Part shown: piece after piece, positions 1 to 64,000 of the stretch
Layout: the number at the start of each line of letters is the position of its first letter
Numbering within the stretch: the stretch's first letter is position 1
Source: Acidimicrobiia bacterium
GTDB lineage: Bacteria > Actinomycetota > Acidimicrobiia > Spongiisociales > JAHEDJ01
Direction: 5' to 3'
Length of the DNA stretch: 64,000 bases
Assembly (NCBI GenBank): GCA_029210695.1
Contig: JARGFH010000014.1
Coordinates: 1 to 64,000, forward strand
Made by a program: the position numbers and the translations under genes
Notes under the pieces: model-generated
The model's database searches: none
What the model was told of the DNA's origin: nothing
What the model saw: only the letters and a program-made list of their open reading frames with translations

Positions 1-1
1 G

Positions 2-2803
2 ATCGCCGAGGACACCCTCGGCAACGGGCGACGCTGGAACGAGATCCAGACCCTCAACGCCGGCCGCACCATGAACGGCGGGCACCGCTTCACCGAAACC
101 ACCGACACCCTCACGCCCGGCTGGCAGCTCCTCCTCCCCGCCGACGCCAACGCGACCGACGAGCTGGCGGCGATCGAAGAGGCCACCACCGAGGTGACCG
201 TCGAGGTGGGGGATGCCTTCTGGAGCATCGCACAAACCGCACTGGCCGACGCCTGGGGACGACCGCCGTCCACGGATGAGATCACCCACTACTGGCACGA
301 GCTGGTCGACACCAACCGGGACCGGCTCGCACCCCCATACGACCCGGACCTCATCTACCCGGGACAGGTCTTCGCACTCCCACCCGTCGCCTCCGACCCC
401 CGCACTGAAACTACCGTGCCACCTCCAGCCGAAAGTACTACGAAGGTCACCGTCGCAGGGGGCGACACCTTCTGGAGCATTGCTGAGAGCTCCCTCACGA
501 ACGGGCTCGACAGAACGCCGACGACCGCCGAAGTCGCCGAATACTGGCGCGAGCTGGTTGACGCCAACCGGGAGCGGCTCGCACCCCCCTATGACCCGGA
601 CCTCATCTACCCGGGACAGGTCTTCGAACTGCCCGCCATTCCCGGCAAACCGGTTCCCGCAGCCGAGCCCGACACCGTTCTGGCCGAACCGAGCGTCGAT
701 GTGCCACCACCGTCCACCTCGACACCGGACCCCACACCGCCAGATGCGACGCCGCCAACCACCGTGCCTGCCCCGGCAACGACAACACCGACGGTGCCGC
801 CCGTGGAAGACACCACGCCGCCGCGCCCGATCCAGGCCGACGACATCGAACCGGCCGATAACGAGACGGCTGATGACACCGCCGACGCCGGGCGGTTCGG
901 GGATCTATTCCCAATCGCCGCCCGGCTGGCCGGCCTCGGCATCCTCGGTGTCGGTGTCGTCGCCCTGCTGCGCCGCCTCCGAGCCGGTCAGCTGCGACAC
1001 CGCCAACCCGGGACCACACCCACACCGCCACCCGCAGAGGCACGCGAGACAGAGGCGACGATACGAGCCGCAGCTGCCCCGACGGCCACCGAGTTCGTCG
1101 ACATCGCCGTGCGAGCCATGATCCACGACGTCACCGCTGCCCACCAACAGCCACCGCATGTCGTCGGTGTCCACCTCACCCCACACACCCTCCAGCTCCT
1201 CCTATGGACCCCGCACACCAACCCGCCACCCGGATGGACTATCGACGACGACGGCCGCACCTGGACACTCCCGGCCTCCACCGACCCTGAGCTACTCCGA
1301 CGCAAAGCAGCCAGGGTCCCCGCCCCCTACCCGACACTCGTCACGGTCGGGCACACCGACGACACCCACCTCCTCCTCGACCTCGAATTCGCAGGAGCAA
1401 CCCGCATCGCCGGCGACCCGGACGATCTCCTCGACACGTGCGCCACAATCGCCACCGAGCTCGCCACCACACCCCTCGCCGACGGCATCCAAATCATGTG
1501 CGTCGGATTCGGAGACGGCCTCGAACAGCTCGAACGGATCACCGTCGCCGACAGCCTCACCGACGTCCTTCCGATCCTCGAAGCCAAAACAGCCGCAGTC
1601 GAGGTGACCGCGACCACACCGCTCGATGGTCGGCTCTCGCCAATCAACGACGGCACCTGGGACCCGATCATCGTCCTCGACCCCGCGCAAGAGGCACCCG
1701 ACGGAGCCGAACGTCTCCTCGCCATGGCCCAGGCAGGTCGGGGAGTGGCCGCCCTCGTCGGCTACCCAACCGGCGACCGCTGGCAACTCCAAATCAATGA
1801 CAACTCGGTTCGCATAGAACCGCTCGGCCAGACCTTCGACCGACGCAACCTCACCGCCGACGAGCAGACAGCGCTGGCGGACCTCGTCACCGCAGCCAAA
1901 GACACCGACGGCATACCAGCTGAGTTGGTCGACGACCCGCTGGCAGACACCGCAATAGCCGACGACCCGATCGAGGAAGCCGACGAACCCGTCGAACAGA
2001 CCCTATTCCACGCCGATTCACCCGCCGTCGAAGGCGAGCTGCGCGAGTTGCCCGAGATGAAGCTGCTCGGGACCCTCCGAGTCGAAGGCAGCGACCGCCC
2101 GTTCCCGCTCCGCAAATGCACCGAACTCGTCGCCTACCTCACCTTCCACCGCTCCGGCGTGGAACCCGACACCCTGATGGAAGCCCTCTGGCCAGAACAG
2201 CCACCCGACAACGAACGACTCAACCGGCACACGTCCCGAACCCGAACCACCCTCGGCACCGGTCCCGACGGTGAGCCCTACGTGCCCTACATCACCGACG
2301 GGCGGTACCGGATCAGCAAGCACCTGCGCAGCGACCTCGAACACTTCACCAACCACATCCGCCAGGCCGACAAGGAAACCGGGGACGAACGAGCAGGTCG
2401 TCTCCACGCCGCCCTGGAACTCGTCGAAGGCGCACCGTTCTCAGGTGCTGGCAACGCCTACACCTGGGCCCACATCGACGGCATCATCACCCACAGCATC
2501 GTCGCCATCGACAACGCCGCCCACCGCCTCGCCGAACACGCCCTCGACAACGACGACCCAGACGAAGCCAGATGGGCCGCACGCAAAGGCCTCCTCGCCA
2601 CCGGCGCCTGCGAAGCCTGCTACCGCAACCTAATGCGAGCCGCCGCCGCCGAAGGCAACCAAGTCGCCTTCGAAGCCACCTACAAGGAACTACTCGCCGT
2701 CCTCGACGCCGACGACGGCCCCGACGCATCTGCCTACCTCGACCCCGAAACCATCGACCTCTACGAACAAGAAAGGCGCAGGGGGCGACGCCAGGCCGGT
2801 TGA
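2..2803 (+). CDS. LysM-repeat / transmembrane / BTAD domain protein (5'-partial; frame open from the window edge)
   Basis: Two clear LysM repeats (GDxFWSIA...DPDLIYPGQVFxLP) plus a third partial one at the edge (IAEDTLGNGRRWNEIQTLN...LTPGWQLLLP); Pro/Thr linker; TM segment LAGLGILGVGVVALL; C-terminal wHTH+BTAD-like region (KLLGTLRV...LMEALWPE...YRNLMRAAA). Confidence 0.85.
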   Translation: MAEDTLGNGRRWNEIQTLNAGRTMNGGHRFTETTDTLTPGWQLLLPADANATDELAAIEEATTEVTVEVGDAFWSIAQTALADAWGRPPSTDEITHYWHELVDTNRDRLAPPYDPDLIYPGQVFALPPVASDPRTETTVPPPAESTTKVTVAGGDTFWSIAESSLTNGLDRTPTTAEVAEYWRELVDANRERLAPPYDPDLIYPGQVFELPAIPGKPVPAAEPDTVLAEPSVDVPPPSTSTPDPTPPDATPPTTVPAPATTTPTVPPVEDTTPPRPIQADDIEPADNETADDTADAGRFGDLFPIAARLAGLGILGVGVVALLRRLRAGQLRHRQPGTTPTPPPAEARETEATIRAAAAPTATEFVDIAVRAMIHDVTAAHQQPPHVVGVHLTPHTLQLLLWTPHTNPPPGWTIDDDGRTWTLPASTDPELLRRKAARVPAPYPTLVTVGHTDDTHLLLDLEFAGATRIAGDPDDLLDTCATIATELATTPLADGIQIMCVGFGDGLEQLERITVADSLTDVLPILEAKTAAVEVTATTPLDGRLSPINDGTWDPIIVLDPAQEAPDGAERLLAMAQAGRGVAALVGYPTGDRWQLQINDNSVRIEPLGQTFDRRNLTADEQTALADLVTAAKDTDGIPAELVDDPLADTAIADDPIEEADEPVEQTLFHADSPAVEGELRELPEMKLLGTLRVEGSDRPFPLRKCTELVAYLTFHRSGVEPDTLMEALWPEQPPDNERLNRHTSRTRTTLGTGPDGEPYVPYITDGRYRISKHLRSDLEHFTNHIRQADKETGDERAGRLHAALELVEGAPFSGAGNAYTWAHIDGIITHSIVAIDNAAHRLAEHALDNDDPDEARWAARKGLLATGACEACYRNLMRAAAAEGNQVAFEATYKELLAVLDADDGPDASAYLDPETIDLYEQERRRGRRQAG
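289..633 (+). repeat. Intragenic duplication encoding LysM repeats (about 289-381 vs 541-633)
   Basis: Near-identical ggctcgcaccccc.ta.gacccggacctcatctacccgggacaggtcttcg in both copies. Confidence 0.85.
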
Positions 2804-2923
2804 GCGACATTCCAGGCATGAAGAGACGCGCACGAACGACCAATGGATCGGTTCGCCCGGAGTGTGCGAGTCGGCATCCGTCTGCGGCCATGACATCAGG
2901 ACACGTCGCCACAAGGAGAGGCA

Positions 2924-3127
2924 TTGATTAGCGCATCCGACGACGACGTCCGGCTCATCTCGGCCGGTCAGGCAGCGGAGCTCCTGCTCATCAGCTACCC
3001 GATGATGCTACGCATCATCAGTGACGGGACACTCCCAGCCGAATGCATTATCGCACGACGCCCATACCAGATATCTCAGGACAAGCTGCTCAACTGGTTA
3101 CGGAAACACCCCATACCCAACGACTGA
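2924..3127 (+). CDS. Excisionase-like / HTH_17 small DNA-binding protein
   Basis: LISAGQAAELLLISYPMMLRIISDGTLPA...YQISQDKLLNWL pattern; AGGAGAGG upstream of TTG. Confidence 0.7.
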   Translation: MISASDDDVRLISAGQAAELLLISYPMMLRIISDGTLPAECIIARRPYQISQDKLLNWLRKHPIPND

Positions 3128-3189
3128 CATGACACGTCAGAGACGTCCCGGATACAGCGACTGATTCCGGCCGTGGGACGTAGCGGAGT

Positions 3190-4017
3190 TCAACTGCGAG
3201 CGTTGGCGGCAGGGTTGGTGGTCGCGGCGTCGAGTCGGCGATGGAGCATCGAAGCCAGGGTCAGCATGTCGAGCGCCTCGGCCTGGTCGGTGGCCCAGAG
3301 CACCTTCGGGGCGTGTGCCGTCGGGTTTCGAAAGGTGCCGAAGAGGCCCTTGAGGAGAGTTGCCAGGCCGTTCTGTTCTGATCGCTCCCAGGCCGTGGAC
3401 AGACTGTTGAATGCGAGGATCGGACCAGACGCGAGGGAGCAGGTGGCATCGACGAGGGGGGCGCCATCGCCAGCGTGACCGGTCAGATCCCGGAGCTTTT
3501 GGGCGACGCTCTTGCACGCCTCCAGGACGGCGTGAAAGTAGTTCCTCTGCAGGAGCTCGGCGCGGCAGAAACGGAGCACATCGGGGTGCACGCCGCGACG
3601 GGAAAGCTCAGTACGGAGGGCGTCAGCTCGCTCCTGGGCTTCGGCGAGGGTACGGGCGGCCCGCACCCGACCCACCTTGCCATCCTCTCGCACCATGTAC
3701 CCCGACAATACGAGGCGCTCGTTGACCGCTGTCCGGTGTGCCTCGAAGTCCTCGGGCGAATCGAAGCGAACCGGCTGCATCACATCCCCAATGAGTCGTA
3801 GCAGTGGCCGTCCGTCCCTCTGTCGGTTCTGTGCCTCAGCGACGGCGTTGAAGAGACGCTTCCATTTGGTGTTGCGCTCCTCCCCTGGCGGCTCGGAGAC
3901 CTTGAGCCGAGCTATAAGGTTAGGAATCTGACCCCCGGTCACAGCCTGGCCGAGCGTGCGGGTGATCATTTCCACGGTCTCAGCGGTGAACGCCACCGGC
4001 GGTTGGTTCGTCTCCAT
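3190..4017 (-). CDS. TIGR02391 family protein (HEPN-like, predicted defence)
   Basis: NYFHAVLEACKSV...GLFGTFRNPTAH motifs typical of the family. Confidence 0.85.
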   Translation of the reverse strand: METNQPPVAFTAETVEMITRTLGQAVTGGQIPNLIARLKVSEPPGEERNTKWKRLFNAVAEAQNRQRDGRPLLRLIGDVMQPVRFDSPEDFEAHRTAVNERLVLSGYMVREDGKVGRVRAARTLAEAQERADALRTELSRRGVHPDVLRFCRAELLQRNYFHAVLEACKSVAQKLRDLTGHAGDGAPLVDATCSLASGPILAFNSLSTAWERSEQNGLATLLKGLFGTFRNPTAHAPKVLWATDQAEALDMLTLASMLHRRLDAATTNPAANARS

Positions 4018-4219
4018 GGCGACCATTATCGACTGGCTGGTGCTCTGGATGATGGCAATGTCCCTACGACTCTGTCCATCATCGCTGACTGCGGACTACC
4101 GCGCCTGACCACGGGGTCGCGTAATTTGCCAGTGAAGACGTTTGTCGCGCTTCGTATCGGGCTGACGTGGTCGTCGGGTATCGTCCGAAGGCAAGGCAAG
4201 GTAACGTCCGGGGGGCGGG

Positions 4220-5494
4220 GTGATGACCGATCAGGACCGGCCAGCGAACCATCCGGTGTTTGACCATCCGTGGCTGAGTGAGTCGCTCGATGAGGCTCAC
4301 TACTTCCTTCATGAGTGTGTCGAGCACTACCACGACGCGGAGCTGGTTCGATTCAATCTGAACGCTGCTATTCAGGCCCTCCGCAACGTCACATTTCGCA
4401 TCCAGGCGCACAAAGACGAGATCCCTTCTTTCGATGATTGGTACGAGCCGTGGCAGAGATGCCTGGGCGCTGACAGCTCGCTCAGGTGGGTGAAGGACGC
4501 ACGCACAACCGTCGTTCACAAGAAGGGCCTTGAGACGGCAAGCCGTGCGAGTGTCGAACTCATCTACTCGTACGAGCAATCGCCGATACAAGAGTTTGAT
4601 CTACCTGCATCATTGCCCACGCACGTGCTCGTCACGCGGGCGCTTGAGTCGGTACCGGAGGCTCTCGCCAAAAACTCGCTCGTCGAGGTCAAGCGCCGAT
4701 GGATATCCGGATTGTTTCCCGATGCGAACGTCCTCGATGTCGCCGGGCGAGCCCTGTCGGTGCTAGGAGCAATGGCGTTCGACCTGAGCCGGTACCTGTC
4801 CGAGGGTGGACTAGTGGACGTCGCTAGCTTGGCTGATGGTGCCGCGCTGCCAGATTGCCTCGAGAACATCGAGGAATCGACGGCGATTCGTGTCACCCCC
4901 GGAAGCGGCGAGTATTACGAGCTTGTCTCTCAAGGAACGATGCGGCCGACCGAGGACGAACTCGAGGAAGCCGAATCGCGTTATGGGGTCGAAGCGTTGC
5001 TGGAGGCGATCGACCCGAAGAGGGTTCACGACCCGTTCTACTTCGTAGAGGCATTTGTCCTGCCGCAAGCGAGGGCCATCATTGCCCTGGACGGCCACCA
5101 TGTAACGGTCGTCTTCCTCCGGATCAGGGGAGCCTGGGTACCTCAGGAGTTCCGGTCCGAGAATCGACTGGAGAAATACCTGATGTGGCGGTCTATTGCC
5201 AAGACCGTGGCGAAGACGAAAGCCGATGGGGTGATACTTGTCGCTGAGGCTTGGTTCGCTCATGCAGATGCATTCAACGGCGAGCTATACCCCGACATCG
5301 CCAATGCGGAGGGTCGGATCGAGGGGCTCCACATCTACGCCGAATCCGAGGATGGACCACATCGCTCGTGGGTCCTTTTCTTCCGACACGTCAACGGTCG
5401 CACTGTGGTGGATGAACCAATCATCGATGACGTAGCAGGCATGTTTCTTGAACCCGTCCGGGAGGTGTGGAGGTCGACCTCCGCAGACTGCTAA
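4220..5494 (+). CDS. Hypothetical protein with N-terminal HEPN-like helical domain
   Basis: 424-aa ORF; EAHYFL...RFNLNAAIQALRNVTF...DARTTVVH (RxxxxH). Confidence 0.6.
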   Translation: MMTDQDRPANHPVFDHPWLSESLDEAHYFLHECVEHYHDAELVRFNLNAAIQALRNVTFRIQAHKDEIPSFDDWYEPWQRCLGADSSLRWVKDARTTVVHKKGLETASRASVELIYSYEQSPIQEFDLPASLPTHVLVTRALESVPEALAKNSLVEVKRRWISGLFPDANVLDVAGRALSVLGAMAFDLSRYLSEGGLVDVASLADGAALPDCLENIEESTAIRVTPGSGEYYELVSQGTMRPTEDELEEAESRYGVEALLEAIDPKRVHDPFYFVEAFVLPQARAIIALDGHHVTVVFLRIRGAWVPQEFRSENRLEKYLMWRSIAKTVAKTKADGVILVAEAWFAHADAFNGELYPDIANAEGRIEGLHIYAESEDGPHRSWVLFFRHVNGRTVVDEPIIDDVAGMFLEPVREVWRSTSADC

Positions 5495-5689
5495 GCCGAT
5501 GCGTCACCTCTGAGGCAGTGAACGAGCGACCAACGGATACGGTCGAGCGGCACAGAAGCGATACCCAAACATCAGATGAAGAGATATCCACCAGGTCGCT
5601 CCCCTTTCAGAATTGTCCTTGTGATGGTGCTCGATTCTGCCGACGACAGTGTGTGAGCTCGTGCCCTAAATATCCAGCCGGTCAGACCA

Positions 5690-7111
5690 TTGAGAGCCGC
5701 TGAGCGACGTCGCCGGGGGTGGGTCTCCAAGTCAGATATTGCTCGCTACGAGCGGTGCGCGTATGGCTGGTGGGCGTACGAGAACGGCCTGATGGTGCAC
5801 TCGCCGCTTGCGTTGGCACTCCTGGACAGAGGTAACAGGCTAGATCGGCAAGTAGCCGAGGATTCCGATCCAGCCGCACAGCAGCTCTCCTCGTTGGCTG
5901 GCGGCGGCCCGGTTACCGTCGGCAGCGCGAAGCTCCGAGACCGGAAGCGGAAGATCTACGGTATCCCCGACGGGTCCGTTGCTCTGCCCGATGGAACGAT
6001 CGCTGGTCTGGAGGTGAAGTCCCATGGGCAGCCCCGGCGCAGCGACGACCTCGAACTGGCCTTCTACAACATGCTGTTGTCGGGACACCACGGCACCCCG
6101 ATCGCTCAATGCGGATTCCTTGTGACCGTCGCCTTGGACGGCTCGCAGCGTTGTCACCTCCGCCAACTGACTCAGGCGCATTTCGAGCGTGTCGACGAAC
6201 TGATCGGAATGGTGAGAGCGGGTCGACGTAACCCACCGTCTGATCGCTACTGCGGGTGCGCGACCTGCAAGGCGCGTTTGACGGACAAACAGGAGCGGAG
6301 CCGCCTCGAGCGAGAGGAGCTAACCATGCTGTGGAACCTCGGCCCGGCCAAAGCAGATGGTCTGGCCAAGGTCGGCATCACCACGATCACACAGCTAGCT
6401 GAGGCTGACCCGAACACCCTCCTGGGTGAGCTGACTGATGCCGGGATCCGCCACAGCATGGAAGACCTCCGTGGGTGGCAGGCCCACATAGCCGCCTACC
6501 GGACCCAAGCGCCGGTGGTCTTCAACCGGCTTGAAGTCCCGGAGCCCCCCTACTACCTCCTCGACACCGAGTACGACACCACCAACCCGACGTCAAACCC
6601 AATCTTTCTGCTGGCGATCGGCACAGTGCCGCCCTCGGGAGATCTCGAGAAGCCACGGACGTGGTGGGCCCCAACACCCGAACTTGAACACCAAGCGCTT
6701 GTCAACCTCAGAGAGGTCATCGACGACAACCCCGACTGGCCGATCGTCACCTACCATGGCAGCAACGCCGACCTCCCGAGGCTACGTGAAGCTCAGCATC
6801 GGTTCGGCATCGTCGACATCACCGAACAGATCACCGTCCGTCATGTCGACATGTTCCTAGCGGTCAAGGCGGCGCTCCGCCTCCCCACCGCTCAGCTCAG
6901 CCTAAAGGCTGTCGAACCCTTTGCCGGCATCGAAAGGGAAGGTAGCCTCGCCGACGCCGAATCAGCCCTCGCTGCCTACAAACGAATCAGACGCCGACCA
7001 GACCAAGGAGCAATCGCCGCGCTGGTGACATACGCTGCGGAAGACATTGTCGGGCTTGCAGAGGTCCTAACTTACCTACGCGAGATCTCAGGATCTGTGT
7101 GCTCGCCGTAA
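5690..7111 (+). CDS. TM0106-like RecB/Cas4-type PD-(D/E)XK nuclease with HhH and RNase_H_2 (YprB-like) exonuclease domains
   Basis: SKSDIARYERC; GIPD...LEVKS; ELAFY; CGCATC; LWNLGPAKADGLAKVGITTITQLA (HhH); LDTEYD...YHGSNADLP...HVDMF...LSLKAVE...YAAEDI. Confidence 0.8.
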   Translation: MRAAERRRRGWVSKSDIARYERCAYGWWAYENGLMVHSPLALALLDRGNRLDRQVAEDSDPAAQQLSSLAGGGPVTVGSAKLRDRKRKIYGIPDGSVALPDGTIAGLEVKSHGQPRRSDDLELAFYNMLLSGHHGTPIAQCGFLVTVALDGSQRCHLRQLTQAHFERVDELIGMVRAGRRNPPSDRYCGCATCKARLTDKQERSRLEREELTMLWNLGPAKADGLAKVGITTITQLAEADPNTLLGELTDAGIRHSMEDLRGWQAHIAAYRTQAPVVFNRLEVPEPPYYLLDTEYDTTNPTSNPIFLLAIGTVPPSGDLEKPRTWWAPTPELEHQALVNLREVIDDNPDWPIVTYHGSNADLPRLREAQHRFGIVDITEQITVRHVDMFLAVKAALRLPTAQLSLKAVEPFAGIEREGSLADAESALAAYKRIRRRPDQGAIAALVTYAAEDIVGLAEVLTYLREISGSVCSP

Positions 7112-7609
7112 CGTGATGGCTGACACCCCGGCGCAGCCAGGTTCACCCCTATCGGGGAGTGACGAGGATCGGTGCGAGATCCTGAACGGCGGACGCTCTC
7201 GAAGCGGCAAGCAAATGGTGCCATCGATCCGGTCAATGCTCTACGCCCGCCTGATGGCCATGCGGTGGGGTGCACCTTCCGGCATCGTGCACCCTCGCCG
7301 TGGTGGCACCGCCGTCGACGATGTGTCAGACCGGACCGGCGCAATGTCGCCATGAGCTGCATGCACGTGATCCGATCACCCAGGCGATACTCGACGATCG
7401 TGCCGTTTCGTCCTGCGAGGGGTGGGGTAGGGGAGGACACCCCCTGCCCTCGGGCTTAGGTTGCGAAGGTCAACAACGGAATCGGAGCTGGAGCGGCCGC
7501 CGCCGGATCTCCACGCTGGAGTGGACCGCAATCCCCCTTCACACTGTGATCTCCGGGTAACCCGTCCGGAAAGGACGCCGTAGCCTCACCCGACCTGATC
7601 GACGGCGGG

Positions 7610-8887
7610 GTGTGGAACACTATCGACGTGGAAGAGCAGACAATTCTCCCGTGCGTGTTTGTTCCGAGCTGTCAAACCCCGGTGCTCGTGTGTCCTGGTG
7701 ACCCGCGGTGCGCCGACGCGACTGCTTGTACGCATGTGGTGCGGGGCTGCTTCGCCCGCCGCAGGGATCCGAACGAGCTCGTAGTGGAGCCAGGTGCGAT
7801 CCGCCTCGTACGTCTCTACGAGTGTCGTTCTGATCTCGGTCAGCGGCGTCGGGCCGTATGGAGCCCGCACGGCTATCCAAACATTGAAGTCGTTCTTGAG
7901 ACAGGTCCGATGCAGTTACAGATGGAGGCCGCGCTCAGACGGACGGTTCACAGCTACGGGCTCGGAACGATGCATGAGTTCCTTTCGAGCACGAGCGTCG
8001 CTGACTCTCCCGAGATCACTGCCAGCATCGAGAGTCGTGCATCCGAGGTGATATCTCACGTGTCCCTCAGCATCGAACTCACGCTCAGAGACGAAGCAGT
8101 GGCAATGCAGAGAATCCTGTGGTGCGCAGACCACCTCAAACACATCTACGGATCGCTCCTCGACGCGGCCGCTGCGATGGCCGCCGCTCATATTCCTGAG
8201 CCGTTCGTCTCGAATGGGATGAAGGAACAGCTCTTCCTGCGACACAGCGAGGATGACAAGTGGATCTGCACACTGACAGAACGGGCACCGTCCCTGACGC
8301 TTTCATCTCGGTCGTCCACCATCGAGGCGGACATGACGCTCCTTGAGGCCGCACTTGCCTGCCTACACATCGAGCTACCGATCCTTCACCGATCGACATC
8401 AGAACTCACAAGTGGCGACACCAAGGACCAGAAACGGCTCGAGCAATCACGAACCTATCGACGCTTCGCCCTTGTCGCCTACCACTCAAGCCTGCAAGAA
8501 CGGGCTCCTTGGTGGCGGCTTCTCACGGCCTACGTTGCCGTCGAGAACCTAGCACGGTCCGCAACGATTGAGTTGGGGCGAGACGGCTTCGAAGCAAACA
8601 TTGTCCAAGCCTTGAAGGCTGTCGAGGAACGATCGGGTTACGCCCGCAAGCCGGACCATGACAACTGGGTATGCCGAGAGAGCCTACCGGTCGACGTCCA
8701 AGTGGCGCTGGCACTACATGTGGCCGGGATCGACGATGTAGGCGAACGAATCGCAGCGCAGTGCGCCGTCACTCGAGCTCGCAACTCAATCGCTCACAGG
8801 TTCGAGCGCGATACGGCTGAGATCGCGGCAGCTGCAGTTGAGATCGCGGCCCTTCTGATTCGCATCGGCTCTGCAGCGGGCTCGTAG
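7610..8887 (+). CDS. Hypothetical protein with C-terminal HEPN-like domain
   Basis: 425-aa ORF; LLTAYVAVE and ARNSIAH (RxxxxH) near the C-terminus. Confidence 0.6.
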   Translation: MWNTIDVEEQTILPCVFVPSCQTPVLVCPGDPRCADATACTHVVRGCFARRRDPNELVVEPGAIRLVRLYECRSDLGQRRRAVWSPHGYPNIEVVLETGPMQLQMEAALRRTVHSYGLGTMHEFLSSTSVADSPEITASIESRASEVISHVSLSIELTLRDEAVAMQRILWCADHLKHIYGSLLDAAAAMAAAHIPEPFVSNGMKEQLFLRHSEDDKWICTLTERAPSLTLSSRSSTIEADMTLLEAALACLHIELPILHRSTSELTSGDTKDQKRLEQSRTYRRFALVAYHSSLQERAPWWRLLTAYVAVENLARSATIELGRDGFEANIVQALKAVEERSGYARKPDHDNWVCRESLPVDVQVALALHVAGIDDVGERIAAQCAVTRARNSIAHRFERDTAEIAAAAVEIAALLIRIGSAAGS

Positions 8888-9122
8888 AGCGGCGGTCGTT
8901 GGCTCAACGACAGCTGACGAACCCGCACGGCGGCGACCCTCTGGCTCGCGTTTCGTACGCGACCGGCAGCCAAAGGCGGTGTTTCGGAGGGCATCACGCA
9001 CGCCGCTCGCCGAATCCGGTTGCGTGGTCCATGTCACACGCACGCAACGATCGCCCTTCGCTCCGGCGTCCCGGTTCAGCGAATCCACGCCACAACTTGC
9101 AGGGTGGTCGGTTGTTCCCTCT

Positions 9123-9758
9123 CTATCCGAACCCCGCACCCTGCCGCGCTCTGACCAGAGCGTCACGAATGAGCTGGCGGTGGTCCGGGCGACTGTTGAG
9201 GTTCACGGGGGAGGGGTGGGGTGCTTCGATTGAGGGCACGTCGAGCTTCAACCGAGCCCATCCCTTGGAGGCCTTCCTCCCGAGTAGCAGCACGACTCGG
9301 AGATCCGGGAGAAGACGAGTCACCAGCTCTTCAACATAGGGTCTCGCCTCATCCAGATCTCCAACCCTGACTCCTCTGATCCTGTGGTCGTCACCGACAT
9401 ACCACGGAACCACATTCCAAGTCGCAACCTCAGACCGGCGGTCAACGCCGGCTTCACGAAGCAGCCACCACATGTTCTCCGCTGTGGCGTCGTTGTTGTC
9501 AGGAGAGACGAAGCCCGACCCACCGCGCTCCCGAGTTGCTCTTGGTCCGGGTGCTTCTAGCAGCAGCAAGACCCGCGCCTCGACCCCAGCTTCTGTCGGA
9601 TCGAAGTCAGGAACCCTGTCCGTGCCTCGCTCGCCACGTATCTGTTCAACGTGAGCAACCAATGGCACCATGCGCGGCGCCATCATCAGGTTTCGTTTTC
9701 TGTGGAGTTCCCCAGAATCGCGATTCGTCCTCGAGGAGTCGGTGCGCGGCCCTTGCAT
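9123..9758 (-). CDS. Uracil-DNA glycosylase superfamily protein
   Basis: LLLLEAPGP, WNVVPWY, VVLLLGRKA, PHPSP motifs; start chosen at an ATG preceded by GAGGAG inside the longer 418-aa ORF. Confidence 0.85.
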   Translation of the reverse strand: MQGPRTDSSRTNRDSGELHRKRNLMMAPRMVPLVAHVEQIRGERGTDRVPDFDPTEAGVEARVLLLLEAPGPRATRERGGSGFVSPDNNDATAENMWWLLREAGVDRRSEVATWNVVPWYVGDDHRIRGVRVGDLDEARPYVEELVTRLLPDLRVVLLLGRKASKGWARLKLDVPSIEAPHPSPVNLNSRPDHRQLIRDALVRARQGAGFG

Positions 9759-9967
9759 CTCCTCACAGAGCGTAACCGGCGGCCTACTCGATTGCTCGCC
9801 GAGGACCGACTCCACGTCAGTGGCCAACTCAAGGGGGTCCCGGAGCCTAACCACCTCGCCCCCGCTCGGTCTCTTCTCCACCTGTCGAGACCCGGCACGC
9901 GTCGTCGAAGAGGTCGGCGGCAGCCTCATCAGCCCGTCGACGAGGTAGTCGTTAGCGTCGAAAGCGA

Positions 9968-10340
9968 TCATGGTCTGAGCCTGGCCAGGCCCCGCAGAGG
10001 GGGGATCGGGTCGAGCCGGTTGGTTCGGGCGTAGTCGCGGAACCACTCCTGTCGTTGCTGGCACTGATACACGGTGTCCAACAGGTCGGGTGTGGACCGG
10101 CTGACTTGTTCGTCGGCGAAGGTCAGGAAGTCGGGGATGGGAACAGCCTCGCGAGGTGGCTCGGTGAGGAAGAAGAATCCGACAGGGGTGTGTGTGGCCT
10201 TGGCGTACTTCTCTAGCTGCTTGAGGGTCGATGCCACCTCCCCGCCTTCCCATGCCGCAAGGCGGGGAACCGTCCAGCCAGATCGTCGAAATCGGCTCCG
10301 GCGACCGCTGGCAGCGGTGCCAGGTTCCGAGCGCGGCTGA
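9968..10340 (-). pseudogene. Frameshifted, truncated XRE-HTH/ImmA-IrrE family gene
   Basis: ADFDDLAGRFPAL in one frame continues as LAAWEGGEVASTLKQLEKYAKATHTPVGFFFLTEPP...QRQEWFRDY in another; the HExxH peptidase half is absent. Confidence 0.75.
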
Positions 10341-10342
10341 CG

Positions 10343-12265
10343 TCACCCAATGCCGATCTCGCGGACCGGGTGGCGGCATCGAGCCGACCGGGCCTGTGCG
10401 AGTGCCATTTCGATGATTGCCGGATCTCGGCCGGTGGTGCGGGCGAGGTGTTCGGTGGCTTGAGCCCGGTCGCGGGGCTCGGTGACACGTGCGATTACCG
10501 ATGATGCCTGTCGGATCGCCCGAGCGGTTGCCTCTGGCTCCTTGAGGTTGTGAGCCCCGACGATCTGTTCGATGAGGTGGTGCTCTATTGGGATGGCGCC
10601 GGCGAGGGCCTGCTGGAACGACCGCGTATTGTCGATGAGGAGGTCGGCGGGATCACGCTCCGGGGGCAGCCGGACGACCGACATGCGCAGTTGGCGGCCG
10701 GCGAGATCGAGTTCGGCCACGCGCTCCACAGCACGCAGTCCGGCGTTATCGCCGTCGAACGCAAGCGTTACCTTGCCGGCGATTTGCCCGAGCTGGTGGA
10801 GGTGCTCTGAGGTGAGGGCGGTGCCGGCTGTGGCGATGGCGTTGGTGAATCCGGCTTGATGAGCGGCGATGACATCGAGGTAGCCCTCTACCACGATGGC
10901 GTTGCCGATCTCTCGGATGGGTTCTTGGGCGAGGTGAAGGCCGTAGAGGAGCGACCGCTTCCGGTAGAGCTCGGTCTCGGGGGTGTTGAGATACTTGGGC
11001 CCTTCGCCTTCGAGGAGGCGGCCGGCGAAACCTCGAGGTCGTCCGCTGGGGTCGAAGACGGGGAAGACGACCCGGTTGCGCATCCGGTCGTAGAGGCGTC
11101 CAGTCCGAGCCCGGCCGGCGACACCAGCTTCGATGAGGATGTCCTCGCTGAACCCTTGATCGAGGAGAGCGGTGGTCAAGGCCCGCCAGGAGTCAGGAGC
11201 CCATCCCAGATGCCACACCGACGTCGCTTCCTCCCCGATGCCGCGGGAATGCAGGAACCTGAGAGCCCGCTCTCTGCTGTCGTTTTCGAGTTGGTGGCGG
11301 TAGAACGTCACCGCAGCTTCGAGGACCTCCATGAGCTCGGAACTTGGCGGTAGCTCCACGGCAGGAGAAGGCTGCGTCTGGACCAGCGACTCGTTCGATG
11401 CCGGGTCGAGCTGAAGTTCGCGGTGGTGTTCGATCTCGGTGAAAACGGTGCGGGCGCAGCCGATGACCCGATTGGCGGTAGCTGTGACCTTGGTGACGTC
11501 GCCTCCACTCCACGATGCCACGTAGGGCAGGCTGTAGCCGGCGCTGTCGATTCCGAGGGCTGCGCAGACCACATAGGCGACGGATTCCGCTTCCACTTCG
11601 ACGATGCCACGACACGCCGGCCGGTCTCCTGACTCTGGTTCGTGCAGCCGCACGTGGGCGAGTTCGTGCACCGCGGTCTTAAAACGCTGTGCGCCGGGCA
11701 GGCTGGCACGAACAACGACATCCCGATGGCGCCAATCGGTGATGCCGTTCGCTTCCCCAAGTCGTTGATCATCGGCGACCTGGAATCCGAAACCGGCCTC
11801 GGTGATCAGGTTGGTGACGTGGTTCCAGTCGGCAGGCAACTCACCATCCACCAGGGCTGCGGTGACCTCGGGGAGCGGTTCGCCGTCGGTCTGGGCGATA
11901 TCGAAGACGTGGACGACCCGGTAGCCGACCACCCGCCGTTCCTCTTCCTTCTCCTCGCCGTCTTCGGCTGCGACCTTGCGGACAACCGGAGCGAGGATCT
12001 GCAGACCCTTCTCGCCCTTACGTACCTGGCGGCCGAGCCCCTGCCAAGCCCGGTAGCCGGCCACCCGCCTGGGCGTGAAACCTCGGGCGAGTGACTGCGC
12101 CCAGATGAGCCGGGTGTTGGAGAACGAATAGTCGTGGAACCGGGCCGCCACCGCCAGGGCTCGCTGCCAGTCGTCCGAGGTGACCAGCTCGGCGAGCGAA
12201 TCCCGGAGTTGATCGTGGAGATAATCCACGACATCGCTGCGGTCGGTGGTTCGCGTGCTTTCCAC
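10343..12265 (-). CDS. ArdC-like ssDNA-binding/metallopeptidase-fold domain fused to DnaG-type TOPRIM primase core
   Basis: N-term YSFSNTRLI...GYRAWQGLGRQVRKGEKG...HELAH...EVEAES; C-term YDRMRNRVVFP...GFAGR...PKYLNTPET...VVEGYLDVI...GTALT...AFDGDNAG. Confidence 0.9.
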   Translation of the reverse strand: MESTRTTDRSDVVDYLHDQLRDSLAELVTSDDWQRALAVAARFHDYSFSNTRLIWAQSLARGFTPRRVAGYRAWQGLGRQVRKGEKGLQILAPVVRKVAAEDGEEKEEERRVVGYRVVHVFDIAQTDGEPLPEVTAALVDGELPADWNHVTNLITEAGFGFQVADDQRLGEANGITDWRHRDVVVRASLPGAQRFKTAVHELAHVRLHEPESGDRPACRGIVEVEAESVAYVVCAALGIDSAGYSLPYVASWSGGDVTKVTATANRVIGCARTVFTEIEHHRELQLDPASNESLVQTQPSPAVELPPSSELMEVLEAAVTFYRHQLENDSRERALRFLHSRGIGEEATSVWHLGWAPDSWRALTTALLDQGFSEDILIEAGVAGRARTGRLYDRMRNRVVFPVFDPSGRPRGFAGRLLEGEGPKYLNTPETELYRKRSLLYGLHLAQEPIREIGNAIVVEGYLDVIAAHQAGFTNAIATAGTALTSEHLHQLGQIAGKVTLAFDGDNAGLRAVERVAELDLAGRQLRMSVVRLPPERDPADLLIDNTRSFQQALAGAIPIEHHLIEQIVGAHNLKEPEATARAIRQASSVIARVTEPRDRAQATEHLARTTGRDPAIIEMALAQARSARCRHPVREIGIG

Positions 12266-12299
12266 CCTCGGATGATCCGATTCGACCCTGTTGTTCGAG

Positions 12300-12328
12300 T
12301 GTCAGAAACCCTGTCAGAAACCCTCCAA
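12300..12328 (-). promoter_or_regulatory. TGACAGGGT tandem box upstream of the ArdC-primase gene
   Basis: tgtcagaaaccctgtcagaaaccctccaa; 22 bp (12307-12328) identical to 43701-43722. Confidence 0.7.
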
Positions 12329-12524
12329 CTTGCGGTCGGCGAAAACTCGGGTGACGGATCACCTTCAGGTGGCCGGCTGTAGATGCCCTATCCATGGGCT
12401 CGTTGAGCGGTGGCTGGCCGTAGGTGGCGTCACCCCGCATCGGCCCAACTCCCGGGAGCGCCGGTGCCCGCCCCGCCTGATTACCTGCCAATCGCACCGG
12501 AAATGACCTCAGAGACGCTCGAAA

Positions 12525-12544
12525 TGACCGTCGACTGACAGGGT
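12525..12544 (+). promoter_or_regulatory. TGACAGGGT box upstream of the relaxase
   Basis: tgaccgtcgactgacagggt (TGAC half-sites 11 bp apart), oriented with the relaxase. Confidence 0.55.
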
Positions 12545-12672
12545 CCCCCCTCAGGATCGACGACATGAGCAAGTTCAGGTCAATGGACACAAGGCAGATC
12601 CATCGCCCAACTCAGGCGACCGCAGCCAAGGACCTCGTCCACGCGTGCACCCGCCTGTCATCCAACTGCCCT

Positions 12673-12704
12673 CAACACCACACGCACGTGCAACAGGTTG
12701 TTGC
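12673..12704 (-). other. Putative oriT / MOBF nic site
   Basis: Minus strand TGTTGCACGTGCGTGT^GGTGTTG resembles the F-type nic (GGGGTGT^GGTG); adjacent inverted repeat gcaaca-ggt-tgttgc; about 40 bp upstream of the MOBF relaxase. Confidence 0.7.
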
Positions 12705-12737
12705 GGGTGTATCAGTTGACCGGATCGGGGGGTCTGG

Positions 12738-15700
12738 ATGCTGAGCATCGCCAAGGCCCACAAGGACTATTACCTCCAGAAACTGGGCGAGATCACACCC
12801 CGGGAGGACTACTACCTGCGAGGTGGAACCGCCACTGGTCGTTGGCACGGCAGCGGCGCCGTGGAGCAAGGACTGGAGGGCATCGTGTCGGCGGAGGGCC
12901 TGGTGCGGCTCTTCGACGGTCAGCACCCGGCGACGGGGGAGCAGCTCGGGCGTCAGCTTCGCAAGGACGGCGTGGCGGCCTGGGATCTGACGTTCTCGGC
13001 TGACAAGTCGGTGTCGCTGCTGTGGGCCTTCGGGGACGACCAGGTTCGACGCCACGTGGTCGAGGCGTTCGAGGAGTCCACCGCCGAGGCGCTCACCTAC
13101 TTGGAATCGGTTGCGTCGTCGACGCGGGGAGCATCGCGAACCCCGGTTCGCGACGTTGAGGGCCAGCCGATCCTCGGCGACAACGGAAGTCCTCGCTATC
13201 GGGTCGAGACATGGCCGATTCGAACCCACGGATACGTCTCGGCGTGGTTCACTGAGTTCACGAGCCGGGCGGATGATCCTCAGATGCACACCCACGTGGT
13301 TGTGGGGAACCGGGTGAAGGGTGTCGACGATACGTGGCGGGCGATTGATGGACGTCTCTTGTATCGGCACAAGCTGGCCGCTGGCTACCTCCACGAAGCC
13401 GAACTGCGCCACCGCCTCACCGAACGGCTCGGGGTCCGCTGGCAGCCGGTCCGTAGCGGTGTGGCGGACATCGAGGGCTTCACCCGGGAACAGATCATGA
13501 CCTTCTCGAAACGCCGCCAGGCAATCGAGGAGTGGCGTGACTCCCACGGCTACGCCGACACCGCAGCCGCCAACGAAATCGCCACGCTCGCGACACGAAG
13601 TCCCAAACAAGACCACCCCATCGACAGCCTGATGCCCGTGTGGCTGGAGCGGGGCGCCGAGATCGGACTCACCCCCGAGTCGGTGACAGCCGTGCTGGAG
13701 CGCAACCGGGAGGTCACGGTGCCCGACCCCGACACCATCCACGACCGGATGGCATCCGCCGACGGGCTCACCGCCCAGGCGTCGACCTTCGGACGAGGTG
13801 ACGCCATCAAAGCCGCAGCAGAAGCCCTCCCCGAAGGCGGACGACGAAGCGACGTCGAGGCCATCGCCGACTCATTCCTCCGTCGCTCGGACGTGGTCCC
13901 TATCCTCCCCATCCACCCCACTGACCCAGCGAGCGACCTGCCGATCGAGCTCGACACCGCCGAACTGGACCGGCTGCTTGAGCTGGTCAACTCGAGGAAA
14001 CCACCGACCATGCGGCGTAGCAACGGCGACATCTTCCCCGGGCTGGTCAACGAACGCCGCTACACAACCACTGAACTCCTCACCATCGAACAACGAGTCA
14101 TCGACCGCGCCCAGGAAGGTATCGCAGCCGACCGGTGGACTATCCCTGAGGCGAAGGTCGAGGCCGCCCTCGCGGCGCACACGGACCTCACCAACGGCCA
14201 ACGGGCGATGGTCCACCGGTTCACCGGGTCAGGAAACACCATCGACATCGGCGTGGGGGCAGCCGGGACCGGCAAAACGACTGTCATGGCCATCATCGGG
14301 GAACTCGCCACCGAGACCGGGACACCCGTGGTCGGAACGGCATTGGCGGCACGGGCCGCAGCCGGATTCGAAACCGCCACCGGCATCCCATCCGCCACCA
14401 TCACCCGCTTCCTGTGGGAAACCAAGGCAGCCGGTGGTCTCCCAACCCGCGCGATCGTCGTGGTCGACGAGGCAGGTATGGTCGGCAGCCGCCAGCTCGC
14501 TGCGGTCTCCGACCTGGTCGAAGCAGCCTCCGGGAAACTCATCCTGATCGGCGATCATCGCCAGCTCGCCGAGATCGACGCCGGCGGCCTGTTCGCCGCG
14601 CTGACGGCTCGCCTCCCCGCCATCGAGCTGACTGAGAACGTCCGCCAGGACCAGGAATGGGAACGCACCGCCCTGGCCGAACTCCGCCACGGCTCGATCT
14701 CGCGGGCGGTGGCCATGTATGACCGGCGCGGACTGATCAACGTCGCCGCTACCCCCGATGACACCATCGTCCAAGCCGTTGATGCCTGGTACAGCGACGT
14801 CCAAGACACCGGTGACCTTGCCCAGGTGCTGCTCATCGGACATCGCAACACCACCGTCGATCAGCTCAACCAGCGGGCTCGGGCTCTCATCGCCCAATCC
14901 GGCTTGCTCCACGGACCGGCGGTAAACGCAGGCGATCGCCTATTCCAGGCCGAAGACAGAGCTGTGTGCCTCAAGAACCGTTCGCGGCTGGGTGTGCTCA
15001 ACGGTGATCTCGCAACCGTAATGGCTGTGGACACTGAACGGCGCACGATTACGCTCAGACTCGACCGCACTAACAACACCGTCACCGTTCCCCATTGGTA
15101 CCTCGACGAAGGAAACCTCGACTGGGGCTACGCCCTCACCGGCCACAAGGCTCAAGGCGCAACCGCCCGGCGCGCGCACACGGTCGCCGGAGACGGCGTT
15201 GACCGGGAATGGCTCTACGTCACGATGAGCCGAGGCCGGGAGGCGAACACGATCTACCTCACCGATCCGGACGTCAAAGAGAGCGAATGCACGCACCTAA
15301 CCCACCAACACCCCGAACGGTTGCCTGCCCTCATTACCGCCCTTGGTCGCACCGCAGCGGAGCCGGCGGCTTCTGACTCCGGGCGAGGACCTCGCACGAT
15401 CACCGATGCACAGCTGCAGGCCCGTTTGGCGGACCTCGAGAGCCAGCTCGAATTCGGAGAGGCAAGAAGACCCGTCGACGGTCGGGACGACCTTCTTGCT
15501 GAATACATCGCCCTCCGCCAGGAGACACGCGCCCGACATCGAGACCGGCTCGACGCCATCGCATACGAGCCACCCGGATGGATAGTCGATGTCATCGGCG
15601 AGCGGCCCACCGAACCCGATCGACGAGCTGCGTGGGATCGGATCGTCGATCGAGCGGTTCACGTCCGAATCGAACTTGAAGTTCCCAACGATGCCAGCCA

Positions 15701-15836
15701 TCTTCTGGGACCCGAGCCTCCCAGTCGGGACGTCGCCCGTCGCACAACATGGATGGTCGCCCGCCGGAATATGGACGAGGATCTTCGAGCACTGAACGGT
15801 CCAAGCGATCGAAGCCTTGGTGCAGTCGCTCGCTGA
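12738..15836 (+). CDS. MOBF (TrwC/TraI-type) relaxase-helicase
   Basis: DYY...EDYY, WDLTFSADKSVS, SRADDPQMHTHVVV (HUH), FSKRR; helicase GAAGTGKT, VVDEAGMV, GDHRQL, GYALTGHKAQGAT. Confidence 0.95.
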   Translation: MLSIAKAHKDYYLQKLGEITPREDYYLRGGTATGRWHGSGAVEQGLEGIVSAEGLVRLFDGQHPATGEQLGRQLRKDGVAAWDLTFSADKSVSLLWAFGDDQVRRHVVEAFEESTAEALTYLESVASSTRGASRTPVRDVEGQPILGDNGSPRYRVETWPIRTHGYVSAWFTEFTSRADDPQMHTHVVVGNRVKGVDDTWRAIDGRLLYRHKLAAGYLHEAELRHRLTERLGVRWQPVRSGVADIEGFTREQIMTFSKRRQAIEEWRDSHGYADTAAANEIATLATRSPKQDHPIDSLMPVWLERGAEIGLTPESVTAVLERNREVTVPDPDTIHDRMASADGLTAQASTFGRGDAIKAAAEALPEGGRRSDVEAIADSFLRRSDVVPILPIHPTDPASDLPIELDTAELDRLLELVNSRKPPTMRRSNGDIFPGLVNERRYTTTELLTIEQRVIDRAQEGIAADRWTIPEAKVEAALAAHTDLTNGQRAMVHRFTGSGNTIDIGVGAAGTGKTTVMAIIGELATETGTPVVGTALAARAAAGFETATGIPSATITRFLWETKAAGGLPTRAIVVVDEAGMVGSRQLAAVSDLVEAASGKLILIGDHRQLAEIDAGGLFAALTARLPAIELTENVRQDQEWERTALAELRHGSISRAVAMYDRRGLINVAATPDDTIVQAVDAWYSDVQDTGDLAQVLLIGHRNTTVDQLNQRARALIAQSGLLHGPAVNAGDRLFQAEDRAVCLKNRSRLGVLNGDLATVMAVDTERRTITLRLDRTNNTVTVPHWYLDEGNLDWGYALTGHKAQGATARRAHTVAGDGVDREWLYVTMSRGREANTIYLTDPDVKESECTHLTHQHPERLPALITALGRTAAEPAASDSGRGPRTITDAQLQARLADLESQLEFGEARRPVDGRDDLLAEYIALRQETRARHRDRLDAIAYEPPGWIVDVIGERPTEPDRRAAWDRIVDRAVHVRIELEVPNDASHLLGPEPPSRDVARRTTWMVARRNMDEDLRALNGPSDRSLGAVAR

Positions 15837-15856
15837 TCTGATTCGTAGGCGCCTAG

Positions 15857-17440
15857 CTACTTCCCCCTGAAAAACTCGGGTGGTGGTCCTCGCGTTTTGG
15901 GGGCGGGGTGACGATGATGGCTCCAACCCGTAGGGCTAGTACGGATTGGAGCCATCATGTTGCGGACGGTAGGTGATCAGGCGACGTTGTGGGAGTCGGT
16001 GTTGCCCGAGGGGGTGGTGCCGATGTCGGCGGAGTTGGCTCGGGTGGACGAGTTGTTGGACGATCCCCGCTTTTTCGAGCCGTTCAAGAGGCACTTTGAC
16101 TCGTCGTGGGGGCGGCCGTCGATTCCGATGGAGACTTACCTGAGGCTCATGTTCTTGAAGAACCGGTACCGGCTCGGCTTCGAGACGTTGTGCCGGGAGA
16201 CGGCTGATTCGATCAGCTGGCAGCGGTTCGCTCGGATCGGGGTGGGAGGCCGGGTGCCGCATCCGACCACGCTGCTGAAGATCACGACCCGCTGCGGGTC
16301 AGCGACAGTGGACCAGCTCAATGAGGTGTTGATCACCAAGGCAGTGGAGGCCCGGTTGGTGAAGACGAGCCGGGTCCGGGCGGACACCACGGTGGTCGAG
16401 GCCGACGTCAAGTATCCGACCGATTCGGGGTTGCTGACTAGAGCGGTCGGCAAGGCATCCCGCCTGATCGGACGGATCCAAGCAGCCGGGGCGGCGAGGC
16501 GGACCTCGGTCACCGATCACGTCACCGAGGTGCAGCGTCATGCCCATTCGATAGGGGTGTGGCTGCGTCGCCGCAGTGGCGAAGCCAAAGACGAAGTGTT
16601 GGCCATCACCGGCCAGATCGCGGACCTCACGACCGAAGCGATGGCTGATGCTGCCAGGATCGTGACCAACGCTCGAGCCCATCTGCGACGCCACCCAGAC
16701 ACTCCCGAAGCCGGAAGGGTCGCAGCTACGATCGACGATCTCGAAACGCTGATCGAACGGGCCGGCCGTGTCATCGACCAGACCCGACAGCGCCTCGCCG
16801 GTGACACCCCGCCAGGGTCAAACAGGCTGGTGTCGCTCCATGACCCCGATGCCCGCCCGATCCGCAAAGGGCGGCTCGGCAAACCCGTCGAATTCGGATT
16901 CAAAGCCCAGATCGTCGACAACGAAGACGGCATCATCTTGGATCACACCGTCGAGATCGGAAACCCATCTGACGCGCCGCAGCTCATCCCCGCCATCGAA
17001 CGAGTGAAACGGCGCTGCGGGCGGCCTCCCGATCAGGTCACTGCCGATCGGGGCTACGGCAAAGCCTCGGTCGACAAAGCCCTCATCGACGATGTCGGGG
17101 TCAGCTACGTCGCCATCCCCAGACCCGGCACACCAACCCAGAAACGTAAGACCGAAATCGACACCGACGAGTTCCGAGAACTCGTCCGATGGCGCACCGG
17201 AGCCGAGGGCCGCATCGCCTGCCTGAAACGACAACACGGCTGGTCCCGTAGCCACCTCACCGGCATCGAAGGCGCCCGAACCTGGTGCGGACACGGTGTC
17301 CTAGCCCACAACCTCACCAAAATCGCCCGCCTCAACCCCTAACCAGCCCGCCCATCGACCGACCACCGAACAAGCCGCTACCGCCTCAGAGATCCTCGCA
17401 ACCACCATCACCCCGGACCCACTTCTTCAGGGGCAAGTAG
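15857..17440 (+). mobile_element. IS element (ISNCY/IS5-like), 1584 bp, CTAG target duplication
   Basis: IRL ctacttccccctgaaaaa vs IRR revcomp ctacttgcccctgaagaa (16/18); CTAG at 15853-15856 and 17441-17444. Confidence 0.9.
15957..17342 (+). CDS. DDE transposase (DUF772 + DDE_Tnp_1 type)
   Basis: GRPSIP, RADTTVVEADVKYPTDSGLL, EFGFK, TADRGY, RWRTGAEGRIACLKR. Confidence 0.95.
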   Translation: MLRTVGDQATLWESVLPEGVVPMSAELARVDELLDDPRFFEPFKRHFDSSWGRPSIPMETYLRLMFLKNRYRLGFETLCRETADSISWQRFARIGVGGRVPHPTTLLKITTRCGSATVDQLNEVLITKAVEARLVKTSRVRADTTVVEADVKYPTDSGLLTRAVGKASRLIGRIQAAGAARRTSVTDHVTEVQRHAHSIGVWLRRRSGEAKDEVLAITGQIADLTTEAMADAARIVTNARAHLRRHPDTPEAGRVAATIDDLETLIERAGRVIDQTRQRLAGDTPPGSNRLVSLHDPDARPIRKGRLGKPVEFGFKAQIVDNEDGIILDHTVEIGNPSDAPQLIPAIERVKRRCGRPPDQVTADRGYGKASVDKALIDDVGVSYVAIPRPGTPTQKRKTEIDTDEFRELVRWRTGAEGRIACLKRQHGWSRSHLTGIEGARTWCGHGVLAHNLTKIARLNP

Positions 17441-18025
17441 CTAGTCGCTCGAAGTGATCCGCCTGCGAAGGCTCGTCAACAGGCGACGGGGGGGTGTGTT
17501 CGGACGGCCCTCGAGATTCACGGGTGGGTCGAGCATGTCGAGCACCGCTGCCTCGATGCGCCCCAGCGAATCGCGGTCGTCATAGGCAACGATCGCTACT
17601 TCGAGGTGCTTCTTGATCCAGTCGGAAACGACCCTGTTGTCGTCTGGTGCGAGCCGACCGGGCCTAAGCACCGTCAGACTTAGTGGGTCCAGCAGCAACC
17701 CTGAGAGCGTCAGTCGGAAAGTCGATGACGATGCGTTCCCGTTGATGTGGTTGCCGCGGATTCGGCTGGCCAAGGTTGCGGTTGATATTTTCCCGGAGGG
17801 CCAGCGTGTGGCGCCGGCTTGACCCGCGTATACGAGTGACGGGATAGTGGTCCCGAGTTGAGTGCCGATCATCGACCGGGCTTCCTCATCCCCCCACCAC
17901 GAGTAGAGACCTGGGTGCGAGGCAAGCTGGCGATCGCATGGGAAACCGGAGGGCGACTCCGATCGGCGACTGTCCGTGAGGACCTTGGCCAGGTGTTCGG
18001 CGATACGTACATCACGGCTTGTCAC
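17441..18025 (-). CDS. GIY-YIG family nuclease
   Basis: PGLYSWW...LVYAGQAG...LASRIRGNH...SSTFRLTL...IE...PPVNL; GTG start overlaps the upstream stop (GTGA). Confidence 0.8.
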   Translation of the reverse strand: MTSRDVRIAEHLAKVLTDSRRSESPSGFPCDRQLASHPGLYSWWGDEEARSMIGTQLGTTIPSLVYAGQAGATRWPSGKISTATLASRIRGNHINGNASSSTFRLTLSGLLLDPLSLTVLRPGRLAPDDNRVVSDWIKKHLEVAIVAYDDRDSLGRIEAAVLDMLDPPVNLEGRPNTPPRRLLTSLRRRITSSD

Positions 18026-18957
18026 TGGCGTGTGATCTCCATCTGCAGGCCATCCGAACTTGTCCGGCTCTCGGGCAGGCGCCCCCTCTCGGCAATGGCT
18101 GTCATCCATTCCCCCTGGGCGCGCGGCGCTTTCACCATCGCACCCGGTGCTGACCGCGGACTGGCGAGAATCACATCCTCGACGTGCTTCGGCCATCGGG
18201 TTCGTCGGAACACAGTGGAGTAGCCGGTAGTGGCCGACAGCACCCCAATGACCTGTATCACTTTGTTCGCTTCAGCGAAGCCGGCAAGGCAACGTTCGAT
18301 CAGCCGGTTCGGCCACATCGCTGGACGGAACACTTGCTCGTACATCCCGATTGGCTCGTCTGGGAGCACCAGTCCGTACCCACCGGAGATGATGACAATG
18401 CGCGCCGCTTGATCTGCCAGTTCTCGCAGTGCAGACCGCCCAGCTTTGTAGAAGGTCCCTTCGTATCGCTGAGCAGCAGGGAGGAGCGTCGACTCGTCGA
18501 CACCCGCAGAAGCTGCGTTGTGGCGCCTTCGATCTGACAACTCTCTGTGGAGGTCCCGTGGTAGCGCGTCAAGAATCGAGGTTTGCGTGGGTGGTGCGTC
18601 GCCCCTCCTCTTCGATCCAGAACACGGCACCACGATCAAACAGCCGGCAAGTCGGAGCGTTGGGACCGGAGGCTTAGGACGAAGCCGTGAAGCTTCTAGT
18701 CTCGATCGGGTCGGAGTCTGCAAGGAGCGCTGCGCTGGTGGTGGGATCGAAGGCGCTTCGATCGTCTCCGCTTCGGGCAGGTTGAGTATTCTTCCCTTGG
18801 GTCCCGTGACTCGCTTGGTAACTCCAGCGGAGGCCAGCGACCGGCAGATTTGGTTGACCTGCTGATGAGGTTCGATGCCGGTTCGCTTCCGGATTTCGCC
18901 ATCCGTGAGCCCCGGAACGGACTGGATCAGTTTCAGGATTCGCTCTCGATTGGTCAC
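18022..18957 (-). CDS. Winged-HTH + YaaA/DUF6884-like domain protein
   Basis: N-term RERILKLIQSVPGLTDGEI...HQQVNQICRSL; C-term IVVPCSGSK...LPAAQRYEGTFY...IISGGYGLVLPDEPIGMYE. Confidence 0.75.
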   Translation of the reverse strand: MTNRERILKLIQSVPGLTDGEIRKRTGIEPHQQVNQICRSLASAGVTKRVTGPKGRILNLPEAETIEAPSIPPPAQRSLQTPTRSRLEASRLRPKPPVPTLRLAGCLIVVPCSGSKRRGDAPPTQTSILDALPRDLHRELSDRRRHNAASAGVDESTLLPAAQRYEGTFYKAGRSALRELADQAARIVIISGGYGLVLPDEPIGMYEQVFRPAMWPNRLIERCLAGFAEANKVIQVIGVLSATTGYSTVFRRTRWPKHVEDVILASPRSAPGAMVKAPRAQGEWMTAIAERGRLPESRTSSDGLQMEITRQ

Positions 18958-19042
18958 CAGGCCTCTCTTCTGCCCTGTCGATTCTTCAACTTGACATTGG
19001 CAATTTCTGCTGGTCCGACCGGTCAATCTGGCTGGTCGGTTG

Positions 19043-20773
19043 TCAAGACGGCCATCGCCGGCCCTTGCAGAGTTCGGCGGTTGCCTTGGCGATGAGTTCG
19101 GCTCGGGCATCAATGAACGCTCCGTAATCGGCCCGAATGTGATCCGCCCGTTCAGTCTCATCGGCGAAGCTCGAATAGCCACCGACATTCAACTGATCGT
19201 ATGGGATGACGTGAGTGGCGAGCCGATTGGCAAGGTCTTGTTCGCTCAGGTCTCCTCGGTCGATGCGATCACGCAAATAGCGAACGGGCTCCTTCGCTGA
19301 TATGTCTCGATTGGTCTTCCACGTGATCAGGGCGCAGTTCAGGGCGCGGAAGCTCTCCGCTTCCGAGACCTGGCCTTGGTTGACCAGTAGCGAGTTAGGA
19401 AACAGGTGGTGATACTCGCGTCGCGGGAGCTGCTCTCTGGTGGCAGGCGTGTCGTCAGCAATGTCTCGCCCGCCAGCGCGAAGTGACACGGCCAGGATGC
19501 CGCGGGCGAGGATCTCTTTCGTGCTCGGCCAGCCGGCTCGCTTGAAGACCTCTACCGTCGGGAGCGGGAAGAGGTCCTCGTTGAATATCGGTGCCTCCGG
19601 GGCGTCCTCCCCACGCAAGCGTGCGCGCAACCCGCGAAGGTCCTGCAGCTGACGCGTCGCCGCCTGGTTCTCGTATCGACTTGTGAGGAACGACCTCCAG
19701 ACGTAGCTGCGGAGAAGCGATCGTGCTTTGCCGTGCTCGTCGGAATCCTCGGGCACGTGCGGGTGGAGGGCAGAGAGGATTGGTAGCACTGCGGTGGTTG
19801 GGAGACGCCTGCCGTCGTATACCGATTCGTCCTCGAGGAAGGAGATGGCCCATCTAATGCCTGCTGCGATGTTCGACCACTCGTTGACAACCCGATCGAG
19901 ATCCAACTTGAAGTAGCTGGCCTGAGTGGGCGCACGATCATCACGTAGCGCGGCGGTGTCCAGCACGAGGTCTTCGGCGTCGATGTAGGCGCCCACCATC
20001 GGAACGGCGGCGTGGACTTCGCCGATGAGATCGTGCAGGGACTGACCTGTAGCGGCTTCAAGTTGGGCGACGATGATGTCGTAGGCGGTCAATCTGACGG
20101 ATGTCGTATTGAGCTTGACGAAGACGTTCAGTGCGACGTCCCTGGGGGTCTCCGAGGGGAGAGCAAGAAACGGGATGTTGTAAGCGGCTATGGATTCGCG
20201 GAGCGCGTTGATTTGCCGCTCCAGGGCGCGGCTGGCGACAACATCATCGGTGGTCGCTGAGTCGCACCAGCGGCCTATCTCTTGGTGGATATCGCCGGGC
20301 CGAAGCAGACGCAGTGGAATGAAGCCCCGGCCCCAGACCTGAACTGGATCGTCCGCCCATACGGGGTACCGCTTGCCGTTGCGCGACCAGCGGGCCTGTG
20401 AATGCATCCGGGGGACACGGACGCCGCCGTGCTCCTCATCCGGCTCGAGGGAGAGCAGGTATGTGCGGTTTTCATAGTCGTCGTGGAATGACCGCCAGAG
20501 GGCAGTGAGGCGCTGCTGACCGTCTAGCAGGTGCTCGGTGGGTCGTTCGACCGGATCGGGGGAGCCGATCATCTGTCTGCTTATGAATGGTTCCTCGCTG
20601 CCTAGCTCAAGGACGAGCGTTGAGCCTGCGGGTAGACCGTTCAACACGGCCTCGATGAGGTTCGAGATCTCATTGTGGCCCCACGCTTCGAAGCGCTGGA
20701 ACCGTGGCAATCGGATCTGTCCTGTCCGGATCCGATTGAACCATTCTGGCAAGTTCCGATTCCTGGCTTCCAC
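19043..20773 (-). CDS. DUF262 + HNH-like (GmrSD-type) modification-dependent restriction protein
   Basis: LPRFQRFEAW, LLDGQQRLTAL, VFVKLNT; C-term EYHHLFP...LNCALITWKTN. Confidence 0.9.
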   Translation of the reverse strand: MEARNRNLPEWFNRIRTGQIRLPRFQRFEAWGHNEISNLIEAVLNGLPAGSTLVLELGSEEPFISRQMIGSPDPVERPTEHLLDGQQRLTALWRSFHDDYENRTYLLSLEPDEEHGGVRVPRMHSQARWSRNGKRYPVWADDPVQVWGRGFIPLRLLRPGDIHQEIGRWCDSATTDDVVASRALERQINALRESIAAYNIPFLALPSETPRDVALNVFVKLNTTSVRLTAYDIIVAQLEAATGQSLHDLIGEVHAAVPMVGAYIDAEDLVLDTAALRDDRAPTQASYFKLDLDRVVNEWSNIAAGIRWAISFLEDESVYDGRRLPTTAVLPILSALHPHVPEDSDEHGKARSLLRSYVWRSFLTSRYENQAATRQLQDLRGLRARLRGEDAPEAPIFNEDLFPLPTVEVFKRAGWPSTKEILARGILAVSLRAGGRDIADDTPATREQLPRREYHHLFPNSLLVNQGQVSEAESFRALNCALITWKTNRDISAKEPVRYLRDRIDRGDLSEQDLANRLATHVIPYDQLNVGGYSSFADETERADHIRADYGAFIDARAELIAKATAELCKGRRWPS

Positions 20774-20831
20774 GGTCTACCTCGTTTGGTTGGCTTTCGT
20801 CTGATTGGTGCCTGATCCTGCGATCTATTTG

Positions 20832-23800
20832 TCATTCCTCGAACTCGTGGGACTCGAATCCCAGTTGGGTCGCGTTCTCGCTGACCGTTCGACGGGTGCG
20901 ATCATCAAATCCGTCGGATTCGGCATTGATCTCGACGGTGATGGACACCTTGCTGCCCTCTGCGTTGCCGAGGTGGGAGGCGACCTCGTTGATGAGATCT
21001 CCGAAGTCTCGGATTGCCCGAACTGGGTCCAGGTGCTTGCGACCGTAGAAACGGGTCGGCACGACGAGCCCCGGGGGCTTGGGCTGATCCCCACCGTCGT
21101 CCTCGTTGCCGCCCACCGCTCCGGGTTCATCGACGGTCTGCTCGTCAAGCTGACGCCGAGCCCGATCGGGCTTGACGACGACAGCGGTCTGGCTCATCCC
21201 CACTCCGACGTGCTCGCCGGTTTTGAGTCCTCGATAGCGGTCGGTTGACTCGTCGTGCGCATCTGCGAAAGCGAATGTGTCTTGCTCCCAGTTGATCTGG
21301 GCTGCTCCATCTGAGACGGCAGCGGCGAAAACTCCGAAGTTGGCGAGCCTCGGCATGTACAGGTACTGGGAGTAGTAGCCCCATAAGCGGCGGACTCCGA
21401 TGTGGTCGCCGTCCCACAGGCTTGCCTCGGGCCGATCGAGATCCATCCGTATCCGAATCCCGCCGTAGGAGGAGATCAACTCCTCAGATGATTCCAGCTT
21501 CTTGGCCGTCTTGGCAGCTAGGTCGCCATTTCCTGCCGCCCGGATCGCTTGCCACGAGATCTCCGCCTTGCCGGGCTGCTGCTTAGGTGTGAGGACATGT
21601 TGGAACGTCTCACCGATCCGCTGCCGGATGGTGTCGTCGGCCTCCTGCAGCTTGGTTTCGGCCTGCTTGATCTCCGACCCAGACAAATCGAGTCCGTCGG
21701 CGCCTCTCTCGTCGAGAATCGACTTCCACGCCATCCAGTCCCATACCGCCGATCTCAGTTCGGGAACTCGGTTGGGGTCGGCGGCGAGGAAGGCGAGGAG
21801 GTTGCGGTTGATCCGTGGCCCGCCCTGCCTTTGCTCGAGGATCGCGGCGGCTGCTTTCACGGCGGGTGACTCGTCGGTGGCGCCTCGGTGGGGAGAAGTC
21901 GCGGGCAGGATCACCAGCCTGACACCGTCGTCCTCGTCGGGGACGTCCCCCGGGCCATCGGGAAAGACGTGCACCGCTGCGAACGGACCAGTGGACCGGG
22001 CGGCCTGCACCCGGTTGCGGATCTCGATGTCGGCGTCATCGTCGGTGAAATTCGATTCGGCCCGATCGCCCGCCAAACGAGTGAGGGTGGGTTTGGTGTC
22101 GTACCAGTACTGGGCGCCCTGGCTGTATAGGTATGTGGCCTCCGACGACAAGTGACGGAGAGCGTCCTGTATCACTCCCGGTTTCTCTCCCGGCTGGACA
22201 CAACCCAACACGATGTGCTTCAGATCGACCCCTCGACGATCCTCCTGGCGTGGAGCCGACCCGACATAGGTAGCACGGGCCACCCGTCGAGTCGCCGAAT
22301 ATTTCCCGAGATTCGGCCGAGCCTGGTCAATGCGGAGGGGCAGCGAGTTAGGTCCGTCGACATCGGTACGGATGATCGGCTCCCACCGGTCATCGAGATA
22401 CTTGGTGAGCTCGGAGACGACCGCACCCGAATCCATCGGGATGGTCCCTGGCATGATCATCAACGACGAGTCGCCCCGTTTCCACAGCTCCGAGATGACG
22501 GTCGCCATCAATCGCAGCATCCCGCGGGTACGTTGGAATCGCTCCAGGGTCGACCAGTCTTGATAGAGTCGGTCGAACAGCTCAGGATGGATCGGGTAGG
22601 CCGCCGCCATCCGCCGTTGATACTCGCCCTCCTTCGACTCGGATGGAAAGTCGGCGGGGCTATCCAAATACAGGTTGTGGTAGGCGCGGATCACCGCGTC
22701 GCGTTTCTTTGCCTCGGACGCCGGGACTGGTTCGAACAGCCGGCGACGCACGATCTCAAACGACTCATCAGTCGACGCCGGTCGCCACTGGGCTGCTTTA
22801 CGGGAAACAACGTTCTTGAGCTTGGCGAGGGCAAGCTGACCTTTCTCGCCACCAACCTCCAGATCCGAGGAGGGTATCGACACCAGCACCAGGGTGTTGT
22901 CCACTGCTGAAGCGGCCTCGGTGAGCGCCTGGGCAAACGTGAACTGCGTGTCGAAGTCGCCGCCCGGAAGTCTCATCTCGTCGGTCTTGGTGGGAAGGTC
23001 GCGGGCGTAGGCGACCCATTCGTCGATGAGCACCAGTGCGGGCCCGAACCTCTCGAAGAGCTCGATCAGTTTGGCGCCAGGGTTGGTCGCGTTCTGGTCG
23101 TCCTCGGCAAGGATCTTGTAGCCCTCGACGCCGCCGAGCTGCCACGCGAGATCACCCCACAGGGTGTGAACCTTGGTCCCGTCTGGCTTCTCCTGCGGTG
23201 TTGACGGTGACACCATCTGCCCGACGAACACCGCCCGCCGTACCTCACTTGGGATCGACAGGTCGTCATCCGCAAGGACGTCGTCGACCCCGGACAACAC
23301 AGATGTCGGTACGCCGGCGACGAGGTGAAAGAGGGCGATGAGGCTGTGCGTCTTCCCGCCGCCGAAGCTGGTCTGCAGCTCGACGATCGGGTCGCCGCCC
23401 CTGCCCGAGAGCCGCGAGGCAGCGATCCTGATCAGGTCGCGGAGCCCATCGGTGATGTAGGTGCGGGCGAAGAAGGCCGTCGGATCCTGATACTCCTCGT
23501 CAGCCTTGCTGTGAAGCACTTGGTAGAGATCAGCAGCGAACTCGGCCTGTTCGAAACGGCCCTGCGCGACATCTGGATGGGGAGCGACGATCTCGCGCCA
23601 CGGCGCCAAACCCGCGGCTGGCTCGCCTTTGGTTGCTTCTGCGGCCAGCTTGCGTTGCTCGCCTCGTGCCTCTTCGGAGAACACCTGTCGCTGCAGACCC
23701 TTGCGAAGATCCTGCACTTGCTCGACGTGTTCACTTGCGTGGAAGGCCTTCAGGAGGATCTCGCAGAAGTCGAGAATGCGGTAGGTCTCGTCAGAGCTGA

Positions 23801-24095
23801 ACTTCTTGTTGTGCGCCCAGTCGTTCCGTGCGTCCCTCAGCAGGATGACGTAGCTGCGTTCAGATTTGGAAAACACTTGTTTGAAGAACTGATTCCAAGT
23901 GGCTTCCATCCCCTTCAGCAAGAAGGCGAGATCATCGGGATCGGGATTCCGGTCCGGCTGGTACAACGCGTCGTTTACCGACTGAGTCCACCCGTTGCCG
24001 TACATTGATTGCCAGGCCTTCTCCAGCCCAGGCCGGATCCCATCCCGGAGGAGGGTAAGGGCCTTTCCAACACGTTCGTGATTCGACATCGCCAT
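20832..24095 (-). CDS. DUF499 AAA+ ATPase with N-terminal Swt1-like HEPN domain
   Basis: RDARNDWAH; PWREIVAPHPDV...EFAADL; LQTSFGGGKTHSLIAL; LIDEWVAY; AYPIHPELFDRLY; FQRTRG. Confidence 0.92.
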   Translation of the reverse strand: MAMSNHERVGKALTLLRDGIRPGLEKAWQSMYGNGWTQSVNDALYQPDRNPDPDDLAFLLKGMEATWNQFFKQVFSKSERSYVILLRDARNDWAHNKKFSSDETYRILDFCEILLKAFHASEHVEQVQDLRKGLQRQVFSEEARGEQRKLAAEATKGEPAAGLAPWREIVAPHPDVAQGRFEQAEFAADLYQVLHSKADEEYQDPTAFFARTYITDGLRDLIRIAASRLSGRGGDPIVELQTSFGGGKTHSLIALFHLVAGVPTSVLSGVDDVLADDDLSIPSEVRRAVFVGQMVSPSTPQEKPDGTKVHTLWGDLAWQLGGVEGYKILAEDDQNATNPGAKLIELFERFGPALVLIDEWVAYARDLPTKTDEMRLPGGDFDTQFTFAQALTEAASAVDNTLVLVSIPSSDLEVGGEKGQLALAKLKNVVSRKAAQWRPASTDESFEIVRRRLFEPVPASEAKKRDAVIRAYHNLYLDSPADFPSESKEGEYQRRMAAAYPIHPELFDRLYQDWSTLERFQRTRGMLRLMATVISELWKRGDSSLMIMPGTIPMDSGAVVSELTKYLDDRWEPIIRTDVDGPNSLPLRIDQARPNLGKYSATRRVARATYVGSAPRQEDRRGVDLKHIVLGCVQPGEKPGVIQDALRHLSSEATYLYSQGAQYWYDTKPTLTRLAGDRAESNFTDDDADIEIRNRVQAARSTGPFAAVHVFPDGPGDVPDEDDGVRLVILPATSPHRGATDESPAVKAAAAILEQRQGGPRINRNLLAFLAADPNRVPELRSAVWDWMAWKSILDERGADGLDLSGSEIKQAETKLQEADDTIRQRIGETFQHVLTPKQQPGKAEISWQAIRAAGNGDLAAKTAKKLESSEELISSYGGIRIRMDLDRPEASLWDGDHIGVRRLWGYYSQYLYMPRLANFGVFAAAVSDGAAQINWEQDTFAFADAHDESTDRYRGLKTGEHVGVGMSQTAVVVKPDRARRQLDEQTVDEPGAVGGNEDDGGDQPKPPGLVVPTRFYGRKHLDPVRAIRDFGDLINEVASHLGNAEGSKVSITVEINAESDGFDDRTRRTVSENATQLGFESHEFEE

Positions 24096-24103
24096 AACTC
24101 AGA

Positions 24104-26869
24104 TCATTCTCCCAATCTCTGCTGCACTGGGGTTTCAGATCGGCTGGCGAGTTTGACCAAATCGGGCCACGCCTGAACGAGGGTGTTATAGGCCACAGCC
24201 TCCTCGGCCCATCCACGCCGATCGGCTGCTTGATAGAGAAGGTAGGCAAGCTGCCTGGCACGCTCGCCGATCCCTGTACCGATCCAGCGCAGGAGATTTG
24301 CTGCGACCAGCTCCGACTCGTCGAGGGATGCGATGAGGTTTTGCGTGACCTCCCAAACGGTTAGACGAGTGTCGGCAGAAGGGTCCCAGTCTGCGACGAG
24401 ATCATCCCGATCGACCAGGTACACCTTGCCGTCCTGCTGGACTGCGATACCGGCTTGAACTACGCCGCCTACCGATGTGTTCTTCGCTTTCGACAGCGTC
24501 TCTGCATCCCCGAAGAGTCCTGGTTTCATTCCGTTCTGCTCATACCACGTCAAGGCCCATCGCGTATCAGCGTCGAACTCGGTCTCCTCCTCGGAGAGCA
24601 CCTCCTGAAGCACTTCGTTTATGAGCGTCAGAGCGTGGCGAACGGGCATATCGGTACCATCGGATTCGATGACTTTCGAAAATCGAGAGAAGACGGCCAT
24701 TCCGGGTCCGATTGCCGATTGAGCCATGTCCACGGGTGCGATGGACTCTCGTTGGAGAAGTCGGATCGCCGGCGGCAGTTCCCGGCGGAGAGCGGCCAAG
24801 AATTCGCCGCGAGTCGCCAGCGGGGCCATCGGGTGTTGGGGGCGACAGGCTATGACAATCGAGGATGCGAGTGCTGCCTTCTTCATCGCTAGCGGACGAT
24901 TGACCAGTTCCGTCCTCACGGGCCATGTCGACGTAATGGCGAGGCCCGCAGACCTCAAGCCTTGCAAGAAGGTCTCCCAGCCCGTCGACGCGGTTCCGCT
25001 TGCGTCCGTCTCGGCCTGCTTAAACGCGTAGAACACGACGGATGGGAAGTCGGGATTCTGGTGCGCGGCGACGGACGAGAACACCTCCTTCATCCCGGCC
25101 TCGAAGTGTGCCCTTGCCTCTGGATTGGAGCCATGGCGGTAGGGGTCTGCGATGAGTTCTTCGGCCTTGGGAGTGAGCACAGTGGATAGCTCGTCGGGCC
25201 AGACGTCGCGAAGGCTCGTTCTCAGCCATACGTAGAAGAAGTCGGAGAGATCGGAGTACCCAATGTTGTCGTAGTAAGGAGGATCAGTGACTACAACTGG
25301 GTTCGCAATCTCCGCGACCCTCGCCGTCGCATCTCGTTGGGCCACCGACGCGGCCCCGACCGCCGGCAGATGTTCGATCGCCTTCGCAACCCAATCCAGC
25401 ATCGACCGCCAACTCCCAGTTGATCCCGAGAAAGGGTTCACCTCGGCGAAATCCCACGTCATAGGAATCGCTTGGCGAGCGAACGTGTTCCTGATCAGCT
25501 CCTTTGAATTGTGCCAGGTACATACCGTGGACCAATAGTCGGCACACTTGTCCAGAACGAAAGCAAGGTACGTCATCACGGCGTCCGCGTATGCCGTCCC
25601 TTGGTCACCGCCATCACGGAGTCGGCGGCCATCGATTGTCAAGCCAGCCGCTTGAGCGTCTCGTTCGATGACCATCCGAACTTCTTGAAGCTGGTCCGAG
25701 AATGTCGTAAGTGCGAGGAGTTGGCGGTCTGTGAACAGGTCCTTCCAATGGCCGAGCCCGTACCCCGGCGTCTTGAAATCGCGCGGGTTCCGGGGAAGCT
25801 CTGCTTCGAGGGCTGATGGAATGTGCACGGCGGGTAATGCGGGCGTCTCAATGCCGGCGACATACTCGCGACCGCGGGGACCCTGCGCTACGGCCGCCAT
25901 CGCATGGCGACCGAAGCCCGTCGTTCGGCCTTGCTGACGTACGTAATCGAATCCGAATGGCGTTCCCGTTGCTACGCAGCGCCCGGCTGTGCTCCGGCCA
26001 ATGGTTCCTTCCGGTGGTTCCCCTCCCTCGCGTATCGCGTATCGGATCTCCTGGCGGTGTCTGTCAATGATCGGCTCGATCCATATGGAGGGCTTTGACT
26101 TAGTCGCTGAACGAAGCGTCCAAGAGCGAACAAGGGGTACATCTCCGCTCCATGCTGGATCTGGAGATGCCACCGTTCGCGCCCAGATCCACGCAATCGC
26201 GGTGGCGTCCTCGCTTCCCTTGCTGGCTGGCAACCGCACCTTGGGATAGAGGCTTCCGATCCGCTCGAATGCTTGTTCTTGAATCCGAAGCCCGTAGTAG
26301 CGGACGTCTTCTGCCAATCCTTGGGCTCCGCGCCAGCTCTTCAGACCCGACCCCTGCCGGGCTTCGGGGTTCATCGGTGGCTTCCGGTCGAACCGAGGAG
26401 GGATCTCGATCATCGCCTTCGAGACCAACACGGCAACAGGGTTCAGATCGCCGCCGAACGCGGGCAGCCCAAGTCGCTGCGCCTCTAGCGGTATCGATCC
26501 GCCTCCACAGAAAGGGTCAAGAACAGTGGGTAACTCGCCGTCGCACGAGTCCAGTATCTCCTTCGTTGCCTCGTCGAGTATGTGCTGATTGTCCGAGTTC
26601 TCCCAACGCACGAGTTGCTCAAGGATCCGGAAGAGCCGTTGTCGCTCCGTCTCCTGCGCCTCAAGGGTCGGGAATAGCTCAACGTCTGCCGAAGGGTCGT
26701 TGACCAAGGACGCCCACAGAACAGCTCGCGCTGCAGCGAGCGGACGACGCGCCCACCAGAGGTGCAGAGTTGAGGGATGGCCGTGCCGGATGGATTTCTC
26801 CCTTGCAGCCTCCCGATTGATGGCGTCGAGCGGCAGCGCCACCTCGATCAACTTCTTCTTGTACGTCAT
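24104..26869 (-). CDS. DUF1156 family adenine DNA methyltransferase
   Basis: KKKLIEVALPL, LHLWWARRPLAAAR, LDPFCGGGSIPLEA (SAM binding), TDPPYYDNI (catalytic). Confidence 0.93.
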   Translation of the reverse strand: MTYKKKLIEVALPLDAINREAAREKSIRHGHPSTLHLWWARRPLAAARAVLWASLVNDPSADVELFPTLEAQETERQRLFRILEQLVRWENSDNQHILDEATKEILDSCDGELPTVLDPFCGGGSIPLEAQRLGLPAFGGDLNPVAVLVSKAMIEIPPRFDRKPPMNPEARQGSGLKSWRGAQGLAEDVRYYGLRIQEQAFERIGSLYPKVRLPASKGSEDATAIAWIWARTVASPDPAWSGDVPLVRSWTLRSATKSKPSIWIEPIIDRHRQEIRYAIREGGEPPEGTIGRSTAGRCVATGTPFGFDYVRQQGRTTGFGRHAMAAVAQGPRGREYVAGIETPALPAVHIPSALEAELPRNPRDFKTPGYGLGHWKDLFTDRQLLALTTFSDQLQEVRMVIERDAQAAGLTIDGRRLRDGGDQGTAYADAVMTYLAFVLDKCADYWSTVCTWHNSKELIRNTFARQAIPMTWDFAEVNPFSGSTGSWRSMLDWVAKAIEHLPAVGAASVAQRDATARVAEIANPVVVTDPPYYDNIGYSDLSDFFYVWLRTSLRDVWPDELSTVLTPKAEELIADPYRHGSNPEARAHFEAGMKEVFSSVAAHQNPDFPSVVFYAFKQAETDASGTASTGWETFLQGLRSAGLAITSTWPVRTELVNRPLAMKKAALASSIVIACRPQHPMAPLATRGEFLAALRRELPPAIRLLQRESIAPVDMAQSAIGPGMAVFSRFSKVIESDGTDMPVRHALTLINEVLQEVLSEEETEFDADTRWALTWYEQNGMKPGLFGDAETLSKAKNTSVGGVVQAGIAVQQDGKVYLVDRDDLVADWDPSADTRLTVWEVTQNLIASLDESELVAANLLRWIGTGIGERARQLAYLLYQAADRRGWAEEAVAYNTLVQAWPDLVKLASRSETPVQQRLGE

Positions 26870-29800
26870 CTCGGCTCCACGGCTTCTGAGAGCAGCTTGG
26901 GTAGTGAGAGATTGACCGACACCGCTGCGAATGGAAGCTCTGTGCCCTGAAATGGTCGCAACAGGTATCGCACTGTCGGATCCGCAGCTCGATCTTCTGG
27001 GACGGAGACAAGAGCGAGGATGAACCGGTCGGGGGTGTTTTGTGCTTGCCGAACCTGGCGGGCTTTCACTGTGACGGTGTCGGATCCTTCGATACGACCT
27101 TTGACCTCGATGAAGTAGAGGTCGCCGCTCTCGAGGTCGCGGCTTTCGATGTCGTAGCCTGGTTGGTGGTGGGGCATCTCCTGCGGTTCCCTTTGGAGAG
27201 CCCGCTCTGCTGAAAGCACGGCTGAGACTGCCCTTCGGTCGACCTCCTCGACATCCTTCGCGTAGGTGTGCGGGGGCTGGGTGCGTTCGCCGGCGAGCCG
27301 GTCGAGAAGACCTTGGGGGATAACGATGGCCCCGCCGACGACCGTCGGAGGTTGGTTGGAGAGATCGAGTTCTTGGTCGAGTTGGCGGTTTCTGCGTTCT
27401 AGACGCGCCTGCAGGTCGTCGGCGATGTTGCGAGCATGCCCGGACGTGAAGCCTCCCTTTGGCTTCTTACCTTGGAGTTCTTTGGCCTTGGCGTCGGCGG
27501 CTCGTGCGTCCCAATAGTTGATCTCGCTGGTGAGCCGGTCTACGACAGCGGCTCGTACCCGGGCGACGCGGTCTTCTGTAATGCGACGGACTTCCTGGAT
27601 GTGGGGTCCGGCGAGGTTCTCGATGGCGTGGCTTCGGGCGGTCGTTGACAGCGCGGCTGTGATCCACTCACCTCTGAGAGTGTCGGACAGGATTGGGCGT
27701 TCTTCGTCTGCTGGCCGGTAGTCGAGGTAGGGGGCATAGCCGGCATCGCTCGGGTCGCTACTTTCAGGGATCTCGACGAACTGGTAGCGGCGAGACACTG
27801 TCCGCCTACCGCCATCTTCTCCGGGCCGTCCGTCTTTCACGGCATGTTCGAGGTAGACGAGTGCCCGGGGGGTTTCGGTCGGATCGTCGGGGTCGATGAA
27901 CACCGTTCCGCGTTGGAGCAGTGCGCCATGCCGGTCTCCAATGGTGTCGATGACTGCCGTAAGGAGTGGGTGGCCGGGGCTGAGCAGTTCCGCCGGTGGC
28001 TTGCCGTCGACCTTGATGAGTTCCTTCTCGAAGGTGACGCGCTCGTAGACCGGCTGCAACGGGGATCCGACCTTCGCTTCCCGCTCGGTGGATCGGACTG
28101 CCGAAGGGACGCGGGTGATTTCAAACCGTCCACCTTCCCGTTCGGTGATACGACCGCCCAGGAGTCGGAAGGCGTCGAGGAAGAACGCTCGGATAAACCC
28201 GGGTTGGAGCTTGCGGGCCTTTGCCCGTTCCATCATGTCTCGGATCTCATCGACGCGGGCCTTGCCGAGGATGTCGACTGCCAGTGCGCGCTCAGCAACG
28301 ACATCTTCTAGTCGCTTGCCGATGCCCTCGTCGATGATCCGCATTTGTCGAGCCCGAACTTCGGGATCATCGCCGTAGCGGATCGCCTCGATAAGGAGTT
28401 CACGCAGCGAGCGGTCGATGAATGAGTCACCCAGGACGTCGTAGACCTGGTCGCCCAGCGCTTTGCGCTGTTCTTCGATCTTGTCGAGGAGCCGCTCGAA
28501 TACGGCACCTTCTCTGGTGTTGTGGGCGACCATGTTCCATAGGTGGCACACTTCTTGCTGTCCGATGCGGTGGATGCGACCGAAGCGTTGCTCGATGCGG
28601 TTTGGGTTCCACGGCAAGTCGTAGTTGACCATCAGGTTGGCCCGCTGCAGGTTAACGCCTTCACCGGCTGCATCCGTGGCTACGAGCACCTGGATGTCTG
28701 GGTTGGTGATGAAAGCATCCTGGGTGCGGCGTCGGTCTGCCCGTCGAAGGCCCCCGTGGATTACACAGATGACTTCTGGTTTGCCAAGGAGGCTCCGGAT
28801 GCGACGCTCTAAGTAGTGGAGAGTGTCGCGGTGCTCGGTGAAGATGATGATCTTGCGTTTTGTGCCGTCGGGTGCGTTCATAGCGTCGGATTGGAGAATC
28901 GAGGACAGCTCCTCCCACTTCTTGTCGGTACCTGATGCTCGGACTGCGGCAGTGAGCTTCTCCAGTTTTGCCAGCTTGTCGATCTCGTCCCGGAGCTCGG
29001 GGACGGTCGCGGCTGCTGTGGCCTGGTCGATGGCCTCGTCTTCCAGTTGCTCGAGTTCGACGTCGTCGTAATCGTCAAAATCGAAGTCCTCGAGGTCAGT
29101 CTCTGAAAGGCCTTTCGGAATGGTGGCACTATCGCGAGCTGTTCCATCGAGGATCGCTTCCAGCTCGATGAGCCGCTTCTGGAGGCGCTCCTTGCGGCGC
29201 TGCACCGAGCGGTAGATCGCCTCCGGCGAGGAAGCGAGTCGCCGCTGAAGGGCGGTAAGAGCAAAGCCGACGACAAGGCCACGTCGTCGGTCGCCGCCCT
29301 CTTCGATCGCCTTGGCCTTGTCCATCTCCTCGCGGACGTAATGGGTGACTGCCTTGTAGAGGCTGTCCTCCAGCGGCGACAGGTCGTACTTGACGGTCCG
29401 GGCGATCCGTTCCGGGAACAATGGTCTGCCGTCGAAGGTGAGGAGGTTCTCCTTGACGTAGCGGCGCATCAGGTCGGATGCGTCGGGTGCACGCCCGTCG
29501 CGCAATCGGCCCGCAAAGCGGTCGGGGTCGAGAAGGGCGAGGAACTGTTGGAAGTCCTCTTCCTTGCCGTTGTGTGGCGTGGCGGTCAACAGCAGGAGGT
29601 TGCGGGTGATTCCCCGGAGTTGTTCGCCTACCTGGTAACGCTTGGTCTTCTCCAGCTTGGAACCGAAGTAGCGGGCGGCCATCTTGTGGGCCTCGTCCAC
29701 TACGACCAGATCCCACTCGGAGGCACGGAGCTTGACCTGGAGGTCTTCGTTGCGTGCGATCTGATCGACTCGGGCGATCAGGAAGTTCCTTTCGATGAAA

Positions 29801-30384
29801 GGGTTGCCGGTCCTGGCGTTCTCCACCATGTCCCGAGACAGGATGTCGAACGGCAGTTGGAACCTCTGCCAAAGCTCGTCCTGCCACTGCTCCACCAGCG
29901 AACCGGGGGCGACCACAAGGACCCGTTCGGCGTCACCCCGGATCGCCAATTCCCGAATGTAGAGGCCTGACATGATTGTCTTGCCGGCCCCGGGGTCGTC
30001 GGCCAAAAGGAACCGGAGAGGTTGACGGGGGAGCATCTGCTCGTAGACAGCTTCGATCTGATGTGGCAGCGGGTCGATGTTGGCTGACTCGATCGCTACA
30101 TACGGGTCGAACAGATGTGCCAGCTCGATTCGACGGGCCTCCGACGCCAGCTTGAACAGCTCGCCATCGGCGTCGAGCGTCCAATGGCGCTCTTCCGAGG
30201 CGATAGTCAGACGTGCCTCATCGGATCGGGAGAGGAGGCGATTATCTACAGCGCCGCCCGAGGTGCGGTAGACAACCTCGACCGTGTCCGTGCCATGCCA
30301 GGTGGTCGCCACGATGGCGACCGGCTTGCCAACGACGAGGCCCTCAACGATCGATTCCGGTTTGAGGTCCTCCAATGTTGCCAA
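26866..30384 (-). CDS. SNF2-family helicase with C-terminal DUF3883 (PD-(D/E)XK) nuclease
   Basis: PLPHQ, LLADDPGAGKT, VDEAH, LTATPH, GEGVNLQ, EQRFGRIHRIGQ; GYDIES...FIEVKGR. Confidence 0.93.
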   Translation of the reverse strand: MATLEDLKPESIVEGLVVGKPVAIVATTWHGTDTVEVVYRTSGGAVDNRLLSRSDEARLTIASEERHWTLDADGELFKLASEARRIELAHLFDPYVAIESANIDPLPHQIEAVYEQMLPRQPLRFLLADDPGAGKTIMSGLYIRELAIRGDAERVLVVAPGSLVEQWQDELWQRFQLPFDILSRDMVENARTGNPFIERNFLIARVDQIARNEDLQVKLRASEWDLVVVDEAHKMAARYFGSKLEKTKRYQVGEQLRGITRNLLLLTATPHNGKEEDFQQFLALLDPDRFAGRLRDGRAPDASDLMRRYVKENLLTFDGRPLFPERIARTVKYDLSPLEDSLYKAVTHYVREEMDKAKAIEEGGDRRRGLVVGFALTALQRRLASSPEAIYRSVQRRKERLQKRLIELEAILDGTARDSATIPKGLSETDLEDFDFDDYDDVELEQLEDEAIDQATAAATVPELRDEIDKLAKLEKLTAAVRASGTDKKWEELSSILQSDAMNAPDGTKRKIIIFTEHRDTLHYLERRIRSLLGKPEVICVIHGGLRRADRRRTQDAFITNPDIQVLVATDAAGEGVNLQRANLMVNYDLPWNPNRIEQRFGRIHRIGQQEVCHLWNMVAHNTREGAVFERLLDKIEEQRKALGDQVYDVLGDSFIDRSLRELLIEAIRYGDDPEVRARQMRIIDEGIGKRLEDVVAERALAVDILGKARVDEIRDMMERAKARKLQPGFIRAFFLDAFRLLGGRITEREGGRFEITRVPSAVRSTEREAKVGSPLQPVYERVTFEKELIKVDGKPPAELLSPGHPLLTAVIDTIGDRHGALLQRGTVFIDPDDPTETPRALVYLEHAVKDGRPGEDGGRRTVSRRYQFVEIPESSDPSDAGYAPYLDYRPADEERPILSDTLRGEWITAALSTTARSHAIENLAGPHIQEVRRITEDRVARVRAAVVDRLTSEINYWDARAADAKAKELQGKKPKGGFTSGHARNIADDLQARLERRNRQLDQELDLSNQPPTVVGGAIVIPQGLLDRLAGERTQPPHTYAKDVEEVDRRAVSAVLSAERALQREPQEMPHHQPGYDIESRDLESGDLYFIEVKGRIEGSDTVTVKARQVRQAQNTPDRFILALVSVPEDRAADPTVRYLLRPFQGTELPFAAVSVNLSLPKLLSEAVEPR

Positions 30385-30548
30385 CGGCCCACTCCAATAC
30401 CCTTGCGCTGTCTGGGCCAGACTACCGGATGGGTCTGACAGAGACGCTCGGTCACCAATCGGCGCCGACCTGATCCGATCGTCGAGATAGGGCTGAGCGG
30501 TCTAGATTCGCCGTGTGGGAACCCACCGAGAGTTGCGAACACACCTAG

Positions 30549-32313
30549 GTGGCTGCCGAAGAAGTGGCCTTCGGCGAGTGGTCGGGGAGGTTGGTTGTCG
30601 TGTCGGGGGTTGATGGTGACGTTGGCGTGTCGGGGGTGGGAGGGCGCGCTGGCGCGTCGGGGTGTTCAAGCATGTTGCAGTCTTCCCGGTTCGTCGAGCA
30701 GAGCGAAGAGCCGCTTCATGTTCAACAAGCCGGCGGTCACACGCTGTTGGAGGAGCACTTTGCGTGTTCCGCGGTAGCGGGCCTTGCCCATCCCGTGGCG
30801 TTTGCCTTCGGCGAGTTTGCGTTCGACCAGGGCCCGTCGTCGGAGCTTTCGGCGGGTTGACGGTCGGGCCTGTTCGGCTCGGGCGGCTTGGAGACGCGCC
30901 TCGTGGAAGTTCAGGGTGATGCTGCGGCCGTTCGAGTTCGTGGTGCAGCGTTGGCGCAGCGGACACGCGTCGCACAGGTCGGGCGCGAACTTCATGACCA
31001 TGACCCTTCGGCCCTTGTGGTCGGTGCTCCAGCTGTGACGGGTCGTGGCGTGACCGGCGGGACAGGTCGCCGAGGGTGTGTCGGGGTCGACGACGAAGTC
31101 GGTCTTGACGAACTTGCCGGTGGACGCTGGCGGCTGGGTCTTTGCGGTGACTTTGACCCCGATCTCCTCTGCGGCGACCCGGGTGTCGCCGTCGCCGTAG
31201 GCGGTGTCACCGAGCATCTCACGCACCGGGACACCGGCTGCCTGTGCGGTGGCCACCATCGGAGCCGCCTCGGGCCCATCGGGGGCGTTGGCCCCGGTGA
31301 CACCCACGGCCAACACCAGTTCGGTGTCGTGGTCGGTGAGGAGGTGAGCCTTGTAACCGTCGACCCGCTTGGAGGGGCTCTTTCGCCCGTGACGCATGTC
31401 GGGGTCGACGACCGACACGATCCGGTCGCGGGCCACACCCCGGCGGATACCCGGCCCACCGCCGTCGTCGGGGGCCTCCTCGATGTCTTGGTCGACGATA
31501 CGCTCCAGCAGGTCGCGGGCTTCAGCGAGGTCGTCGACCCCGGCGGTGGCTGCCAGCACCGCCCGGGCCACCTCGACCAGCTCACCGAGGTGGGTCCGCC
31601 TGGCGTCAGCGTCGGCCCAGTCGATGCCGGCCTTGTTGACACACACACGGTCGATGGCCCGGCGCAGCCGCTTGGCCAGCCGGTCAGAAGCGGCGCTACC
31701 CAGCTTGGCGATGGCCTGACGCAACAGGCTGTAGGTGTCAGAGACCGCAGCCGCTCCCATCACCCCGGTCGAGTCGGCGATGGCGAGCACCCGCTTCGGG
31801 AAGAGCCCGGCCTCGACGGCGTGGACCAGAGTGGCTCTCAGCACCCGTTCGTCGGCGTCGTTGAGGAGCAACCGGCTGCGGAACACCGCCAGTGTGGTGT
31901 GGTGAAACGGCACCTGATCGGCCTCCACGCCGAGGGCGCGCTTCCAGTCGAGATCCTTGGCCGCCCGCCGCGCCGCCTCCCGGTCGCTCACGTCGTCGCG
32001 CACCTGCAGCAGCACTGTCTTCATCAACAGCGCAGGGGGGATCGAGGGGCGTCCCATACCCATCGAGTAACAATCGGCGAAGTCCTCGTCCCTGACGAGG
32101 CCGTCACCGTGGGCTGCCATGCGGGCATAGAACGACGAGTCGTCGCCCTCAAACAGCGGCGCCAAAAGCGACTCCACCCCCAGCAGGCTCCCTTGCCGAT
32201 CAGTAGTTCCAAGCATCACAACCTCGCAGAGACACCATGGAACGAGTATCGACGAAAACGACCCCGATCGCGAGCACCCTCGGCCCCCACCCACCGACTT
32301 TTTCGGCAGCCAC
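30549..32313 (-). mobile_element. IS1182-like element, 1765 bp, CTAG target duplication
   Basis: Terminal IRs gtggctgccgaagaagt / gtggctgccgaaaaagt (16/17); CTAG at 30545-30548 and 32314-32317. Confidence 0.9.
30666..32216 (-). CDS. IS1182-like DDE transposase
   Basis: GRPSIPP, DSTGV, DPDMRHGRKS...GYKAH, GDTAYG, CPAGH...CDACPLRQRC, RRALVERK; start at MLGTTDRQ inside the IR boundaries. Confidence 0.92.
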   Translation of the reverse strand: MLGTTDRQGSLLGVESLLAPLFEGDDSSFYARMAAHGDGLVRDEDFADCYSMGMGRPSIPPALLMKTVLLQVRDDVSDREAARRAAKDLDWKRALGVEADQVPFHHTTLAVFRSRLLLNDADERVLRATLVHAVEAGLFPKRVLAIADSTGVMGAAAVSDTYSLLRQAIAKLGSAASDRLAKRLRRAIDRVCVNKAGIDWADADARRTHLGELVEVARAVLAATAGVDDLAEARDLLERIVDQDIEEAPDDGGGPGIRRGVARDRIVSVVDPDMRHGRKSPSKRVDGYKAHLLTDHDTELVLAVGVTGANAPDGPEAAPMVATAQAAGVPVREMLGDTAYGDGDTRVAAEEIGVKVTAKTQPPASTGKFVKTDFVVDPDTPSATCPAGHATTRHSWSTDHKGRRVMVMKFAPDLCDACPLRQRCTTNSNGRSITLNFHEARLQAARAEQARPSTRRKLRRRALVERKLAEGKRHGMGKARYRGTRKVLLQQRVTAGLLNMKRLFALLDEPGRLQHA

Positions 32314-33204
32314 CTAGACCTCGCGATACGAATTGACGAGGCTATTCGTCGTTCGGCAACACCGGAGGTGCTGACGGTGCCCGCCGTGGATGTCGGAGGG
32401 TGGGCAGCTGTCCTCGCTCCTGGTCGAGCACGTCTCACCGAGAATCTCTGGCTTGCCCGCCGCACCTATTCGACGGTCCACTTCTTGATGCATCACACCG
32501 ATACCGTCGACACCCCGGCTGGCGACTTCACGGAGGACGCAGGCGTTCTCATGAGAAGGTTGCTCGAACTCCTCGCCCAGACTTCATGGCTCACGGACTA
32601 TGAACCCCCCGCTGACCTTGCCCTACCTGCAAACATCGGAGAACGAGCAGACCACGAGGCGCTGGCAAGGACGGCACCATGGCCCGACGAGGAAAGCCTC
32701 TCATTCGTCCTGGCCTACCTTGCGGCCGCTGTCGACTGGATCGACGTCCAGGCGCTGAGAGCGGATCGAGCTGAGCTTGCGCAACAACTCAAGACGGCTC
32801 GCGCCCTTGCGGGCGGCATCGCTGGTGAAAAGGCGTCGGAACGTCATGCAGCCGGAATCGCACTGATCGAGAACAGAGATGCGTTGATAGAAGCACGGCT
32901 CGATACGATCGGGGCGCCGAGAACGCCACGGTCGGACACGACCGGGATACTCACGAGACTCGGCGGCCCTTATGTAATGGCATGGCGGTATGAGTCAGAC
33001 GCGGCGCACGCCATGGCGATGGGGCGCTTGCACCAGCGTGGCCTAGACGAGGAGCCAATGCTCGGCGCACCTTCGCCCCCGTGGCGACGGGAGATGGTCG
33101 TGTCGGTGGCCAACGCGACGATGCTCGAAATGGGATCCCGAGTCCTCGGTGCCTTAGAGGCAGATACCTCGGAACTTCAAGCAGCAACTGCCGACCACCG
33201 TGAG

Positions 33205-34896
33205 CTACTGGAAGCCCGAGCCTCCAGATAGTCGCGCCTGCAAGCCGCCAAACCATGCTCTCTGGTGGCTCGGCACACGTAGGTCTATCCGTGCAGGGTG
33301 GAGGTTTCCGTAGACCAGGACTCCGGTGCCGGTATCTGCGCGTCTCAGGTCGGCGGTGGGGGCGAGTGGTCGGTGTCGGGTGGATTCGGTGGTGCTGGTT
33401 TTGCCGTCGGGGCTGCGGCTGCGGGATTCCTCAGTGACCTGTTCATCGCCGATGAGGCGGCTGATGTAGTCGAGCGTGGGTGTGTCGGAGATGCCGGCGA
33501 GGACGACTTTGGCGCGGTGATTGTTGATGACCGTTTGGGCGAACGTGCCGTAGCGGGCCTGGATCTGGGCGAAGTCTTGCCAGATGGTGACGAGTTGGAT
33601 GCCGACGCCGCGGGCGGTGGAGGCGATCTGAGCGAGGTCGGGGAGGGGGGCGATGTTTGCTGCTTCGTCGATGGCGAGCAGGAGTGGTTTCTGGAGGCGG
33701 TCGGTGGTGCGGTTGGCTCGGTCGTAGATGCGGGCGATTGTCTGTTCGATGAGGGCGGTGAACAGCGGGCGGAGGCGGGCTTGTTCGTGGAGAGGTCCGC
33801 AGATGTAGAGGGTGTGGTTGCCTCCGTCGAGGAGCCGGTCCGGGTCGATGGCCGGTTGGCGGTTGGTGGTGGCGAGGACGCCGGGGTCGGCGAAGGCGGC
33901 GAGCACCGTCTCGGCGGTGGTATAGGCGGAGGAGCGGGAGCGGTCTTCTCGGTTGATCGTGGCGGCGAATGCTTGGACGGCGTCGACGCTGCGGGCTTTG
34001 TGCAGGGCCTTGATCGGTTCCTGCTCGTCTTGGAGGTCAACCCAGCGGAGGACATCGGCCATGGTGGCCCCGCTGGTGGCGGCGGCGTAGAGGAGTGGGG
34101 CGAGGAGCTTCTGAGCGACGGCGTACCAGAAGTCTGAGTCTTGGAGTCCGCCTCGCTCTCCGGCGCGGGCTGTGGAGGCGAGCCATGCGGCCATCCGTAG
34201 GGCGCCTTGCCAGTCGGTGCAGGTATGGAGTGGTGACCATCCTGCGGTCGGTTCACCTGTGGAGGCGACGGGGTCGAAGACGTAGGTGTCTCCGATGGTT
34301 CGGCGGTGGTCGATGGTGTGTTCGAGGAGGTCGCCTTTGACGGAGGTGGCGATGACCGGTCCGTCCCATTCGAGGAGGGCGGGGATGGCGAAGCCGGTGG
34401 TTTTGCCGGTGCCGGCTGGTCCGATGACGGCGACGGAGTGTTGGGCTTCGGTGGCGATGAGGCGCCGGTGGACGGTGCCGAGGGTGAGCCGTCCGGGTTG
34501 GGGCTTGCGGATGAGGAGGGGTTTGAGGTCGCGTGGTTTGGCCCAACGCGCCGAACCAGACTCGGCCTCTGTCTGGCGCTGGTGCCAGCGGTAGCCGAAT
34601 GTGGCGACGGCGAGGAGCGCAAGGGTGATGACCGTGAGGGTGGTGTAGTAGGCGAGAGGTCCGGGGAGGAGGCTCCGTGCCGGTGCCGGCCAGGCATTCG
34701 CGGGATCGGTGGGGTCGACGATCAGTTGCCAGAGAACGATCGGGCTGTCGAACAGCGGTGTGGGGAGCCAGGTGCCCTGCCAGAGGCGGGCCGCAACCTG
34801 GCCGGCGCTCCACACGAGCGTACAAGCGGCAACCAGGACGCTGGCGGCGACGGTGAGGAGCTTCTCGGCGTCTGGTTGGGTCGCGGGCGGGGTCAC
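33205..34896 (-). CDS. Type IV coupling protein (VirD4/TraG/TraD family)
   Basis: Two N-terminal TMs, GSARWA, GPAGTGKT, TSVKGDL, IDEAANIAPLP, WQDFAQI. Confidence 0.93.
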   Translation of the reverse strand: MTPPATQPDAEKLLTVAASVLVAACTLVWSAGQVAARLWQGTWLPTPLFDSPIVLWQLIVDPTDPANAWPAPARSLLPGPLAYYTTLTVITLALLAVATFGYRWHQRQTEAESGSARWAKPRDLKPLLIRKPQPGRLTLGTVHRRLIATEAQHSVAVIGPAGTGKTTGFAIPALLEWDGPVIATSVKGDLLEHTIDHRRTIGDTYVFDPVASTGEPTAGWSPLHTCTDWQGALRMAAWLASTARAGERGGLQDSDFWYAVAQKLLAPLLYAAATSGATMADVLRWVDLQDEQEPIKALHKARSVDAVQAFAATINREDRSRSSAYTTAETVLAAFADPGVLATTNRQPAIDPDRLLDGGNHTLYICGPLHEQARLRPLFTALIEQTIARIYDRANRTTDRLQKPLLLAIDEAANIAPLPDLAQIASTARGVGIQLVTIWQDFAQIQARYGTFAQTVINNHRAKVVLAGISDTPTLDYISRLIGDEQVTEESRSRSPDGKTSTTESTRHRPLAPTADLRRADTGTGVLVYGNLHPARIDLRVPSHQRAWFGGLQARLSGGSGFQ

Positions 34897-35345
34897 AGTC
34901 CGATGCCTCGCTGCCGGTCGTGGCGCCGTTGTTCTCTGTCGAGGCTGCGGAGGCGGGGTAGCTGGCAGGCGCCGCAGCGGCAGGCCCGTGGGGTGGGTTG
35001 GGTCCAGCCGTCGGGCCAGTAGGGGATGGTGGTGACGCAGCTGGTGCAGAGGGCGTGGCTGCCGAGGAGGGGGATGAGGGTGTATTCGCCGTTGACGGGG
35101 ATCTGGTTGTTGCAGAAGTCGCAGATCCAGAGGCTGTTGTCGTTGGGGACGCTGGTGATGACGACCACGCCGAGTCGTTCCATCTCTGCTCGGAGGTTGG
35201 CTTCTGCGGCGACGCGTCTTCGGTACGCCTCACGATGAGCGACCGGCCGGACGACGAACCGCAGCTCCCCACGACACGGCGCACAGAGGCCTTGGGCGTC
35301 GACCTGGGTCTCGTTGTCGCAGCTGACGCACGGTTGGGTGCTCAT
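34893..35345 (-). CDS. Cys-rich (zinc-finger-like) hypothetical protein in the transfer operon
   Basis: CVSC, CAPC, CDFC, CTSC, CRCGAC; overlaps both neighbours by 4 bp. Confidence 0.75.
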   Translation of the reverse strand: MSTQPCVSCDNETQVDAQGLCAPCRGELRFVVRPVAHREAYRRRVAAEANLRAEMERLGVVVITSVPNDNSLWICDFCNNQIPVNGEYTLIPLLGSHALCTSCVTTIPYWPDGWTQPTPRACRCGACQLPRLRSLDREQRRHDRQRGIGL

Positions 35346-35644
35346 CGTTGCACTCCCAGGTCGTGGGCCCGGTGACGCCCGTGGGTGGTGATCTCGGCGA
35401 GGAGGAGCAGCCCGGCGACTTGGTCGTCGACGGCGAGGCCGTCCCATTCGTCGAGGATGGTGTGGGCGAAGGCGGCGAGATGGTGGTCGGAGCGGTCGAC
35501 CGCCTGGGCGATGCTGTGACGCTCGCCCTCATCGAGGCGCACTCGGGGGCCGTCTGGGCCGGGGCTGGCGAGGGTGGCGAAGGCGTCTGCGATACGCTGC
35601 CGGGTGAGGATCTCCTCGATCGATGGTTGAGGGCTTGCGGGCAT
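35342..35644 (-). CDS. Hypothetical protein in the transfer operon
   Basis: 100 aa, AAAGGAG RBS, coupled to the downstream gene. Confidence 0.7.
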   Translation of the reverse strand: MPASPQPSIEEILTRQRIADAFATLASPGPDGPRVRLDEGERHSIAQAVDRSDHHLAAFAHTILDEWDGLAVDDQVAGLLLLAEITTHGRHRAHDLGVQR

Positions 35645-35656
35645 GGGCGGCTCCTT

Positions 35657-36856
35657 TCAGTGGGTGCAGCCGGTGGTGGGGGCGGTGACCGGGCTCAGCC
35701 CGATGCCGCTCCACCAGGCTTCGAGAAGTTGTTGTGGGCAGACGAGAGTTCCGGCGGGGTTGCGGATCTGGAAGTGGAGGTGGGGGCCTTCGGCGTTGCC
35801 GGTGGCACCGGAGGTCATGATCAGCTGCCCGGCGGCAACCTCGACTCCGGTCTCGACGGTGAGCTGGGTGCCGTGGCAGTAGGTGTAGCGGTGGTTGTCC
35901 GCTCCGGTGATGGTGACTCCCCACCCGCATTTGCAGGTGGGGCACGGCTGGTAGACGTTGGTGACGGTGCCGGGGTGGACGGCGTAGACGGGGGTGCCTT
36001 CGGGGGCTGCCAGGTCGGAGGCGGGGTAGTCGTGGTGGCTGGCCCGGATTTGATCGAGGGTGACGGTGTCGTGGGGGAGGGGGAAGGCGTAGAGGCCGTC
36101 GGCGGTGACCGTGCCGTCGGTGAGGGTGAAGGCGCGGTAGTAGTCGATCCAGCCCGTGACGGTGGTGACGTAAACGTCGGAGTTGTTGTAGCGGTGGAGC
36201 GCCGCTGCGAGATCGGCCTGTTCTGTGTAGTCGCCGGGGGCGGTGAGACAGAGGTGGGCGACGGTGGCAAGCGCGGCGTCGTACACGTTCTGCGGGTCAG
36301 CGATGCCGTCGCGGTTGGCGTCCTGTCCGTAGGCGCGCCACGAGTCGGGGAGGAACTGGGCGGGCCCGACGGCACGGTCCCAGGTCGCATCGCCATCGAG
36401 CAGTCCGCCGTCGCTGTCGGGGATGACGGCGGTGCCGGGGACAGATCCGTCGAGGATCGGGCCGTACAGCGGTGGGGTGACGTCTCCGGTCTGGGTGATG
36501 GTGCGGCCGCCGGTGGTGGCGTGGCCGGATTCGACTTTCCAGATACTGGCGATGATCGGCCAATCCACCACGCAATCAGCCGCGATCGTCGAGGCGTTGG
36601 TTTCGGCCGAAAGGTAGGCGGAGAACACGACCGGGGGGATACCGATCGCTCCACTGGCCGCAGCGGCGGGGGCACCGGCACCGAACGCGACCGCGCCGAG
36701 CAGCACGATGGCCAGCACGAGCGTGAGCGGGCTGGTGGCGACGGCGATGACCAGGACGAGCCGCCACCACCGCGGCCCGGATCCTTCGGTGAGTGTGTCG
36801 GCGATTCGTTTCTTGGCGAGTTGCCCGGCGGCTTTGGTAAGGAGTTGCCAGCTCAT
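35657..36856 (-). CDS. Conjugative cell-wall hydrolase: lytic transglycosylase-like + M23 peptidase
   Basis: N-term TM; WKVESGH, AVGPAQF, YNNS; HHDYPASD...YCH...GPHLHF; real start MSWQLL overlaps the upstream stop. Confidence 0.9.
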   Translation of the reverse strand: MSWQLLTKAAGQLAKKRIADTLTEGSGPRWWRLVLVIAVATSPLTLVLAIVLLGAVAFGAGAPAAAASGAIGIPPVVFSAYLSAETNASTIAADCVVDWPIIASIWKVESGHATTGGRTITQTGDVTPPLYGPILDGSVPGTAVIPDSDGGLLDGDATWDRAVGPAQFLPDSWRAYGQDANRDGIADPQNVYDAALATVAHLCLTAPGDYTEQADLAAALHRYNNSDVYVTTVTGWIDYYRAFTLTDGTVTADGLYAFPLPHDTVTLDQIRASHHDYPASDLAAPEGTPVYAVHPGTVTNVYQPCPTCKCGWGVTITGADNHRYTYCHGTQLTVETGVEVAAGQLIMTSGATGNAEGPHLHFQIRNPAGTLVCPQQLLEAWWSGIGLSPVTAPTTGCTH

Positions 36857-38355
36857 GCCGTGCTCCTGCGTCGGGCGTGTTGCCACGCCGCCGCAGCGTC
36901 GGCCGGTGTCGGCTGGTGTTTGCGGCGGGGCATGTTGGGTACCTCGTTGGTGATTTCTCTGATGGTGTGGGTGACGCCGAGGCTGGTGAGCCCGCCGGAT
37001 TGGTAGGGGCGGATCCAGGTGGCGCCGTGGGCGCCGCCGATGCGGTTGCCTTCGAGACGTTGGAGGGTGGAGTCGGCGAAGCGTTGGGAGATGTCGAGGA
37101 GTTGGCGGCGGCCGACGGTCATTACTGCCATGAAGAAGATGACGAGCAGGAACCTGGTCCACATCCCCCCGGCCACCGTGAGGAGTCCGTTGAGTCCGGT
37201 GACGAGGAGGGCCAGGAAGATGCCCATGACGATGACGAGGGCGACGACCCGGACCAGGGCGGCGACCCAGTGCCACAGTAGGGAGCGTCCGGCGCCGGGG
37301 AACAGCCCGGCGTAGAGGGCAATGGGGAGCAGGGCGATGAGGAACAGGGCGAGGCCCTTGGCGACGACGAGGGTGAAGGCGGTGAGGACGAACAGGGCCA
37401 ATGCGGCGGCGGCGACGATGAGGTACAGGAACGCTCCGACGAGCCGGGAGACGGTGGCGTCGTTGTTGAAGGTGGCCTGGGCGTCGCAGCCTGCGGTTTG
37501 CATGAGTTGGCGGGGGGTGTCGTCGAAGCCGTGCGGCCCCGATGCCAGCGCCTCGTTTCTCGCCGGGGCGCAGCTGGTGTTTTGGAGGGTTTGGCCCCAG
37601 TTGATGGTGTCGTAGGGGTCCCTGACGAACCCGGTCATCAGCGCGGTGCTCACCTGTCCGGTGGCGTCGCCGTCGGAGCCGGTGTTGGCGGAGAGGGCGA
37701 CGATCTCGGTGGAGATGCCACCGGCGGTCTGGATCGCACCGGTGACGGCTCCCCCGAACCCCGACCCGGTCGAGACTGCGACGAGGACGGCGTAGACGAT
37801 GAGGGTGAGGGCGAACTCGCCGGCTCCTGCCCCGAAGCGGCCTTTGAGGAACTGCCAACCCATGTAGAGGGCGGAGACGACCAGCCCGAGATGGGATAGC
37901 CGCATCGGCCCCAAGATGCGGGCGTCGAGCAGGTTGCCGACGGTGGCGGCAGCGTCGGTGAGGGCACCCTCGATGACGAACCCGGTGGCCGCCTCCAGCA
38001 GCCATATGGCGACGGCGACGAGGATCTTGGCGAGCGAGAAGACCAGGTTGGTGGCGGTGCCGACGGTGACACATCCGATGTCGCCGACGAACCCGTCGTT
38101 GGCGCAGCCGATGTCGTAGCGTCCGATCTCGACCACACCGTCCGCTTGGTTGGTGGGGTAGTCGGTGGGTGGGTACAGCTCCTGACCCATCTCGGTCGGT
38201 GGAGCGGGTTCGTCGACCTGTGCCTCGGCGGGGGTCGCAGCGAACAGCTCGATTGCGACGATGGCGGCGAGCAGCCAGACGATCGCCCACGCCCAACCAT
38301 CCAGGGAGCTCGATCGGAGTCGGGGGCGGCGTGGCCCGCCATCAGGCTCGTTCAT
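36853..38355 (-). CDS. Polytopic membrane protein, VirB6/TrbL/TcpH-like
   Basis: Multiple hydrophobic helices, PYDTINWG motif, position between VirB4 and the hydrolase; ATGA overlap with virB4. Confidence 0.8.
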   Translation of the reverse strand: MNEPDGGPRRPRLRSSSLDGWAWAIVWLLAAIVAIELFAATPAEAQVDEPAPPTEMGQELYPPTDYPTNQADGVVEIGRYDIGCANDGFVGDIGCVTVGTATNLVFSLAKILVAVAIWLLEAATGFVIEGALTDAAATVGNLLDARILGPMRLSHLGLVVSALYMGWQFLKGRFGAGAGEFALTLIVYAVLVAVSTGSGFGGAVTGAIQTAGGISTEIVALSANTGSDGDATGQVSTALMTGFVRDPYDTINWGQTLQNTSCAPARNEALASGPHGFDDTPRQLMQTAGCDAQATFNNDATVSRLVGAFLYLIVAAAALALFVLTAFTLVVAKGLALFLIALLPIALYAGLFPGAGRSLLWHWVAALVRVVALVIVMGIFLALLVTGLNGLLTVAGGMWTRFLLVIFFMAVMTVGRRQLLDISQRFADSTLQRLEGNRIGGAHGATWIRPYQSGGLTSLGVTHTIREITNEVPNMPRRKHQPTPADAAAAWQHARRRSTA

Positions 38356-40853
38356 GTGGCCACCCCTTCCGCTAGCTCGGATTCGTTTCCGAGGCTCGCT
38401 ACCGAGGGCCAGGGTCCAACCATCAGTCGCCCGGCGGTACCGGGGGTCGTCGAGAAGGCGTCGGCGACCGCCGGATCCTCCGGCGTGGCGATACGGACCA
38501 GCCCGAGCCGTCCCCTCGGGTCGCGCATCAGACACTCACCAGTCCCGAGCGAGGTGACCGTCGCGAGGTTCTCGTCGCGGTCGTCGGAACCGAGGAACCG
38601 CAACGCGGCCGGAGCGGCCTGGTGCGGTTGGCGGAACACCATCCGGTACCCCAACAGCGCATCAACATCCTCACCGTCGCCGGTGAGGTCGGTCGGGAGC
38701 TGGCTGAACGCCCACACCGCGGCGTAGTGTTTGCGGCCGTCCCGGATCAGATCCATCACCAACCCGTGCCCCTGCGTGCTCGCGGTGAGGGCGTGGGCTT
38801 CGTCGAGCAGTAGTGCGGCGAACCGGTCGCTGCTGCGGAACAGCATCCGCCTGGAGAACGCCGCGACCAGGTACAAGATGGCCTGACCGAGCAGCTCCTC
38901 GGGAAGCTGGTCGTCTCGGGGTGTGCCGGTGCGGGGGAGGCGGAGTCCGGGGATGTGGAAGCACACATAGTCGCCGCTCAGGTTCACTACGGGTCCGGGG
39001 TCGTCGAAGACGAGCCGGCCGTACGAGACCCCAGCGAGAGCGGACAGTTTCTCGGCAACCTCGCTCCCGGGTCCGCCGCTCGACTCGAGGTGGGCGATCA
39101 GATCTCGGAGACGTGGCTGCGTCCCGGTTTCAACGGCCGACTCGAGGGTGTGTTGGGCGGCCCGGTAGCAGTGGGCGGCGGCAGCGGAGCCCGGTGGGGT
39201 GGCGGTGAGCAGGGTGATGAACCCGACGCCGTAGCGGAGCCGCAGCTCGTCGCTGTCGAACACCTGAAACGGGTCGAGCCCGACCTTTGCGTCGGCGGAG
39301 ATCTCCACGATCTGTGTCTCGCCGGTCAGGATGGCGGCGAGTTGTCCGTATTCGCAGGTGTCGGTGCGGTCGACCACGACCACCTGGCCGCCCATTGCCA
39401 CCGTGTTGTAGGCGAGGGTCTTGGCCAGGAAGCTCTTACCCGACCCGAGCTCCCCGATCGCCGCCAACGACCCGGACCGGTTCAGATCACGCGGCCCATG
39501 CGCCGGATCGAGGAACACCGGCACCGGGTATTGGGCGTCGAGCGAGTGGCCGAGCAGCATCCCACCCGGGTCACCGACACCGGACCCGGCGAACGGCATC
39601 GCCGACGCCAACCCATCCGGCAACAGGTCCTGTGCATACTCGCGCACCACCGGCGGCGACGCCGACCCGGGGAGCATGGCGGTGAAACAGGAGAGCTGGG
39701 CGCCGGTGGGTCGGTAGAAGTTGAACTCCGCCCCCCGGAACGAGGCTTCGAGGATCCCCACCCGCCGTTCCACCTCACCGAGATGCCGGTGCGCAACGGC
39801 GACGATGGTGGTGGCCCGGAACGCAGGCAGCGCCGGGTTGGATTCGAGGCGTGCCCGGTGTTCGTCGACCATGTCAACCGAGCTGGCCAGGGTGGTGGCG
39901 GGACCGGCCGGGTCGCCACCCGGTTCGGTCAGCTGCCCCACCAGGTTCCGTTTGGCCCGCAGGGCGCGCCGGCGGGCCGCCTGGTTGTCGATCTTCTCGA
40001 TCCGGAGTGCCCAGTCGACGGGGAAGGGGAGTTGGTCGTCGAGATGCCACAGCCACTCGCCGGACCCGTATGGGAACGACCACGACGCCGGAAGCTCGGC
40101 GAGACACGAGAACGCCTGATGGGCGGTCCCATAGTCGGGGTGCTCGACGGTGAGGTAGCGCCGATGCGACAGTCGGTCAGGGTCGCTGCGGCGGCCTCCC
40201 TCGAAGTAGACGGCGTCCCGATCCAGCCGCACCACCGACACCCGATCGCGCTCGCTGTCGACGGAAGTGGGAGGTTCGATCAACCCGCGCAGCACGGCCC
40301 GCTCGAACAGCCACCGCAGCTCTGGTGATCGGAGCGGCCGCAACCCGAGATGTTGGCCCAACTGATCGGCCAGCGATCGGCTCGCCGCCATCGCCGCCGC
40401 CACCCGCCTCGAACCGGGAGTCGCCGCCGGAGTACCGAACGTCGCCGCCACCTCTCCCGCTGCCGTGCGCAGCCGATCCACCACACGGCGAGTCCCGCCC
40501 GGTTCGGGAAGCTGGATAGCGAGGAACCAGCGTCGCTCGTACACCGGCTCACCAGCGAGACGGAGCGCGGTACGACGTGCCAGCCCAACCCAGCTCGCCG
40601 ACCTCTCTACCGCGTCGCCGCTGATGCGTCGCTCCAGCTCGTCAGCGGACAGCTCGACAGCCACGGACAGGACGAGCGAGTGGGCCGGGAGACCGAGCAG
40701 GGCGGCCACGGTGCGGGCGTGGGCGTCCCTGGCATCGCGGGTCGACCGGTGCGGGTAGGCGAACGGACCCACCTCAAAGCACACCCACGCCGTACCGTCG
40801 GTGCCCCACACGAGATGGTCGTTGATGCCGTGGACCGGGAGCGGGCTACCCAT
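38352..40853 (-). CDS. VirB4-like ATPase (ConE/TcpF, AAA_10)
   Basis: GELGSGKS, LLLDEAH, RDGRKH, LGTGECLMRDPRGR; start MGSPLP after GAGGTG (alternative start 40871). Confidence 0.92.
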   Translation of the reverse strand: MGSPLPVHGINDHLVWGTDGTAWVCFEVGPFAYPHRSTRDARDAHARTVAALLGLPAHSLVLSVAVELSADELERRISGDAVERSASWVGLARRTALRLAGEPVYERRWFLAIQLPEPGGTRRVVDRLRTAAGEVAATFGTPAATPGSRRVAAAMAASRSLADQLGQHLGLRPLRSPELRWLFERAVLRGLIEPPTSVDSERDRVSVVRLDRDAVYFEGGRRSDPDRLSHRRYLTVEHPDYGTAHQAFSCLAELPASWSFPYGSGEWLWHLDDQLPFPVDWALRIEKIDNQAARRRALRAKRNLVGQLTEPGGDPAGPATTLASSVDMVDEHRARLESNPALPAFRATTIVAVAHRHLGEVERRVGILEASFRGAEFNFYRPTGAQLSCFTAMLPGSASPPVVREYAQDLLPDGLASAMPFAGSGVGDPGGMLLGHSLDAQYPVPVFLDPAHGPRDLNRSGSLAAIGELGSGKSFLAKTLAYNTVAMGGQVVVVDRTDTCEYGQLAAILTGETQIVEISADAKVGLDPFQVFDSDELRLRYGVGFITLLTATPPGSAAAAHCYRAAQHTLESAVETGTQPRLRDLIAHLESSGGPGSEVAEKLSALAGVSYGRLVFDDPGPVVNLSGDYVCFHIPGLRLPRTGTPRDDQLPEELLGQAILYLVAAFSRRMLFRSSDRFAALLLDEAHALTASTQGHGLVMDLIRDGRKHYAAVWAFSQLPTDLTGDGEDVDALLGYRMVFRQPHQAAPAALRFLGSDDRDENLATVTSLGTGECLMRDPRGRLGLVRIATPEDPAVADAFSTTPGTAGRLMVGPWPSVASLGNESELAEGVAT

Positions 40854-41274
40854 CCGACACCTCGCCGTCATGCTGGCCTCGAGTGATCACGACACGCACA
40901 GGGCGCGCCCTCACCGGTCGAGGGATTGGAACGGGCGCTCCGTTGCGGACCCCGCGGCGACACCCCGGCGACACAAGGACGGTGGCGACGCCGACCGCCA
41001 CCAGGAATGGAGAGCGTCCCTCGATCCGCCAGTGCCGTACCGCCCACGCCGAGCCGGCCACCGCCAGAGCGAAGACCGCCAGGTTGCCGACAGCACCCAG
41101 ATGCGCCCACATCGGACGAGTGATCAGCAGCAGACCGCTGGTAGCGGCGACCGCACCCAGCTGCGATGCCGACAGCGCCCACGGCAAACGCCACCCGGCG
41201 ACGTGGCCGATGATCACTGGATGCCGCAGCGCCTGCGTGTACGAGAAGTAGACGTCGGTGTCCATGGCGGTCAC
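40846..41274 (-). CDS. TcpE-like (VirB3-equivalent) membrane protein
   Basis: SYTQALRHPVIIGHVAGWRLPW, two TMs, RIEGRSP; immediately upstream of virB4. Confidence 0.75.
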   Translation of the reverse strand: MTAMDTDVYFSYTQALRHPVIIGHVAGWRLPWALSASQLGAVAATSGLLLITRPMWAHLGAVGNLAVFALAVAGSAWAVRHWRIEGRSPFLVAVGVATVLVSPGCRRGVRNGAPVPIPRPVRARPVRVVITRGQHDGEVSDG

Positions 41275-41531
41275 ACCGATCCGGCGGACACCACGACGAC
41301 GTGGGCAGGTGGCGCGAGGGCGCCGACATCCTCGGCGACCTTGTTCTGGAGCCAGTCGGTGGCGTTGATGGCGAATAGGACGATCGCCGCCAGGATGATC
41401 ACCCCGATCACGGCCGAGACGGTGCGTTTCACCAGCCACGACCACAAGATCATCCCGATGGCGATCAGTACCGCCGCCGCAATGGCCAGATTGGTCAGAT
41501 TCCCGACCACGTTCTGTGCTGTGTCAATCAT
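41271..41531 (-). CDS. Small two-TM protein (pilin/TcpD-like)
   Basis: 86 aa, two hydrophobic helices, GAAAGGA RBS, position between tcpC-like and tcpE-like genes. Confidence 0.7.
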   Translation of the reverse strand: MIDTAQNVVGNLTNLAIAAAVLIAIGMILWSWLVKRTVSAVIGVIILAAIVLFAINATDWLQNKVAEDVGALAPPAHVVVVSAGSV

Positions 41532-41544
41532 GTCGTGCGTCCTT

Positions 41545-42471
41545 TCAATCGGTGTCTGTTGTTACGAGAAGGGGAGCGGGGAGGAGATCGGAAACTTCCC
41601 AGCGGCCGTCACGCTGAGAGACCATCAGCGAGTACTCAAGGAGCTGTGCCCGGCCGTCGGAATCGGTCCCACGGACGAGGACGGAGATGGGAGTGACGCC
41701 GTCTGATGGTTCGGCCGATCCGGCTGCTGCGACCTCGATCTCGACAAAGGGTGGAGGCTGGACTGCGACGATCTCGAGCGCAGGAGCGACGTACCGGGTC
41801 AGGTCGCCCTCACTCGCGAGGTAGGCGGCGAAGAACTCGGCCAACAGCTCGGCGACCGCCGGCTCGACATCGAGACCATCGAGACGGTCAACCAGCAACG
41901 CGGGTGCTTCCACGTTGGGCGGCGCTGAGATCAGCGAGGGGAGACCGGTTGCTGTCCAGCCGTTCCTGGTCTCGGCAACACCCACAGCGAAGAACCGGGT
42001 CCCCGTCGGCACCGTGGCGGGCGCCCGGCCCGGCTCGGTCACGTGCGCAACGACCTCGGCTGCAACCGTCACCGCGTAGTAGCCCGGGGCCACTTCTTGC
42101 GCACCCAGGCTGACGGTGCTGGTCGCCGACCACGCTCCATCCTGGACACTTGTGGGGGAGTCCGCGCCGAGTATTGATTCGGCACCGCCGGACGACTCCG
42201 CACCCGCTGCCACGTACGAGGCAATGAACAGCTCAGCGAAACCCTCCGCCCCGGATGTGTCGATCGCAGTTGCGGTCGCGGGTTGAGCGGCAGCCGCATC
42301 GACACGGGCATCCAGTGATGCCAGCTTGCCGGCGATGATGAGCGCGGCGGCGGGCCCGGACACCACCAGAAGCCACAACACGACGTGGAGGATTCGCACC
42401 GTGACCGCGGGGCTCAACCAGTCACGGACGCTTCCCTCGGAGGAAGCCACACGGTCGGTGCCGGTGTTCAT
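41545..42471 (-). CDS. TcpC-family conjugal transfer protein (VirB8-like)
   Basis: Single N-term TM, GFAELFIASYV, EFFAAYL...LTRYVAP, YSLMVSQRDGRWEVS. Confidence 0.85.
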   Translation of the reverse strand: MNTGTDRVASSEGSVRDWLSPAVTVRILHVVLWLLVVSGPAAALIIAGKLASLDARVDAAAAQPATATAIDTSGAEGFAELFIASYVAAGAESSGGAESILGADSPTSVQDGAWSATSTVSLGAQEVAPGYYAVTVAAEVVAHVTEPGRAPATVPTGTRFFAVGVAETRNGWTATGLPSLISAPPNVEAPALLVDRLDGLDVEPAVAELLAEFFAAYLASEGDLTRYVAPALEIVAVQPPPFVEIEVAAAGSAEPSDGVTPISVLVRGTDSDGRAQLLEYSLMVSQRDGRWEVSDLLPAPLLVTTDTD

Positions 42472-42785
42472 GCGAGCCCCATCGATCGGGCCGGCTGCCG
42501 ACTGTCCCGGCGAGTAGTTGATAGCTGTCGCCGAAGAGCCTCGGTACGAGCCGCCTCAGCCCGCCAGTAGCCGTCCTCGAAGAACGCCGTCACCCGACCC
42601 GCCAGATCACGAGGCGGCAACATGCCGCCGGTGTTCAACAGGTCATCGAGCAGATCGCACCAAACATCCCATCCAGTGCGGATGCGCCGATCCAGCTCCA
42701 CATCGCTCAGCTGACGGGCGTCAGGGTCGGGCTCCGGCTCGACTGCAGCCAGTTTCCGGGGACTCGGTAGGTTTGAGGTGGTCAT
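42468..42785 (-). CDS. Hypothetical protein
   Basis: 105 aa, GGAAGGTAAGGA upstream, ATGA overlap with the tcpC-like gene. Confidence 0.65.
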   Translation of the reverse strand: MTTSNLPSPRKLAAVEPEPDPDARQLSDVELDRRIRTGWDVWCDLLDDLLNTGGMLPPRDLAGRVTAFFEDGYWRAEAARTEALRRQLSTTRRDSRQPARSMGLA

Positions 42786-42882
42786 GGGTTCCTTACCTTC
42801 CTGTCGTGCCGTGTTTGGTCGATCGAACCGGTAAGGGGCAGGCCGATGACCGGGACGCGACGGCTTCTTTCTCTTCCACGGG

Positions 42883-43659
42883 TCACAGCGCCAGACTCAG
42901 GCTGCGGCGCACCCGACGTTCCGCCCGCAACCGTCGCTGCCGCAACGTCTGAGGATCCACATGCTCAGAAGACGCCAGCTCGTTGATCGAGAACCCAGCA
43001 GCGCGCGACATCACAACCAGACGCGCCGCGTCCTCCCGCAGATGTGCCCGCTGCTGCACCCACTCCACGAGCGTCTCGAGCCGCTGCTCGTCAGCTGATG
43101 CGTCGATGACCTCCGAGCTAGCGTCGAGGTTGCGGTAGTCCTCGACGAAGACCAACGGCTCCGAGCGCTCCCGGACAGCCGACCGCAGAACCCGGCGCCT
43201 CGTATTGCTGTAGATCCGGAAGCTCGGCTGCGTACCTGCCGGCTCAGTCGCGCACCACGAGATCACGTCCAGCGCCGTCGCCACGACCCGCGCTGAGCGC
43301 TCCTCGACATCCCATCCGCGGATCCCGACGATCAGGCTCTTCAGCCCTGGGAGGACCACCTGCAGCGCCACCCGCCTGGCGAGGCCGTCGTCAACGGCTC
43401 GCTCGAGCAGTGTGGACAGGACCTGGTCCCGCTCCGCCCAACTCGCGACATCCCGCCGCTGCGCAGCCGACACCAGCTCATCACCGTCGGTGAAGGCCAG
43501 CCGGTCGTCGCCTGTCGACCAGGCGAGGAGGCGGTCACGCAGGCACGTCGACTGGGACAAGACCCGCCACTCCGCATCAAGCCGGCGAATCAACTCACTA
43601 TCCGCCGCTTGTGACGGGCGGCCTCTCAGCCACGCGGTGCTCCTCTCGTGTGCCTTCAC
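42883..43659 (-). CDS. Sigma-70/ECF-like protein heading the transfer operon
   Basis: ARRVALQVVLPGLK (region 2-like) and AARLVVMSRAAGFSINELASSEHVDPQTLRQRRLRAERRVR (region 4-like HTH). Confidence 0.65.
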   Translation of the reverse strand: MKAHERSTAWLRGRPSQAADSELIRRLDAEWRVLSQSTCLRDRLLAWSTGDDRLAFTDGDELVSAAQRRDVASWAERDQVLSTLLERAVDDGLARRVALQVVLPGLKSLIVGIRGWDVEERSARVVATALDVISWCATEPAGTQPSFRIYSNTRRRVLRSAVRERSEPLVFVEDYRNLDASSEVIDASADEQRLETLVEWVQQRAHLREDAARLVVMSRAAGFSINELASSEHVDPQTLRQRRLRAERRVRRSLSLAL

Positions 43660-43678
43660 GTGAGGAGCGTCCGCGCGA

Positions 43679-43722
43679 ACCCTGTCACCAGAATGTCATC
43701 AACCCTGTCAGAAACCCTCCAA
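43679..43722 (-). promoter_or_regulatory. Triple TGACA(GGGT) box upstream of the T4SS operon
   Basis: accctgtca-ccagaa-tgtca-tca-accctgtca-gaaaccctccaa; 11/12-bp period; 22 bp identical to 12307-12328. Confidence 0.7.
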
Positions 43723-43914
43723 ACCTGGGAACGTCGCTTGGAATGTCGCTTGGTTGGCGACGCCAGAGGAGTTTGCTTGTGAACGCAGTCCAGCTGCGGC
43801 TCGCCACAGATTCCGACGAACTGCGTTCTCGATCGGACTCCCGTGGTGTCGATTCCCGTGTGCAGGGTGTCAATGCCTTGCGCACGCAGCCGATTCCAGT
43901 GGCCCTGTCAGTTG

Positions 43915-45705
43915 TCAGGTTGCCTTGTAGGGGATGAAGTAGTGGCCGCCACCGTCGGGGCCTCGGGCATGGCTTGCCTCGATCAGATGGGTGCCGGGCG
44001 CGGAGCTTCCAAGGTGACCAGCGAGGAGGCTGACAAGCGAGCCGGCAAGACATGCGAGATCGGCCGCCGATCCGTGGAATGTTGGAGTTGAGCAGCCGAG
44101 GGCAGGCACGAGTTGGTCGGTCTTCCTTGGTGGTGTCCAGAATCCATGGAAGCGTTCAAGGGTCGGATCGGTGTGCACTGCGAGCCAGGTGGCGTCGTCG
44201 ATGGTGGCCGGCCCGAACGGGGCGGCGGGATCCGCAACGGCGAGGATGCCGAGTGTTGCGCTTCGCGGATCGGTGGCGACTTGTGCGATGAGGGGTCGGC
44301 CAGAAGCGGCCCGCGCCCACTCATCGAGCCGCGCTCCGACTGTGACGTTGATCGTTGCGTCGATCAGGATGTCGGTCGTCGGGACATATCCGTCGGCGAG
44401 CACGTCGAGTGCACTAGACGGCTCGGCGGACACCTCAAGGTCGTCGGAGATCGCGCGGAGCCGCATTGCGAGTTGGGTTGCCTTGGGGAGGCCGACGTCA
44501 TCCTCCGTGTAATTCTGTCGCACCAGGAGCCCGCCAGCCACAGCTCCTGTGTCCCGGAGGACGAAGCGTCGGGCACCCGCACGGGCAATGAACTCGGCCA
44601 TCCATGAACCGAGGCCACCGCAGCCCCAAATCTCGATGGTCTTGTCTGTGTAGGCCGATGTAGGTCGTTGGTGGTCGCGACGAGTGGCGATTTCAGTCCG
44701 TTCATCAGACACGGTGATCCATCCGATCGGCAGGTTGTGTAGGTGGCTAGCGATGGTCGCTCGCTGTGTGGCGATGCGTGGCACGGGTGCCATGGCGCAG
44801 GCGACGTAGGTAAGAGATTCGACGGCTGGGTGGGCAACCTCGACGATGATCCGAAGGGTCCCGTCGGTGAGATGAGGCAGGAGTCGTTCAACAGCTCCGA
44901 GGACTGCTACCACCGGTGGTCCCTTTGCAGCCTCGACACGGGCGAGGAGATCACCCAGGGTGGACGTACGCCCCAATCCGAGCACCATTGGCTCTTTGGT
45001 GCGAACCACGAGTGCGCTCGTCGTGCTGGCTGGGTCGTCGCCGGATCGTTTCGCCCAGCGGACCAGGTCGCTGCGATGTGGGGCGCGGCTCTCGATTGTG
45101 GCGAGGCTGATTGGCTTTCGGGGCGGGGCTGGCGTCGATGGTCGAACGATCAGGGTCCCGGCAACGCGGGGGCTGGGCGGGAGGCCTCCGATAGGGTGGT
45201 AGAGCGCAGTTCGGCTGTCGAATCGGTCGGCAGCAGCATCTTCGAGCCACTCGACCAGGCGGGCGACTACGCGATCGAGACCGAAGGCGGGGTGCCATTC
45301 GCGAGCGACATCGAGGTAGATGCAGATCGAGCAGAAGAACACATCAGGGAAGCGAACACATTGTGCCAGCACGTGGGGATAGCCAAGAAATCGCTTGTGC
45401 CGGACGACGACGGAGGGAGGCTTGTCGGGGTAGTCACGTCCGAACCAGAGTTCGAACTCCTCGCTGTTCGGCGAGATCGGCAATCCGGAGCCGACTCGAT
45501 CCAGTGTCTGCGTGGATAGGCGCAGGAGCGCGCCGTACTCGCCCTTCCCAGCCTCTAGATGCTTGGCGGCCAGAACCAGGGGGTGGCGGTTGGGGAGTTC
45601 GCGCATTTCCGCGGCTGCTCTCGTCTGCCCGGGCGTGTGCCGTCCGGCGGGCGCGGCGGCCTGCTGTCTGCGCTTCGGTCGGCGTCGCTTCGCCTTGCTC
45701 GACAT
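43915..45705 (-). CDS. cap2: CBASS Cap2-like E2-E1 (ThiF) ubiquitin-like transferase
   Basis: DYPDKPP...GYPHV...SICIY (E2 Cys); IWGCGGLGS, GLLVRQNY, IDAT, LGCSTPTF (E1 Cys); directly downstream of the CD-NTase. Confidence 0.88.
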   Translation of the reverse strand: MSSKAKRRRPKRRQQAAAPAGRHTPGQTRAAAEMRELPNRHPLVLAAKHLEAGKGEYGALLRLSTQTLDRVGSGLPISPNSEEFELWFGRDYPDKPPSVVVRHKRFLGYPHVLAQCVRFPDVFFCSICIYLDVAREWHPAFGLDRVVARLVEWLEDAAADRFDSRTALYHPIGGLPPSPRVAGTLIVRPSTPAPPRKPISLATIESRAPHRSDLVRWAKRSGDDPASTTSALVVRTKEPMVLGLGRTSTLGDLLARVEAAKGPPVVAVLGAVERLLPHLTDGTLRIIVEVAHPAVESLTYVACAMAPVPRIATQRATIASHLHNLPIGWITVSDERTEIATRRDHQRPTSAYTDKTIEIWGCGGLGSWMAEFIARAGARRFVLRDTGAVAGGLLVRQNYTEDDVGLPKATQLAMRLRAISDDLEVSAEPSSALDVLADGYVPTTDILIDATINVTVGARLDEWARAASGRPLIAQVATDPRSATLGILAVADPAAPFGPATIDDATWLAVHTDPTLERFHGFWTPPRKTDQLVPALGCSTPTFHGSAADLACLAGSLVSLLAGHLGSSAPGTHLIEASHARGPDGGGHYFIPYKAT

Positions 45706-45714
45706 GGTCTTGTA

Positions 45715-46731
45715 TCAGCCGCCGCGCCCGGCCCCGACGGCAGCGAGCCCTGCACCGGCGGTGCCGGCGTTGGAGGAGCCGCCACCACTCGACGTGGCCG
45801 GGAGCTTGAAGTCCAGGCCGAAGACCTTCTGCCACAACTCAAGGCTGTGTTCAATCGACGTGTCGTCCTCATACGCGACCTTGGTATCGGCCGCGATGGA
45901 CGAGATCTTCTTCCGGAATGCCTGGTAGGTGTCCTCTGTCCAGCGGTGGTCGAAGGTGATCGGGTTACCGTCGGGGTCGGTGGCACCTGAGGGATCGGCG
46001 ATGGAGGGCTTGGTTGGGTTGGCCTGGAGCCATTCGTTCAAGTCGGTGATTAGGTGGAAGAAGGTGGTTGGCAGATCCTCGTAGTAGGACGGGTCTGCGA
46101 TCTTGCTAGCTGCGTCGACTCGTTCGCCGAGCATCGCCGTGAGCAGGACGGACCGGGTGCGCCTGAAGCTATCGCGATGGTCGCGAAGGTACTTCAGCAG
46201 GCGGATGACCCGCTTGAGGTGGCCGCCGGTGGTGTCGTTCTTCTCTTTCATCCACGCGGTGAAGCCGGCGGGGTCGGTGTCTTCCCACTCGTCGCCGTCA
46301 CCGTTGACGATGACTTGACGGCCATCGCTCAGCACGACGAAAGGTACAACATCGACGTGGTAGTCGCCGGCGTACACGACGCGTACGCATCGGCACTTGG
46401 GCGGCTTGACCAAGTCCTTGTAGGTGCCGTTCCGGGCGAGTGCCGCGTGGACCACAGTGATGTACGTCTTGGGGCTATGGGCCCAGGCCTCCTGCTCGTC
46501 CATGACGAGCATGAAATCAGCGTCGAACTCCACACCGTCCGCCGGCTTGATGATCGTCCCGTGTGGCCACGAACCCTGCGGGTCGTAGTCGAGGACGATC
46601 GAGCCGATCTCACTATCGGCTTGGAGAGCGTCGAAGATTGCGGGGACACTCACGTCCAGGTTGTCGATTCGCGTCTGGTTGATATTGACCGTATTGGTCA
46701 TGAACGCGTTGAAGCTTGCAGTCATTCTCAT
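45715..46731 (-). CDS. CBASS CD-NTase (SMODS nucleotidyltransferase)
   Basis: PQGSWPHGTIIKP...EFDADF, RCVRVVYAGDYHVDVVP, LKRVIRLLKYLRD, WQKVFG; flexible tail ending GRGG. Confidence 0.93.
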   Translation of the reverse strand: MRMTASFNAFMTNTVNINQTRIDNLDVSVPAIFDALQADSEIGSIVLDYDPQGSWPHGTIIKPADGVEFDADFMLVMDEQEAWAHSPKTYITVVHAALARNGTYKDLVKPPKCRCVRVVYAGDYHVDVVPFVVLSDGRQVIVNGDGDEWEDTDPAGFTAWMKEKNDTTGGHLKRVIRLLKYLRDHRDSFRRTRSVLLTAMLGERVDAASKIADPSYYEDLPTTFFHLITDLNEWLQANPTKPSIADPSGATDPDGNPITFDHRWTEDTYQAFRKKISSIAADTKVAYEDDTSIEHSLELWQKVFGLDFKLPATSSGGGSSNAGTAGAGLAAVGAGRGG

Positions 46732-47906
46732 TGTGCGCTGACCTCCAGTGCAGGGTGGTAGGAGCCGTCGTCGCGTCGGTCGTAGACGACGAGGCGGGGA
46801 TGGATGCCCCAGCCGACGGAGCGGCCGAGGGTGACGCCGACCGAGACCGGTGCGGCTGGGAACACGTGGATGCGCCGGACGGTCTTGTCCGACTGCTCGA
46901 GTTGGCCGAGCATCTTGCGAACCGCTCGCTCAAACGAATCGCGCACACGACGGCTACATACCGAATCAGTATGTGGTGTGCCGTCCAACTCGACGAAATA
47001 GGTGGGAAGGCCAGCAGTCTCTGCCGGCAGCTCGGCGGGGTGGATCGTCCCTGAGGCATTGATGATTAGGACAGCGTCGGTGGCCGGACGGGGTCCGGGT
47101 GCGTGCGACGGGTCCTCGCGCCGGGCCACGAACTCAGGGTCATCGTCGGCCGCTGCCGGCCAGATCCAGTTCTCCGTGGCGCGGTGTCGTTGGAACACGT
47201 CGACGGTGAGGGCGTCATCGATGCGCGAACCGAGGTAGACAAGCAGGGGGAAGCGGGCAATCGCGAATACGCTGAGATGCGGCACGATGCCCTTCTCGAC
47301 GGCGGGCCGAAGGCGTTGAGCGATGACCTCGTCGATCCGGGAGGCTGCTGCTTTGTAGTAGCTATCGGCGGCGGTGAGTTCGCCGGAGATCTGGCGAAGG
47401 TCGATCTCGACGCCCCGGCGGTCGAAAGACAGAGCGAGTTCGGGAAACCGGTTCGAGGAGCGAAGTACTGCCTCCGTCGCAGCCTCCACGCCAAGGTCGA
47501 CAGTTGCCCCGCGCACGTGCCCCTGCATGCGGAGCAGCACCGTACGTCTGCGACCAACGGTCTCGGTAGCCTCGAAGACCCGACGCTCGTGTTCCTCCTT
47601 CAACGTGCTGATCTGCTCCACGGTCAGTAGATCGAGTTGCGCACGCTTGTCGGCGTCGGGGTGATGGAGGCCGCAGAGCAGCAGCAGGTTGTCCGCCGCA
47701 TTTCGCTGGTCGCCTGGAATCTGATGATCGCCTCGGGGGCCCGCAGCACTTGCTGCAACGTTGTGGGCGACCTCGCCGAGCAAGACCGGTCGCAGGGTCA
47801 GATCCGACTCCAGCAGGTACGCATTGCAGAAAGCGCACCGTCCACCCGAGCGTACCCACACTCTTAGTCGTTCGTTCTCCGGAACCTTGCCTCGACGTCC
47901 AGCCAT
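46728..47906 (-). CDS. cap5: CBASS effector, HNH endonuclease-SAVED (Cap5-like)
   Basis: SGGRCAFC, GEVAHNVAAS..GPRG, NLLLLCGLHH; SAVED HLSVFAIARFPLLVYLG...IHVFPAAPVSVGVTLG. Confidence 0.9.
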   Translation of the reverse strand: MAGRRGKVPENERLRVWVRSGGRCAFCNAYLLESDLTLRPVLLGEVAHNVAASAAGPRGDHQIPGDQRNAADNLLLLCGLHHPDADKRAQLDLLTVEQISTLKEEHERRVFEATETVGRRRTVLLRMQGHVRGATVDLGVEAATEAVLRSSNRFPELALSFDRRGVEIDLRQISGELTAADSYYKAAASRIDEVIAQRLRPAVEKGIVPHLSVFAIARFPLLVYLGSRIDDALTVDVFQRHRATENWIWPAAADDDPEFVARREDPSHAPGPRPATDAVLIINASGTIHPAELPAETAGLPTYFVELDGTPHTDSVCSRRVRDSFERAVRKMLGQLEQSDKTVRRIHVFPAAPVSVGVTLGRSVGWGIHPRLVVYDRRDDGSYHPALEVSAQ

Positions 47907-48090
47907 CTGCTTCACCTCGCCAGTATGAATGCACGGTGTGACACTTCTCGCGACACACCGACTACGTGCGGCGCTCGCCACGAACCTTCGCCTGCCCGAG
48001 GCTCAGTGCGCTCGCCGACACGCAGCTTCTCCGCTCGGGGTCCCGGATCCTGAGGCATCACGCCGCCCGTACGGCTCACGCGCCGCCCGT

Positions 48091-48219
48091 TCATCTCCGC
48101 TTCTCTCCGGCGTCGGACCGCTTGCGCCGCCAACGACCTGACTTGGTCCGTGACCGTGGCTGCTTCCCGCCGCCCTGCTCTGGCACATGGGGGACCTTCC
48201 CCGCTCGTCGGTCTGGCAT
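48091..48219 (-). CDS. Small basic protein (42 aa) at the head of the CBASS operon, absent from the ORF track
   Basis: GAGGAG-6nt-ATG; MPDRRAGKVPHVPEQGGGKQPRSRTKSGRWRRKRSDAGEKRR. Confidence 0.6.
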   Translation of the reverse strand: MPDRRAGKVPHVPEQGGGKQPRSRTKSGRWRRKRSDAGEKRR

Positions 48220-48339
48220 CTACTTCTCCTCAACTGTCACAAGATGGCCTCCTGCCGTCTCTTCTCACAGAATACTATACCATAGGGAGAGATGGACAGC
48301 GACTATGCTCAGAGGAGAGCGTTCCTCTATGGAGGTGTC

Positions 48340-48795
48340 ATGCGGGATTCGTTGGGTTCGAGGTTGCGGGCTCGGCGCACAGAGCGGGGTCTGAAACTGA
48401 CTGATGTGGCGGACGCCACCGGGCTATCGATGCAGTACATCTCCAATCTGGAGCGCGACCGTGGGAACCCGACCCTCAAGGCGTTAGCTGCCATCGCCGG
48501 CGCGCTCGAGACGACAGTCGCGGCGCTGGTGGGGGACGACGTGGATGTCGAGGACGAAAGCGATGAGCTCGTTCTGGCCGCCCTTCCAACGTCGCTCATC
48601 ACCTTCAGCCGGACGGACCGCTTCGAGTCTGTAGTCGAGCAGCTCGGGATAGCGCAGGGCGTCAGCCGTGAGGACATGCGGCGTCGGGTTCTCGTTGGGA
48701 TGGCATCGGCGCCGCGTCGCAGTGCTGGTGAGCCAACGCGAGACGATTGGCAGCGGCTCCTCGACGCCTACCGGTTGATCCTCGACGAGGCGTGA
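48340..48795 (+). CDS. XRE-family HTH regulator (CapH-like), divergent from CBASS
   Basis: LGSRLRARRTERGLKLTDVADATGLSMQYISNLERDRGNPT; GGAGG RBS. Confidence 0.88.
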   Translation: MRDSLGSRLRARRTERGLKLTDVADATGLSMQYISNLERDRGNPTLKALAAIAGALETTVAALVGDDVDVEDESDELVLAALPTSLITFSRTDRFESVVEQLGIAQGVSREDMRRRVLVGMASAPRRSAGEPTRDDWQRLLDAYRLILDEA

Positions 48796-48796
48796 C

Positions 48797-49825
48797 ATGT
48801 CATCCCGTACGCAGATCGATGCTGCGGATGCCGTGCTGCTCGAGCTTATCGACCCTGCGATCCTGAGCGATTTGGCGAGGGATCCCCGATCTGTCATCGA
48901 GGCGCGCTTTGGGCCCATAGGCATCCAGCCGCTTCCATCGGCTTCGATGACAAATGACGAATGCTCATGCGACGGCTACTACGAGACGCTCCTCAACCCG
49001 GCGAAACCCTGGATTCTGTACGACTCTCGCGTCTCGGCCGAACGTCGCTCCTTCACTCTCCTCCACGAGTTGGGCCACCATCTCATAGCCTCGCGAGTCC
49101 CGGAACTCCTCGATGTGATCGATGAGATAGCTGGTCCCCGCGGCGATCCAGCGGCCGTTGAGGAGGTGCTGTGCCACCGACTCGCTGGCAAGCTGCTCAC
49201 GCCCGACACTCTGCTCGATGAGGTGGTTGGCAGCGACGCCCCAAGGCCAGGGCATCTACTGGAACTCAAGGAGAAGGGTCACGCCTCGTGGGAGGCCGCT
49301 GCCGTTCGACTCGCCGATCGGATCAGCGGTCCCGGTGCAGTCGTGTTGTTGCGAGAGCCCGGGCTCGTCTCATTCGCAGCTACGTCGACCGGCGCCAGGT
49401 TCGGGTGGCCGCGCAACAGCCGGCTTCGCCCCGGAGGCGCATTGAGTCGCGCATTCTCGGTCGACGCTCGGACCAAGGAAGATCGATACCGGTGGGGACT
49501 GCCTTACGAGGAGGAGCTCTTCTGCGACACGGTCAAGGTCCACGACGAACTCGTCGTTGCGGTTATGTCTCGGCATCGCAGTACGAGGGGTCTCAGCTTT
49601 CTCGAGGAGGTGGAGCCCGTTTGGAAGAGAAGGCTTGAGCTTTGTATCGCTTGCAACGGCGAGCGAATCGTCGGATGGTGCGACAAGTGCAAGGGGCGGT
49701 TCTGCCGTGATTGCGGCAGATGCGGATGCTATCGGCCAGCGGCCACGAATCGTCACTGCGAAGGGTGCGGCCTCATCAAACCCTTCCGACCCGGGTCGGG
49801 ACTTTGCCGAGACTGTGAATCGTGA
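48797..49825 (+). CDS. ImmA/IrrE-family metallopeptidase (CapP-like) with Cys-rich C-terminal extension
   Basis: RRSFTLLHELGHH...EEVLCHRLAGKLLTP...ASWEA; C-term CIAC, CDKC, CRDCGRCGC, CEGC, CRDC. Confidence 0.88.
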   Translation: MSSRTQIDAADAVLLELIDPAILSDLARDPRSVIEARFGPIGIQPLPSASMTNDECSCDGYYETLLNPAKPWILYDSRVSAERRSFTLLHELGHHLIASRVPELLDVIDEIAGPRGDPAAVEEVLCHRLAGKLLTPDTLLDEVVGSDAPRPGHLLELKEKGHASWEAAAVRLADRISGPGAVVLLREPGLVSFAATSTGARFGWPRNSRLRPGGALSRAFSVDARTKEDRYRWGLPYEEELFCDTVKVHDELVVAVMSRHRSTRGLSFLEEVEPVWKRRLELCIACNGERIVGWCDKCKGRFCRDCGRCGCYRPAATNRHCEGCGLIKPFRPGSGLCRDCES

Positions 49826-50086
49826 CTGCCTATGAGTTCGAGGCTGAGGTCGGCTGGCCTGCCCCGGGGGTTCTGCTTCAGGAGCTCCTCGAGAGCGTGG
49901 TCAGCGTACGCGAAGCCGTCAAGGCCTGGGCAGGCCAACCATCCCGCAGCGAATCACGCGGATGCTGTCAACCACCTCAAGACTGAACCGGGAAGGGAGA
50001 TAGAGGAACGAAAAACCGGAATCGGGGAGCGATCTGTCCCCGCCCAGTGACGATAGCAATCCTCGGTCTACGTGCGTCGCTCAAAC

Positions 50087-52237
50087 CTACCTGCGACCGG
50101 GCGCTCGCAACTGTCGTAGTTCTGCAAGGCGTCCCGATGCTTCGAGAGCGTAGATGGCCCCTCGCGCATGGCGGGCATCACCCAGGAGCGACTCGGCGCG
50201 TTGAGTTAGCTCCCCGCCTTCAACAACGTCAAGGGGGTCAAGGAACACAAGGTGCGCTATCTCCCAGCGATCCTTCCCTGCACCGAATCTGTACAGGTGG
50301 CGTTGGTGGAACTGCCGTTCAAGCGCGGCGCGGTCCTTCTTGTACTTGAGGTGAGCGTAGAAGTTCAGGTCCCTTCCGTATCGGAGGTTGAACGCTGCAC
50401 CCAGGAACGGCCACCGATCCTTATAGAACGATCGTGATCCAAGGCCCAGCTCTTCTCTCGTCTCGCGGTACATAGTCGTCCGAAGGGAGCGACGGAATAG
50501 TCCTCTCCGCCACCAACGGAGATCCCCCCAATCTGCCGCGCCTCCGCTGCTGCAGCCGACCCCACCCCTAGCTGCCTGCACACGGTCGGAGCGTCGCTGG
50601 AGAACGATGAAGCCGTCAGCTGTGGTCACTAGCGTCGACACCCCGACCATCATTGAGTAGTACGCCGCGGCGTCTTCGCCCGAGGGCAGGTCAACTTGAC
50701 GGAGCGTCCACGCCGAACCCTCGAAGAACTCGCGCAGATATGGAAGCTGCCCTGGGACTTCGAGGTGAACGGACCCCTCGGCCAGTAGGTAGTCCTCGTA
50801 CTTCACCTTGGCACACCGCATTCTCAGGCCCGCACGCGTCTTGACGCCCGACATCTGAGGTAAGTCTGCAAGCCGGACCTTCGCACCCCAGTTGAGGCCG
50901 GGTCCGTAGTAGCTCTTGCGCAGCTCGCGTCCGCGCCAGCGGGCATAAGCGTCCCAGCTAAAGGGTAGTACGTCGGATCGTTCCGAAGCTTGTGCAAGGT
51001 CTGGTTTCGGCGCCTTCCGAGCCAGGCTGCAATGGACGTCGAATTGAAGATCCTGCTCCGGGTGGATGAGGAACGAGATGGGCACATGGGCGTACGGCAT
51101 TGACGCTTGGAGTACGGTCGGGTTCTTAGCTCGGCGGCGGTACTCGCTGGAAAGCTCCCGGTTGGTGCGATCGACCACCACGGTAGGCCCAAACCGAGGG
51201 TGGACGCCCGAGCGAACCACGCTCCACGCGTCCCGAATGCCTGTTCGGAGAAACTGGTACAAACCAAAGAGAATCCCTGTCGCGCCAGCCCCAGCAAGAA
51301 GACTCTCCGCCAACTGGAGCATGGTGCCTGAATCTCCCGTCGCGGGCGGGGTATGGCGGAGCAGAACGCTGAGACCAGACATGCTCAGCGATAGGGCGAG
51401 CAGGAAGACAAGGCCCACGCCGATAAGATGTAGCCGAGCGCTGAGTCGCGATCGTGGCGAGAGCAGCGGCGCTGTCGTTTCGGATGGTGCGACGCTTCGT
51501 GTGGCGGTGGGTGCCGAATACATGCTTGCCCGTACCCAGTCCTCCGGTTCCGCAACCGACCTCGCATGGCGTACGTATTCGAGGATTCTCTCGACGCATT
51601 GCTTGCAGCGCGCGCCCTCATTCTCGTGGTCGACCGCGCATTCAGAAGTGTTGAGGAAGAGTCCGCCCCCGTAGTACGGGAACGACCTAGCTTCGGCCCG
51701 CACCTGGGACTCAGTCAGATCGACGGCAGGGTGGCTCGCACGGCGCTCGCGAAACCTTTGCGCGGCGTCCTCTGCCGAGACGTAGCACTCAACCAGGAAG
51801 AGCTTCGCTCTGTGTTTCTGAGCGATGCCAACGATTCCCGAACGGTGATACCACGGGGCGTAGGTCGCGTCGACGATCACAGCGACCGCCCTCCCGCTGG
51901 CGAGCTCCATGTCAGCAAGGCGATGCATCTGCCCATAGCTGAGATTGCGAACGCGTTTGCTGTGGTCCGAATCACTCAGAATGTCTCTTCGTATCTCATC
52001 CATCTCAAGGTGCGTTGCAGCCACATCGAGGCCCGCCTGGACCTGGCATGCGAGCGATGACTTCCCCGACAAGGAAGGACCAGAGAACACGATGACCCGC
52101 CGCCCGCCAGGAGCCACCCCCGATCCATCACCGGTCACCGAGGCACCGTCGCGGGGCATTTGACCTTGGCGTCGGCGTACGAGCGAGCGAGCGACGCCAG
52201 CTATCGCTCGCCATATTCTCATTATGTACCTCAACAC
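50087..52237 (-). CDS. P-loop nucleotide-kinase-like (AAA_33) + 2TM + Nudix-like fusion protein
   Basis: SGPSLSGKS, DEIRR, VIVDAT, RFRER lid; two hydrophobic helices; GVSTLVTTADGFIVLQRRS...RETREELGL. Confidence 0.8.
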   Translation of the reverse strand: MLRYIMRIWRAIAGVARSLVRRRQGQMPRDGASVTGDGSGVAPGGRRVIVFSGPSLSGKSSLACQVQAGLDVAATHLEMDEIRRDILSDSDHSKRVRNLSYGQMHRLADMELASGRAVAVIVDATYAPWYHRSGIVGIAQKHRAKLFLVECYVSAEDAAQRFRERRASHPAVDLTESQVRAEARSFPYYGGGLFLNTSECAVDHENEGARCKQCVERILEYVRHARSVAEPEDWVRASMYSAPTATRSVAPSETTAPLLSPRSRLSARLHLIGVGLVFLLALSLSMSGLSVLLRHTPPATGDSGTMLQLAESLLAGAGATGILFGLYQFLRTGIRDAWSVVRSGVHPRFGPTVVVDRTNRELSSEYRRRAKNPTVLQASMPYAHVPISFLIHPEQDLQFDVHCSLARKAPKPDLAQASERSDVLPFSWDAYARWRGRELRKSYYGPGLNWGAKVRLADLPQMSGVKTRAGLRMRCAKVKYEDYLLAEGSVHLEVPGQLPYLREFFEGSAWTLRQVDLPSGEDAAAYYSMMVGVSTLVTTADGFIVLQRRSDRVQAARGGVGCSSGGAADWGDLRWWRRGLFRRSLRTTMYRETREELGLGSRSFYKDRWPFLGAAFNLRYGRDLNFYAHLKYKKDRAALERQFHQRHLYRFGAGKDRWEIAHLVFLDPLDVVEGGELTQRAESLLGDARHARGAIYALEASGRLAELRQLRAPGRR

Positions 52238-52858
52238 AAGGCCGACCTTACTTGTTGATGTTGTACCCCAGCCAACTCTCGTCCAAAGATCAGTCCATGG
52301 CGATCCTCAACGTCCTGTACCTGAGCGCGCGTGGTCGCGGAATGCCACGGTTCTCCCGACTCACGGACGGGTGTAGTTGGCGTTGCAGGTGAACGACCTG
52401 CGCTGCCACGGCGACGCCAAAGTCGAGCTGCTGACGAGGTTGATCTGCCCTTGCCGGTCGTCGAGTGCCCATTCGACGGCGACTTCGAATCTGCCCTCGT
52501 GGTCGAAGTCAGGGAACATCAGGTCTGCAGCACCACCCACGAGGACGGTTCTGCCTTCGACGTCGGCATGAGTACCGGCGATCCCGTCGCGGGAGGCGCG
52601 CCGCCGCGGGCCTGGGGCGATCCGAGCGCCGTGTGACGTCAGTGCCCAGTACGCAATGGTGGTTCGGCATCGCTGGCGGCTGCACTGGAATGGCAGCGGC
52701 GGCGTGGTACGGAGCGGGTCGAGGAGCACGTTGGGTTCTGGGTCGTCGATTAGCGCCGCCTCGGCGACGTCGTTGTTACGGAGCCATCGAATTACATCGT
52801 TGACATTTACCGTCTTGCTCGCGACAGTAACCAGTAATCGACCCGGTTATCACAATGG

Positions 52859-53341
52859 ATGCCCGCCCGCAGTGCTGCGACTGCGGCATTTACGTGGCTC
52901 GTGGTCGCAGAAGGACTATGGCGCGACCTAGAGGGGCATCGTACTCGGCAGCCGGACCAAGTCGTTCTTCCGATCTGGGATAAATACAAGGCCAAGCGAT
53001 TCGGGCCTAGCCTACCGTGGCCGGTGGAATCGGTAAGCGCCGCACAGATCGTTCTGAACGCTGCGGATCGAGACATCGTCGACGAGCCGATCCAAGCTGC
53101 CAACACCAACCGCCACGGGTTCCTTCATGGCAATGTCGCAGGGATCATCCGCATCCACCATGCGGTGAAAGTGTTCACACTGGTCGATGCACTCGTGGAT
53201 ATGGCTGAGGAGTACGCGAGTGATCTGCCTGACGAGCGGCGGCTGGAACGGGCGCCGTGGGAAGATTCGCCCGGCAGCATTATCCGCACACCGGTTCGTT
53301 ACGGACCATTGCCCGGCATGTCCGCCTTGAACGACGAGTGA
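52859..53341 (+). CDS. Hypothetical protein, HEPN-like (possibly a 3' remnant)
   Basis: LVVAEGL and NRHGFLHG (RxxxxH). Confidence 0.5.
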   Translation: MPARSAATAAFTWLVVAEGLWRDLEGHRTRQPDQVVLPIWDKYKAKRFGPSLPWPVESVSAAQIVLNAADRDIVDEPIQAANTNRHGFLHGNVAGIIRIHHAVKVFTLVDALVDMAEEYASDLPDERRLERAPWEDSPGSIIRTPVRYGPLPGMSALNDE

Positions 53342-54328
53342 GCAACCTACGCGGCAAGGCAGGCCGCCCCCACTGGCGGGTCCGATTGGTCAGCTCTCTT
53401 AGTCGACCCTTTGCATCAATGTCACCGGGATTCTGAACTCGCCGCCCACCAGGTGAGGAGGGCGCGGCGAGCTATGTGCTCAAAGATGTGGAGATACATC
53501 GGGAGGTCTTCAGCCTTCCAGACGCTCTGACCGACAGCTGCGGCGAGACCCAAAGGTCGTTCCTCGGTGTTCGGATATCTGATCGGACCGTCAAGCAGCG
53601 GGCCAGGAAACGCCTTTCCGCCGTGCAGACTCTTGCTGCGGTATCCGTAGATCTGGCTCAGACCATGTCGCAGTTTGCTCCAATCGACCTGCATCGCCGG
53701 TTCTGGTCGGCTCTCCGGCGGAGGGGGTTTGAAAGCATCAAGGAAATCGAGGAACTTCCTTGTCGATCGAGTGACCTGGACAAGCTTCTCAGCCGCGTAG
53801 TCAACCAATTCAGCGCCGCCAGCTTGCTGGAGGCGCTCGAAGAGGCCTTGGTCCCAAGCTTCCAGATGCTCCGCCGGGTCGGCCTGCCCCTGCCACCAAT
53901 GATCAGCGGCAGTCTCGACAGCTGACACGAACTTGAGCCATGCGTACTCGGGGTCGTCTTCGGCAACCCATAGGCCTGCTTGATACGCCCGTGCCGATCG
54001 GATCAGCGCGACCGCCGTCGACAGATCGAGGTCCGGATACGAGCCGAGCAGGTCCGCAACATCATTGAGCTGATGGGTACCCAGAGCCGAGGGCACAGCA
54101 GGTCGGTGAGACGCGGGCGGTATATAGGGCTGAACGTGTTTGTGGGAACGCGGTCGGCCCATGGGATCACCGTCTGCGTCGAAAGCGCGTGGCGTCCCAC
54201 CCCTCTGTGTCAACCTGGGGTGAGGCGGGTTGATAGACGGAAATATTGTGCTTTGAGGGCGGGGAGGGATGTTCCCGATGAACACGGAAATGTTGCAGTC
54301 TGAGCAGCGACGCGGCGATGCTGGCGTC

Positions 54329-54733
54329 ATGGAATCATCACATACCGATCCTGATCCTGAGGTTCCGGTGCGGGCCCGGCCGCCGCGGAGCTATTCGGCG
54401 AAGTACAAGGCCCGGATCCTTGCCGAGTATGAGGACCTGTCGAAGGGTGACAAGGGGGCGTTGTTGCGACGGGAGGGCCTGTACTCGTCGCTGATTTCGG
54501 AGTGGCGGAAACAACGTGACCGGGGAGCTCTCGAGGCGTTGTCGAAGTCGTCGGGTCGCCCACCGGCTGATCCGTTGGAGCGGGAGAACGTCCGGCTGGT
54601 CCGGGAGAACCGGCGTCTCGAAACGGATTTGGATAAGGCTCGCAGGGTGATCGAGGTGCAGGGGAAACTCTCGGCGTTGTTGGAGCAGCTCGCCACCGGC
54701 AGCGCCACCGAGACGAGGGGCGAGAAGCAATGA
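54329..54733 (+). CDS. IS3-family transposase OrfA
   Basis: [12 protein letters not shown]...[18 protein letters not shown], leucine-zipper-like [13 protein letters not shown]. Confidence 0.9.
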
Positions 54734-55749
54734 TCGATGAGGCGATCGACGAGTTGGCGCCGGTGGTGGGGGTCACCGGGGCGTGTCTGGCGACGGGTCG
54801 GCCCCGTTCGACCCATTACCGCCGGCACCGGCAGAGCCCGCCACCGCCGAAACCCGAGCGGGTCCCGCAGCTCCAACCGCGGGCCCTTTCGGAGGTGGAA
54901 CGCAAAGAGATACTGCGGGTGTTGCATGAACCCGACCATGTCGATGAGGCACCCGCAACGGTGTTCGCCAAGCTGCTCGACGAAGCAACCTATCTGGCGT
55001 CGGTATCGACCATGTACCGGATTCTGCGGGCCGAAGGAGAGGTGGGTGACCGGCGCCGCCACGCCACCCACCCTGCCCACAAGAAACCTGAACTGATCGC
55101 TGTGGCACCCAACGACGTGTGGAGTTGGGATATCACCAAACTGCTCGGCCCCCACAAGTGGAGCTACTACTACCTGTATGTGATCATCGATATCTACTCG
55201 CGGTATGTGCCCGGGTGGATGCTCGCCGACAAAGAGAACGGCCGGCTGGCCGAGCAGCTACTCGCCGAGACCACCGCCAAACAACACATCGAACGTGACC
55301 GGCTCACCATCCACGCCGACCGCGGTTCACCAATGGTCGCCAAACCCGTAGCGCATCTACTCGCCGACCTCGGAGTCACCAAGAGCCATTCCCGGCCGCA
55401 TGTCAGCAACGACAACCCGTACTCGGAGAGCCAGTTCCGTACCCTCAAATATCGGCCCGAGTTCCCCGAACGCTTCGGCAGCATCCAAGACGCCCGCAGC
55501 TACTGCAACTGGTTCTTCGGCTGGTACAACAACCAGCACCGCCACTCCGGTATCGGGTTCCACACCCCCGCCGACGTCCACTACGGCCGGGCCGAAGCCA
55601 TACAGCAACAACGAGCCCAGGTCCTCAACGCCGCCTACGCCGCCCACCCCGAACGATTCGTCCGGAAACCACCCCAACCACCGGCCCTACCCACCGCGGC
55701 CTGGATCAACCCGCCACCCGACAGCGAGGACAACACAACGACACAATGA
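54730..55749 (+). CDS. IS3-family transposase OrfB (rve/DDE)
   Basis: [50 protein letters not shown]. Confidence 0.93.
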
Positions 55750-56192
55750 AACCCCAACCAATCCGTCTCAAAAAGGTTGACAGGCACCGGTCGCTCGGCG
55801 AATGGTGCCAGCTGACGCGAAGCACGACCGCTGGAAGAGGGTCCCCGGGTCTATGAGGTTGGATTGGCACTGTATTGAGCAGCGAAAACGGCCCGAGTCC
55901 TCCGAGGATCTCGCCGGTCACGTGAGCGTCCGTGTAAAGCGTGTACTCCTCAACGCCGTGAACTGGTTCGCTCGCACGAAAGGCACGCCAGTTCTCATAC
56001 GCGGTCAGATCTGAAGGGGGCTGCGGCATCTCGCCATCTTCGAACGTTTGGTTCACGGCCTGCCTCCCCTGCTAATCCGAGGCTCGTCGTCCATGTCATA
56101 TCGAGTCAAGCGTATCCGTCGTTGAAGAGCTGCCACAGCACGAACGAGCCTCTGAGACGTGTGTCGTGTCAGTCTTGATCCCGCCTGCTGGC

Positions 56193-56834
56193 TCAGTCGC
56201 TGGCCAACTCGTCGAGTATGAGAAGGCCGAGCGCCACGAATCGGTCGACCGCGAGGTGTCGAGCGTGGCTCGGATCGACGGCTTCCTCCCTTCCACCAAC
56301 ACGAACGGTGTATGCGGCTGATTCACCGATCATCACACTCAGCGGCACGTGGCGGTGGACGAGAGCGTTGCGAACATCGATGAGTCGATCGACGTGTGCC
56401 GACCCATGCGTCTCGACAACCCACCGCTGCTGAGCGGGCGTCAATGAGTCGAGCACCGCTCGTGTGGTTGCTACCTCGCGGAGGTCAGGCTCTCGTTGCG
56501 TCCGTCCTGCAAGTGCTGCCAATGCAGCTGCACAGAGGTCGATTGAGGCGGCTGCAGACACGACCGTGAGCTGGAACCCACTGAGATACACGAACTGAGC
56601 GTCGTCCTCGAACGCGACGCTCAGCGAGGGTGCCTGGTCGTACATGCGGGCTCCCACCCCCGAGTAGCGAAGGTGAAAGCCCGCCTGAACGATCCGGTGT
56701 CCCGCCTGAGTCCCGGAGTACCCGTGCTTCGCAGACAGATTCGCCAGAAGCCCTGCTGCGAACCGGTGAGTCCGAGGTCCTTCCTCGATGCGGTGACCGC
56801 GGAACTCGTCGGGGATGTCATCAACTGAGAGCAT
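56193..56834 (-). CDS. Cthe_2314-like HEPN protein
   Basis: SAAASIDLCAAAL...LIDVRNALVHR; AGGAGG RBS. Confidence 0.7.
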   Translation of the reverse strand: MLSVDDIPDEFRGHRIEEGPRTHRFAAGLLANLSAKHGYSGTQAGHRIVQAGFHLRYSGVGARMYDQAPSLSVAFEDDAQFVYLSGFQLTVVSAAASIDLCAAALAALAGRTQREPDLREVATTRAVLDSLTPAQQRWVVETHGSAHVDRLIDVRNALVHRHVPLSVMIGESAAYTVRVGGREEAVDPSHARHLAVDRFVALGLLILDELASD

Positions 56835-57192
56835 GGATGCACCTCCTGGGCGGCGATTGCGAACAAGCGATCCCTCGGAGGCATTGCGCCTCGGTCTGTC
56901 GCTTGGGGGAGTTCGGCGGTTCGAGCATTGGGCACCAGAGTACGGGTCGGGTGTGACGGGTCGGGTGTAACCCCGTTCGCAGGGGTCGGCGACCGTGGCG
57001 CGCAGGATTCCGGTTTTTCGTTCCTATGTCTCCCTTCCCCTCAAGACTGAACCAGGCTTTCGCCCGTCGCTCCGCTTGGTCGATGCCTATCGTTGCGTGT
57101 CGTACTTCCGGCGCTTGGCCCGCCTTACTTGCCAAGGGGCTGGCGGCGACGGGGCTCGGGCCTGACGTGTGGTGAGCATTGCTCCATCGCGC

Positions 57193-57221
57193 TGTCCGTG
57201 GACTGTCCGTCAAGTGTCCGT
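57193..57221 (+). repeat. Three TGTCCGT direct repeats (11-bp period), likely integrase arm-type sites
   Basis: tgtccgt at 57193, 57204 and 57215, about 105 bp before the att core. Confidence 0.65.
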
Positions 57222-57326
57222 CAGAGGACCGAAAACGACCAAAGACTACGAGAGGTGACAACAGACGAAATCCCTTGCCATGTGGGGGTTTTCGCCCAAA
57301 TCGCCTGTGCTGCCAAGACCCTTGTT

Positions 57327-57374
57327 CTGCCTTCACACGGCAGAGGCCACTGGTTCGATCCCAGTAGCGCCCAC
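57327..57374 (+). other. att site: 3' half of tRNA-Val(CAC)
   Basis: ctgcc-ttCACac-ggcag anticodon arm, ctgg-ttcgatc-ccag T arm and acceptor 3' strand gcgcccac; no 5' acceptor strand or D arm upstream. Confidence 0.88.
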
Positions 57375-57377
57375 TCG

Positions 57378-57402
57378 GAAACCGTTGCGCCGCAACGGTT
57401 TC
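57378..57402. terminator. Strong hairpin following the tRNA fragment
   Basis: gaaaccgttgcg-c-cgcaacggtttc perfect inverted repeat. Confidence 0.6.
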
Positions 57403-57567
57403 TGGCGTTTCTGAGAGCGCGAAATCCAACGGTGGCTCCGCTAGGACGCGCATGGGACGCGTTTTGTCTCGAGCTACTCCTCAACTCTGGCCGCCGCGAC
57501 CGCATCGTGACGACGTCCGGATGCGCCTCGTGGACGGCCTCTCGTGCTCCGTCACATGGACGGTGGC

Positions 57568-60500
57568 ATGATCGAGTTCTCGATACTCGGACCGCTGCTG
57601 GTACTGGCCGATTCTGTTGAGGTCTCGATTACGTCGCCACTTCAACGGGCGTTACTGGTTCGGCTGCTTCTCGAGCCGGGCAAGGTGGTATCAGTGGATC
57701 GCCTCGTTGAGGATCTCTGGGGTGACGCCCAGCCGGCCAATCCTGCAAATGCGCTGCGCTATCACGTGTGGCAGCTTCGGGACGCGCTCGAGCCCGACCG
57801 GCCGCGACGGTCCGAGGGCGGCTATGTCCGCACCAGGGCGCCGGGGTACTACCTCGATCAGGAGCAAGCATCGATTGACGCCGTCGAGTTTGAGCGACTG
57901 GCGGTTGCGGGGCGTGCGATGGTGGAGGACGAGCCTGAACGCGCTGCGGAGCTCCTCGAGGACGCACTCGGATTGTGGCGGGGGGAGGCACTCGCGGACG
58001 TTGCCGACTGCGAGTTCGCCCACGATGTGCGCCTGAGGTTGGAGGAACGCCGGTTATTGGCGGTTGAGGACCGGGTCGCTGCCAGATTGGCGTGCGGTGC
58101 TGCAACGGATCTGGTCCCGGAGTTGGAGCAGCTTGCGGGCAAGCATCCGTGGCGTGAGCGCCTTCGCGGGCAGTTGATGGTGGCGCTATATCGGTCGGGG
58201 CGTCAGGCCGATGCCCTGGCGGCGTTCCGTGACGCCCGCAGGTTGTTTGGTGAGGAGTTGGGTATCGAGCCATCTCCGGAGCTCGCGGCGATCGAGGAAC
58301 GGGTGCTCTTGCACGACACCGAGCTGGCTGCGCCACTCGGGACAGGCCGGCCGGGGTCCAACCTCCCGGAGCCGTTGACGTCGTTCATCGGACGGGACAG
58401 TGAACTCACTCAGCTTCAACGGCTGCTCGGAGAACGACGTCTCGTCACCCTGGTGGGCTCGCCGGGAGTAGGGAAGACTCGCTTGGGTATCCAAGCTGCA
58501 AGGCGCATGACGCACGGAGAACGGCATGTTGCGACGTGGATCGACCTCGTACCTATCCGCAGCAGAGATGACCTCATCCAAGCTATCGCTGACGCGCTGG
58601 AGCTCTCACGTCCGGCCGCCCAAGCAGGCGGGGATGCAACACCCATGACGGAGGTCTCGGTTCTCGAATCGCTTCGTCGGCGACCCAGACTGTTGGTCCT
58701 GGATAACTGTGAGCACGTCGTCGATCTCGTTCGCGACGTGGCTGGGGCCTTGCTGGCCGCTTCGTCCGGGACGCGGATCCTCGCCACCAGTCGTCGACCA
58801 CTTAACGAGGCGGCCGAGGTGATCTTCGAGGTAACACCCCTGCACGTGATTGATCCGGTCGACTTGGGAGACGACGGTTGGCGGCGCCTGCTGGCCACAG
58901 AGTCGGGCGCCTTGTTCATGGAACGCGCCTCGGATGCCGGCGCCCGCTTCACCAAGACGCGGGCATCGGCGGCTCAGATCGCCGAACTCTGCCAACGACT
59001 CGATGGCTTGCCTTTGGCGCTGGAGTTGGCAGCCACTCGCGCCCGGTCGATTGGTCCTGCCGATCTCCTCAGTCATCTCGGCGAACGTTTCGAGCTTCTC
59101 AACGGATCACCCGCTGATCCATCAGGCAAGGGGACGCTGTGGAGCGCCCTCGAGTGGAGTTATGACCTCCTCGAAGCCGACGAGGCGACGGCGCTCTGTT
59201 GGCTATCGGTCTTCGTTGGAGCGTTCGATCTGGAAGCAGGGACTGCGTTGATAGGTGCTGCCGGGGACACGCCGGCGTCTCGGTACAGCCTGGTCTCACA
59301 ACTGGTCGACCACTCCCTGCTGGTGGCCGAACCAGCCGAGGGTGGGAAGCGTCGCTTCCGCTTGCTCGATTCGGTCCGCGACTTCGCCCTCGAGAAAGTC
59401 AAGCAGCGCGGCGAGACATCCGCCGCAGAATCAGCACACACCAGATATGTCGCTCGTCTCGCGGAGCAAGCTTGGGGAGCTCGCGCCGATCGAGAACTTC
59501 GAGAGGAGCTCCACCAGCGGCTCGATTCGGTCAGGTTCGACGTGAGAGCCGTCATTGACCGCCTACTCGCTTCCGGAGACGCCTGCCGTGCGATCGGTGT
59601 GGCCGGGGCCCTTGGTGAGTACTGGCGCGCGAGACGTTCATACGGAGATGCGATTGCCATATGCCGCGCCATCGGCGAAGACTGCCTCGGGGGCGACGTC
59701 CGTCTCGTTGCCCGCTTCTTGAACGGATGGGCTGAAGCTGAAGCGGTGATGATGCAGCCGCAGAAAGCCCAAGACCTTTGGAGGCGGGCCTACCCCCTGG
59801 CCGAGTCGGCCGGGGAGTGGTCCCTTGCTGCCGCTGCGCTCGTCGGAACGACGATGTGGCCGGGCCTCCACAGCCCGTGGGAACCGCGATTCGATGGAGT
59901 GTGGATGCGTGCTGTGGACTGCTATCGCCGGGCTGATGACGTCCTGGGAGAGGCCCGGGCGTACAACGAACGCGGCTTCAGAGAATTGGTAGCCGGCGAC
60001 TTCGACCAAGCGTCGACCCACCTCGAGAGCGCACGTGCGCTCTTCGAGCAGGCCGAGGATGACGATGGAGTCCTAGAAGCGTTGGGGGATCTTGCGATGA
60101 CCGCTCGGAACGCTGGCGACCTCGCAACCGCGCGCGCCACCGTTGAGCGGGGATTGGCGGTCATCACTGATCGGCCGGACGACGCTCGCAGACCGCGCCT
60201 ACTCGTGGAATCAGCAGAGATCGCAATGGAAGAGGGCAAGCCCGACGCTGCCGTGAACCACTTGTTGCTGGCCCTGGCCATTGAGGACGAGTGCGCACCT
60301 GGAACGTTCTTCGCCAACACGCTTCGCTGTCTGCTGGGCTGGGCGCTGAGGGCATGCGGTCGCCACCGAGATGCGCTCGACCACATGACCTCAGCGATCC
60401 GGTTCTGCATCCGCTCGCCGTGGGCCGACCCCGACAAGTCGGGTCACGCTGCATGGCTACTCGAGTCGGTCGCCGGCCTCTGCGCCGAAGCGTTCGCCCC

Positions 60501-60732
60501 GGCCCTCGCTGCGACGCTCTTCGGTGCAGCGGAGGCTGGTCGGCGACGGGTCGGCGCACGAATGCCGGCCTGGGACCGGTCCCGGTATGACGCCGACGTT
60601 GCCCGTCTCAGGAAGCGCCTCAAACCAAACGAGCTCGAGAGCGCCTGGGAGAAGGGCGCGAGGCTGTCGGTCGAGACCGCCGCCCACCTTGCGATATCCG
60701 AACTGACCCCCTTCCTCGCCGTTTCGGGCTGA
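57568..60732 (+). CDS. AfsR/SARP-type regulator: wHTH-BTAD-NB-ARC-like NTPase-TPR
   Basis: FSILGPL, ALGLWRGEAL, HPWRERLRGQLMVALYRSGRQADAL, LGIEPSPEL, GSPGVGKTRL, LVLDNCEH, LDGLPLALELAA. Confidence 0.93.
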   Translation: MIEFSILGPLLVLADSVEVSITSPLQRALLVRLLLEPGKVVSVDRLVEDLWGDAQPANPANALRYHVWQLRDALEPDRPRRSEGGYVRTRAPGYYLDQEQASIDAVEFERLAVAGRAMVEDEPERAAELLEDALGLWRGEALADVADCEFAHDVRLRLEERRLLAVEDRVAARLACGAATDLVPELEQLAGKHPWRERLRGQLMVALYRSGRQADALAAFRDARRLFGEELGIEPSPELAAIEERVLLHDTELAAPLGTGRPGSNLPEPLTSFIGRDSELTQLQRLLGERRLVTLVGSPGVGKTRLGIQAARRMTHGERHVATWIDLVPIRSRDDLIQAIADALELSRPAAQAGGDATPMTEVSVLESLRRRPRLLVLDNCEHVVDLVRDVAGALLAASSGTRILATSRRPLNEAAEVIFEVTPLHVIDPVDLGDDGWRRLLATESGALFMERASDAGARFTKTRASAAQIAELCQRLDGLPLALELAATRARSIGPADLLSHLGERFELLNGSPADPSGKGTLWSALEWSYDLLEADEATALCWLSVFVGAFDLEAGTALIGAAGDTPASRYSLVSQLVDHSLLVAEPAEGGKRRFRLLDSVRDFALEKVKQRGETSAAESAHTRYVARLAEQAWGARADRELREELHQRLDSVRFDVRAVIDRLLASGDACRAIGVAGALGEYWRARRSYGDAIAICRAIGEDCLGGDVRLVARFLNGWAEAEAVMMQPQKAQDLWRRAYPLAESAGEWSLAAAALVGTTMWPGLHSPWEPRFDGVWMRAVDCYRRADDVLGEARAYNERGFRELVAGDFDQASTHLESARALFEQAEDDDGVLEALGDLAMTARNAGDLATARATVERGLAVITDRPDDARRPRLLVESAEIAMEEGKPDAAVNHLLLALAIEDECAPGTFFANTLRCLLGWALRACGRHRDALDHMTSAIRFCIRSPWADPDKSGHAAWLLESVAGLCAEAFAPALAATLFGAAEAGRRRVGARMPAWDRSRYDADVARLRKRLKPNELESAWEKGARLSVETAAHLAISELTPFLAVSG

Positions 60733-60758
60733 CACCGCCCACTCGCTTTACGATTCGG

Positions 60759-60787
60759 GCCAGATAGCCGCCAGATAGCGGCCAGAT
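60759..60787 (+). promoter_or_regulatory. Three GCCAGAT heptamers at 11-bp period; candidate SARP binding site
   Basis: gccagat at 60759, 60770 and 60781, between the SARP gene and the next gene. Confidence 0.75.
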
Positions 60788-60809
60788 GCCTCCACCGCAC
60801 GGTGGAGGC

Positions 60810-61460
60810 ATGAAGAGAATCATCGCCTTCCTCATCACAGCGGCTCTCCTCACCCCGGTTGGGGCGCAACCGGCCGCATCGAAAGTCACCGATCCAGCGC
60901 TTGCACTGACACTCACGCCATACCTGACCGAAGCTAGCCACGCATCCGCACTGGAGTTCGAGACAGTACCCAAGGAGCCGGTTCATAGCCCCGTCGACCC
61001 AGAAGCCGCTGCGCTGATGACGTGGGCGCGGACGAGATTCGAAGCCGCCGGCCTGACACTGCCCGACGTCACACTCTTCGTGCACGAGAGCCGCGACTCG
61101 TGCGACGGCAACGTCGGGCTCTTCAAAGGCTCCGACGCTGGCGGCGAGGTTCACCTCTGCACCGAAGACATGAACCTCGTCAAGCGCAGGACGCTGCTCC
61201 ATGAACTAGGCCACGCATGGACCCTGCAGCACCTCTCAGGCGAAGACATCTCGTCCTTCCTGGCGTTGCGCGGTCTCGAGCACTGGAGCGAACCCGCACC
61301 GTGGTATCACCGAGGCATTGAGCACGCCGCCGAGATCATGGCATGGGGTTTGTACGACACAGAACTTCGCGTGGTCACGATCGAGCCCAGCGACCCAGCA
61401 AGCCTGAGGATCGCTTTCCGCTTCCTGACCGGGGCTGATCCCATCTGCGGCGAGAATTGA
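60810..61460 (+). CDS. Secreted zincin-like metallopeptidase
   Basis: Signal peptide MKRIIAFLITAALLTPVGA; LLHELGHAW...IEHAAEI; GGAGG RBS. Confidence 0.8.
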   Translation: MKRIIAFLITAALLTPVGAQPAASKVTDPALALTLTPYLTEASHASALEFETVPKEPVHSPVDPEAAALMTWARTRFEAAGLTLPDVTLFVHESRDSCDGNVGLFKGSDAGGEVHLCTEDMNLVKRRTLLHELGHAWTLQHLSGEDISSFLALRGLEHWSEPAPWYHRGIEHAAEIMAWGLYDTELRVVTIEPSDPASLRIAFRFLTGADPICGEN

Positions 61461-61552
61461 CCAGGCAGAACGGCTCCCGTTCCACTCGCGGCTCTTGAGC
61501 CAGCCGCCTCCGCAACACCACCTCGGCGCAGTGGTCGCGAGGCTTGGCAGAC

Positions 61553-62683
61553 TCAGTTGCCAAGACGGAGCACGGTGCTACGTGCATCCCTGCTTAGCGT
61601 GCGTGAAGCCAGCTGGGCCTCAAGGCGCTCTGCTGCGGCCTCGTCGGCGCCTTCGTAGAGATGGCCGTACACGTCCAGAACTGTGCGTACCGAGGTGTGG
61701 CCTAGCCGGTCGGCGATCACCTTCGGGTGTTCGCCCTGGGCGATGAGGAGCGCTACCTGGGATCGGCGCAGCGTGTGAGTTCCCAGGTCCTGGTCCAGGC
61801 CGGCACCGGCGAGGGCGCGCTTCCACACACGACGCATCCACGCCGTTCTCCGGATGGGGCCACCTTCCGGTGCCGGGAATATCCAGGCTTCCGGTCCGGT
61901 CTCATCGAGCCGGGCGATGTGCTCGATGAGTTGCTCGGTTATCGACCGGGGGAGCACGACGGTTCTTATGCTCTTCGTCGTCTTGGGTGGACCGACGATC
62001 ACCTCGCCCCGCACGTCGGACGCCGTTCGGCGAACGCGGATCAGACTCCTGAGAGGATCGAAGTCGCCGAGTTGAAGACCAGCGAGCTCGCCGATCCGAA
62101 GCCCACCAAAGGCGCCGACGAGCACGAGTGCCCTATAGCGAGGGTCGATCGCATCGGCGAGACGCATCACCTCCTCGACCGTGAAGGCAACAGGTTCGCT
62201 CCGCTCGATCTTGGGGAGCCGGACATCGCGGGCGGGGGAGAGGGCGATCAATCGATCTCGCACCGCCAACCGGAACACGCCGGAGGCGATCTGCCATGCC
62301 TTCTGGACGGTGGCCGGCGCCTTGCCCTCCGCCATCAGATCGGCGACCCACGCCTCGAGATCAGACGGCTGCACGCTCCCGACCGGCTTGTCACCGAGGT
62401 GGGGGAGCACGAGCGAGTGGAGATAGGACCGATCTCGAGCTTGGGTGGACTTCCGGAGCGCCACGCGCCCCGCCAACCACCGCTCGGCGACCGACTCGAA
62501 TAGCACTCGCCCCGCCCGGGGGTCCACCCATTCCCCTCGGTCGAGCTTGACCAGTTCGTTGTTCAACCAGCGTTGGGCGTCGATCCGACGATCGAACGTC
62601 CGAGAGCGCCACCTCCGATCGGGAGCCTGATACCGCGCCCGGTACCTCCCGTTTTCGCGTCGGTCGATTGTCGTCCGGGCCAT
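61553..62683 (-). CDS. int: Tyrosine recombinase / phage-type integrase
   Basis: GRYRARY N-terminal arm-binding domain; GLRIGEL, PKT, HTLR, LGH, VYGH catalytic residues. Confidence 0.95.
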   Translation of the reverse strand: MARTTIDRRENGRYRARYQAPDRRWRSRTFDRRIDAQRWLNNELVKLDRGEWVDPRAGRVLFESVAERWLAGRVALRKSTQARDRSYLHSLVLPHLGDKPVGSVQPSDLEAWVADLMAEGKAPATVQKAWQIASGVFRLAVRDRLIALSPARDVRLPKIERSEPVAFTVEEVMRLADAIDPRYRALVLVGAFGGLRIGELAGLQLGDFDPLRSLIRVRRTASDVRGEVIVGPPKTTKSIRTVVLPRSITEQLIEHIARLDETGPEAWIFPAPEGGPIRRTAWMRRVWKRALAGAGLDQDLGTHTLRRSQVALLIAQGEHPKVIADRLGHTSVRTVLDVYGHLYEGADEAAAERLEAQLASRTLSRDARSTVLRLGN

Positions 62684-62705
62684 GACGCCCTCCCTCGTGT
62701 CTCCG

Positions 62706-62939
62706 TCATCCTCTCCCGCTGACACTACGTCGTCGGGACGACACAAACTCATGCGGTTTAGGCTCGATGCGTTCCTGGATCCACTGTTGCACGTCACGCC
62801 ACCGGTAGCGGAGGTGCCGACCCACCCGAAACGCCGGCGGTCCCTCCCTCCGGTAGCGCCAGGCATAGAGCGTCTTGACCGGCACCTCGAGGTAGGCGGC
62901 GAGCTCGCGGACGTCGACAAGGCGCTCGTCGTGTTCCAT
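62706..62939 (-). CDS. xis: Excisionase (HTH_17)
   Basis: ELAAYLEVPVKTLYAWRYRREGPPAFRVGRHLRY; directly upstream of int. Confidence 0.9.
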   Translation of the reverse strand: MEHDERLVDVRELAAYLEVPVKTLYAWRYRREGPPAFRVGRHLRYRWRDVQQWIQERIEPKPHEFVSSRRRSVSGRG

Positions 62940-62958
62940 CGCGAAATCATGCCGGGGC

Positions 62959-63258
62959 ACCCTGTCAGACGGATGTCAATTCGTTGCCATTGGAGTTGCA
63001 CATTGCAGATTCAGAGACTCGCCCCGTGGTTCGGGTGCCTCCGGTGGGAGCCTCGATAGAGCCAATGATTCCGGGCGTTGACAGGGTCCCTGACAGGGTT
63101 GCGGACATTCTGCGGAAAGGGTGGTCGACGGCTCCGAGTGTGATCTCGACATGGCCGGGCTGCCGATCCGCCGCTCGAAGTGGCCTCGTGCCTACAACGA
63201 GAACAACACAGGGGTAGAAAGGTCCCCGGCTTGCCGTATGACAGCCCGGTGACAGGGT
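62959..63258. promoter_or_regulatory. Divergent cluster of TGACAGGGT boxes
   Basis: Minus-strand copy 62959-62967 facing xis; plus-strand copies 63079-63087, 63091-63099 and 63250-63258 facing the oriT copy. Confidence 0.65.
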
Positions 63259-63534
63259 CGTCGGGTTGGATGCCGCTCATGAGACGACCAGAACCGACCA
63301 TGCCGACACTGAATCCGATGGAGTGGCGCCGTGGAGGTGGCCATCCCACACGTCGGCTGGAGCGTGACCGCCACTGCAACGCAACACAAACGATGACGAC
63401 AGCAGCGGAATCCGAATGCTTGCAGTCCCCAGGCACTGAACCGCCCCCACGCTCCGGAGAGCAATCGCCTCCAGCACTACGAACGTCGACGAAAGCGCAC
63501 CGCACCCAGATCGCGATTCGCGCTCACCACCCTC

Positions 63535-63557
63535 CAACACCACACGCACGTGCAACA
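63535..63557 (-). other. Second copy of the putative nic/oriT core
   Basis: caacaccacacgcacgtgcaaca identical to 12673-12695. Confidence 0.75.
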
Positions 63558-64000
63558 CTTCCTGTGTCAAGCCCTGGGTGGTTTGGTTGGTGTTGTCAGG
63601 GCGCGTGGGAGTGGGGCCGCGGCGCGGCCCGTCAGCGGGTGGGTTGTTGGTTCTAGCCGGTTAGGGATTGGAGGTTGCCGTGCCGGTCGGGGTTGTAGGG
63701 GGTGTGGTCGGTCCAGCATCTCCAGATGACCCGGATCCAGGCTCGGGCCAGGACGCGGATGGCGTGGGGGTGGTCACAGCCTCTTGCTCGTGCCTGCCGG
63801 TAGACGTCGTTGGCCCATTGGTTGCCGTGGCGGCTGTTGTTGGCGTAGGTGGTGATGGCCTGTCGGAACCATTTGTTGCACGCCCGTCGGAACAGCACGT
63901 TTCTGTATTTGCCGGATTGTCGGGTGATGGGAGACACGCCTGCTTGTGCGGCGACCGATTCTGCGTCTGGGTAGGCTTGGCGGACGTCGCCCCATTCGGC
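63558..64000 (-). mobile_element. IS110-family element (3' part only)
   Basis: Transposase C-terminus followed by about 95 bp of non-coding DNA ending ...cttgacacaggaag; boundary approximate. Confidence 0.75.
63653..64000 (-). CDS. IS110-family transposase, C-terminal part (runs off the window)
   Basis: AQAGVSPITRQSGK...RRACNKWFRQA...YRQARARGCDHPHAIRVLARAWIRVIWRCW. Confidence 0.9.
   Translation of the reverse strand, partial: AEWGDVRQAYPDAESVAAQAGVSPITRQSGKYRNVLFRRACNKWFRQAITTYANNSRHGNQWANDVYRQARARGCDHPHAIRVLARAWIRVIWRCWTDHTPYNPDRHGNLQSLTG

Follow-up and report, generated by a model that had tools for sequence, protein, structure and literature searches.

Why should a 23-nucleotide sequence that lies just before the relaxase gene of an integrative conjugative element (ICE) recur, unchanged, 51 kb away beside the integrase of another element? 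The window, by which we mean the whole 64,000-nucleotide stretch of Acidimicrobiia DNA analysed here, contains the 23-mer CAACACCACACGCACGTGCAACA exactly twice, at 12673-12695 and 63535-63557, both times on the plus strand, where no copy is expected. The two positions are as given in the original prediction: none of 100 shuffled sequences matched, and there was no further match in the window when up to three mismatches were allowed. The first copy ends 42 nt 5′ of the ATG of a MobF/TrwC relaxase gene. The best explanation, to which we assign a probability of roughly 55%, is that the window holds a MOBF/T4SS ICE of at least 57 kb with a separate integrative element on its right, and that this second element is a relaxase-less mobilisable element using the predicted origin-of-transfer (oriT) core and the controls of the neighbouring ICE.

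The relaxase, coupling protein and VirB4/TcpF-like genes of the ICE and its right-end att fragment lie inside the window; its left end, the full tRNA gene and the ICE integrase lie outside. The relaxase-helicase (12738..15836, plus strand, 1032 aa) matches Pfam TrwC (1.5e-71) and AAA_30, belongs to the MobF family by its score of 211 bits against the cut-off of 100 for NCBIfam MobF (NF041492), and resembles TrwC in structure (1omh, E 2.6e-23), with TraI structures matched too. Acidimicrobiia are rich in its close relatives: 795 proteins reach E<=1e-20, of which the top 120 are at least 70% identical over the relaxase domain. On its other side, copy 1 is followed by a gene for an ArdC-N and DnaG-type primase (10343..12265, minus strand; Pfam ArdcN, DNAG_N and Toprim, NCBIfam dnaG). 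The transfer genes, assigned from Pfam and NCBIfam, occupy 33205..42471 on the minus strand and comprise the coupling protein (33205-34896), a VirB6/TrbL-like and M23 hydrolase region (35657-38535), the VirB4/TcpF-like ATPase (38352-40871) and a TcpC-like gene (41545-42471). Close by, at 42883..43659 on the minus strand, is a gene for a divergent sigma-70-like protein of 258 aa, with a weak Pfam match to Sigma70_r4_2 (0.0025), an atlas feature score of 0.98 and TM values of 0.57-0.59 to sigma-70-family clusters.

The tRNA-Val att fragment noticed earlier is real. It is a 3′ fragment of tRNA-Val(cac) on the plus strand at about 57326-57374 that extends from anticodon loop to acceptor end; its 48 nt match the 3′ part of the tRNA-Val gene at L004, one of the related loci described below, with 97.9% identity. 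It scores 25.7 bits against the Rfam tRNA model, under the threshold of 29; no Rfam family reached its gathering threshold anywhere in the window, and ARAGORN found no full tRNA gene there. The fragment forms the right att repeat of the ICE; it is possibly also the left limit of the second element.

Read on its minus strand, the 23-mer looks like the nick region of a MOBF relaxase. In copy 1, located by exact-match search and comparison with the F and R388 nick oligonucleotides as printed in PMC4176350 and PMC3074121, the strand reads TGTTGCACGTGCGTGTGGTGT and then, after the predicted nick, TG; cleavage would fall between plus-strand coordinates 12675 and 12674. For copy 2, located by exact-match search, the predicted nick lies between 63537 and 63536. 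The 13 bases 5′ of the predicted nick, GTGCGTGTGGTGT, are identical to F at 11 of 13 positions and to R388 (positions 13-25) at 10 of 13. The core keeps G17, T18 and T23, has G at 21 and reads GTGT at 22-25, and in the MOBF comparison within PMC4176350 these states are either conserved in most MOBF plasmids or are those of F/pKM101. Position 26, directly after the predicted nick, is T, whereas that comparison gives a purine for most MOBF plasmids (PMC4176350).

We propose that the 23-mer, on its minus strand, would act as a MOBF-type origin-of-transfer core with the predicted nick after GGTGT, flanked 5′ by a small hairpin and 3′ by a box unit and a GC-rich hairpin. In copy 1 the hairpin GCAACA-GGT-TGTTGC (12690..12704, minus strand), present in both the MFE and centroid folds of the single strand, adjoins the core and has its proximal arm within the 23-mer; an equivalent helix shows 88% pairing across 17 sequences. 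On the other side of the nick, a GCGCG..CGCGC helix is 93% paired over the same number of sequences, and its counterpart at copy 2 is the inverted repeat CGCG-ATT-CGCG at 63512..63522. Single-stranded folds of the core regions were no more stable than those of shuffled sequences (z −0.45 to −1.6). We also found no similar motif upstream of the MobF relaxases of three Corynebacterium plasmids, which are the nearest among plasmids (about 35% identical; three records of at least 5000 matches).

The layout resembles the MOBF origins of F and R388, which likewise have a hairpin 5′ of the nick, GTGT before it and a relaxase gene that is transferred last. Specifically, a hairpin GCAAC-TT-GTTGC here parallels GCAAAAAC-TT-GTTTTTGC of F, with the difference that six extra bases (ACGTGC) separate hairpin and core; the flanking box arrays and the chromosomal setting, besides the T at position 26, also set this origin apart from those of F and R388. 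With the core just upstream of the relaxase gene and the nick on the predicted strand, the ArdC-primase gene would form the leading region and enter the recipient first, the relaxase gene last. Copy 2 has the same orientation relative to the integrase gene as the 23-mer in all 17 related loci, so that xis-int would be first into the recipient.

The second signal shared by the two elements is a short box. The exact motif TGACAGGGT occurs eight times in the window against 0.55 expected, a number reached in 0 of 100 shuffles, at 12308 (−), 12536 (+), 43679 (−), 43702 (−), 62959 (−), 63079 (+), 63091 (+) and 63250 (+), grouped in three intergenic clusters. Matches with one mismatch number 13 against 14.2 expected, so the enrichment is limited to the exact form. 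The earlier claim that the same boxes precede genes of the ICE stands for the exact motif; what must be revised is the idea of isolated sites, because the boxes are units of arrays with 12-bp phasing. One four-unit array (12285..12328, minus strand; TTGGAGGGT, TGACAGGGT, TGACACTC and aACAGGGT) lies about 20 nt upstream of the primase start. Another, at the head of the transfer operon (43679..43722, minus strand), lies 20 nt upstream of the sigma-like gene, which is the first gene behind it; the two arrays form a direct-repeat family (D8) with 82% identity over 44 nt. A single exact box precedes the relaxase gene (12536..12544, plus strand).

In the second element the arrays span 62959..63258: 62959-62979 on the minus strand faces xis, 63079-63126 on the plus strand has four units and 63235-63258 on the plus strand has two. 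As had been noticed earlier, there are four exact boxes between xis and copy 2, one of them facing xis-int; it lies 16 nt upstream of the xis ATG. The shared 23-mer and boxes are non-random and confined to mobile-element control regions.

The second element itself is represented by a full-length tyrosine integrase gene, int (61553..62683, minus strand, 376 aa; Pfam Phage_integrase), and by xis (62706..62942, minus strand), which encodes a 78-aa excisionase-type protein (Pfam HTH_17, 8.5e-12; 23.5 bits against TIGR01764 excise, under the cut-off of 28.8). Pfam found no relaxase, coupling protein or T4SS gene between 57374 and 64000; the window ends 443 bp past copy 2, and the right part of the element lies beyond 64000. 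To the left of int are a SARP/BTAD-NB-ARC-TPR regulator gene (57544-60732, plus strand; Pfam, NCBIfam AfsR-like) and one for a 224-aa HExxH protein (60786-61460, plus strand; Pfam), which are either cargo of the second element or chromosomal; PADLOC gave no defence matches for 57544-61460. The element may begin at the tRNA-Val fragment (57374), which would put it in tandem with the ICE, or immediately to the left of int, whose distance from the fragment is 4.2 kb. The integrase is 43% identical to that of the tRNA-Val element L004, 45% to those of the tRNA-Pro elements L006 and L007 and 30% to that of L013, and these identities do not settle the att site; the integrases of L013 and L017, which both lie in tRNA-Arg contexts, are themselves only 29% identical. 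No significant direct repeat flanks int: the best candidate, an imperfect 14-nt repeat, was equalled in 277 of 300 shuffles. A 2.1-kb int-xis-core unit bounded by short direct repeats was also considered and found no support, as the corresponding repeat in L013, GAGCGGGTGG, was matched by 60 of 300 shuffles and that of the window by the 277 just mentioned. Plasmid relatives of 61400-64000 found by blastn were limited to IS110 genes.

When 185,579 species genomes were scanned for the exact 23-mer, 17 distinct loci of Acidimicrobiia/Actinomycetota carried it, all from genomes other than the source of the window. Where the contig shows it, the order is tRNA, integrase, box arrays, 23-mer and usually then a gene for a small SEC-C zinc-motif protein, with a full tRNA gene abutting the integrase in 10 of the 17 loci. 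The 23-mer is not a dispersed chromosomal repeat. Exact boxes are present in 14 loci, 31 in total; all lie from −725 to −7 relative to the 23-mer, with none outside this interval in up to 20 kb per locus. In three cases tRNA direct repeats of 43-46 nt delimit the element, giving sizes of about 5.0, 4.1 and 8.6 kb, i.e., elements of 4-9 kb.

Transfer genes are missing from these relatives, an outcome in favour of the earlier reading, which had called for a search for the 23-mer next to int-xis without a relaxase. Among 101+15+15 proteins, covering up to 10 kb per locus, there was no Pfam match to TrwC, T4SS-DNA_transf, AAA_10 or FtsK-type domains, and tblastn with the relaxase, coupling protein, VirB4, TcpC, primase and sigma-like protein of the window gave no match in any of the 17 loci. 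The proteins scanned in window and loci also lacked FtsK-type and Rep Pfam matches, the criterion for actinomycete AICEs with dsDNA transfer by TraB/FtsK. With integrase, 23-mer and boxes but no transfer genes in its relatives, copy 2 falls in a widespread family of relaxase-less integrative elements. In none of the 17 loci does the exact 23-mer stand beside a relaxase; it does so in this window only, although relaxase relatives are abundant, so the link between relaxase and core comes from a single window.

Compared with the family module, copy 1 in the window matches on its right flank (to about 12724) and copy 2 on its left (from about 63500). The flanks had been described as dissimilar, which is true of the two copies compared with each other but does not extend to the family. 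Copy 2 is a truncated form of the module, with left flank and core but without the distal hairpin arm, the palindrome that lies between 23-mer and SEC-C gene in the family, and the SEC-C gene itself, for whose protein tblastn gave no homologue in the window (best E 0.009). A 93-bp segment (63558..63650) takes their place and is common to L013 only; the block 63509-63650 is 86.7% identical to L013 over 143 nt. The idea of a helper and its satellite is partly supported: the shared sites, the MOBF likeness and the relaxase-less relatives speak for it, but it has to accommodate a truncated copy 2, whose missing parts may leave it weak or dead as an origin.

The strongest alternative is that the 23-mer and boxes form a promoter/operator cassette with no role in transfer, in which a dedicated factor drives the rightward gene (relaxase in the ICE, SEC-C in the small elements) and the islands are not carried by conjugation. 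We consider this unlikely, although several features of the module would suit it. In the ICE and the family alike, a start codon with its Shine-Dalgarno sequence follows the end of the 23-mer at 37-42 nt. A box unit abuts or overlaps the 23-mer (TGACAGGGT covers its first two bases in 8 of the 17 loci), and behind one box array of the ICE stands the gene for a sigma-like protein. The palindrome between core and gene also covaries, like an autoregulatory operator: it is variable, with compensatory changes at 4 of 8 pairs, and its classes follow the three clades of the SEC-C protein. This correspondence, which may come simply from the shared ancestry of neighbouring DNA, is not counted as independent evidence. 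Against a promoter, the core is kept in copy 2 and in L013 with no gene behind it, and we saw by eye no evident sigma-70-type −35/−10 pair within it. The resemblance to F and R388 moreover falls in the very stretch read by those relaxases, and the one 23-mer of the ICE adjoins the relaxase gene while its other two promoter regions have boxes alone.

The SEC-C protein could be a relaxosome accessory factor, by analogy with SGI1 and MGIVchHai6. Its family comprises at least 583 clusters at 90% identity, none of them functionally named. In the AlphaFold model (mean pLDDT 70.9) a conserved VKVP stretch precedes helices at 34-46 and 51-66; Foldseek against the PDB gave no match at E<=0.001, and its weak rows (E 1.7-9.7) include the ribbon-helix-helix (RHH) proteins MatP, ParG, Rv0298 and MazE-mt10. 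A profile search of PDB sequences matched the SEC-C knuckle alone. A ribbon-helix-helix fold is a reading of the model and not a result.

The truncation of copy 2 raises the further alternative that the right-hand unit is not a working satellite but the decayed remnant of a sister ICE, or of a family member whose right half is lost, with a core kept identical by gene conversion. Gene conversion could also account for the identity of the two copies. The losses at copy 2, the IS110-family gene about 95 bp beyond it, and the absence of a tRNA gene or significant direct repeat flanking int would all fit a relic. So would the frequency of decay in the family: L001, L004 and L015 have a truncated or frameshifted SEC-C gene, the integrase of L001 is fragmented, and that of L004 has an internal gap. 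Other observations make a relic improbable. The integrase aligns with its relatives over its full length, xis is intact and all four exact boxes are kept; a relaxase is found in no relative. L013, from another genome, has the same truncated block together with int, xis and boxes, which argues that this form is inherited and conserved and not a local accident.

Finally, IS110-family elements insert at specific sequences, and a transposase gene of this family (Pfam Transposase_20, NCBIfam transpos_IS110) runs off the window from its 3′ end at 63653 (63653..64000, minus strand). An insertion of such an element directly after the 23-mer could have cut a second complete unit of oriT and relaxase, and the similarity would end there for that reason. 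This reading is very improbable and is contradicted by L013, which has the same 93 bp after its 23-mer without an IS and with an ABC-transporter permease gene in place of the transposase; homology between the two ends, and the IS begins, at 63650 and not at 63557, outside the second-element module.

The reading of the second element as a relaxase-less hitch-hiker has a close precedent in MGIVflInd1 and the related mobilisable islands (MGIs) of SXT/R391 ICEs, which, as summarised in sections of PMC5704250, have their own tyrosine integrase and recombination directionality factor (RDF), no conjugation genes and a helper-related oriT, with int and RDF under the helper's activator SetCD. The second element likewise has its own integrase and excisionase, and its predicted oriT core is identical at 23 of 23 positions to the one beside the ICE relaxase gene. 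There are clear differences. The candidate helper here is a MOBF ICE of Acidimicrobiia with a Gram-positive-type T4SS, theirs is MOBH; the likeness here consists of an exact 23-nt core with phased boxes, theirs of about 63% identity over 282 bp; and the relatives here, known from sequence alone, are about 4-9 kb and lie in tRNA genes, whereas MGIs are 18-33 kb. SGI1 and MGIVchHai6 also have excision under the master regulator of their IncA/C helper, and some such elements encode a relaxosome accessory factor (PMC5704250, Table 2); they differ in relaxase family and hosts, and no T4SS-remodelling genes were seen here. A tRNA fragment between two elements recalls the tandem arrays of ICEs and IMEs noted in the review (PMC5704250), with the difference that int here lies at some distance from the fragment and the far end beyond the window, so that tandem integration is a possible reading.

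The arrangement of the boxes has a parallel of its own. In R388 the short direct repeats of StbA, with about one-turn phasing, lie beside oriT and before an operon, and here too phased short repeats lie beside the predicted oriT and before an operon; no StbA homologue was identified. The R388 stb operon adjoins oriT (PMC3098194).

Together these comparisons suggest how the two elements would interact. The second element would be one of a large family of small tRNA-integrated Acidimicrobiia elements that keep integrase, box arrays and core but have no relaxase, coupling protein or T4SS, and that most likely borrow both relaxase and mating channel from a MOBF ICE in the same cell, much as MGIs do from SXT-type ICEs. 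By this analogy the element at copy 2 is most likely mobilised in trans, and having the same predicted oriT core and boxes as its neighbour, it probably hitch-hikes on the neighbour's transfer machinery. Because boxes precede the primase gene, relaxase gene and transfer operon of the ICE as well as the int or xis of the small elements, one factor, not encoded by the small elements, would induce both. The sigma-like protein of the ICE is a candidate for this box-dependent regulator.

A broader reading, which we put forward only tentatively and think somewhat doubtful, is that a very large family of minimal mobilisable elements without a relaxase, so far undescribed, exists in Acidimicrobiia, each made up of an integrase, an oriT module of about 110 bp and a few cargo genes. 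These would parasitise MOBF ICEs via an invariant 23-nt nick core, be wired to ICE control by 12-bp-phased TGACAGGGT arrays, and bring a new relaxosome or specificity factor (RHH-like, with a coiled coil and a SEC-C zinc knuckle) with a co-varying palindromic site. If so, helper and hitcher would be neighbours at a single tRNA gene in the window.

Genomic islands are believed to include a large and poorly charted share of elements whose movement depends on a helper, and relaxase-less mobilisable elements are documented in Proteobacteria and Firmicutes. To our knowledge, such helper-dependent hitch-hiking is known in other bacteria but has not been described in this group, and conjugation itself has hardly been studied in Acidimicrobiia. 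In its listing of IMEs, the 2017 review gives a single actinobacterial one, with a MobV relaxase, and links none to MobF (PMC5704250). The 23-nt core and the box motif would provide a simple sequence signature for such elements in uncultured Acidimicrobiia, paired with a candidate helper, and would thereby make the relations between helper and hitcher, and their regulatory coupling, testable.

The 23-mer occurs exactly twice in the window, at 12673-12695 and 63535-63557 as the original prediction had it, both on the plus strand; no third match with up to three mismatches exists in the 64 kb, and none arose in 100 shuffles. The sharing of boxes also holds, four exact copies of TGACAGGGT lying between the excisionase gene (xis) and the second 23-mer. 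The window contains eight exact boxes against 0.55 expected, and all lie in one of three intergenic stretches: that separating the ArdC-primase gene from the relaxase gene, that preceding the transfer operon, and that from xis to the second 23-mer. Copies with one mismatch show no enrichment in the window (13 observed, 14.2 expected). Seen in their contexts, the boxes make up arrays that repeat every 12 nt, in the order TTGGAGGGT, TGACAGGGT, TGACAyTC, TGACAGGGT, and the same four-unit array precedes the start codon by ∼20 nt at both the ICE primase gene and the first transfer-operon gene. The product of the latter (258 aa) is similar to divergent members of the sigma-70 family (language-model features 0.98, predicted structure TM 0.57-0.59), with only a weak Pfam region-4 match.

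Read on the minus strand the 23-mer is TGTTGCACGTGCGTGTGGTGTTG, and 13 of its bases, GTGCGTGTGGTGT, when aligned to published oligonucleotides, are identical at 10 of 13 places to positions 13-25 of the R388 substrate, GCGCACCGAAAGGTGCGTATTGTCT followed across the nick by ATAG (PMC4176350), and at 11 of 13 to the F hairpin substrate, GCAAAAACTTGTTTTTGCGTGGGGTGT followed by GGT (PMC3074121). The R388 study gives G17, T18 and T23 as conserved, GTGT at positions 22-25 for most MOBF plasmids, G21 for F and pKM101, and as a rule a purine at position 26 (PMC4176350); the 23-mer has these features of the nick region except the last, with T at position 26. In the ICE copy the hairpin GCAACA-ACC-TGTTGC precedes the core on the minus strand, and the hairpin of related elements, GCAAC-TT-GTTGC, is close to the GCAAAAAC-TT-GTTTTTGC of F. 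If the minus strand is nicked at the 23-mer, as we infer from these likenesses, the DNA to its left would enter the recipient first, and the ICE would transfer its ArdC-primase gene first and its relaxase gene last. Transfer of the relaxase gene last is the usual layout of MOBF plasmids.

A scan of 185,579 species genomes for the exact 23-mer returned 18 loci (L001-L018), every one in MAGs of Acidimicrobiia or other Actinomycetota, the window's own genome not being among them. L014 and L018 are the same sequence over 20,023 nt, 22,436 bp apart on one contig, leaving 17 distinct loci. Their 60.6-kb contig either carries a tandem repeat or results from repeated assembly of a circular molecule; the repeated unit encodes RHS-repeat proteins, a serine recombinase and an ECF sigma factor beside the 23-mer module, and has no transfer genes.

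Once oriented on the 23-mer, the loci have a common anatomy. The integrase lies on the strand opposite to the 23-mer orientation and is directly abutted in 10 loci by a full tRNA gene (Val, Pro, Glu, Leu or Arg); it is a tyrosine integrase in nine loci and, in pieces, in one more, and a large serine recombinase in three, while in four the contig ends first. After a gap of 450-900 bp follow a GCGCG..CGCGC inverted repeat, the 23-mer, a small hairpin, a 16-18-bp palindrome, a Shine-Dalgarno sequence and the gene for a 148-189-aa protein that starts with MxLDRGxLAKIDR and carries a C-terminal SEC-C zinc motif (PF02810 match in 9/9 proteins scanned). Alignment shows this gene intact in 11 loci; in L001, L004 and L015 it has a truncation or a frameshift, and in L017 it runs off the contig. 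Its place is taken by a 93-bp segment in L013 and by an HNH nuclease gene in L010. In L010 (10074-10945) this HNH endonuclease gene and a DUF4265 gene come after the 23-mer and palindrome, which shows that different genes can stand behind the module. Some integrases are decayed: in three pieces in L001, with a ∼45-aa gap in L004, and as two ORFs in L015. Direct repeats of 43-46 nt of tRNA sequence delimit elements of ∼5.0 kb (L007), 4.1 kb (L008) and 8.6 kb (L015), and in L012 a tRNA-Val fragment lies 3.1 kb right of the 23-mer. Further partial tRNA repeats to the right of the delimited elements (L007, +8540; L008, +4938) suggest arrays of more than one island at one tRNA gene.

The check proposed with the original prediction, a search of related genomes for the 23-mer next to int-xis without a relaxase, supports it through the 17 distinct loci. 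Among 101+15+15 locus proteins, from ORFs chosen by length and GC3 rather than from every ORF, none matched the relaxase, coupling-protein, VirB4 or FtsK families, and tblastn with the window's relaxase, coupling protein, VirB4, TcpC, primase, VirB6-like, sigma-like and HTH_3 proteins as queries gave no match in any locus.

The two window copies have different parts of this module. Copy 2 has the left flank and core in common with the family (63500-63557 is 84.7% identical to L012, and 63512-63557 91.3% to L017), while the ICE copy has the core and right flank in common (12669-12724, ∼80-82% to L003 and L017) and not the left; the window copies therefore overlap in the 23-mer only. The 93 bp after copy 2 were found only in L013, within a block, 63509-63650, with 86.7% identity over 143 nt. 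Int, an HTH_17 xis and boxes are likewise present in L013, where an ABC-transporter gene and no IS follows the block, which places the start of the window's IS110 gene at ∼63651 and rules out that this gene cut the origin at the 23-mer. Among 52 leftward small ORFs scanned between int and the 23-mer in other loci, the only HTH_17 ORF is that of L013, so that xis and the SEC-C protein stand in for one another. Paralogous ABC-transporter/peptidoglycan-binding gene sets (2711-6843 and 9386-12173) flank the int-xis-23-mer block of L013.

The family carries 31 exact boxes, spread over 14 of the 17 loci, all starting at -725 to -7 of the 23-mer; the remaining sequence, up to 20 kb for each locus, has none. 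In eight loci a minus-strand box overlaps the first two bases of the 23-mer, directly after the predicted nick; in window copy 2, L010, L013 and L017 the variant unit TTGGAGGGT occupies this place. Because boxes accompany three clades of SEC-C protein and also cases without one (the ICE, copy 2 and L013), the small elements do not themselves encode the factor by which they are read. The palindrome is 86% paired over 17 aligned sequences, with compensatory changes in four of eight pairs and a covariation score reached by 0/500 shuffles, slid controls being far lower. Its classes (GGTTAAC.., GGTATAC.., GTCTAC..) match the three SEC-C clades, which diverge in the stretch ahead of the first long helix; such a pattern would be in keeping with a dimeric DNA-binding protein that acts at the origin or on its own leader, but the match is not independent evidence, since site and gene are neighbours inherited together. 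A fold search gave no confirmation of a ribbon-helix-helix reading of the SEC-C protein.

Pfam and NCBIfam place the MobF relaxase-helicase of the ICE at 12738-15836, the coupling protein at 33205-34896 and a VirB4/TcpF-like ATPase at 38352-40871, along with VirB6-like, M23 hydrolase and TcpC-like genes and defence cargo. PADLOC finds an Hma-type system at 20832-30384 (HmaC 977 bits, HmaB methylase 1051 bits, HmaA helicase 1471 bits), adjoined by a GmrSD-N protein (19043-20773), and a Hypoth_Ymh/PD-Lambda-3_B-like protein at 3190-4026 (239.5 bits). Directly behind the box array heading the transfer operon is a type II CBASS operon (43915-47981; Pfam, PADLOC) with an E1-E2 fusion, an oligonucleotide cyclase and a SAVED-endonuclease effector. 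An HTH_3 repressor-like gene and, after it, one for an M78 (ImmA/IrrE-like) peptidase, at 48292-49825, are a possible ICE induction switch. Repeats spaced by 252 bp (185-633; families D1 and D6) lie inside the gene for a 933-aa LysM protein at the window start. There are four transposase genes: two DDE_Tnp_1, one rve and one IS110 family, at 15957-17342 (immediately after the relaxase gene), 30666-32465, 54730-55749 and 63653-64000, the last being the minus-strand 3' end of the IS110-family gene, which abuts the second element's module. The second element's tyrosine integrase (61553-62683) and HTH_17 excisionase (62706-62942) are also on the minus strand.

The 64-kb window has no tRNA gene by ARAGORN, but its 57327-57374 stretch matches the final 48 nt of a tRNA-Val(cac) gene of L004 at 97.9% identity. 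This lone plus-strand 3' fragment marks the predicted right end of the element to its left, so that the ICE would run from beyond the window start to 57373; its own integrase is not within the window. A perfect inverted repeat, GAAACCGTTGCG..CGCAACGGTTTC, follows directly at 57378-57402 and then a T-rich run; it is terminator-like, and could be native tRNA flank or element end. The second element may begin at the tRNA-Val fragment, with a SARP-type regulator and an HExxH protein as cargo, which would put it in tandem with the ICE. L013 offers a parallel: a full tRNA-Arg gene stands 5.5 kb to the left of int, and 4.4 kb to the right of the 23-mer there is a tRNA-Arg fragment, though the L013 integrase shares only 29% identity with the one of L017, a tRNA-Arg element. 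Alternatively, the second element may be a small unit inserted elsewhere; short repeats for such a unit were no better than chance in shuffles.

The finding itself is real, and the comparative evidence largely bears out the original prediction of a helper ICE and a putative satellite, which may lie in tandem at one tRNA and would have its excision coupled to ICE induction; the second element is seen in part. The common core, the boxes and the relaxase-less relatives speak for such a pair; against mobilisation in trans, the exact 23-mer adjoins a relaxase gene in the window only, and was found beside none in the 185,579-genome collection. Either ICE cores usually differ by at least one base, or the window ICE is unusual. 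Mobilisation in trans is favoured by the likeness to the F and R388 nick regions, the core's place beside the MobF relaxase gene, its constant orientation relative to int, a family with integrases and without transfer genes, and the abundance within the class of close relatives of the relaxase, 795 at E≤1e-20, of which the best 120 have at least 70% identity in the relaxase domain, several being named MobF family relaxase of Acidimicrobiia. It is weakened by the truncated module of copy 2 and by the T, an atypical base, that follows the predicted nick. A location 40 nt ahead of start codons is compatible with a promoter as well, and the identity of the two copies could come from gene conversion between neighbours.

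The closest known system is the MGI family of SXT/R391 ICEs, islands that lack conjugation genes but have an int and an RDF of their own and an oriT of the helper type, with excision driven by the helper's SetCD (PMC5704250). The present elements differ in relaxase family, host phylum, element size and tRNA targets, and in their very short exact core, phased box arrays and SEC-C protein. No description of such elements was found among the matches listed for IMEs, oriT and relaxases in Actinobacteria, or in the titles and abstract openings of papers on integrative and conjugative elements of Acidimicrobiia. If the box-reading factor is encoded by the ICE, as we infer, expression of int and xis would be coupled to ICE induction.

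Follow-up and report, generated by a model that had tools for sequence, protein, structure and literature searches.

A transfer origin (oriT) core resembling that of plasmid F appears to be common to a conjugative element and a small integrative island in an Acidimicrobiia genome, and an element of the IS110 family is inserted in the centre of the island's hairpin. As a whole, this account is the best explanation for the 64,000-nt stretch of DNA analysed here (the window), and it is considered reasonably probable. It starts from a 23-mer, CAACACCACACGCACGTGCAACA, which occurs exactly twice in the window, both times on the plus strand (Table 1). Copy 1 lies directly upstream of a gene for a TrwC-type relaxase, and copy 2 lies beside an integrase and an excisionase gene and is joined to the end of the insertion sequence.

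Two copies of a 23-mer in different surroundings

No third match to the 23-mer is present in the window at up to three mismatches, and shuffled sequences gave matches in 0 of 100 cases. The left flanks of the two copies are unrelated, the word CCCTC, at a 1-nt offset, being the sole one in common. To the right, an inverted repeat is completed after copy 1 with arms of 6 bp, whereas CTTCCTGTGTCAAG... stands directly 3' of copy 2 in place of the second hairpin arm. Both observations bear out a preliminary description of this DNA, in which the identity of the copies was said to end at position 63557 and the inverted repeat to continue only in copy 1.

Table 1. Coordinates of the features discussed in the window (copy 1, conjugative element; copy 2, island)
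Feature	Position	Strand	Remarks
ArdC-N/DnaG-type primase fusion	10343..12265	-	Pfam; lies on that side of copy 1 which is predicted to lead in transfer
Putative oriT core, 23-mer copy 1	12673..12695	+	nic predicted on the bottom strand, 12679/12680
Hairpin of copy 1	12690..12704		GCAACA (12690-12695), GGT, TGTTGC (12699-12704); 6-bp arms, 3-nt loop
GT-N2-AC type repeat, GTGTATCAGTTGAC	12707..12720	+	between the copy 1 hairpin and the relaxase ribosome-binding site
TrwC-type (MOBF) relaxase-helicase, 1032 aa	12738..15836	+	Pfam TrwC 1.5e-71, AAA_30 1.6e-50; start 43 nt past the 23-mer
VirD4	33205-34896
VirB4	38352-40871
TcpC	41545-42471
Tyrosine integrase of the copy 2 island	61553..62683	-	Pfam Phage_integrase; start taken at the Met of MARTTIDRR
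Excisionase-like HTH_17 protein	62706..62960	-	Pfam
Putative island oriT core, 23-mer copy 2	63535..63557	+	nic region and proximal arm kept; nic predicted on the bottom strand, 63541/63542
IS110 right non-coding end, 95 nt	63558..63652	-	tip TTGACACAGGAAG on the minus strand
IS110-family transposase, stop codon and last 115 codons	63653..64000	-	frame open to the window end

A sequence family in Acidimicrobiia

A single scan of genome contigs with the inner 19-mer of the 23-mer as search key returned 46 loci, nearly all of them from metagenome-assembled genomes (MAGs) of Acidimicrobiia or unclassified Actinomycetota; about 4 matches would be expected by chance (our estimate under a uniform model). 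One locus from Chloroflexia (L007), which lacks every other feature of the family, was dropped as a chance-type match, and two loci that are 100% identical over 20,019 nt and represent one contig (L041 and L046) were counted once, leaving 44 distinct related loci. Use of the 19-mer as search key makes its invariance among the matches a given, and more diverged members lie outside the sample. Extra degenerate copies of the motif, sought in the loci at up to four mismatches, amount to three matches with four mismatches, none of which has a hairpin arm next to it.

The architecture is common to 45 of the 46 loci and consists of the 19-mer, a short hairpin, a GT-N2-AC repeat and a ribosome-binding site, followed by a gene that encodes either a TrwC relaxase or a SEC-C-motif protein of small size. 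GTTGC, the second arm of the hairpin, is at most 8 nt away in 45 of 48 sites (the 46 loci plus the two window copies) and in 43 of the 44 distinct related loci, the sites without it being L007, window copy 2 and L040. Hairpin loops are AA (33 sites), ACA (9), CAA (1), CCTC (1) and GGT (1), the last three with 6-bp arms. In 43 of the 45 hairpin-bearing sites, 11 nt separate the 19-mer from the GT of the repeat, independently of the length of the loop, and the distance from the second arm to GT therefore varies from 1 to 5 nt.

The gene after the site encodes a TrwC relaxase in 9 of the 44 loci (L004, L013, L016, L017, L019, L020, L024, L029 and L037), as it does at window copy 1. An intact SEC-C-motif protein of 148-189 aa follows in 25 loci, and one that is truncated, frameshifted or cut by a contig end in 5 (L003, L005, L012, L033 and L043), so that this protein, all states together, is the next gene in 30 of 44. 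In three further loci (L001, L022 and L031) the hairpin is present with other sequence next to it, in one (L045) the contig ends 37 nt past the site, and in one (L040) the site is followed by an IS-end segment. Upstream of the motif, a tyrosine integrase with 30-47% identity to that of the window is encoded within 3.1 kb in 22 loci, a large serine recombinase in four (L014, L030, L031 and L041), and an ArdC-primase in six, with a fragment of it in L038.

Because the family spans both relaxase-type and island-type loci, copy 2 is not a duplicate of copy 1; what had been described as a second copy of the conjugative element's oriT would instead be the oriT of a different family of small int-xis islands. 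Nor does the 23-mer belong to the insertion sequence, a possibility raised in the preliminary description, since copy 1 and 43 further distinct loci of the family have it without an IS. Rfam searches returned nothing at gathering scores for the whole window, and only tRNAs and one sub-threshold match for three of the loci (L021, L030 and L040), with no known RNA family over the motif. A search of the plasmid collection with the oriT-relaxase region gave no distant match.

Comparison with the transfer origins of F and R388

The 23-mer is most likely the core of an oriT of the F/R388 (MOBF) type. Read on the bottom strand, the sites of the family are composed of the distal arm GCAAC, the loop, the proximal arm (T)GTTGC, ACGTGCGTGT and then GGT; within the 19-mer, the proximal arm is followed after 10 nt by GTGT/G, where the slash marks the predicted nic. 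The traM-sense strand of the F oriT (L051) reads ...GCACC ACACCCCAC GCAAAAAC AA GTTTTTGC and contains CACC/ACAC, 9 nt and a hairpin of the form arm-AA-arm, and its bottom strand presents arm, TT, arm and 9 nt ending in GTGT, then GGTGC. The bases at the scissile bond of F, G144' to G140', are given as GTGT/G in the available text of the F study (PMC2504302). These five nic bases are thus identical in the two systems, which also have the hairpin centre C-AA-G in common. With both F and R388 the family shares the succession of a hairpin, a short single-strand stretch and a nic on the strand opposite the transfer genes, as well as a TrwC-family relaxase gene adjoining the site (copy 1 and the nine loci listed above). 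The spacing between arm and nic is 10 nt, compared with 9 nt in F, and the arms measure 5-6 bp, compared with 8 bp in F; in the conjugative element, the relaxase gene starts 43 nt past the site and, unlike in F, no gene of the traM or traY type lies between them. A further difference from F and R388 concerns the host phylum, here Actinomycetota (Acidimicrobiia MAGs), in which the oriT is read from sequence architecture alone.

The pattern of conservation in the family also fits, although the fit is partly circular. For R388, the available part of the mutational work (PMC4176350) describes the proximal arm and nt 17-25 as essential, the distal arm as tolerant of changes, and the loop and nt 27-32 as free, and states that TrwC in the donor recognises the proximal arm only. 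A similar asymmetry is seen here, where the 19-mer is invariant (although it served as the search key), the other arm floats and loops range from 2 to 4 nt. Sequence beyond the predicted nic is only moderately conserved across the family. The family architecture and the comparison with F thus strengthen the oriT interpretation of the preliminary description and re-orient it to the bottom strand. A top-strand alternative, with the nic past the second arm, was rejected on account of the distance between this arm and the GT, which varies with loop length.

Under this interpretation, a TrwC-type relaxase would nick the bottom strand at GTGT/G, and transfer would run leftwards, with the ArdC-primase side entering the recipient first and the relaxase gene last. 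The predicted orientation of transfer relative to the relaxase gene is the same as that of F relative to traM.

Several loci combine sequences of both types at the motif. In L038, 57 of 60 positions on the left are identical to the ICE-type locus L029 and 56 of 60 on the right to the island-type locus L010, which places a crossover between an ICE-type left side and an island-type right side inside the 19-mer; a weaker form of this pattern is seen in L042 (46/60 on the left) and L036 (48/60 on the left). TrwC is stated to carry out recombination between two nic sites (PMC4176350, available part). By analogy, the crossover in L038 would be the product expected of relaxase-mediated nic-to-nic recombination. 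In the window itself, the two directly repeated putative oriT cores are 50.9 kb apart, with the relaxase, the type IV secretion system (T4SS), defence genes and the int-xis pair between them.

The motif might alternatively serve as a common promoter or operator of mobile-element genes and not as an oriT, in which case the IS would have split a regulatory region from its gene; this is considered unlikely. Such a function would suit the near-constant distance of 35-43 nt that separates the motif from the ribosome-binding site and start codon of two different genes, and the loop-independent spacing of the repeats, which suggests recognition of duplex DNA. It would also suit a second recurrent word, CCCTGTCA, of which the same intergenic regions contain a cluster (9 matches vs 2.7 expected). 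However, a scan not tuned to the phylum found no sigma-70-type promoter in 12200-12800 or 62900-64000, and a regulatory function leaves unexplained the F-like GTGT/G at hairpin distance, the conservation asymmetry that resembles the relaxase map and the crossover of L038 inside the 19-mer. A terminator scan of the same two intergenic regions gave nothing. The regulatory and oriT functions are not mutually exclusive, since promoters and sites for accessory proteins also occur in the oriT regions of F-like plasmids. The GT-N2-AC-N2-GT-N2-AC repeats, which lie between the putative oriT core and the ribosome-binding site, resemble a site at which a protein binds duplex DNA.

The conjugative element and the relaxase-less islands

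Copy 1 would represent the oriT of a conjugative element of an Acidimicrobiia type, to judge from the genes around it. Full-length homologues of its relaxase, 70-81% identical, are encoded behind the same motif in four loci (L004, L016, L019 and L024), and the ArdC-primase gene is syntenic in six (L004, L017, L019, L024, L029 and L037). The VirD4, VirB4 and TcpC genes of the element lie further downstream (Table 1).

Copy 2, by its gene context, would be the oriT of a separate small island made up of an integrase, an excisionase, the oriT and, in the relatives, a SEC-C-motif protein. In 22 loci a homologue of the integrase is encoded at the corresponding place with respect to the motif, and homologues of the excisionase are encoded between integrase and motif in seven (L001, L006, L020, L023, L033, L034 and L036). 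In 18 loci the recombinase gene is arranged tail-to-tail with a tRNA gene 1.5-3.1 kb to the left of the motif. Thirteen loci have 5 kb or more of right flank, and in seven of these a direct repeat of 43-53 nt of the tRNA 3' end is found 1.6-8.9 kb to the right of the motif. These repeats delimit seven islands of 3.6-10.8 kb (L001, L027, L025, L008, L039, L043 and L023), in which the motif is accompanied by int, xis, the gene for the SEC-C protein and a few cargo or other small genes. No tRNA gene is present in the window, and the left boundary of the copy 2 island was not found within it; the window holds the left part of the island (int, xis and the putative oriT core), and the right boundary lies beyond position 64000.

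Homologues of the relaxase, VirB4, VirD4 and TcpC were found in none of the island-type loci (tblastn, and Pfam searches of 124 proteins), most of the window's own island lying beyond the window. The island family would depend on the relaxase of a conjugative element for its movement. Islands of this general kind, termed iOriT islands or oriT-only integrative mobilizable elements, have been described in a preprint (10.64898/2026.01.13.699239); they too are integrated and small, carry a recombinase and a conjugative-type oriT, and have neither relaxase nor T4SS genes. The available text of that preprint concerns six nosocomial species, whereas the present islands belong to uncultured Acidimicrobiia and differ further in the conserved SEC-C-motif protein that adjoins the oriT.

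For the N-terminal part of this protein, neither structural nor family searches (Foldseek, PDB and Pfam profiles) gave a significant match, and profile searches against PDB and Pfam with the protein recovered the SEC-C motif itself only. An AlphaFold model built from 25 sequences has a mean pLDDT of 69 and produced no Foldseek match in PDB with E <= 0.001, the weak ones including ribbon-helix-helix proteins (E 2.5-6.6). Because these searches yielded nothing significant, a ribbon-helix-helix, TraM-like role for the protein can be offered as a guess.

The gene context also bears on whether the two 23-mers could be the attL and attR sites of a 50.9-kb element mobilised by the window's integrase, with the IS just outside it. 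This arrangement, suggested by 23-bp direct repeats with unrelated flanks and by an integrase and excisionase about 0.5 kb inside the right copy, is highly improbable. The islands of the relatives are bounded by the tRNA repeats, with the motif internal beside int-xis, which contradicts an attachment-site function. Moreover, the motif is unchanged among islands whose tyrosine integrases are 30-47% identical to that of the window and whose tRNA targets belong to at least six amino acids; it also accompanies large serine recombinases in the four loci named above, and in the six syntenic loci of the copy 1 type it lies between primase and relaxase with no integrase nearby.

The end of an IS110-family element

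The open frame at the right edge of the window matches Pfam Transposase_20 (PF02371; IS116/IS110/IS902) with an E value of 1.9e-8 and 35 bits, the cut-off being 21.3. The encoded fragment aligns to residues 291-404/405 of 405-aa IS110 transposases from metagenome sources, with identities of up to 90%. Because the alignment starts at residue 291, about 290 codons and the left end of the element must lie beyond the window. The full-length homologues closest to it (P0001-P0005), with 77-90% identity in the part that is visible, carry both the N-terminal DEDD/RuvC-like domain (PF01548) and PF02371. Since the frame is the 3' end of an IS110 transposase gene, positions 63558-63652 constitute a non-coding stretch of 95 nt past the stop codon, and the preliminary description was right in seeing the 3' non-coding end of an IS110 element abut the 23-mer.

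In three plasmid relatives (L047, L048 and L049; 58-64% amino acid identity over the visible part), TTGAC(A/T)CAG.. is found 0-14 nt past the stop codon. This conservation marks the tip as an IS end, so that the boundary of the IS falls at 63558, within the uncertainty of a shared core. In the window, TTGACA at 63565-63570, 7 nt from the tip, forms an outward -35-like hexamer, as in elements that form a junction promoter, among them ISPpu10 according to the available text on it. About 82 extra nt lie between the stop codon and the tip of the window IS, and they contain two predicted hairpins (fold z -2.5). Searches of the plasmid collection with the IS end gave no near nucleotide match, the best protein relatives there being 62-64% identical. 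Rfam searches of four IS relatives returned nothing, with no known RNA family over the IS ends.

When the IS end, the transposase fragment and the homologues P0001-P0003 were searched against the 46 loci and the window (blastn and tblastn), the only match was a segment of 93 nt in L040, which is 84% identical to 63558-63650 and is joined to the motif with bond and orientation as in the window. L040 has the IS end only, with neither a transposase nor a downstream island gene, and its homology to the window ends at a distance of 2-5 nt from the place where the stop codon lies in the window. The segment fits a truncated IS, a solo module such as ssr9 of ISPpu9, or a misassembly. If the second of these applied, the 93-95 nt beside the 23-mer would be a separate small module able to sit alone at its target, for which the end of homology in L040 and the distance of the tip from the stop codon (0-14 nt in three relatives vs 82 nt here) would speak, together with the solo downstream modules and separate circles reported for ISPpu9 in the available text of a preprint (10.1101/2025.01.17.633520). 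Beside the window's stop codon, however, there is no second copy of the tip, which would leave the transposase unit without a right end of its own, and only one solo copy is known; a separate module is accordingly rated as distinctly unlikely.

Insertion site and target choice

The insertion point is the hairpin loop, with the right end of the IS abutting the proximal arm 16 nt from the predicted nic. The preliminary description had placed the insertion directly at a nic-like site; the predicted nic and the proximal arm are in fact intact. Occupied sites, in the window and in L040, read GCAACA/CTTCCTGTGTCA, and unoccupied ones of this left-flank subtype (L031, L039 and L045) read GCAACA/AGTTGC, the slash here marking the bond at which the IS end begins. 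Reconstruction of the empty site, proposed earlier as a check on the presence of an oriT-like hairpin, is upheld insofar as uninterrupted sites of the family possess the second arm (45 of 48); the far side of the window's IS lies beyond position 64000. The target sequence on the IS strand is GCAACT-TG-TTGCACG, and that of the right end is ...CAGGAAG-TG-TTGCACG. From this comparison, TG would be the insertion core (GCAAC-T/TG/TTGC), which is consistent with L047 and L048.

Elements of the IS110 family are site-specific through bridge RNAs (PMC11208160, PMC11208158; available parts). According to the accessible portions of the work on them, ISPpu9 and ISPpu10 of this family insert site-specifically in REP sequences, and the stem-loop of the target is a specificity determinant of ISPpu10. 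The present element would resemble these two in a possibly site- and orientation-specific entry into a short, conserved, multi-copy stem-loop, and differs from them, as far as that text goes, in that the target is a putative transfer-origin hairpin and only two occupied sites are known. Members of the IS1111 group insert into attC sites and Tn21-type inverted repeats. No paper on an IS110 element that targets an oriT was among the matches listed in the literature searched.

The same bond and orientation in L040 suggest programmed targeting, and the IS lineage most likely recognises the conserved oriT hairpin. The idea that the element is programmed to target the oriT, already put forward in the preliminary description, is plausible and depends on the two sites, among 46 distinct family sites, that are occupied by the IS end in this manner, one of them (L040) a remnant. 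As to a guide match in the non-coding end, the 95-nt right end shares with the target one 8-mer only, CAACACCA, 15-22 nt from the insertion point, and this was left out as targeting evidence because about 0.14 such matches are expected by chance (an estimate). Among the insertion sites of homologous IS110 copies, L040 is occupied at the same hairpin bond, whereas L047, L048 and L049 abut a different sequence, (TG)TCATG.

Since L040 is without a transposase and only two sites are occupied, a single ancient event followed by recombination is possible. The insertion would then be one chance or ancient event with no target preference, inherited by L040, with later exchange of the upstream modules. 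Such exchange at the motif is documented in L038, and the window and L040 are both of the CCCTCCAAC left-flank subtype. On the other side stand the bridge-RNA-guided site specificity of the family, including ISPpu9 and ISPpu10 (preprints, available parts), the 16% divergence of the inserted segments, and the integrases of the window and L040, which are 30% identical, their left flanks being without similarity past 50 nt. In addition, the left flank of the window is matched more closely by unoccupied sites (L039, 30/40; L031, 29/40; L045, 28/40) than by the occupied L040 (26/40). A single event is on these grounds regarded as rather unlikely, and recognition of the hairpin by the IS lineage is preferred.

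The insertion leaves the predicted nic and the proximal arm beside int-xis and removes the distal arm, which, with whatever gene followed, would have been pushed at least 1.5 kb away. By analogy with R388, nicking might still take place in the donor, and steps that depend on the hairpin would suffer; hairpin-dependent termination is probably affected by the insertion more strongly than nicking. Of the transferred DNA, the IS would come last.

Implications for mobile elements of Acidimicrobiia

It is conceivable, although this is put forward tentatively, that an IS110 lineage has its guide set to an F-like oriT hairpin that is found phylum-wide, so that every element of the family is a landing pad in which the IS rides last on the transferred strand and the nic stays intact, and that, in addition, a relaxase could start at one nic of the window and close at the other, moving or deleting 50.9 kb without the integrase, as L038 hints. 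Should the IS indeed target the oriT hairpin, the natural targets of bridge RNAs would extend from REP sequences, attC sites and transposon ends to transfer origins, and one mobile element would parasitise the transfer signal of others, possibly modulating their transfer.

Apart from the IS, a putative oriT family of uncultured Acidimicrobiia, hitherto undescribed and defined by its sequence, emerges from the scan; no paper on an oriT was found in the literature on the ICEs (integrative and conjugative elements) of this class. The family links TrwC-type conjugative elements with many relaxase-less tRNA islands of 4-11 kb, and it provides both a hypothesis for how these islands may move and a motif by which such islands can be found.

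Arrangements around the putative oriT motif

The loci described here were identified by the 19-mer, the inner part of the putative oriT core. On its left, the motif of L038 is bordered by an ICE-type flank and a fragment of a primase gene; on its right, by an island-type flank and the SEC-C protein. This locus is a recombinant site with its crossover within the 19-mer. On L020, a contig of 2.5 kb, the integrase and excisionase genes run contiguously into the motif and the relaxase gene. In some elements, the int-xis module thus placed lies directly on the leading side of the relaxase-linked oriT. L041 and L046, which are situated 22,436 bp apart on one 60.6-kb contig, show 100% identity across their full 20,019 nt. 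One of the two is either a tandem duplicate, or the pair stems from a concatemer of a ~22.4-kb circle that carries the motif together with genes for a serine recombinase and the SEC-C protein. L040 harbors a 93-nt solo copy of the IS110 right end at the oriT hairpin, after which neither a transposase nor an island gene is present.

Island SEC-C protein

The SEC-C-motif island protein is conserved and comprises 148-189 aa (an example from L030 is tabulated). Its N-terminal part is invariant and is predicted to form a strand-helix-helix arrangement; a long helix comes next, and the SEC-C zinc motif lies at the C-terminus. SEC-C was the only family assignment obtained, and the position of the gene matches that of relaxosome accessory genes.

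Other features of the window

The window contains a CBASS-like operon and a defence-like block, the latter located between the relaxase and T4SS genes. Two 34-nt inverted repeats (94% complementary), 7 kb apart, enclose an rve-type transposase; this structure is probably a transposon. Two DUF772/DDE_Tnp_1 transposase genes are also present, the first directly 3' of the relaxase gene.

Coordinates of features in the window and in related loci
Feature	Sequence	Position	Strand	Genes
CBASS-like operon	window	43915-47981	minus	ThiF/E2 fusion, SMODS nucleotidyltransferase, SAVED-domain protein
Defence-like block	window	17441-30384	minus	GIY-YIG, GmrSD_N, HEPN_Swt1-DUF499, DUF1156, SNF2 helicase with NOV_C
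Inverted repeats	window	49990-50023, 57006-57039		
rve-type transposase	window	54730-55749		
DUF772/DDE_Tnp_1 genes	window	15957-17342, 30666-32465		
CCCTGTCA clusters	window	12309-12543, 43680-43910, 62960-63257		
IS110 right end, solo	L040	9258-9349		
SEC-C protein gene	L030	9514-9960	minus	
Motif, recombinant site	L038	2323-2341	minus	

A recurrent word near the putative oriT cores

The word CCCTGTCA has nine matches in the window against 2.7 expected, a count reached in 0 of 100 shuffles. All nine copies are intergenic and fall into three clusters, two of which adjoin the oriT cores while the third lies upstream of the T4SS block. In many islands, the word likewise occurs ahead of the 19-mer. 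The candidate role for this word is that of a site recognised by a shared regulator or by an accessory protein.
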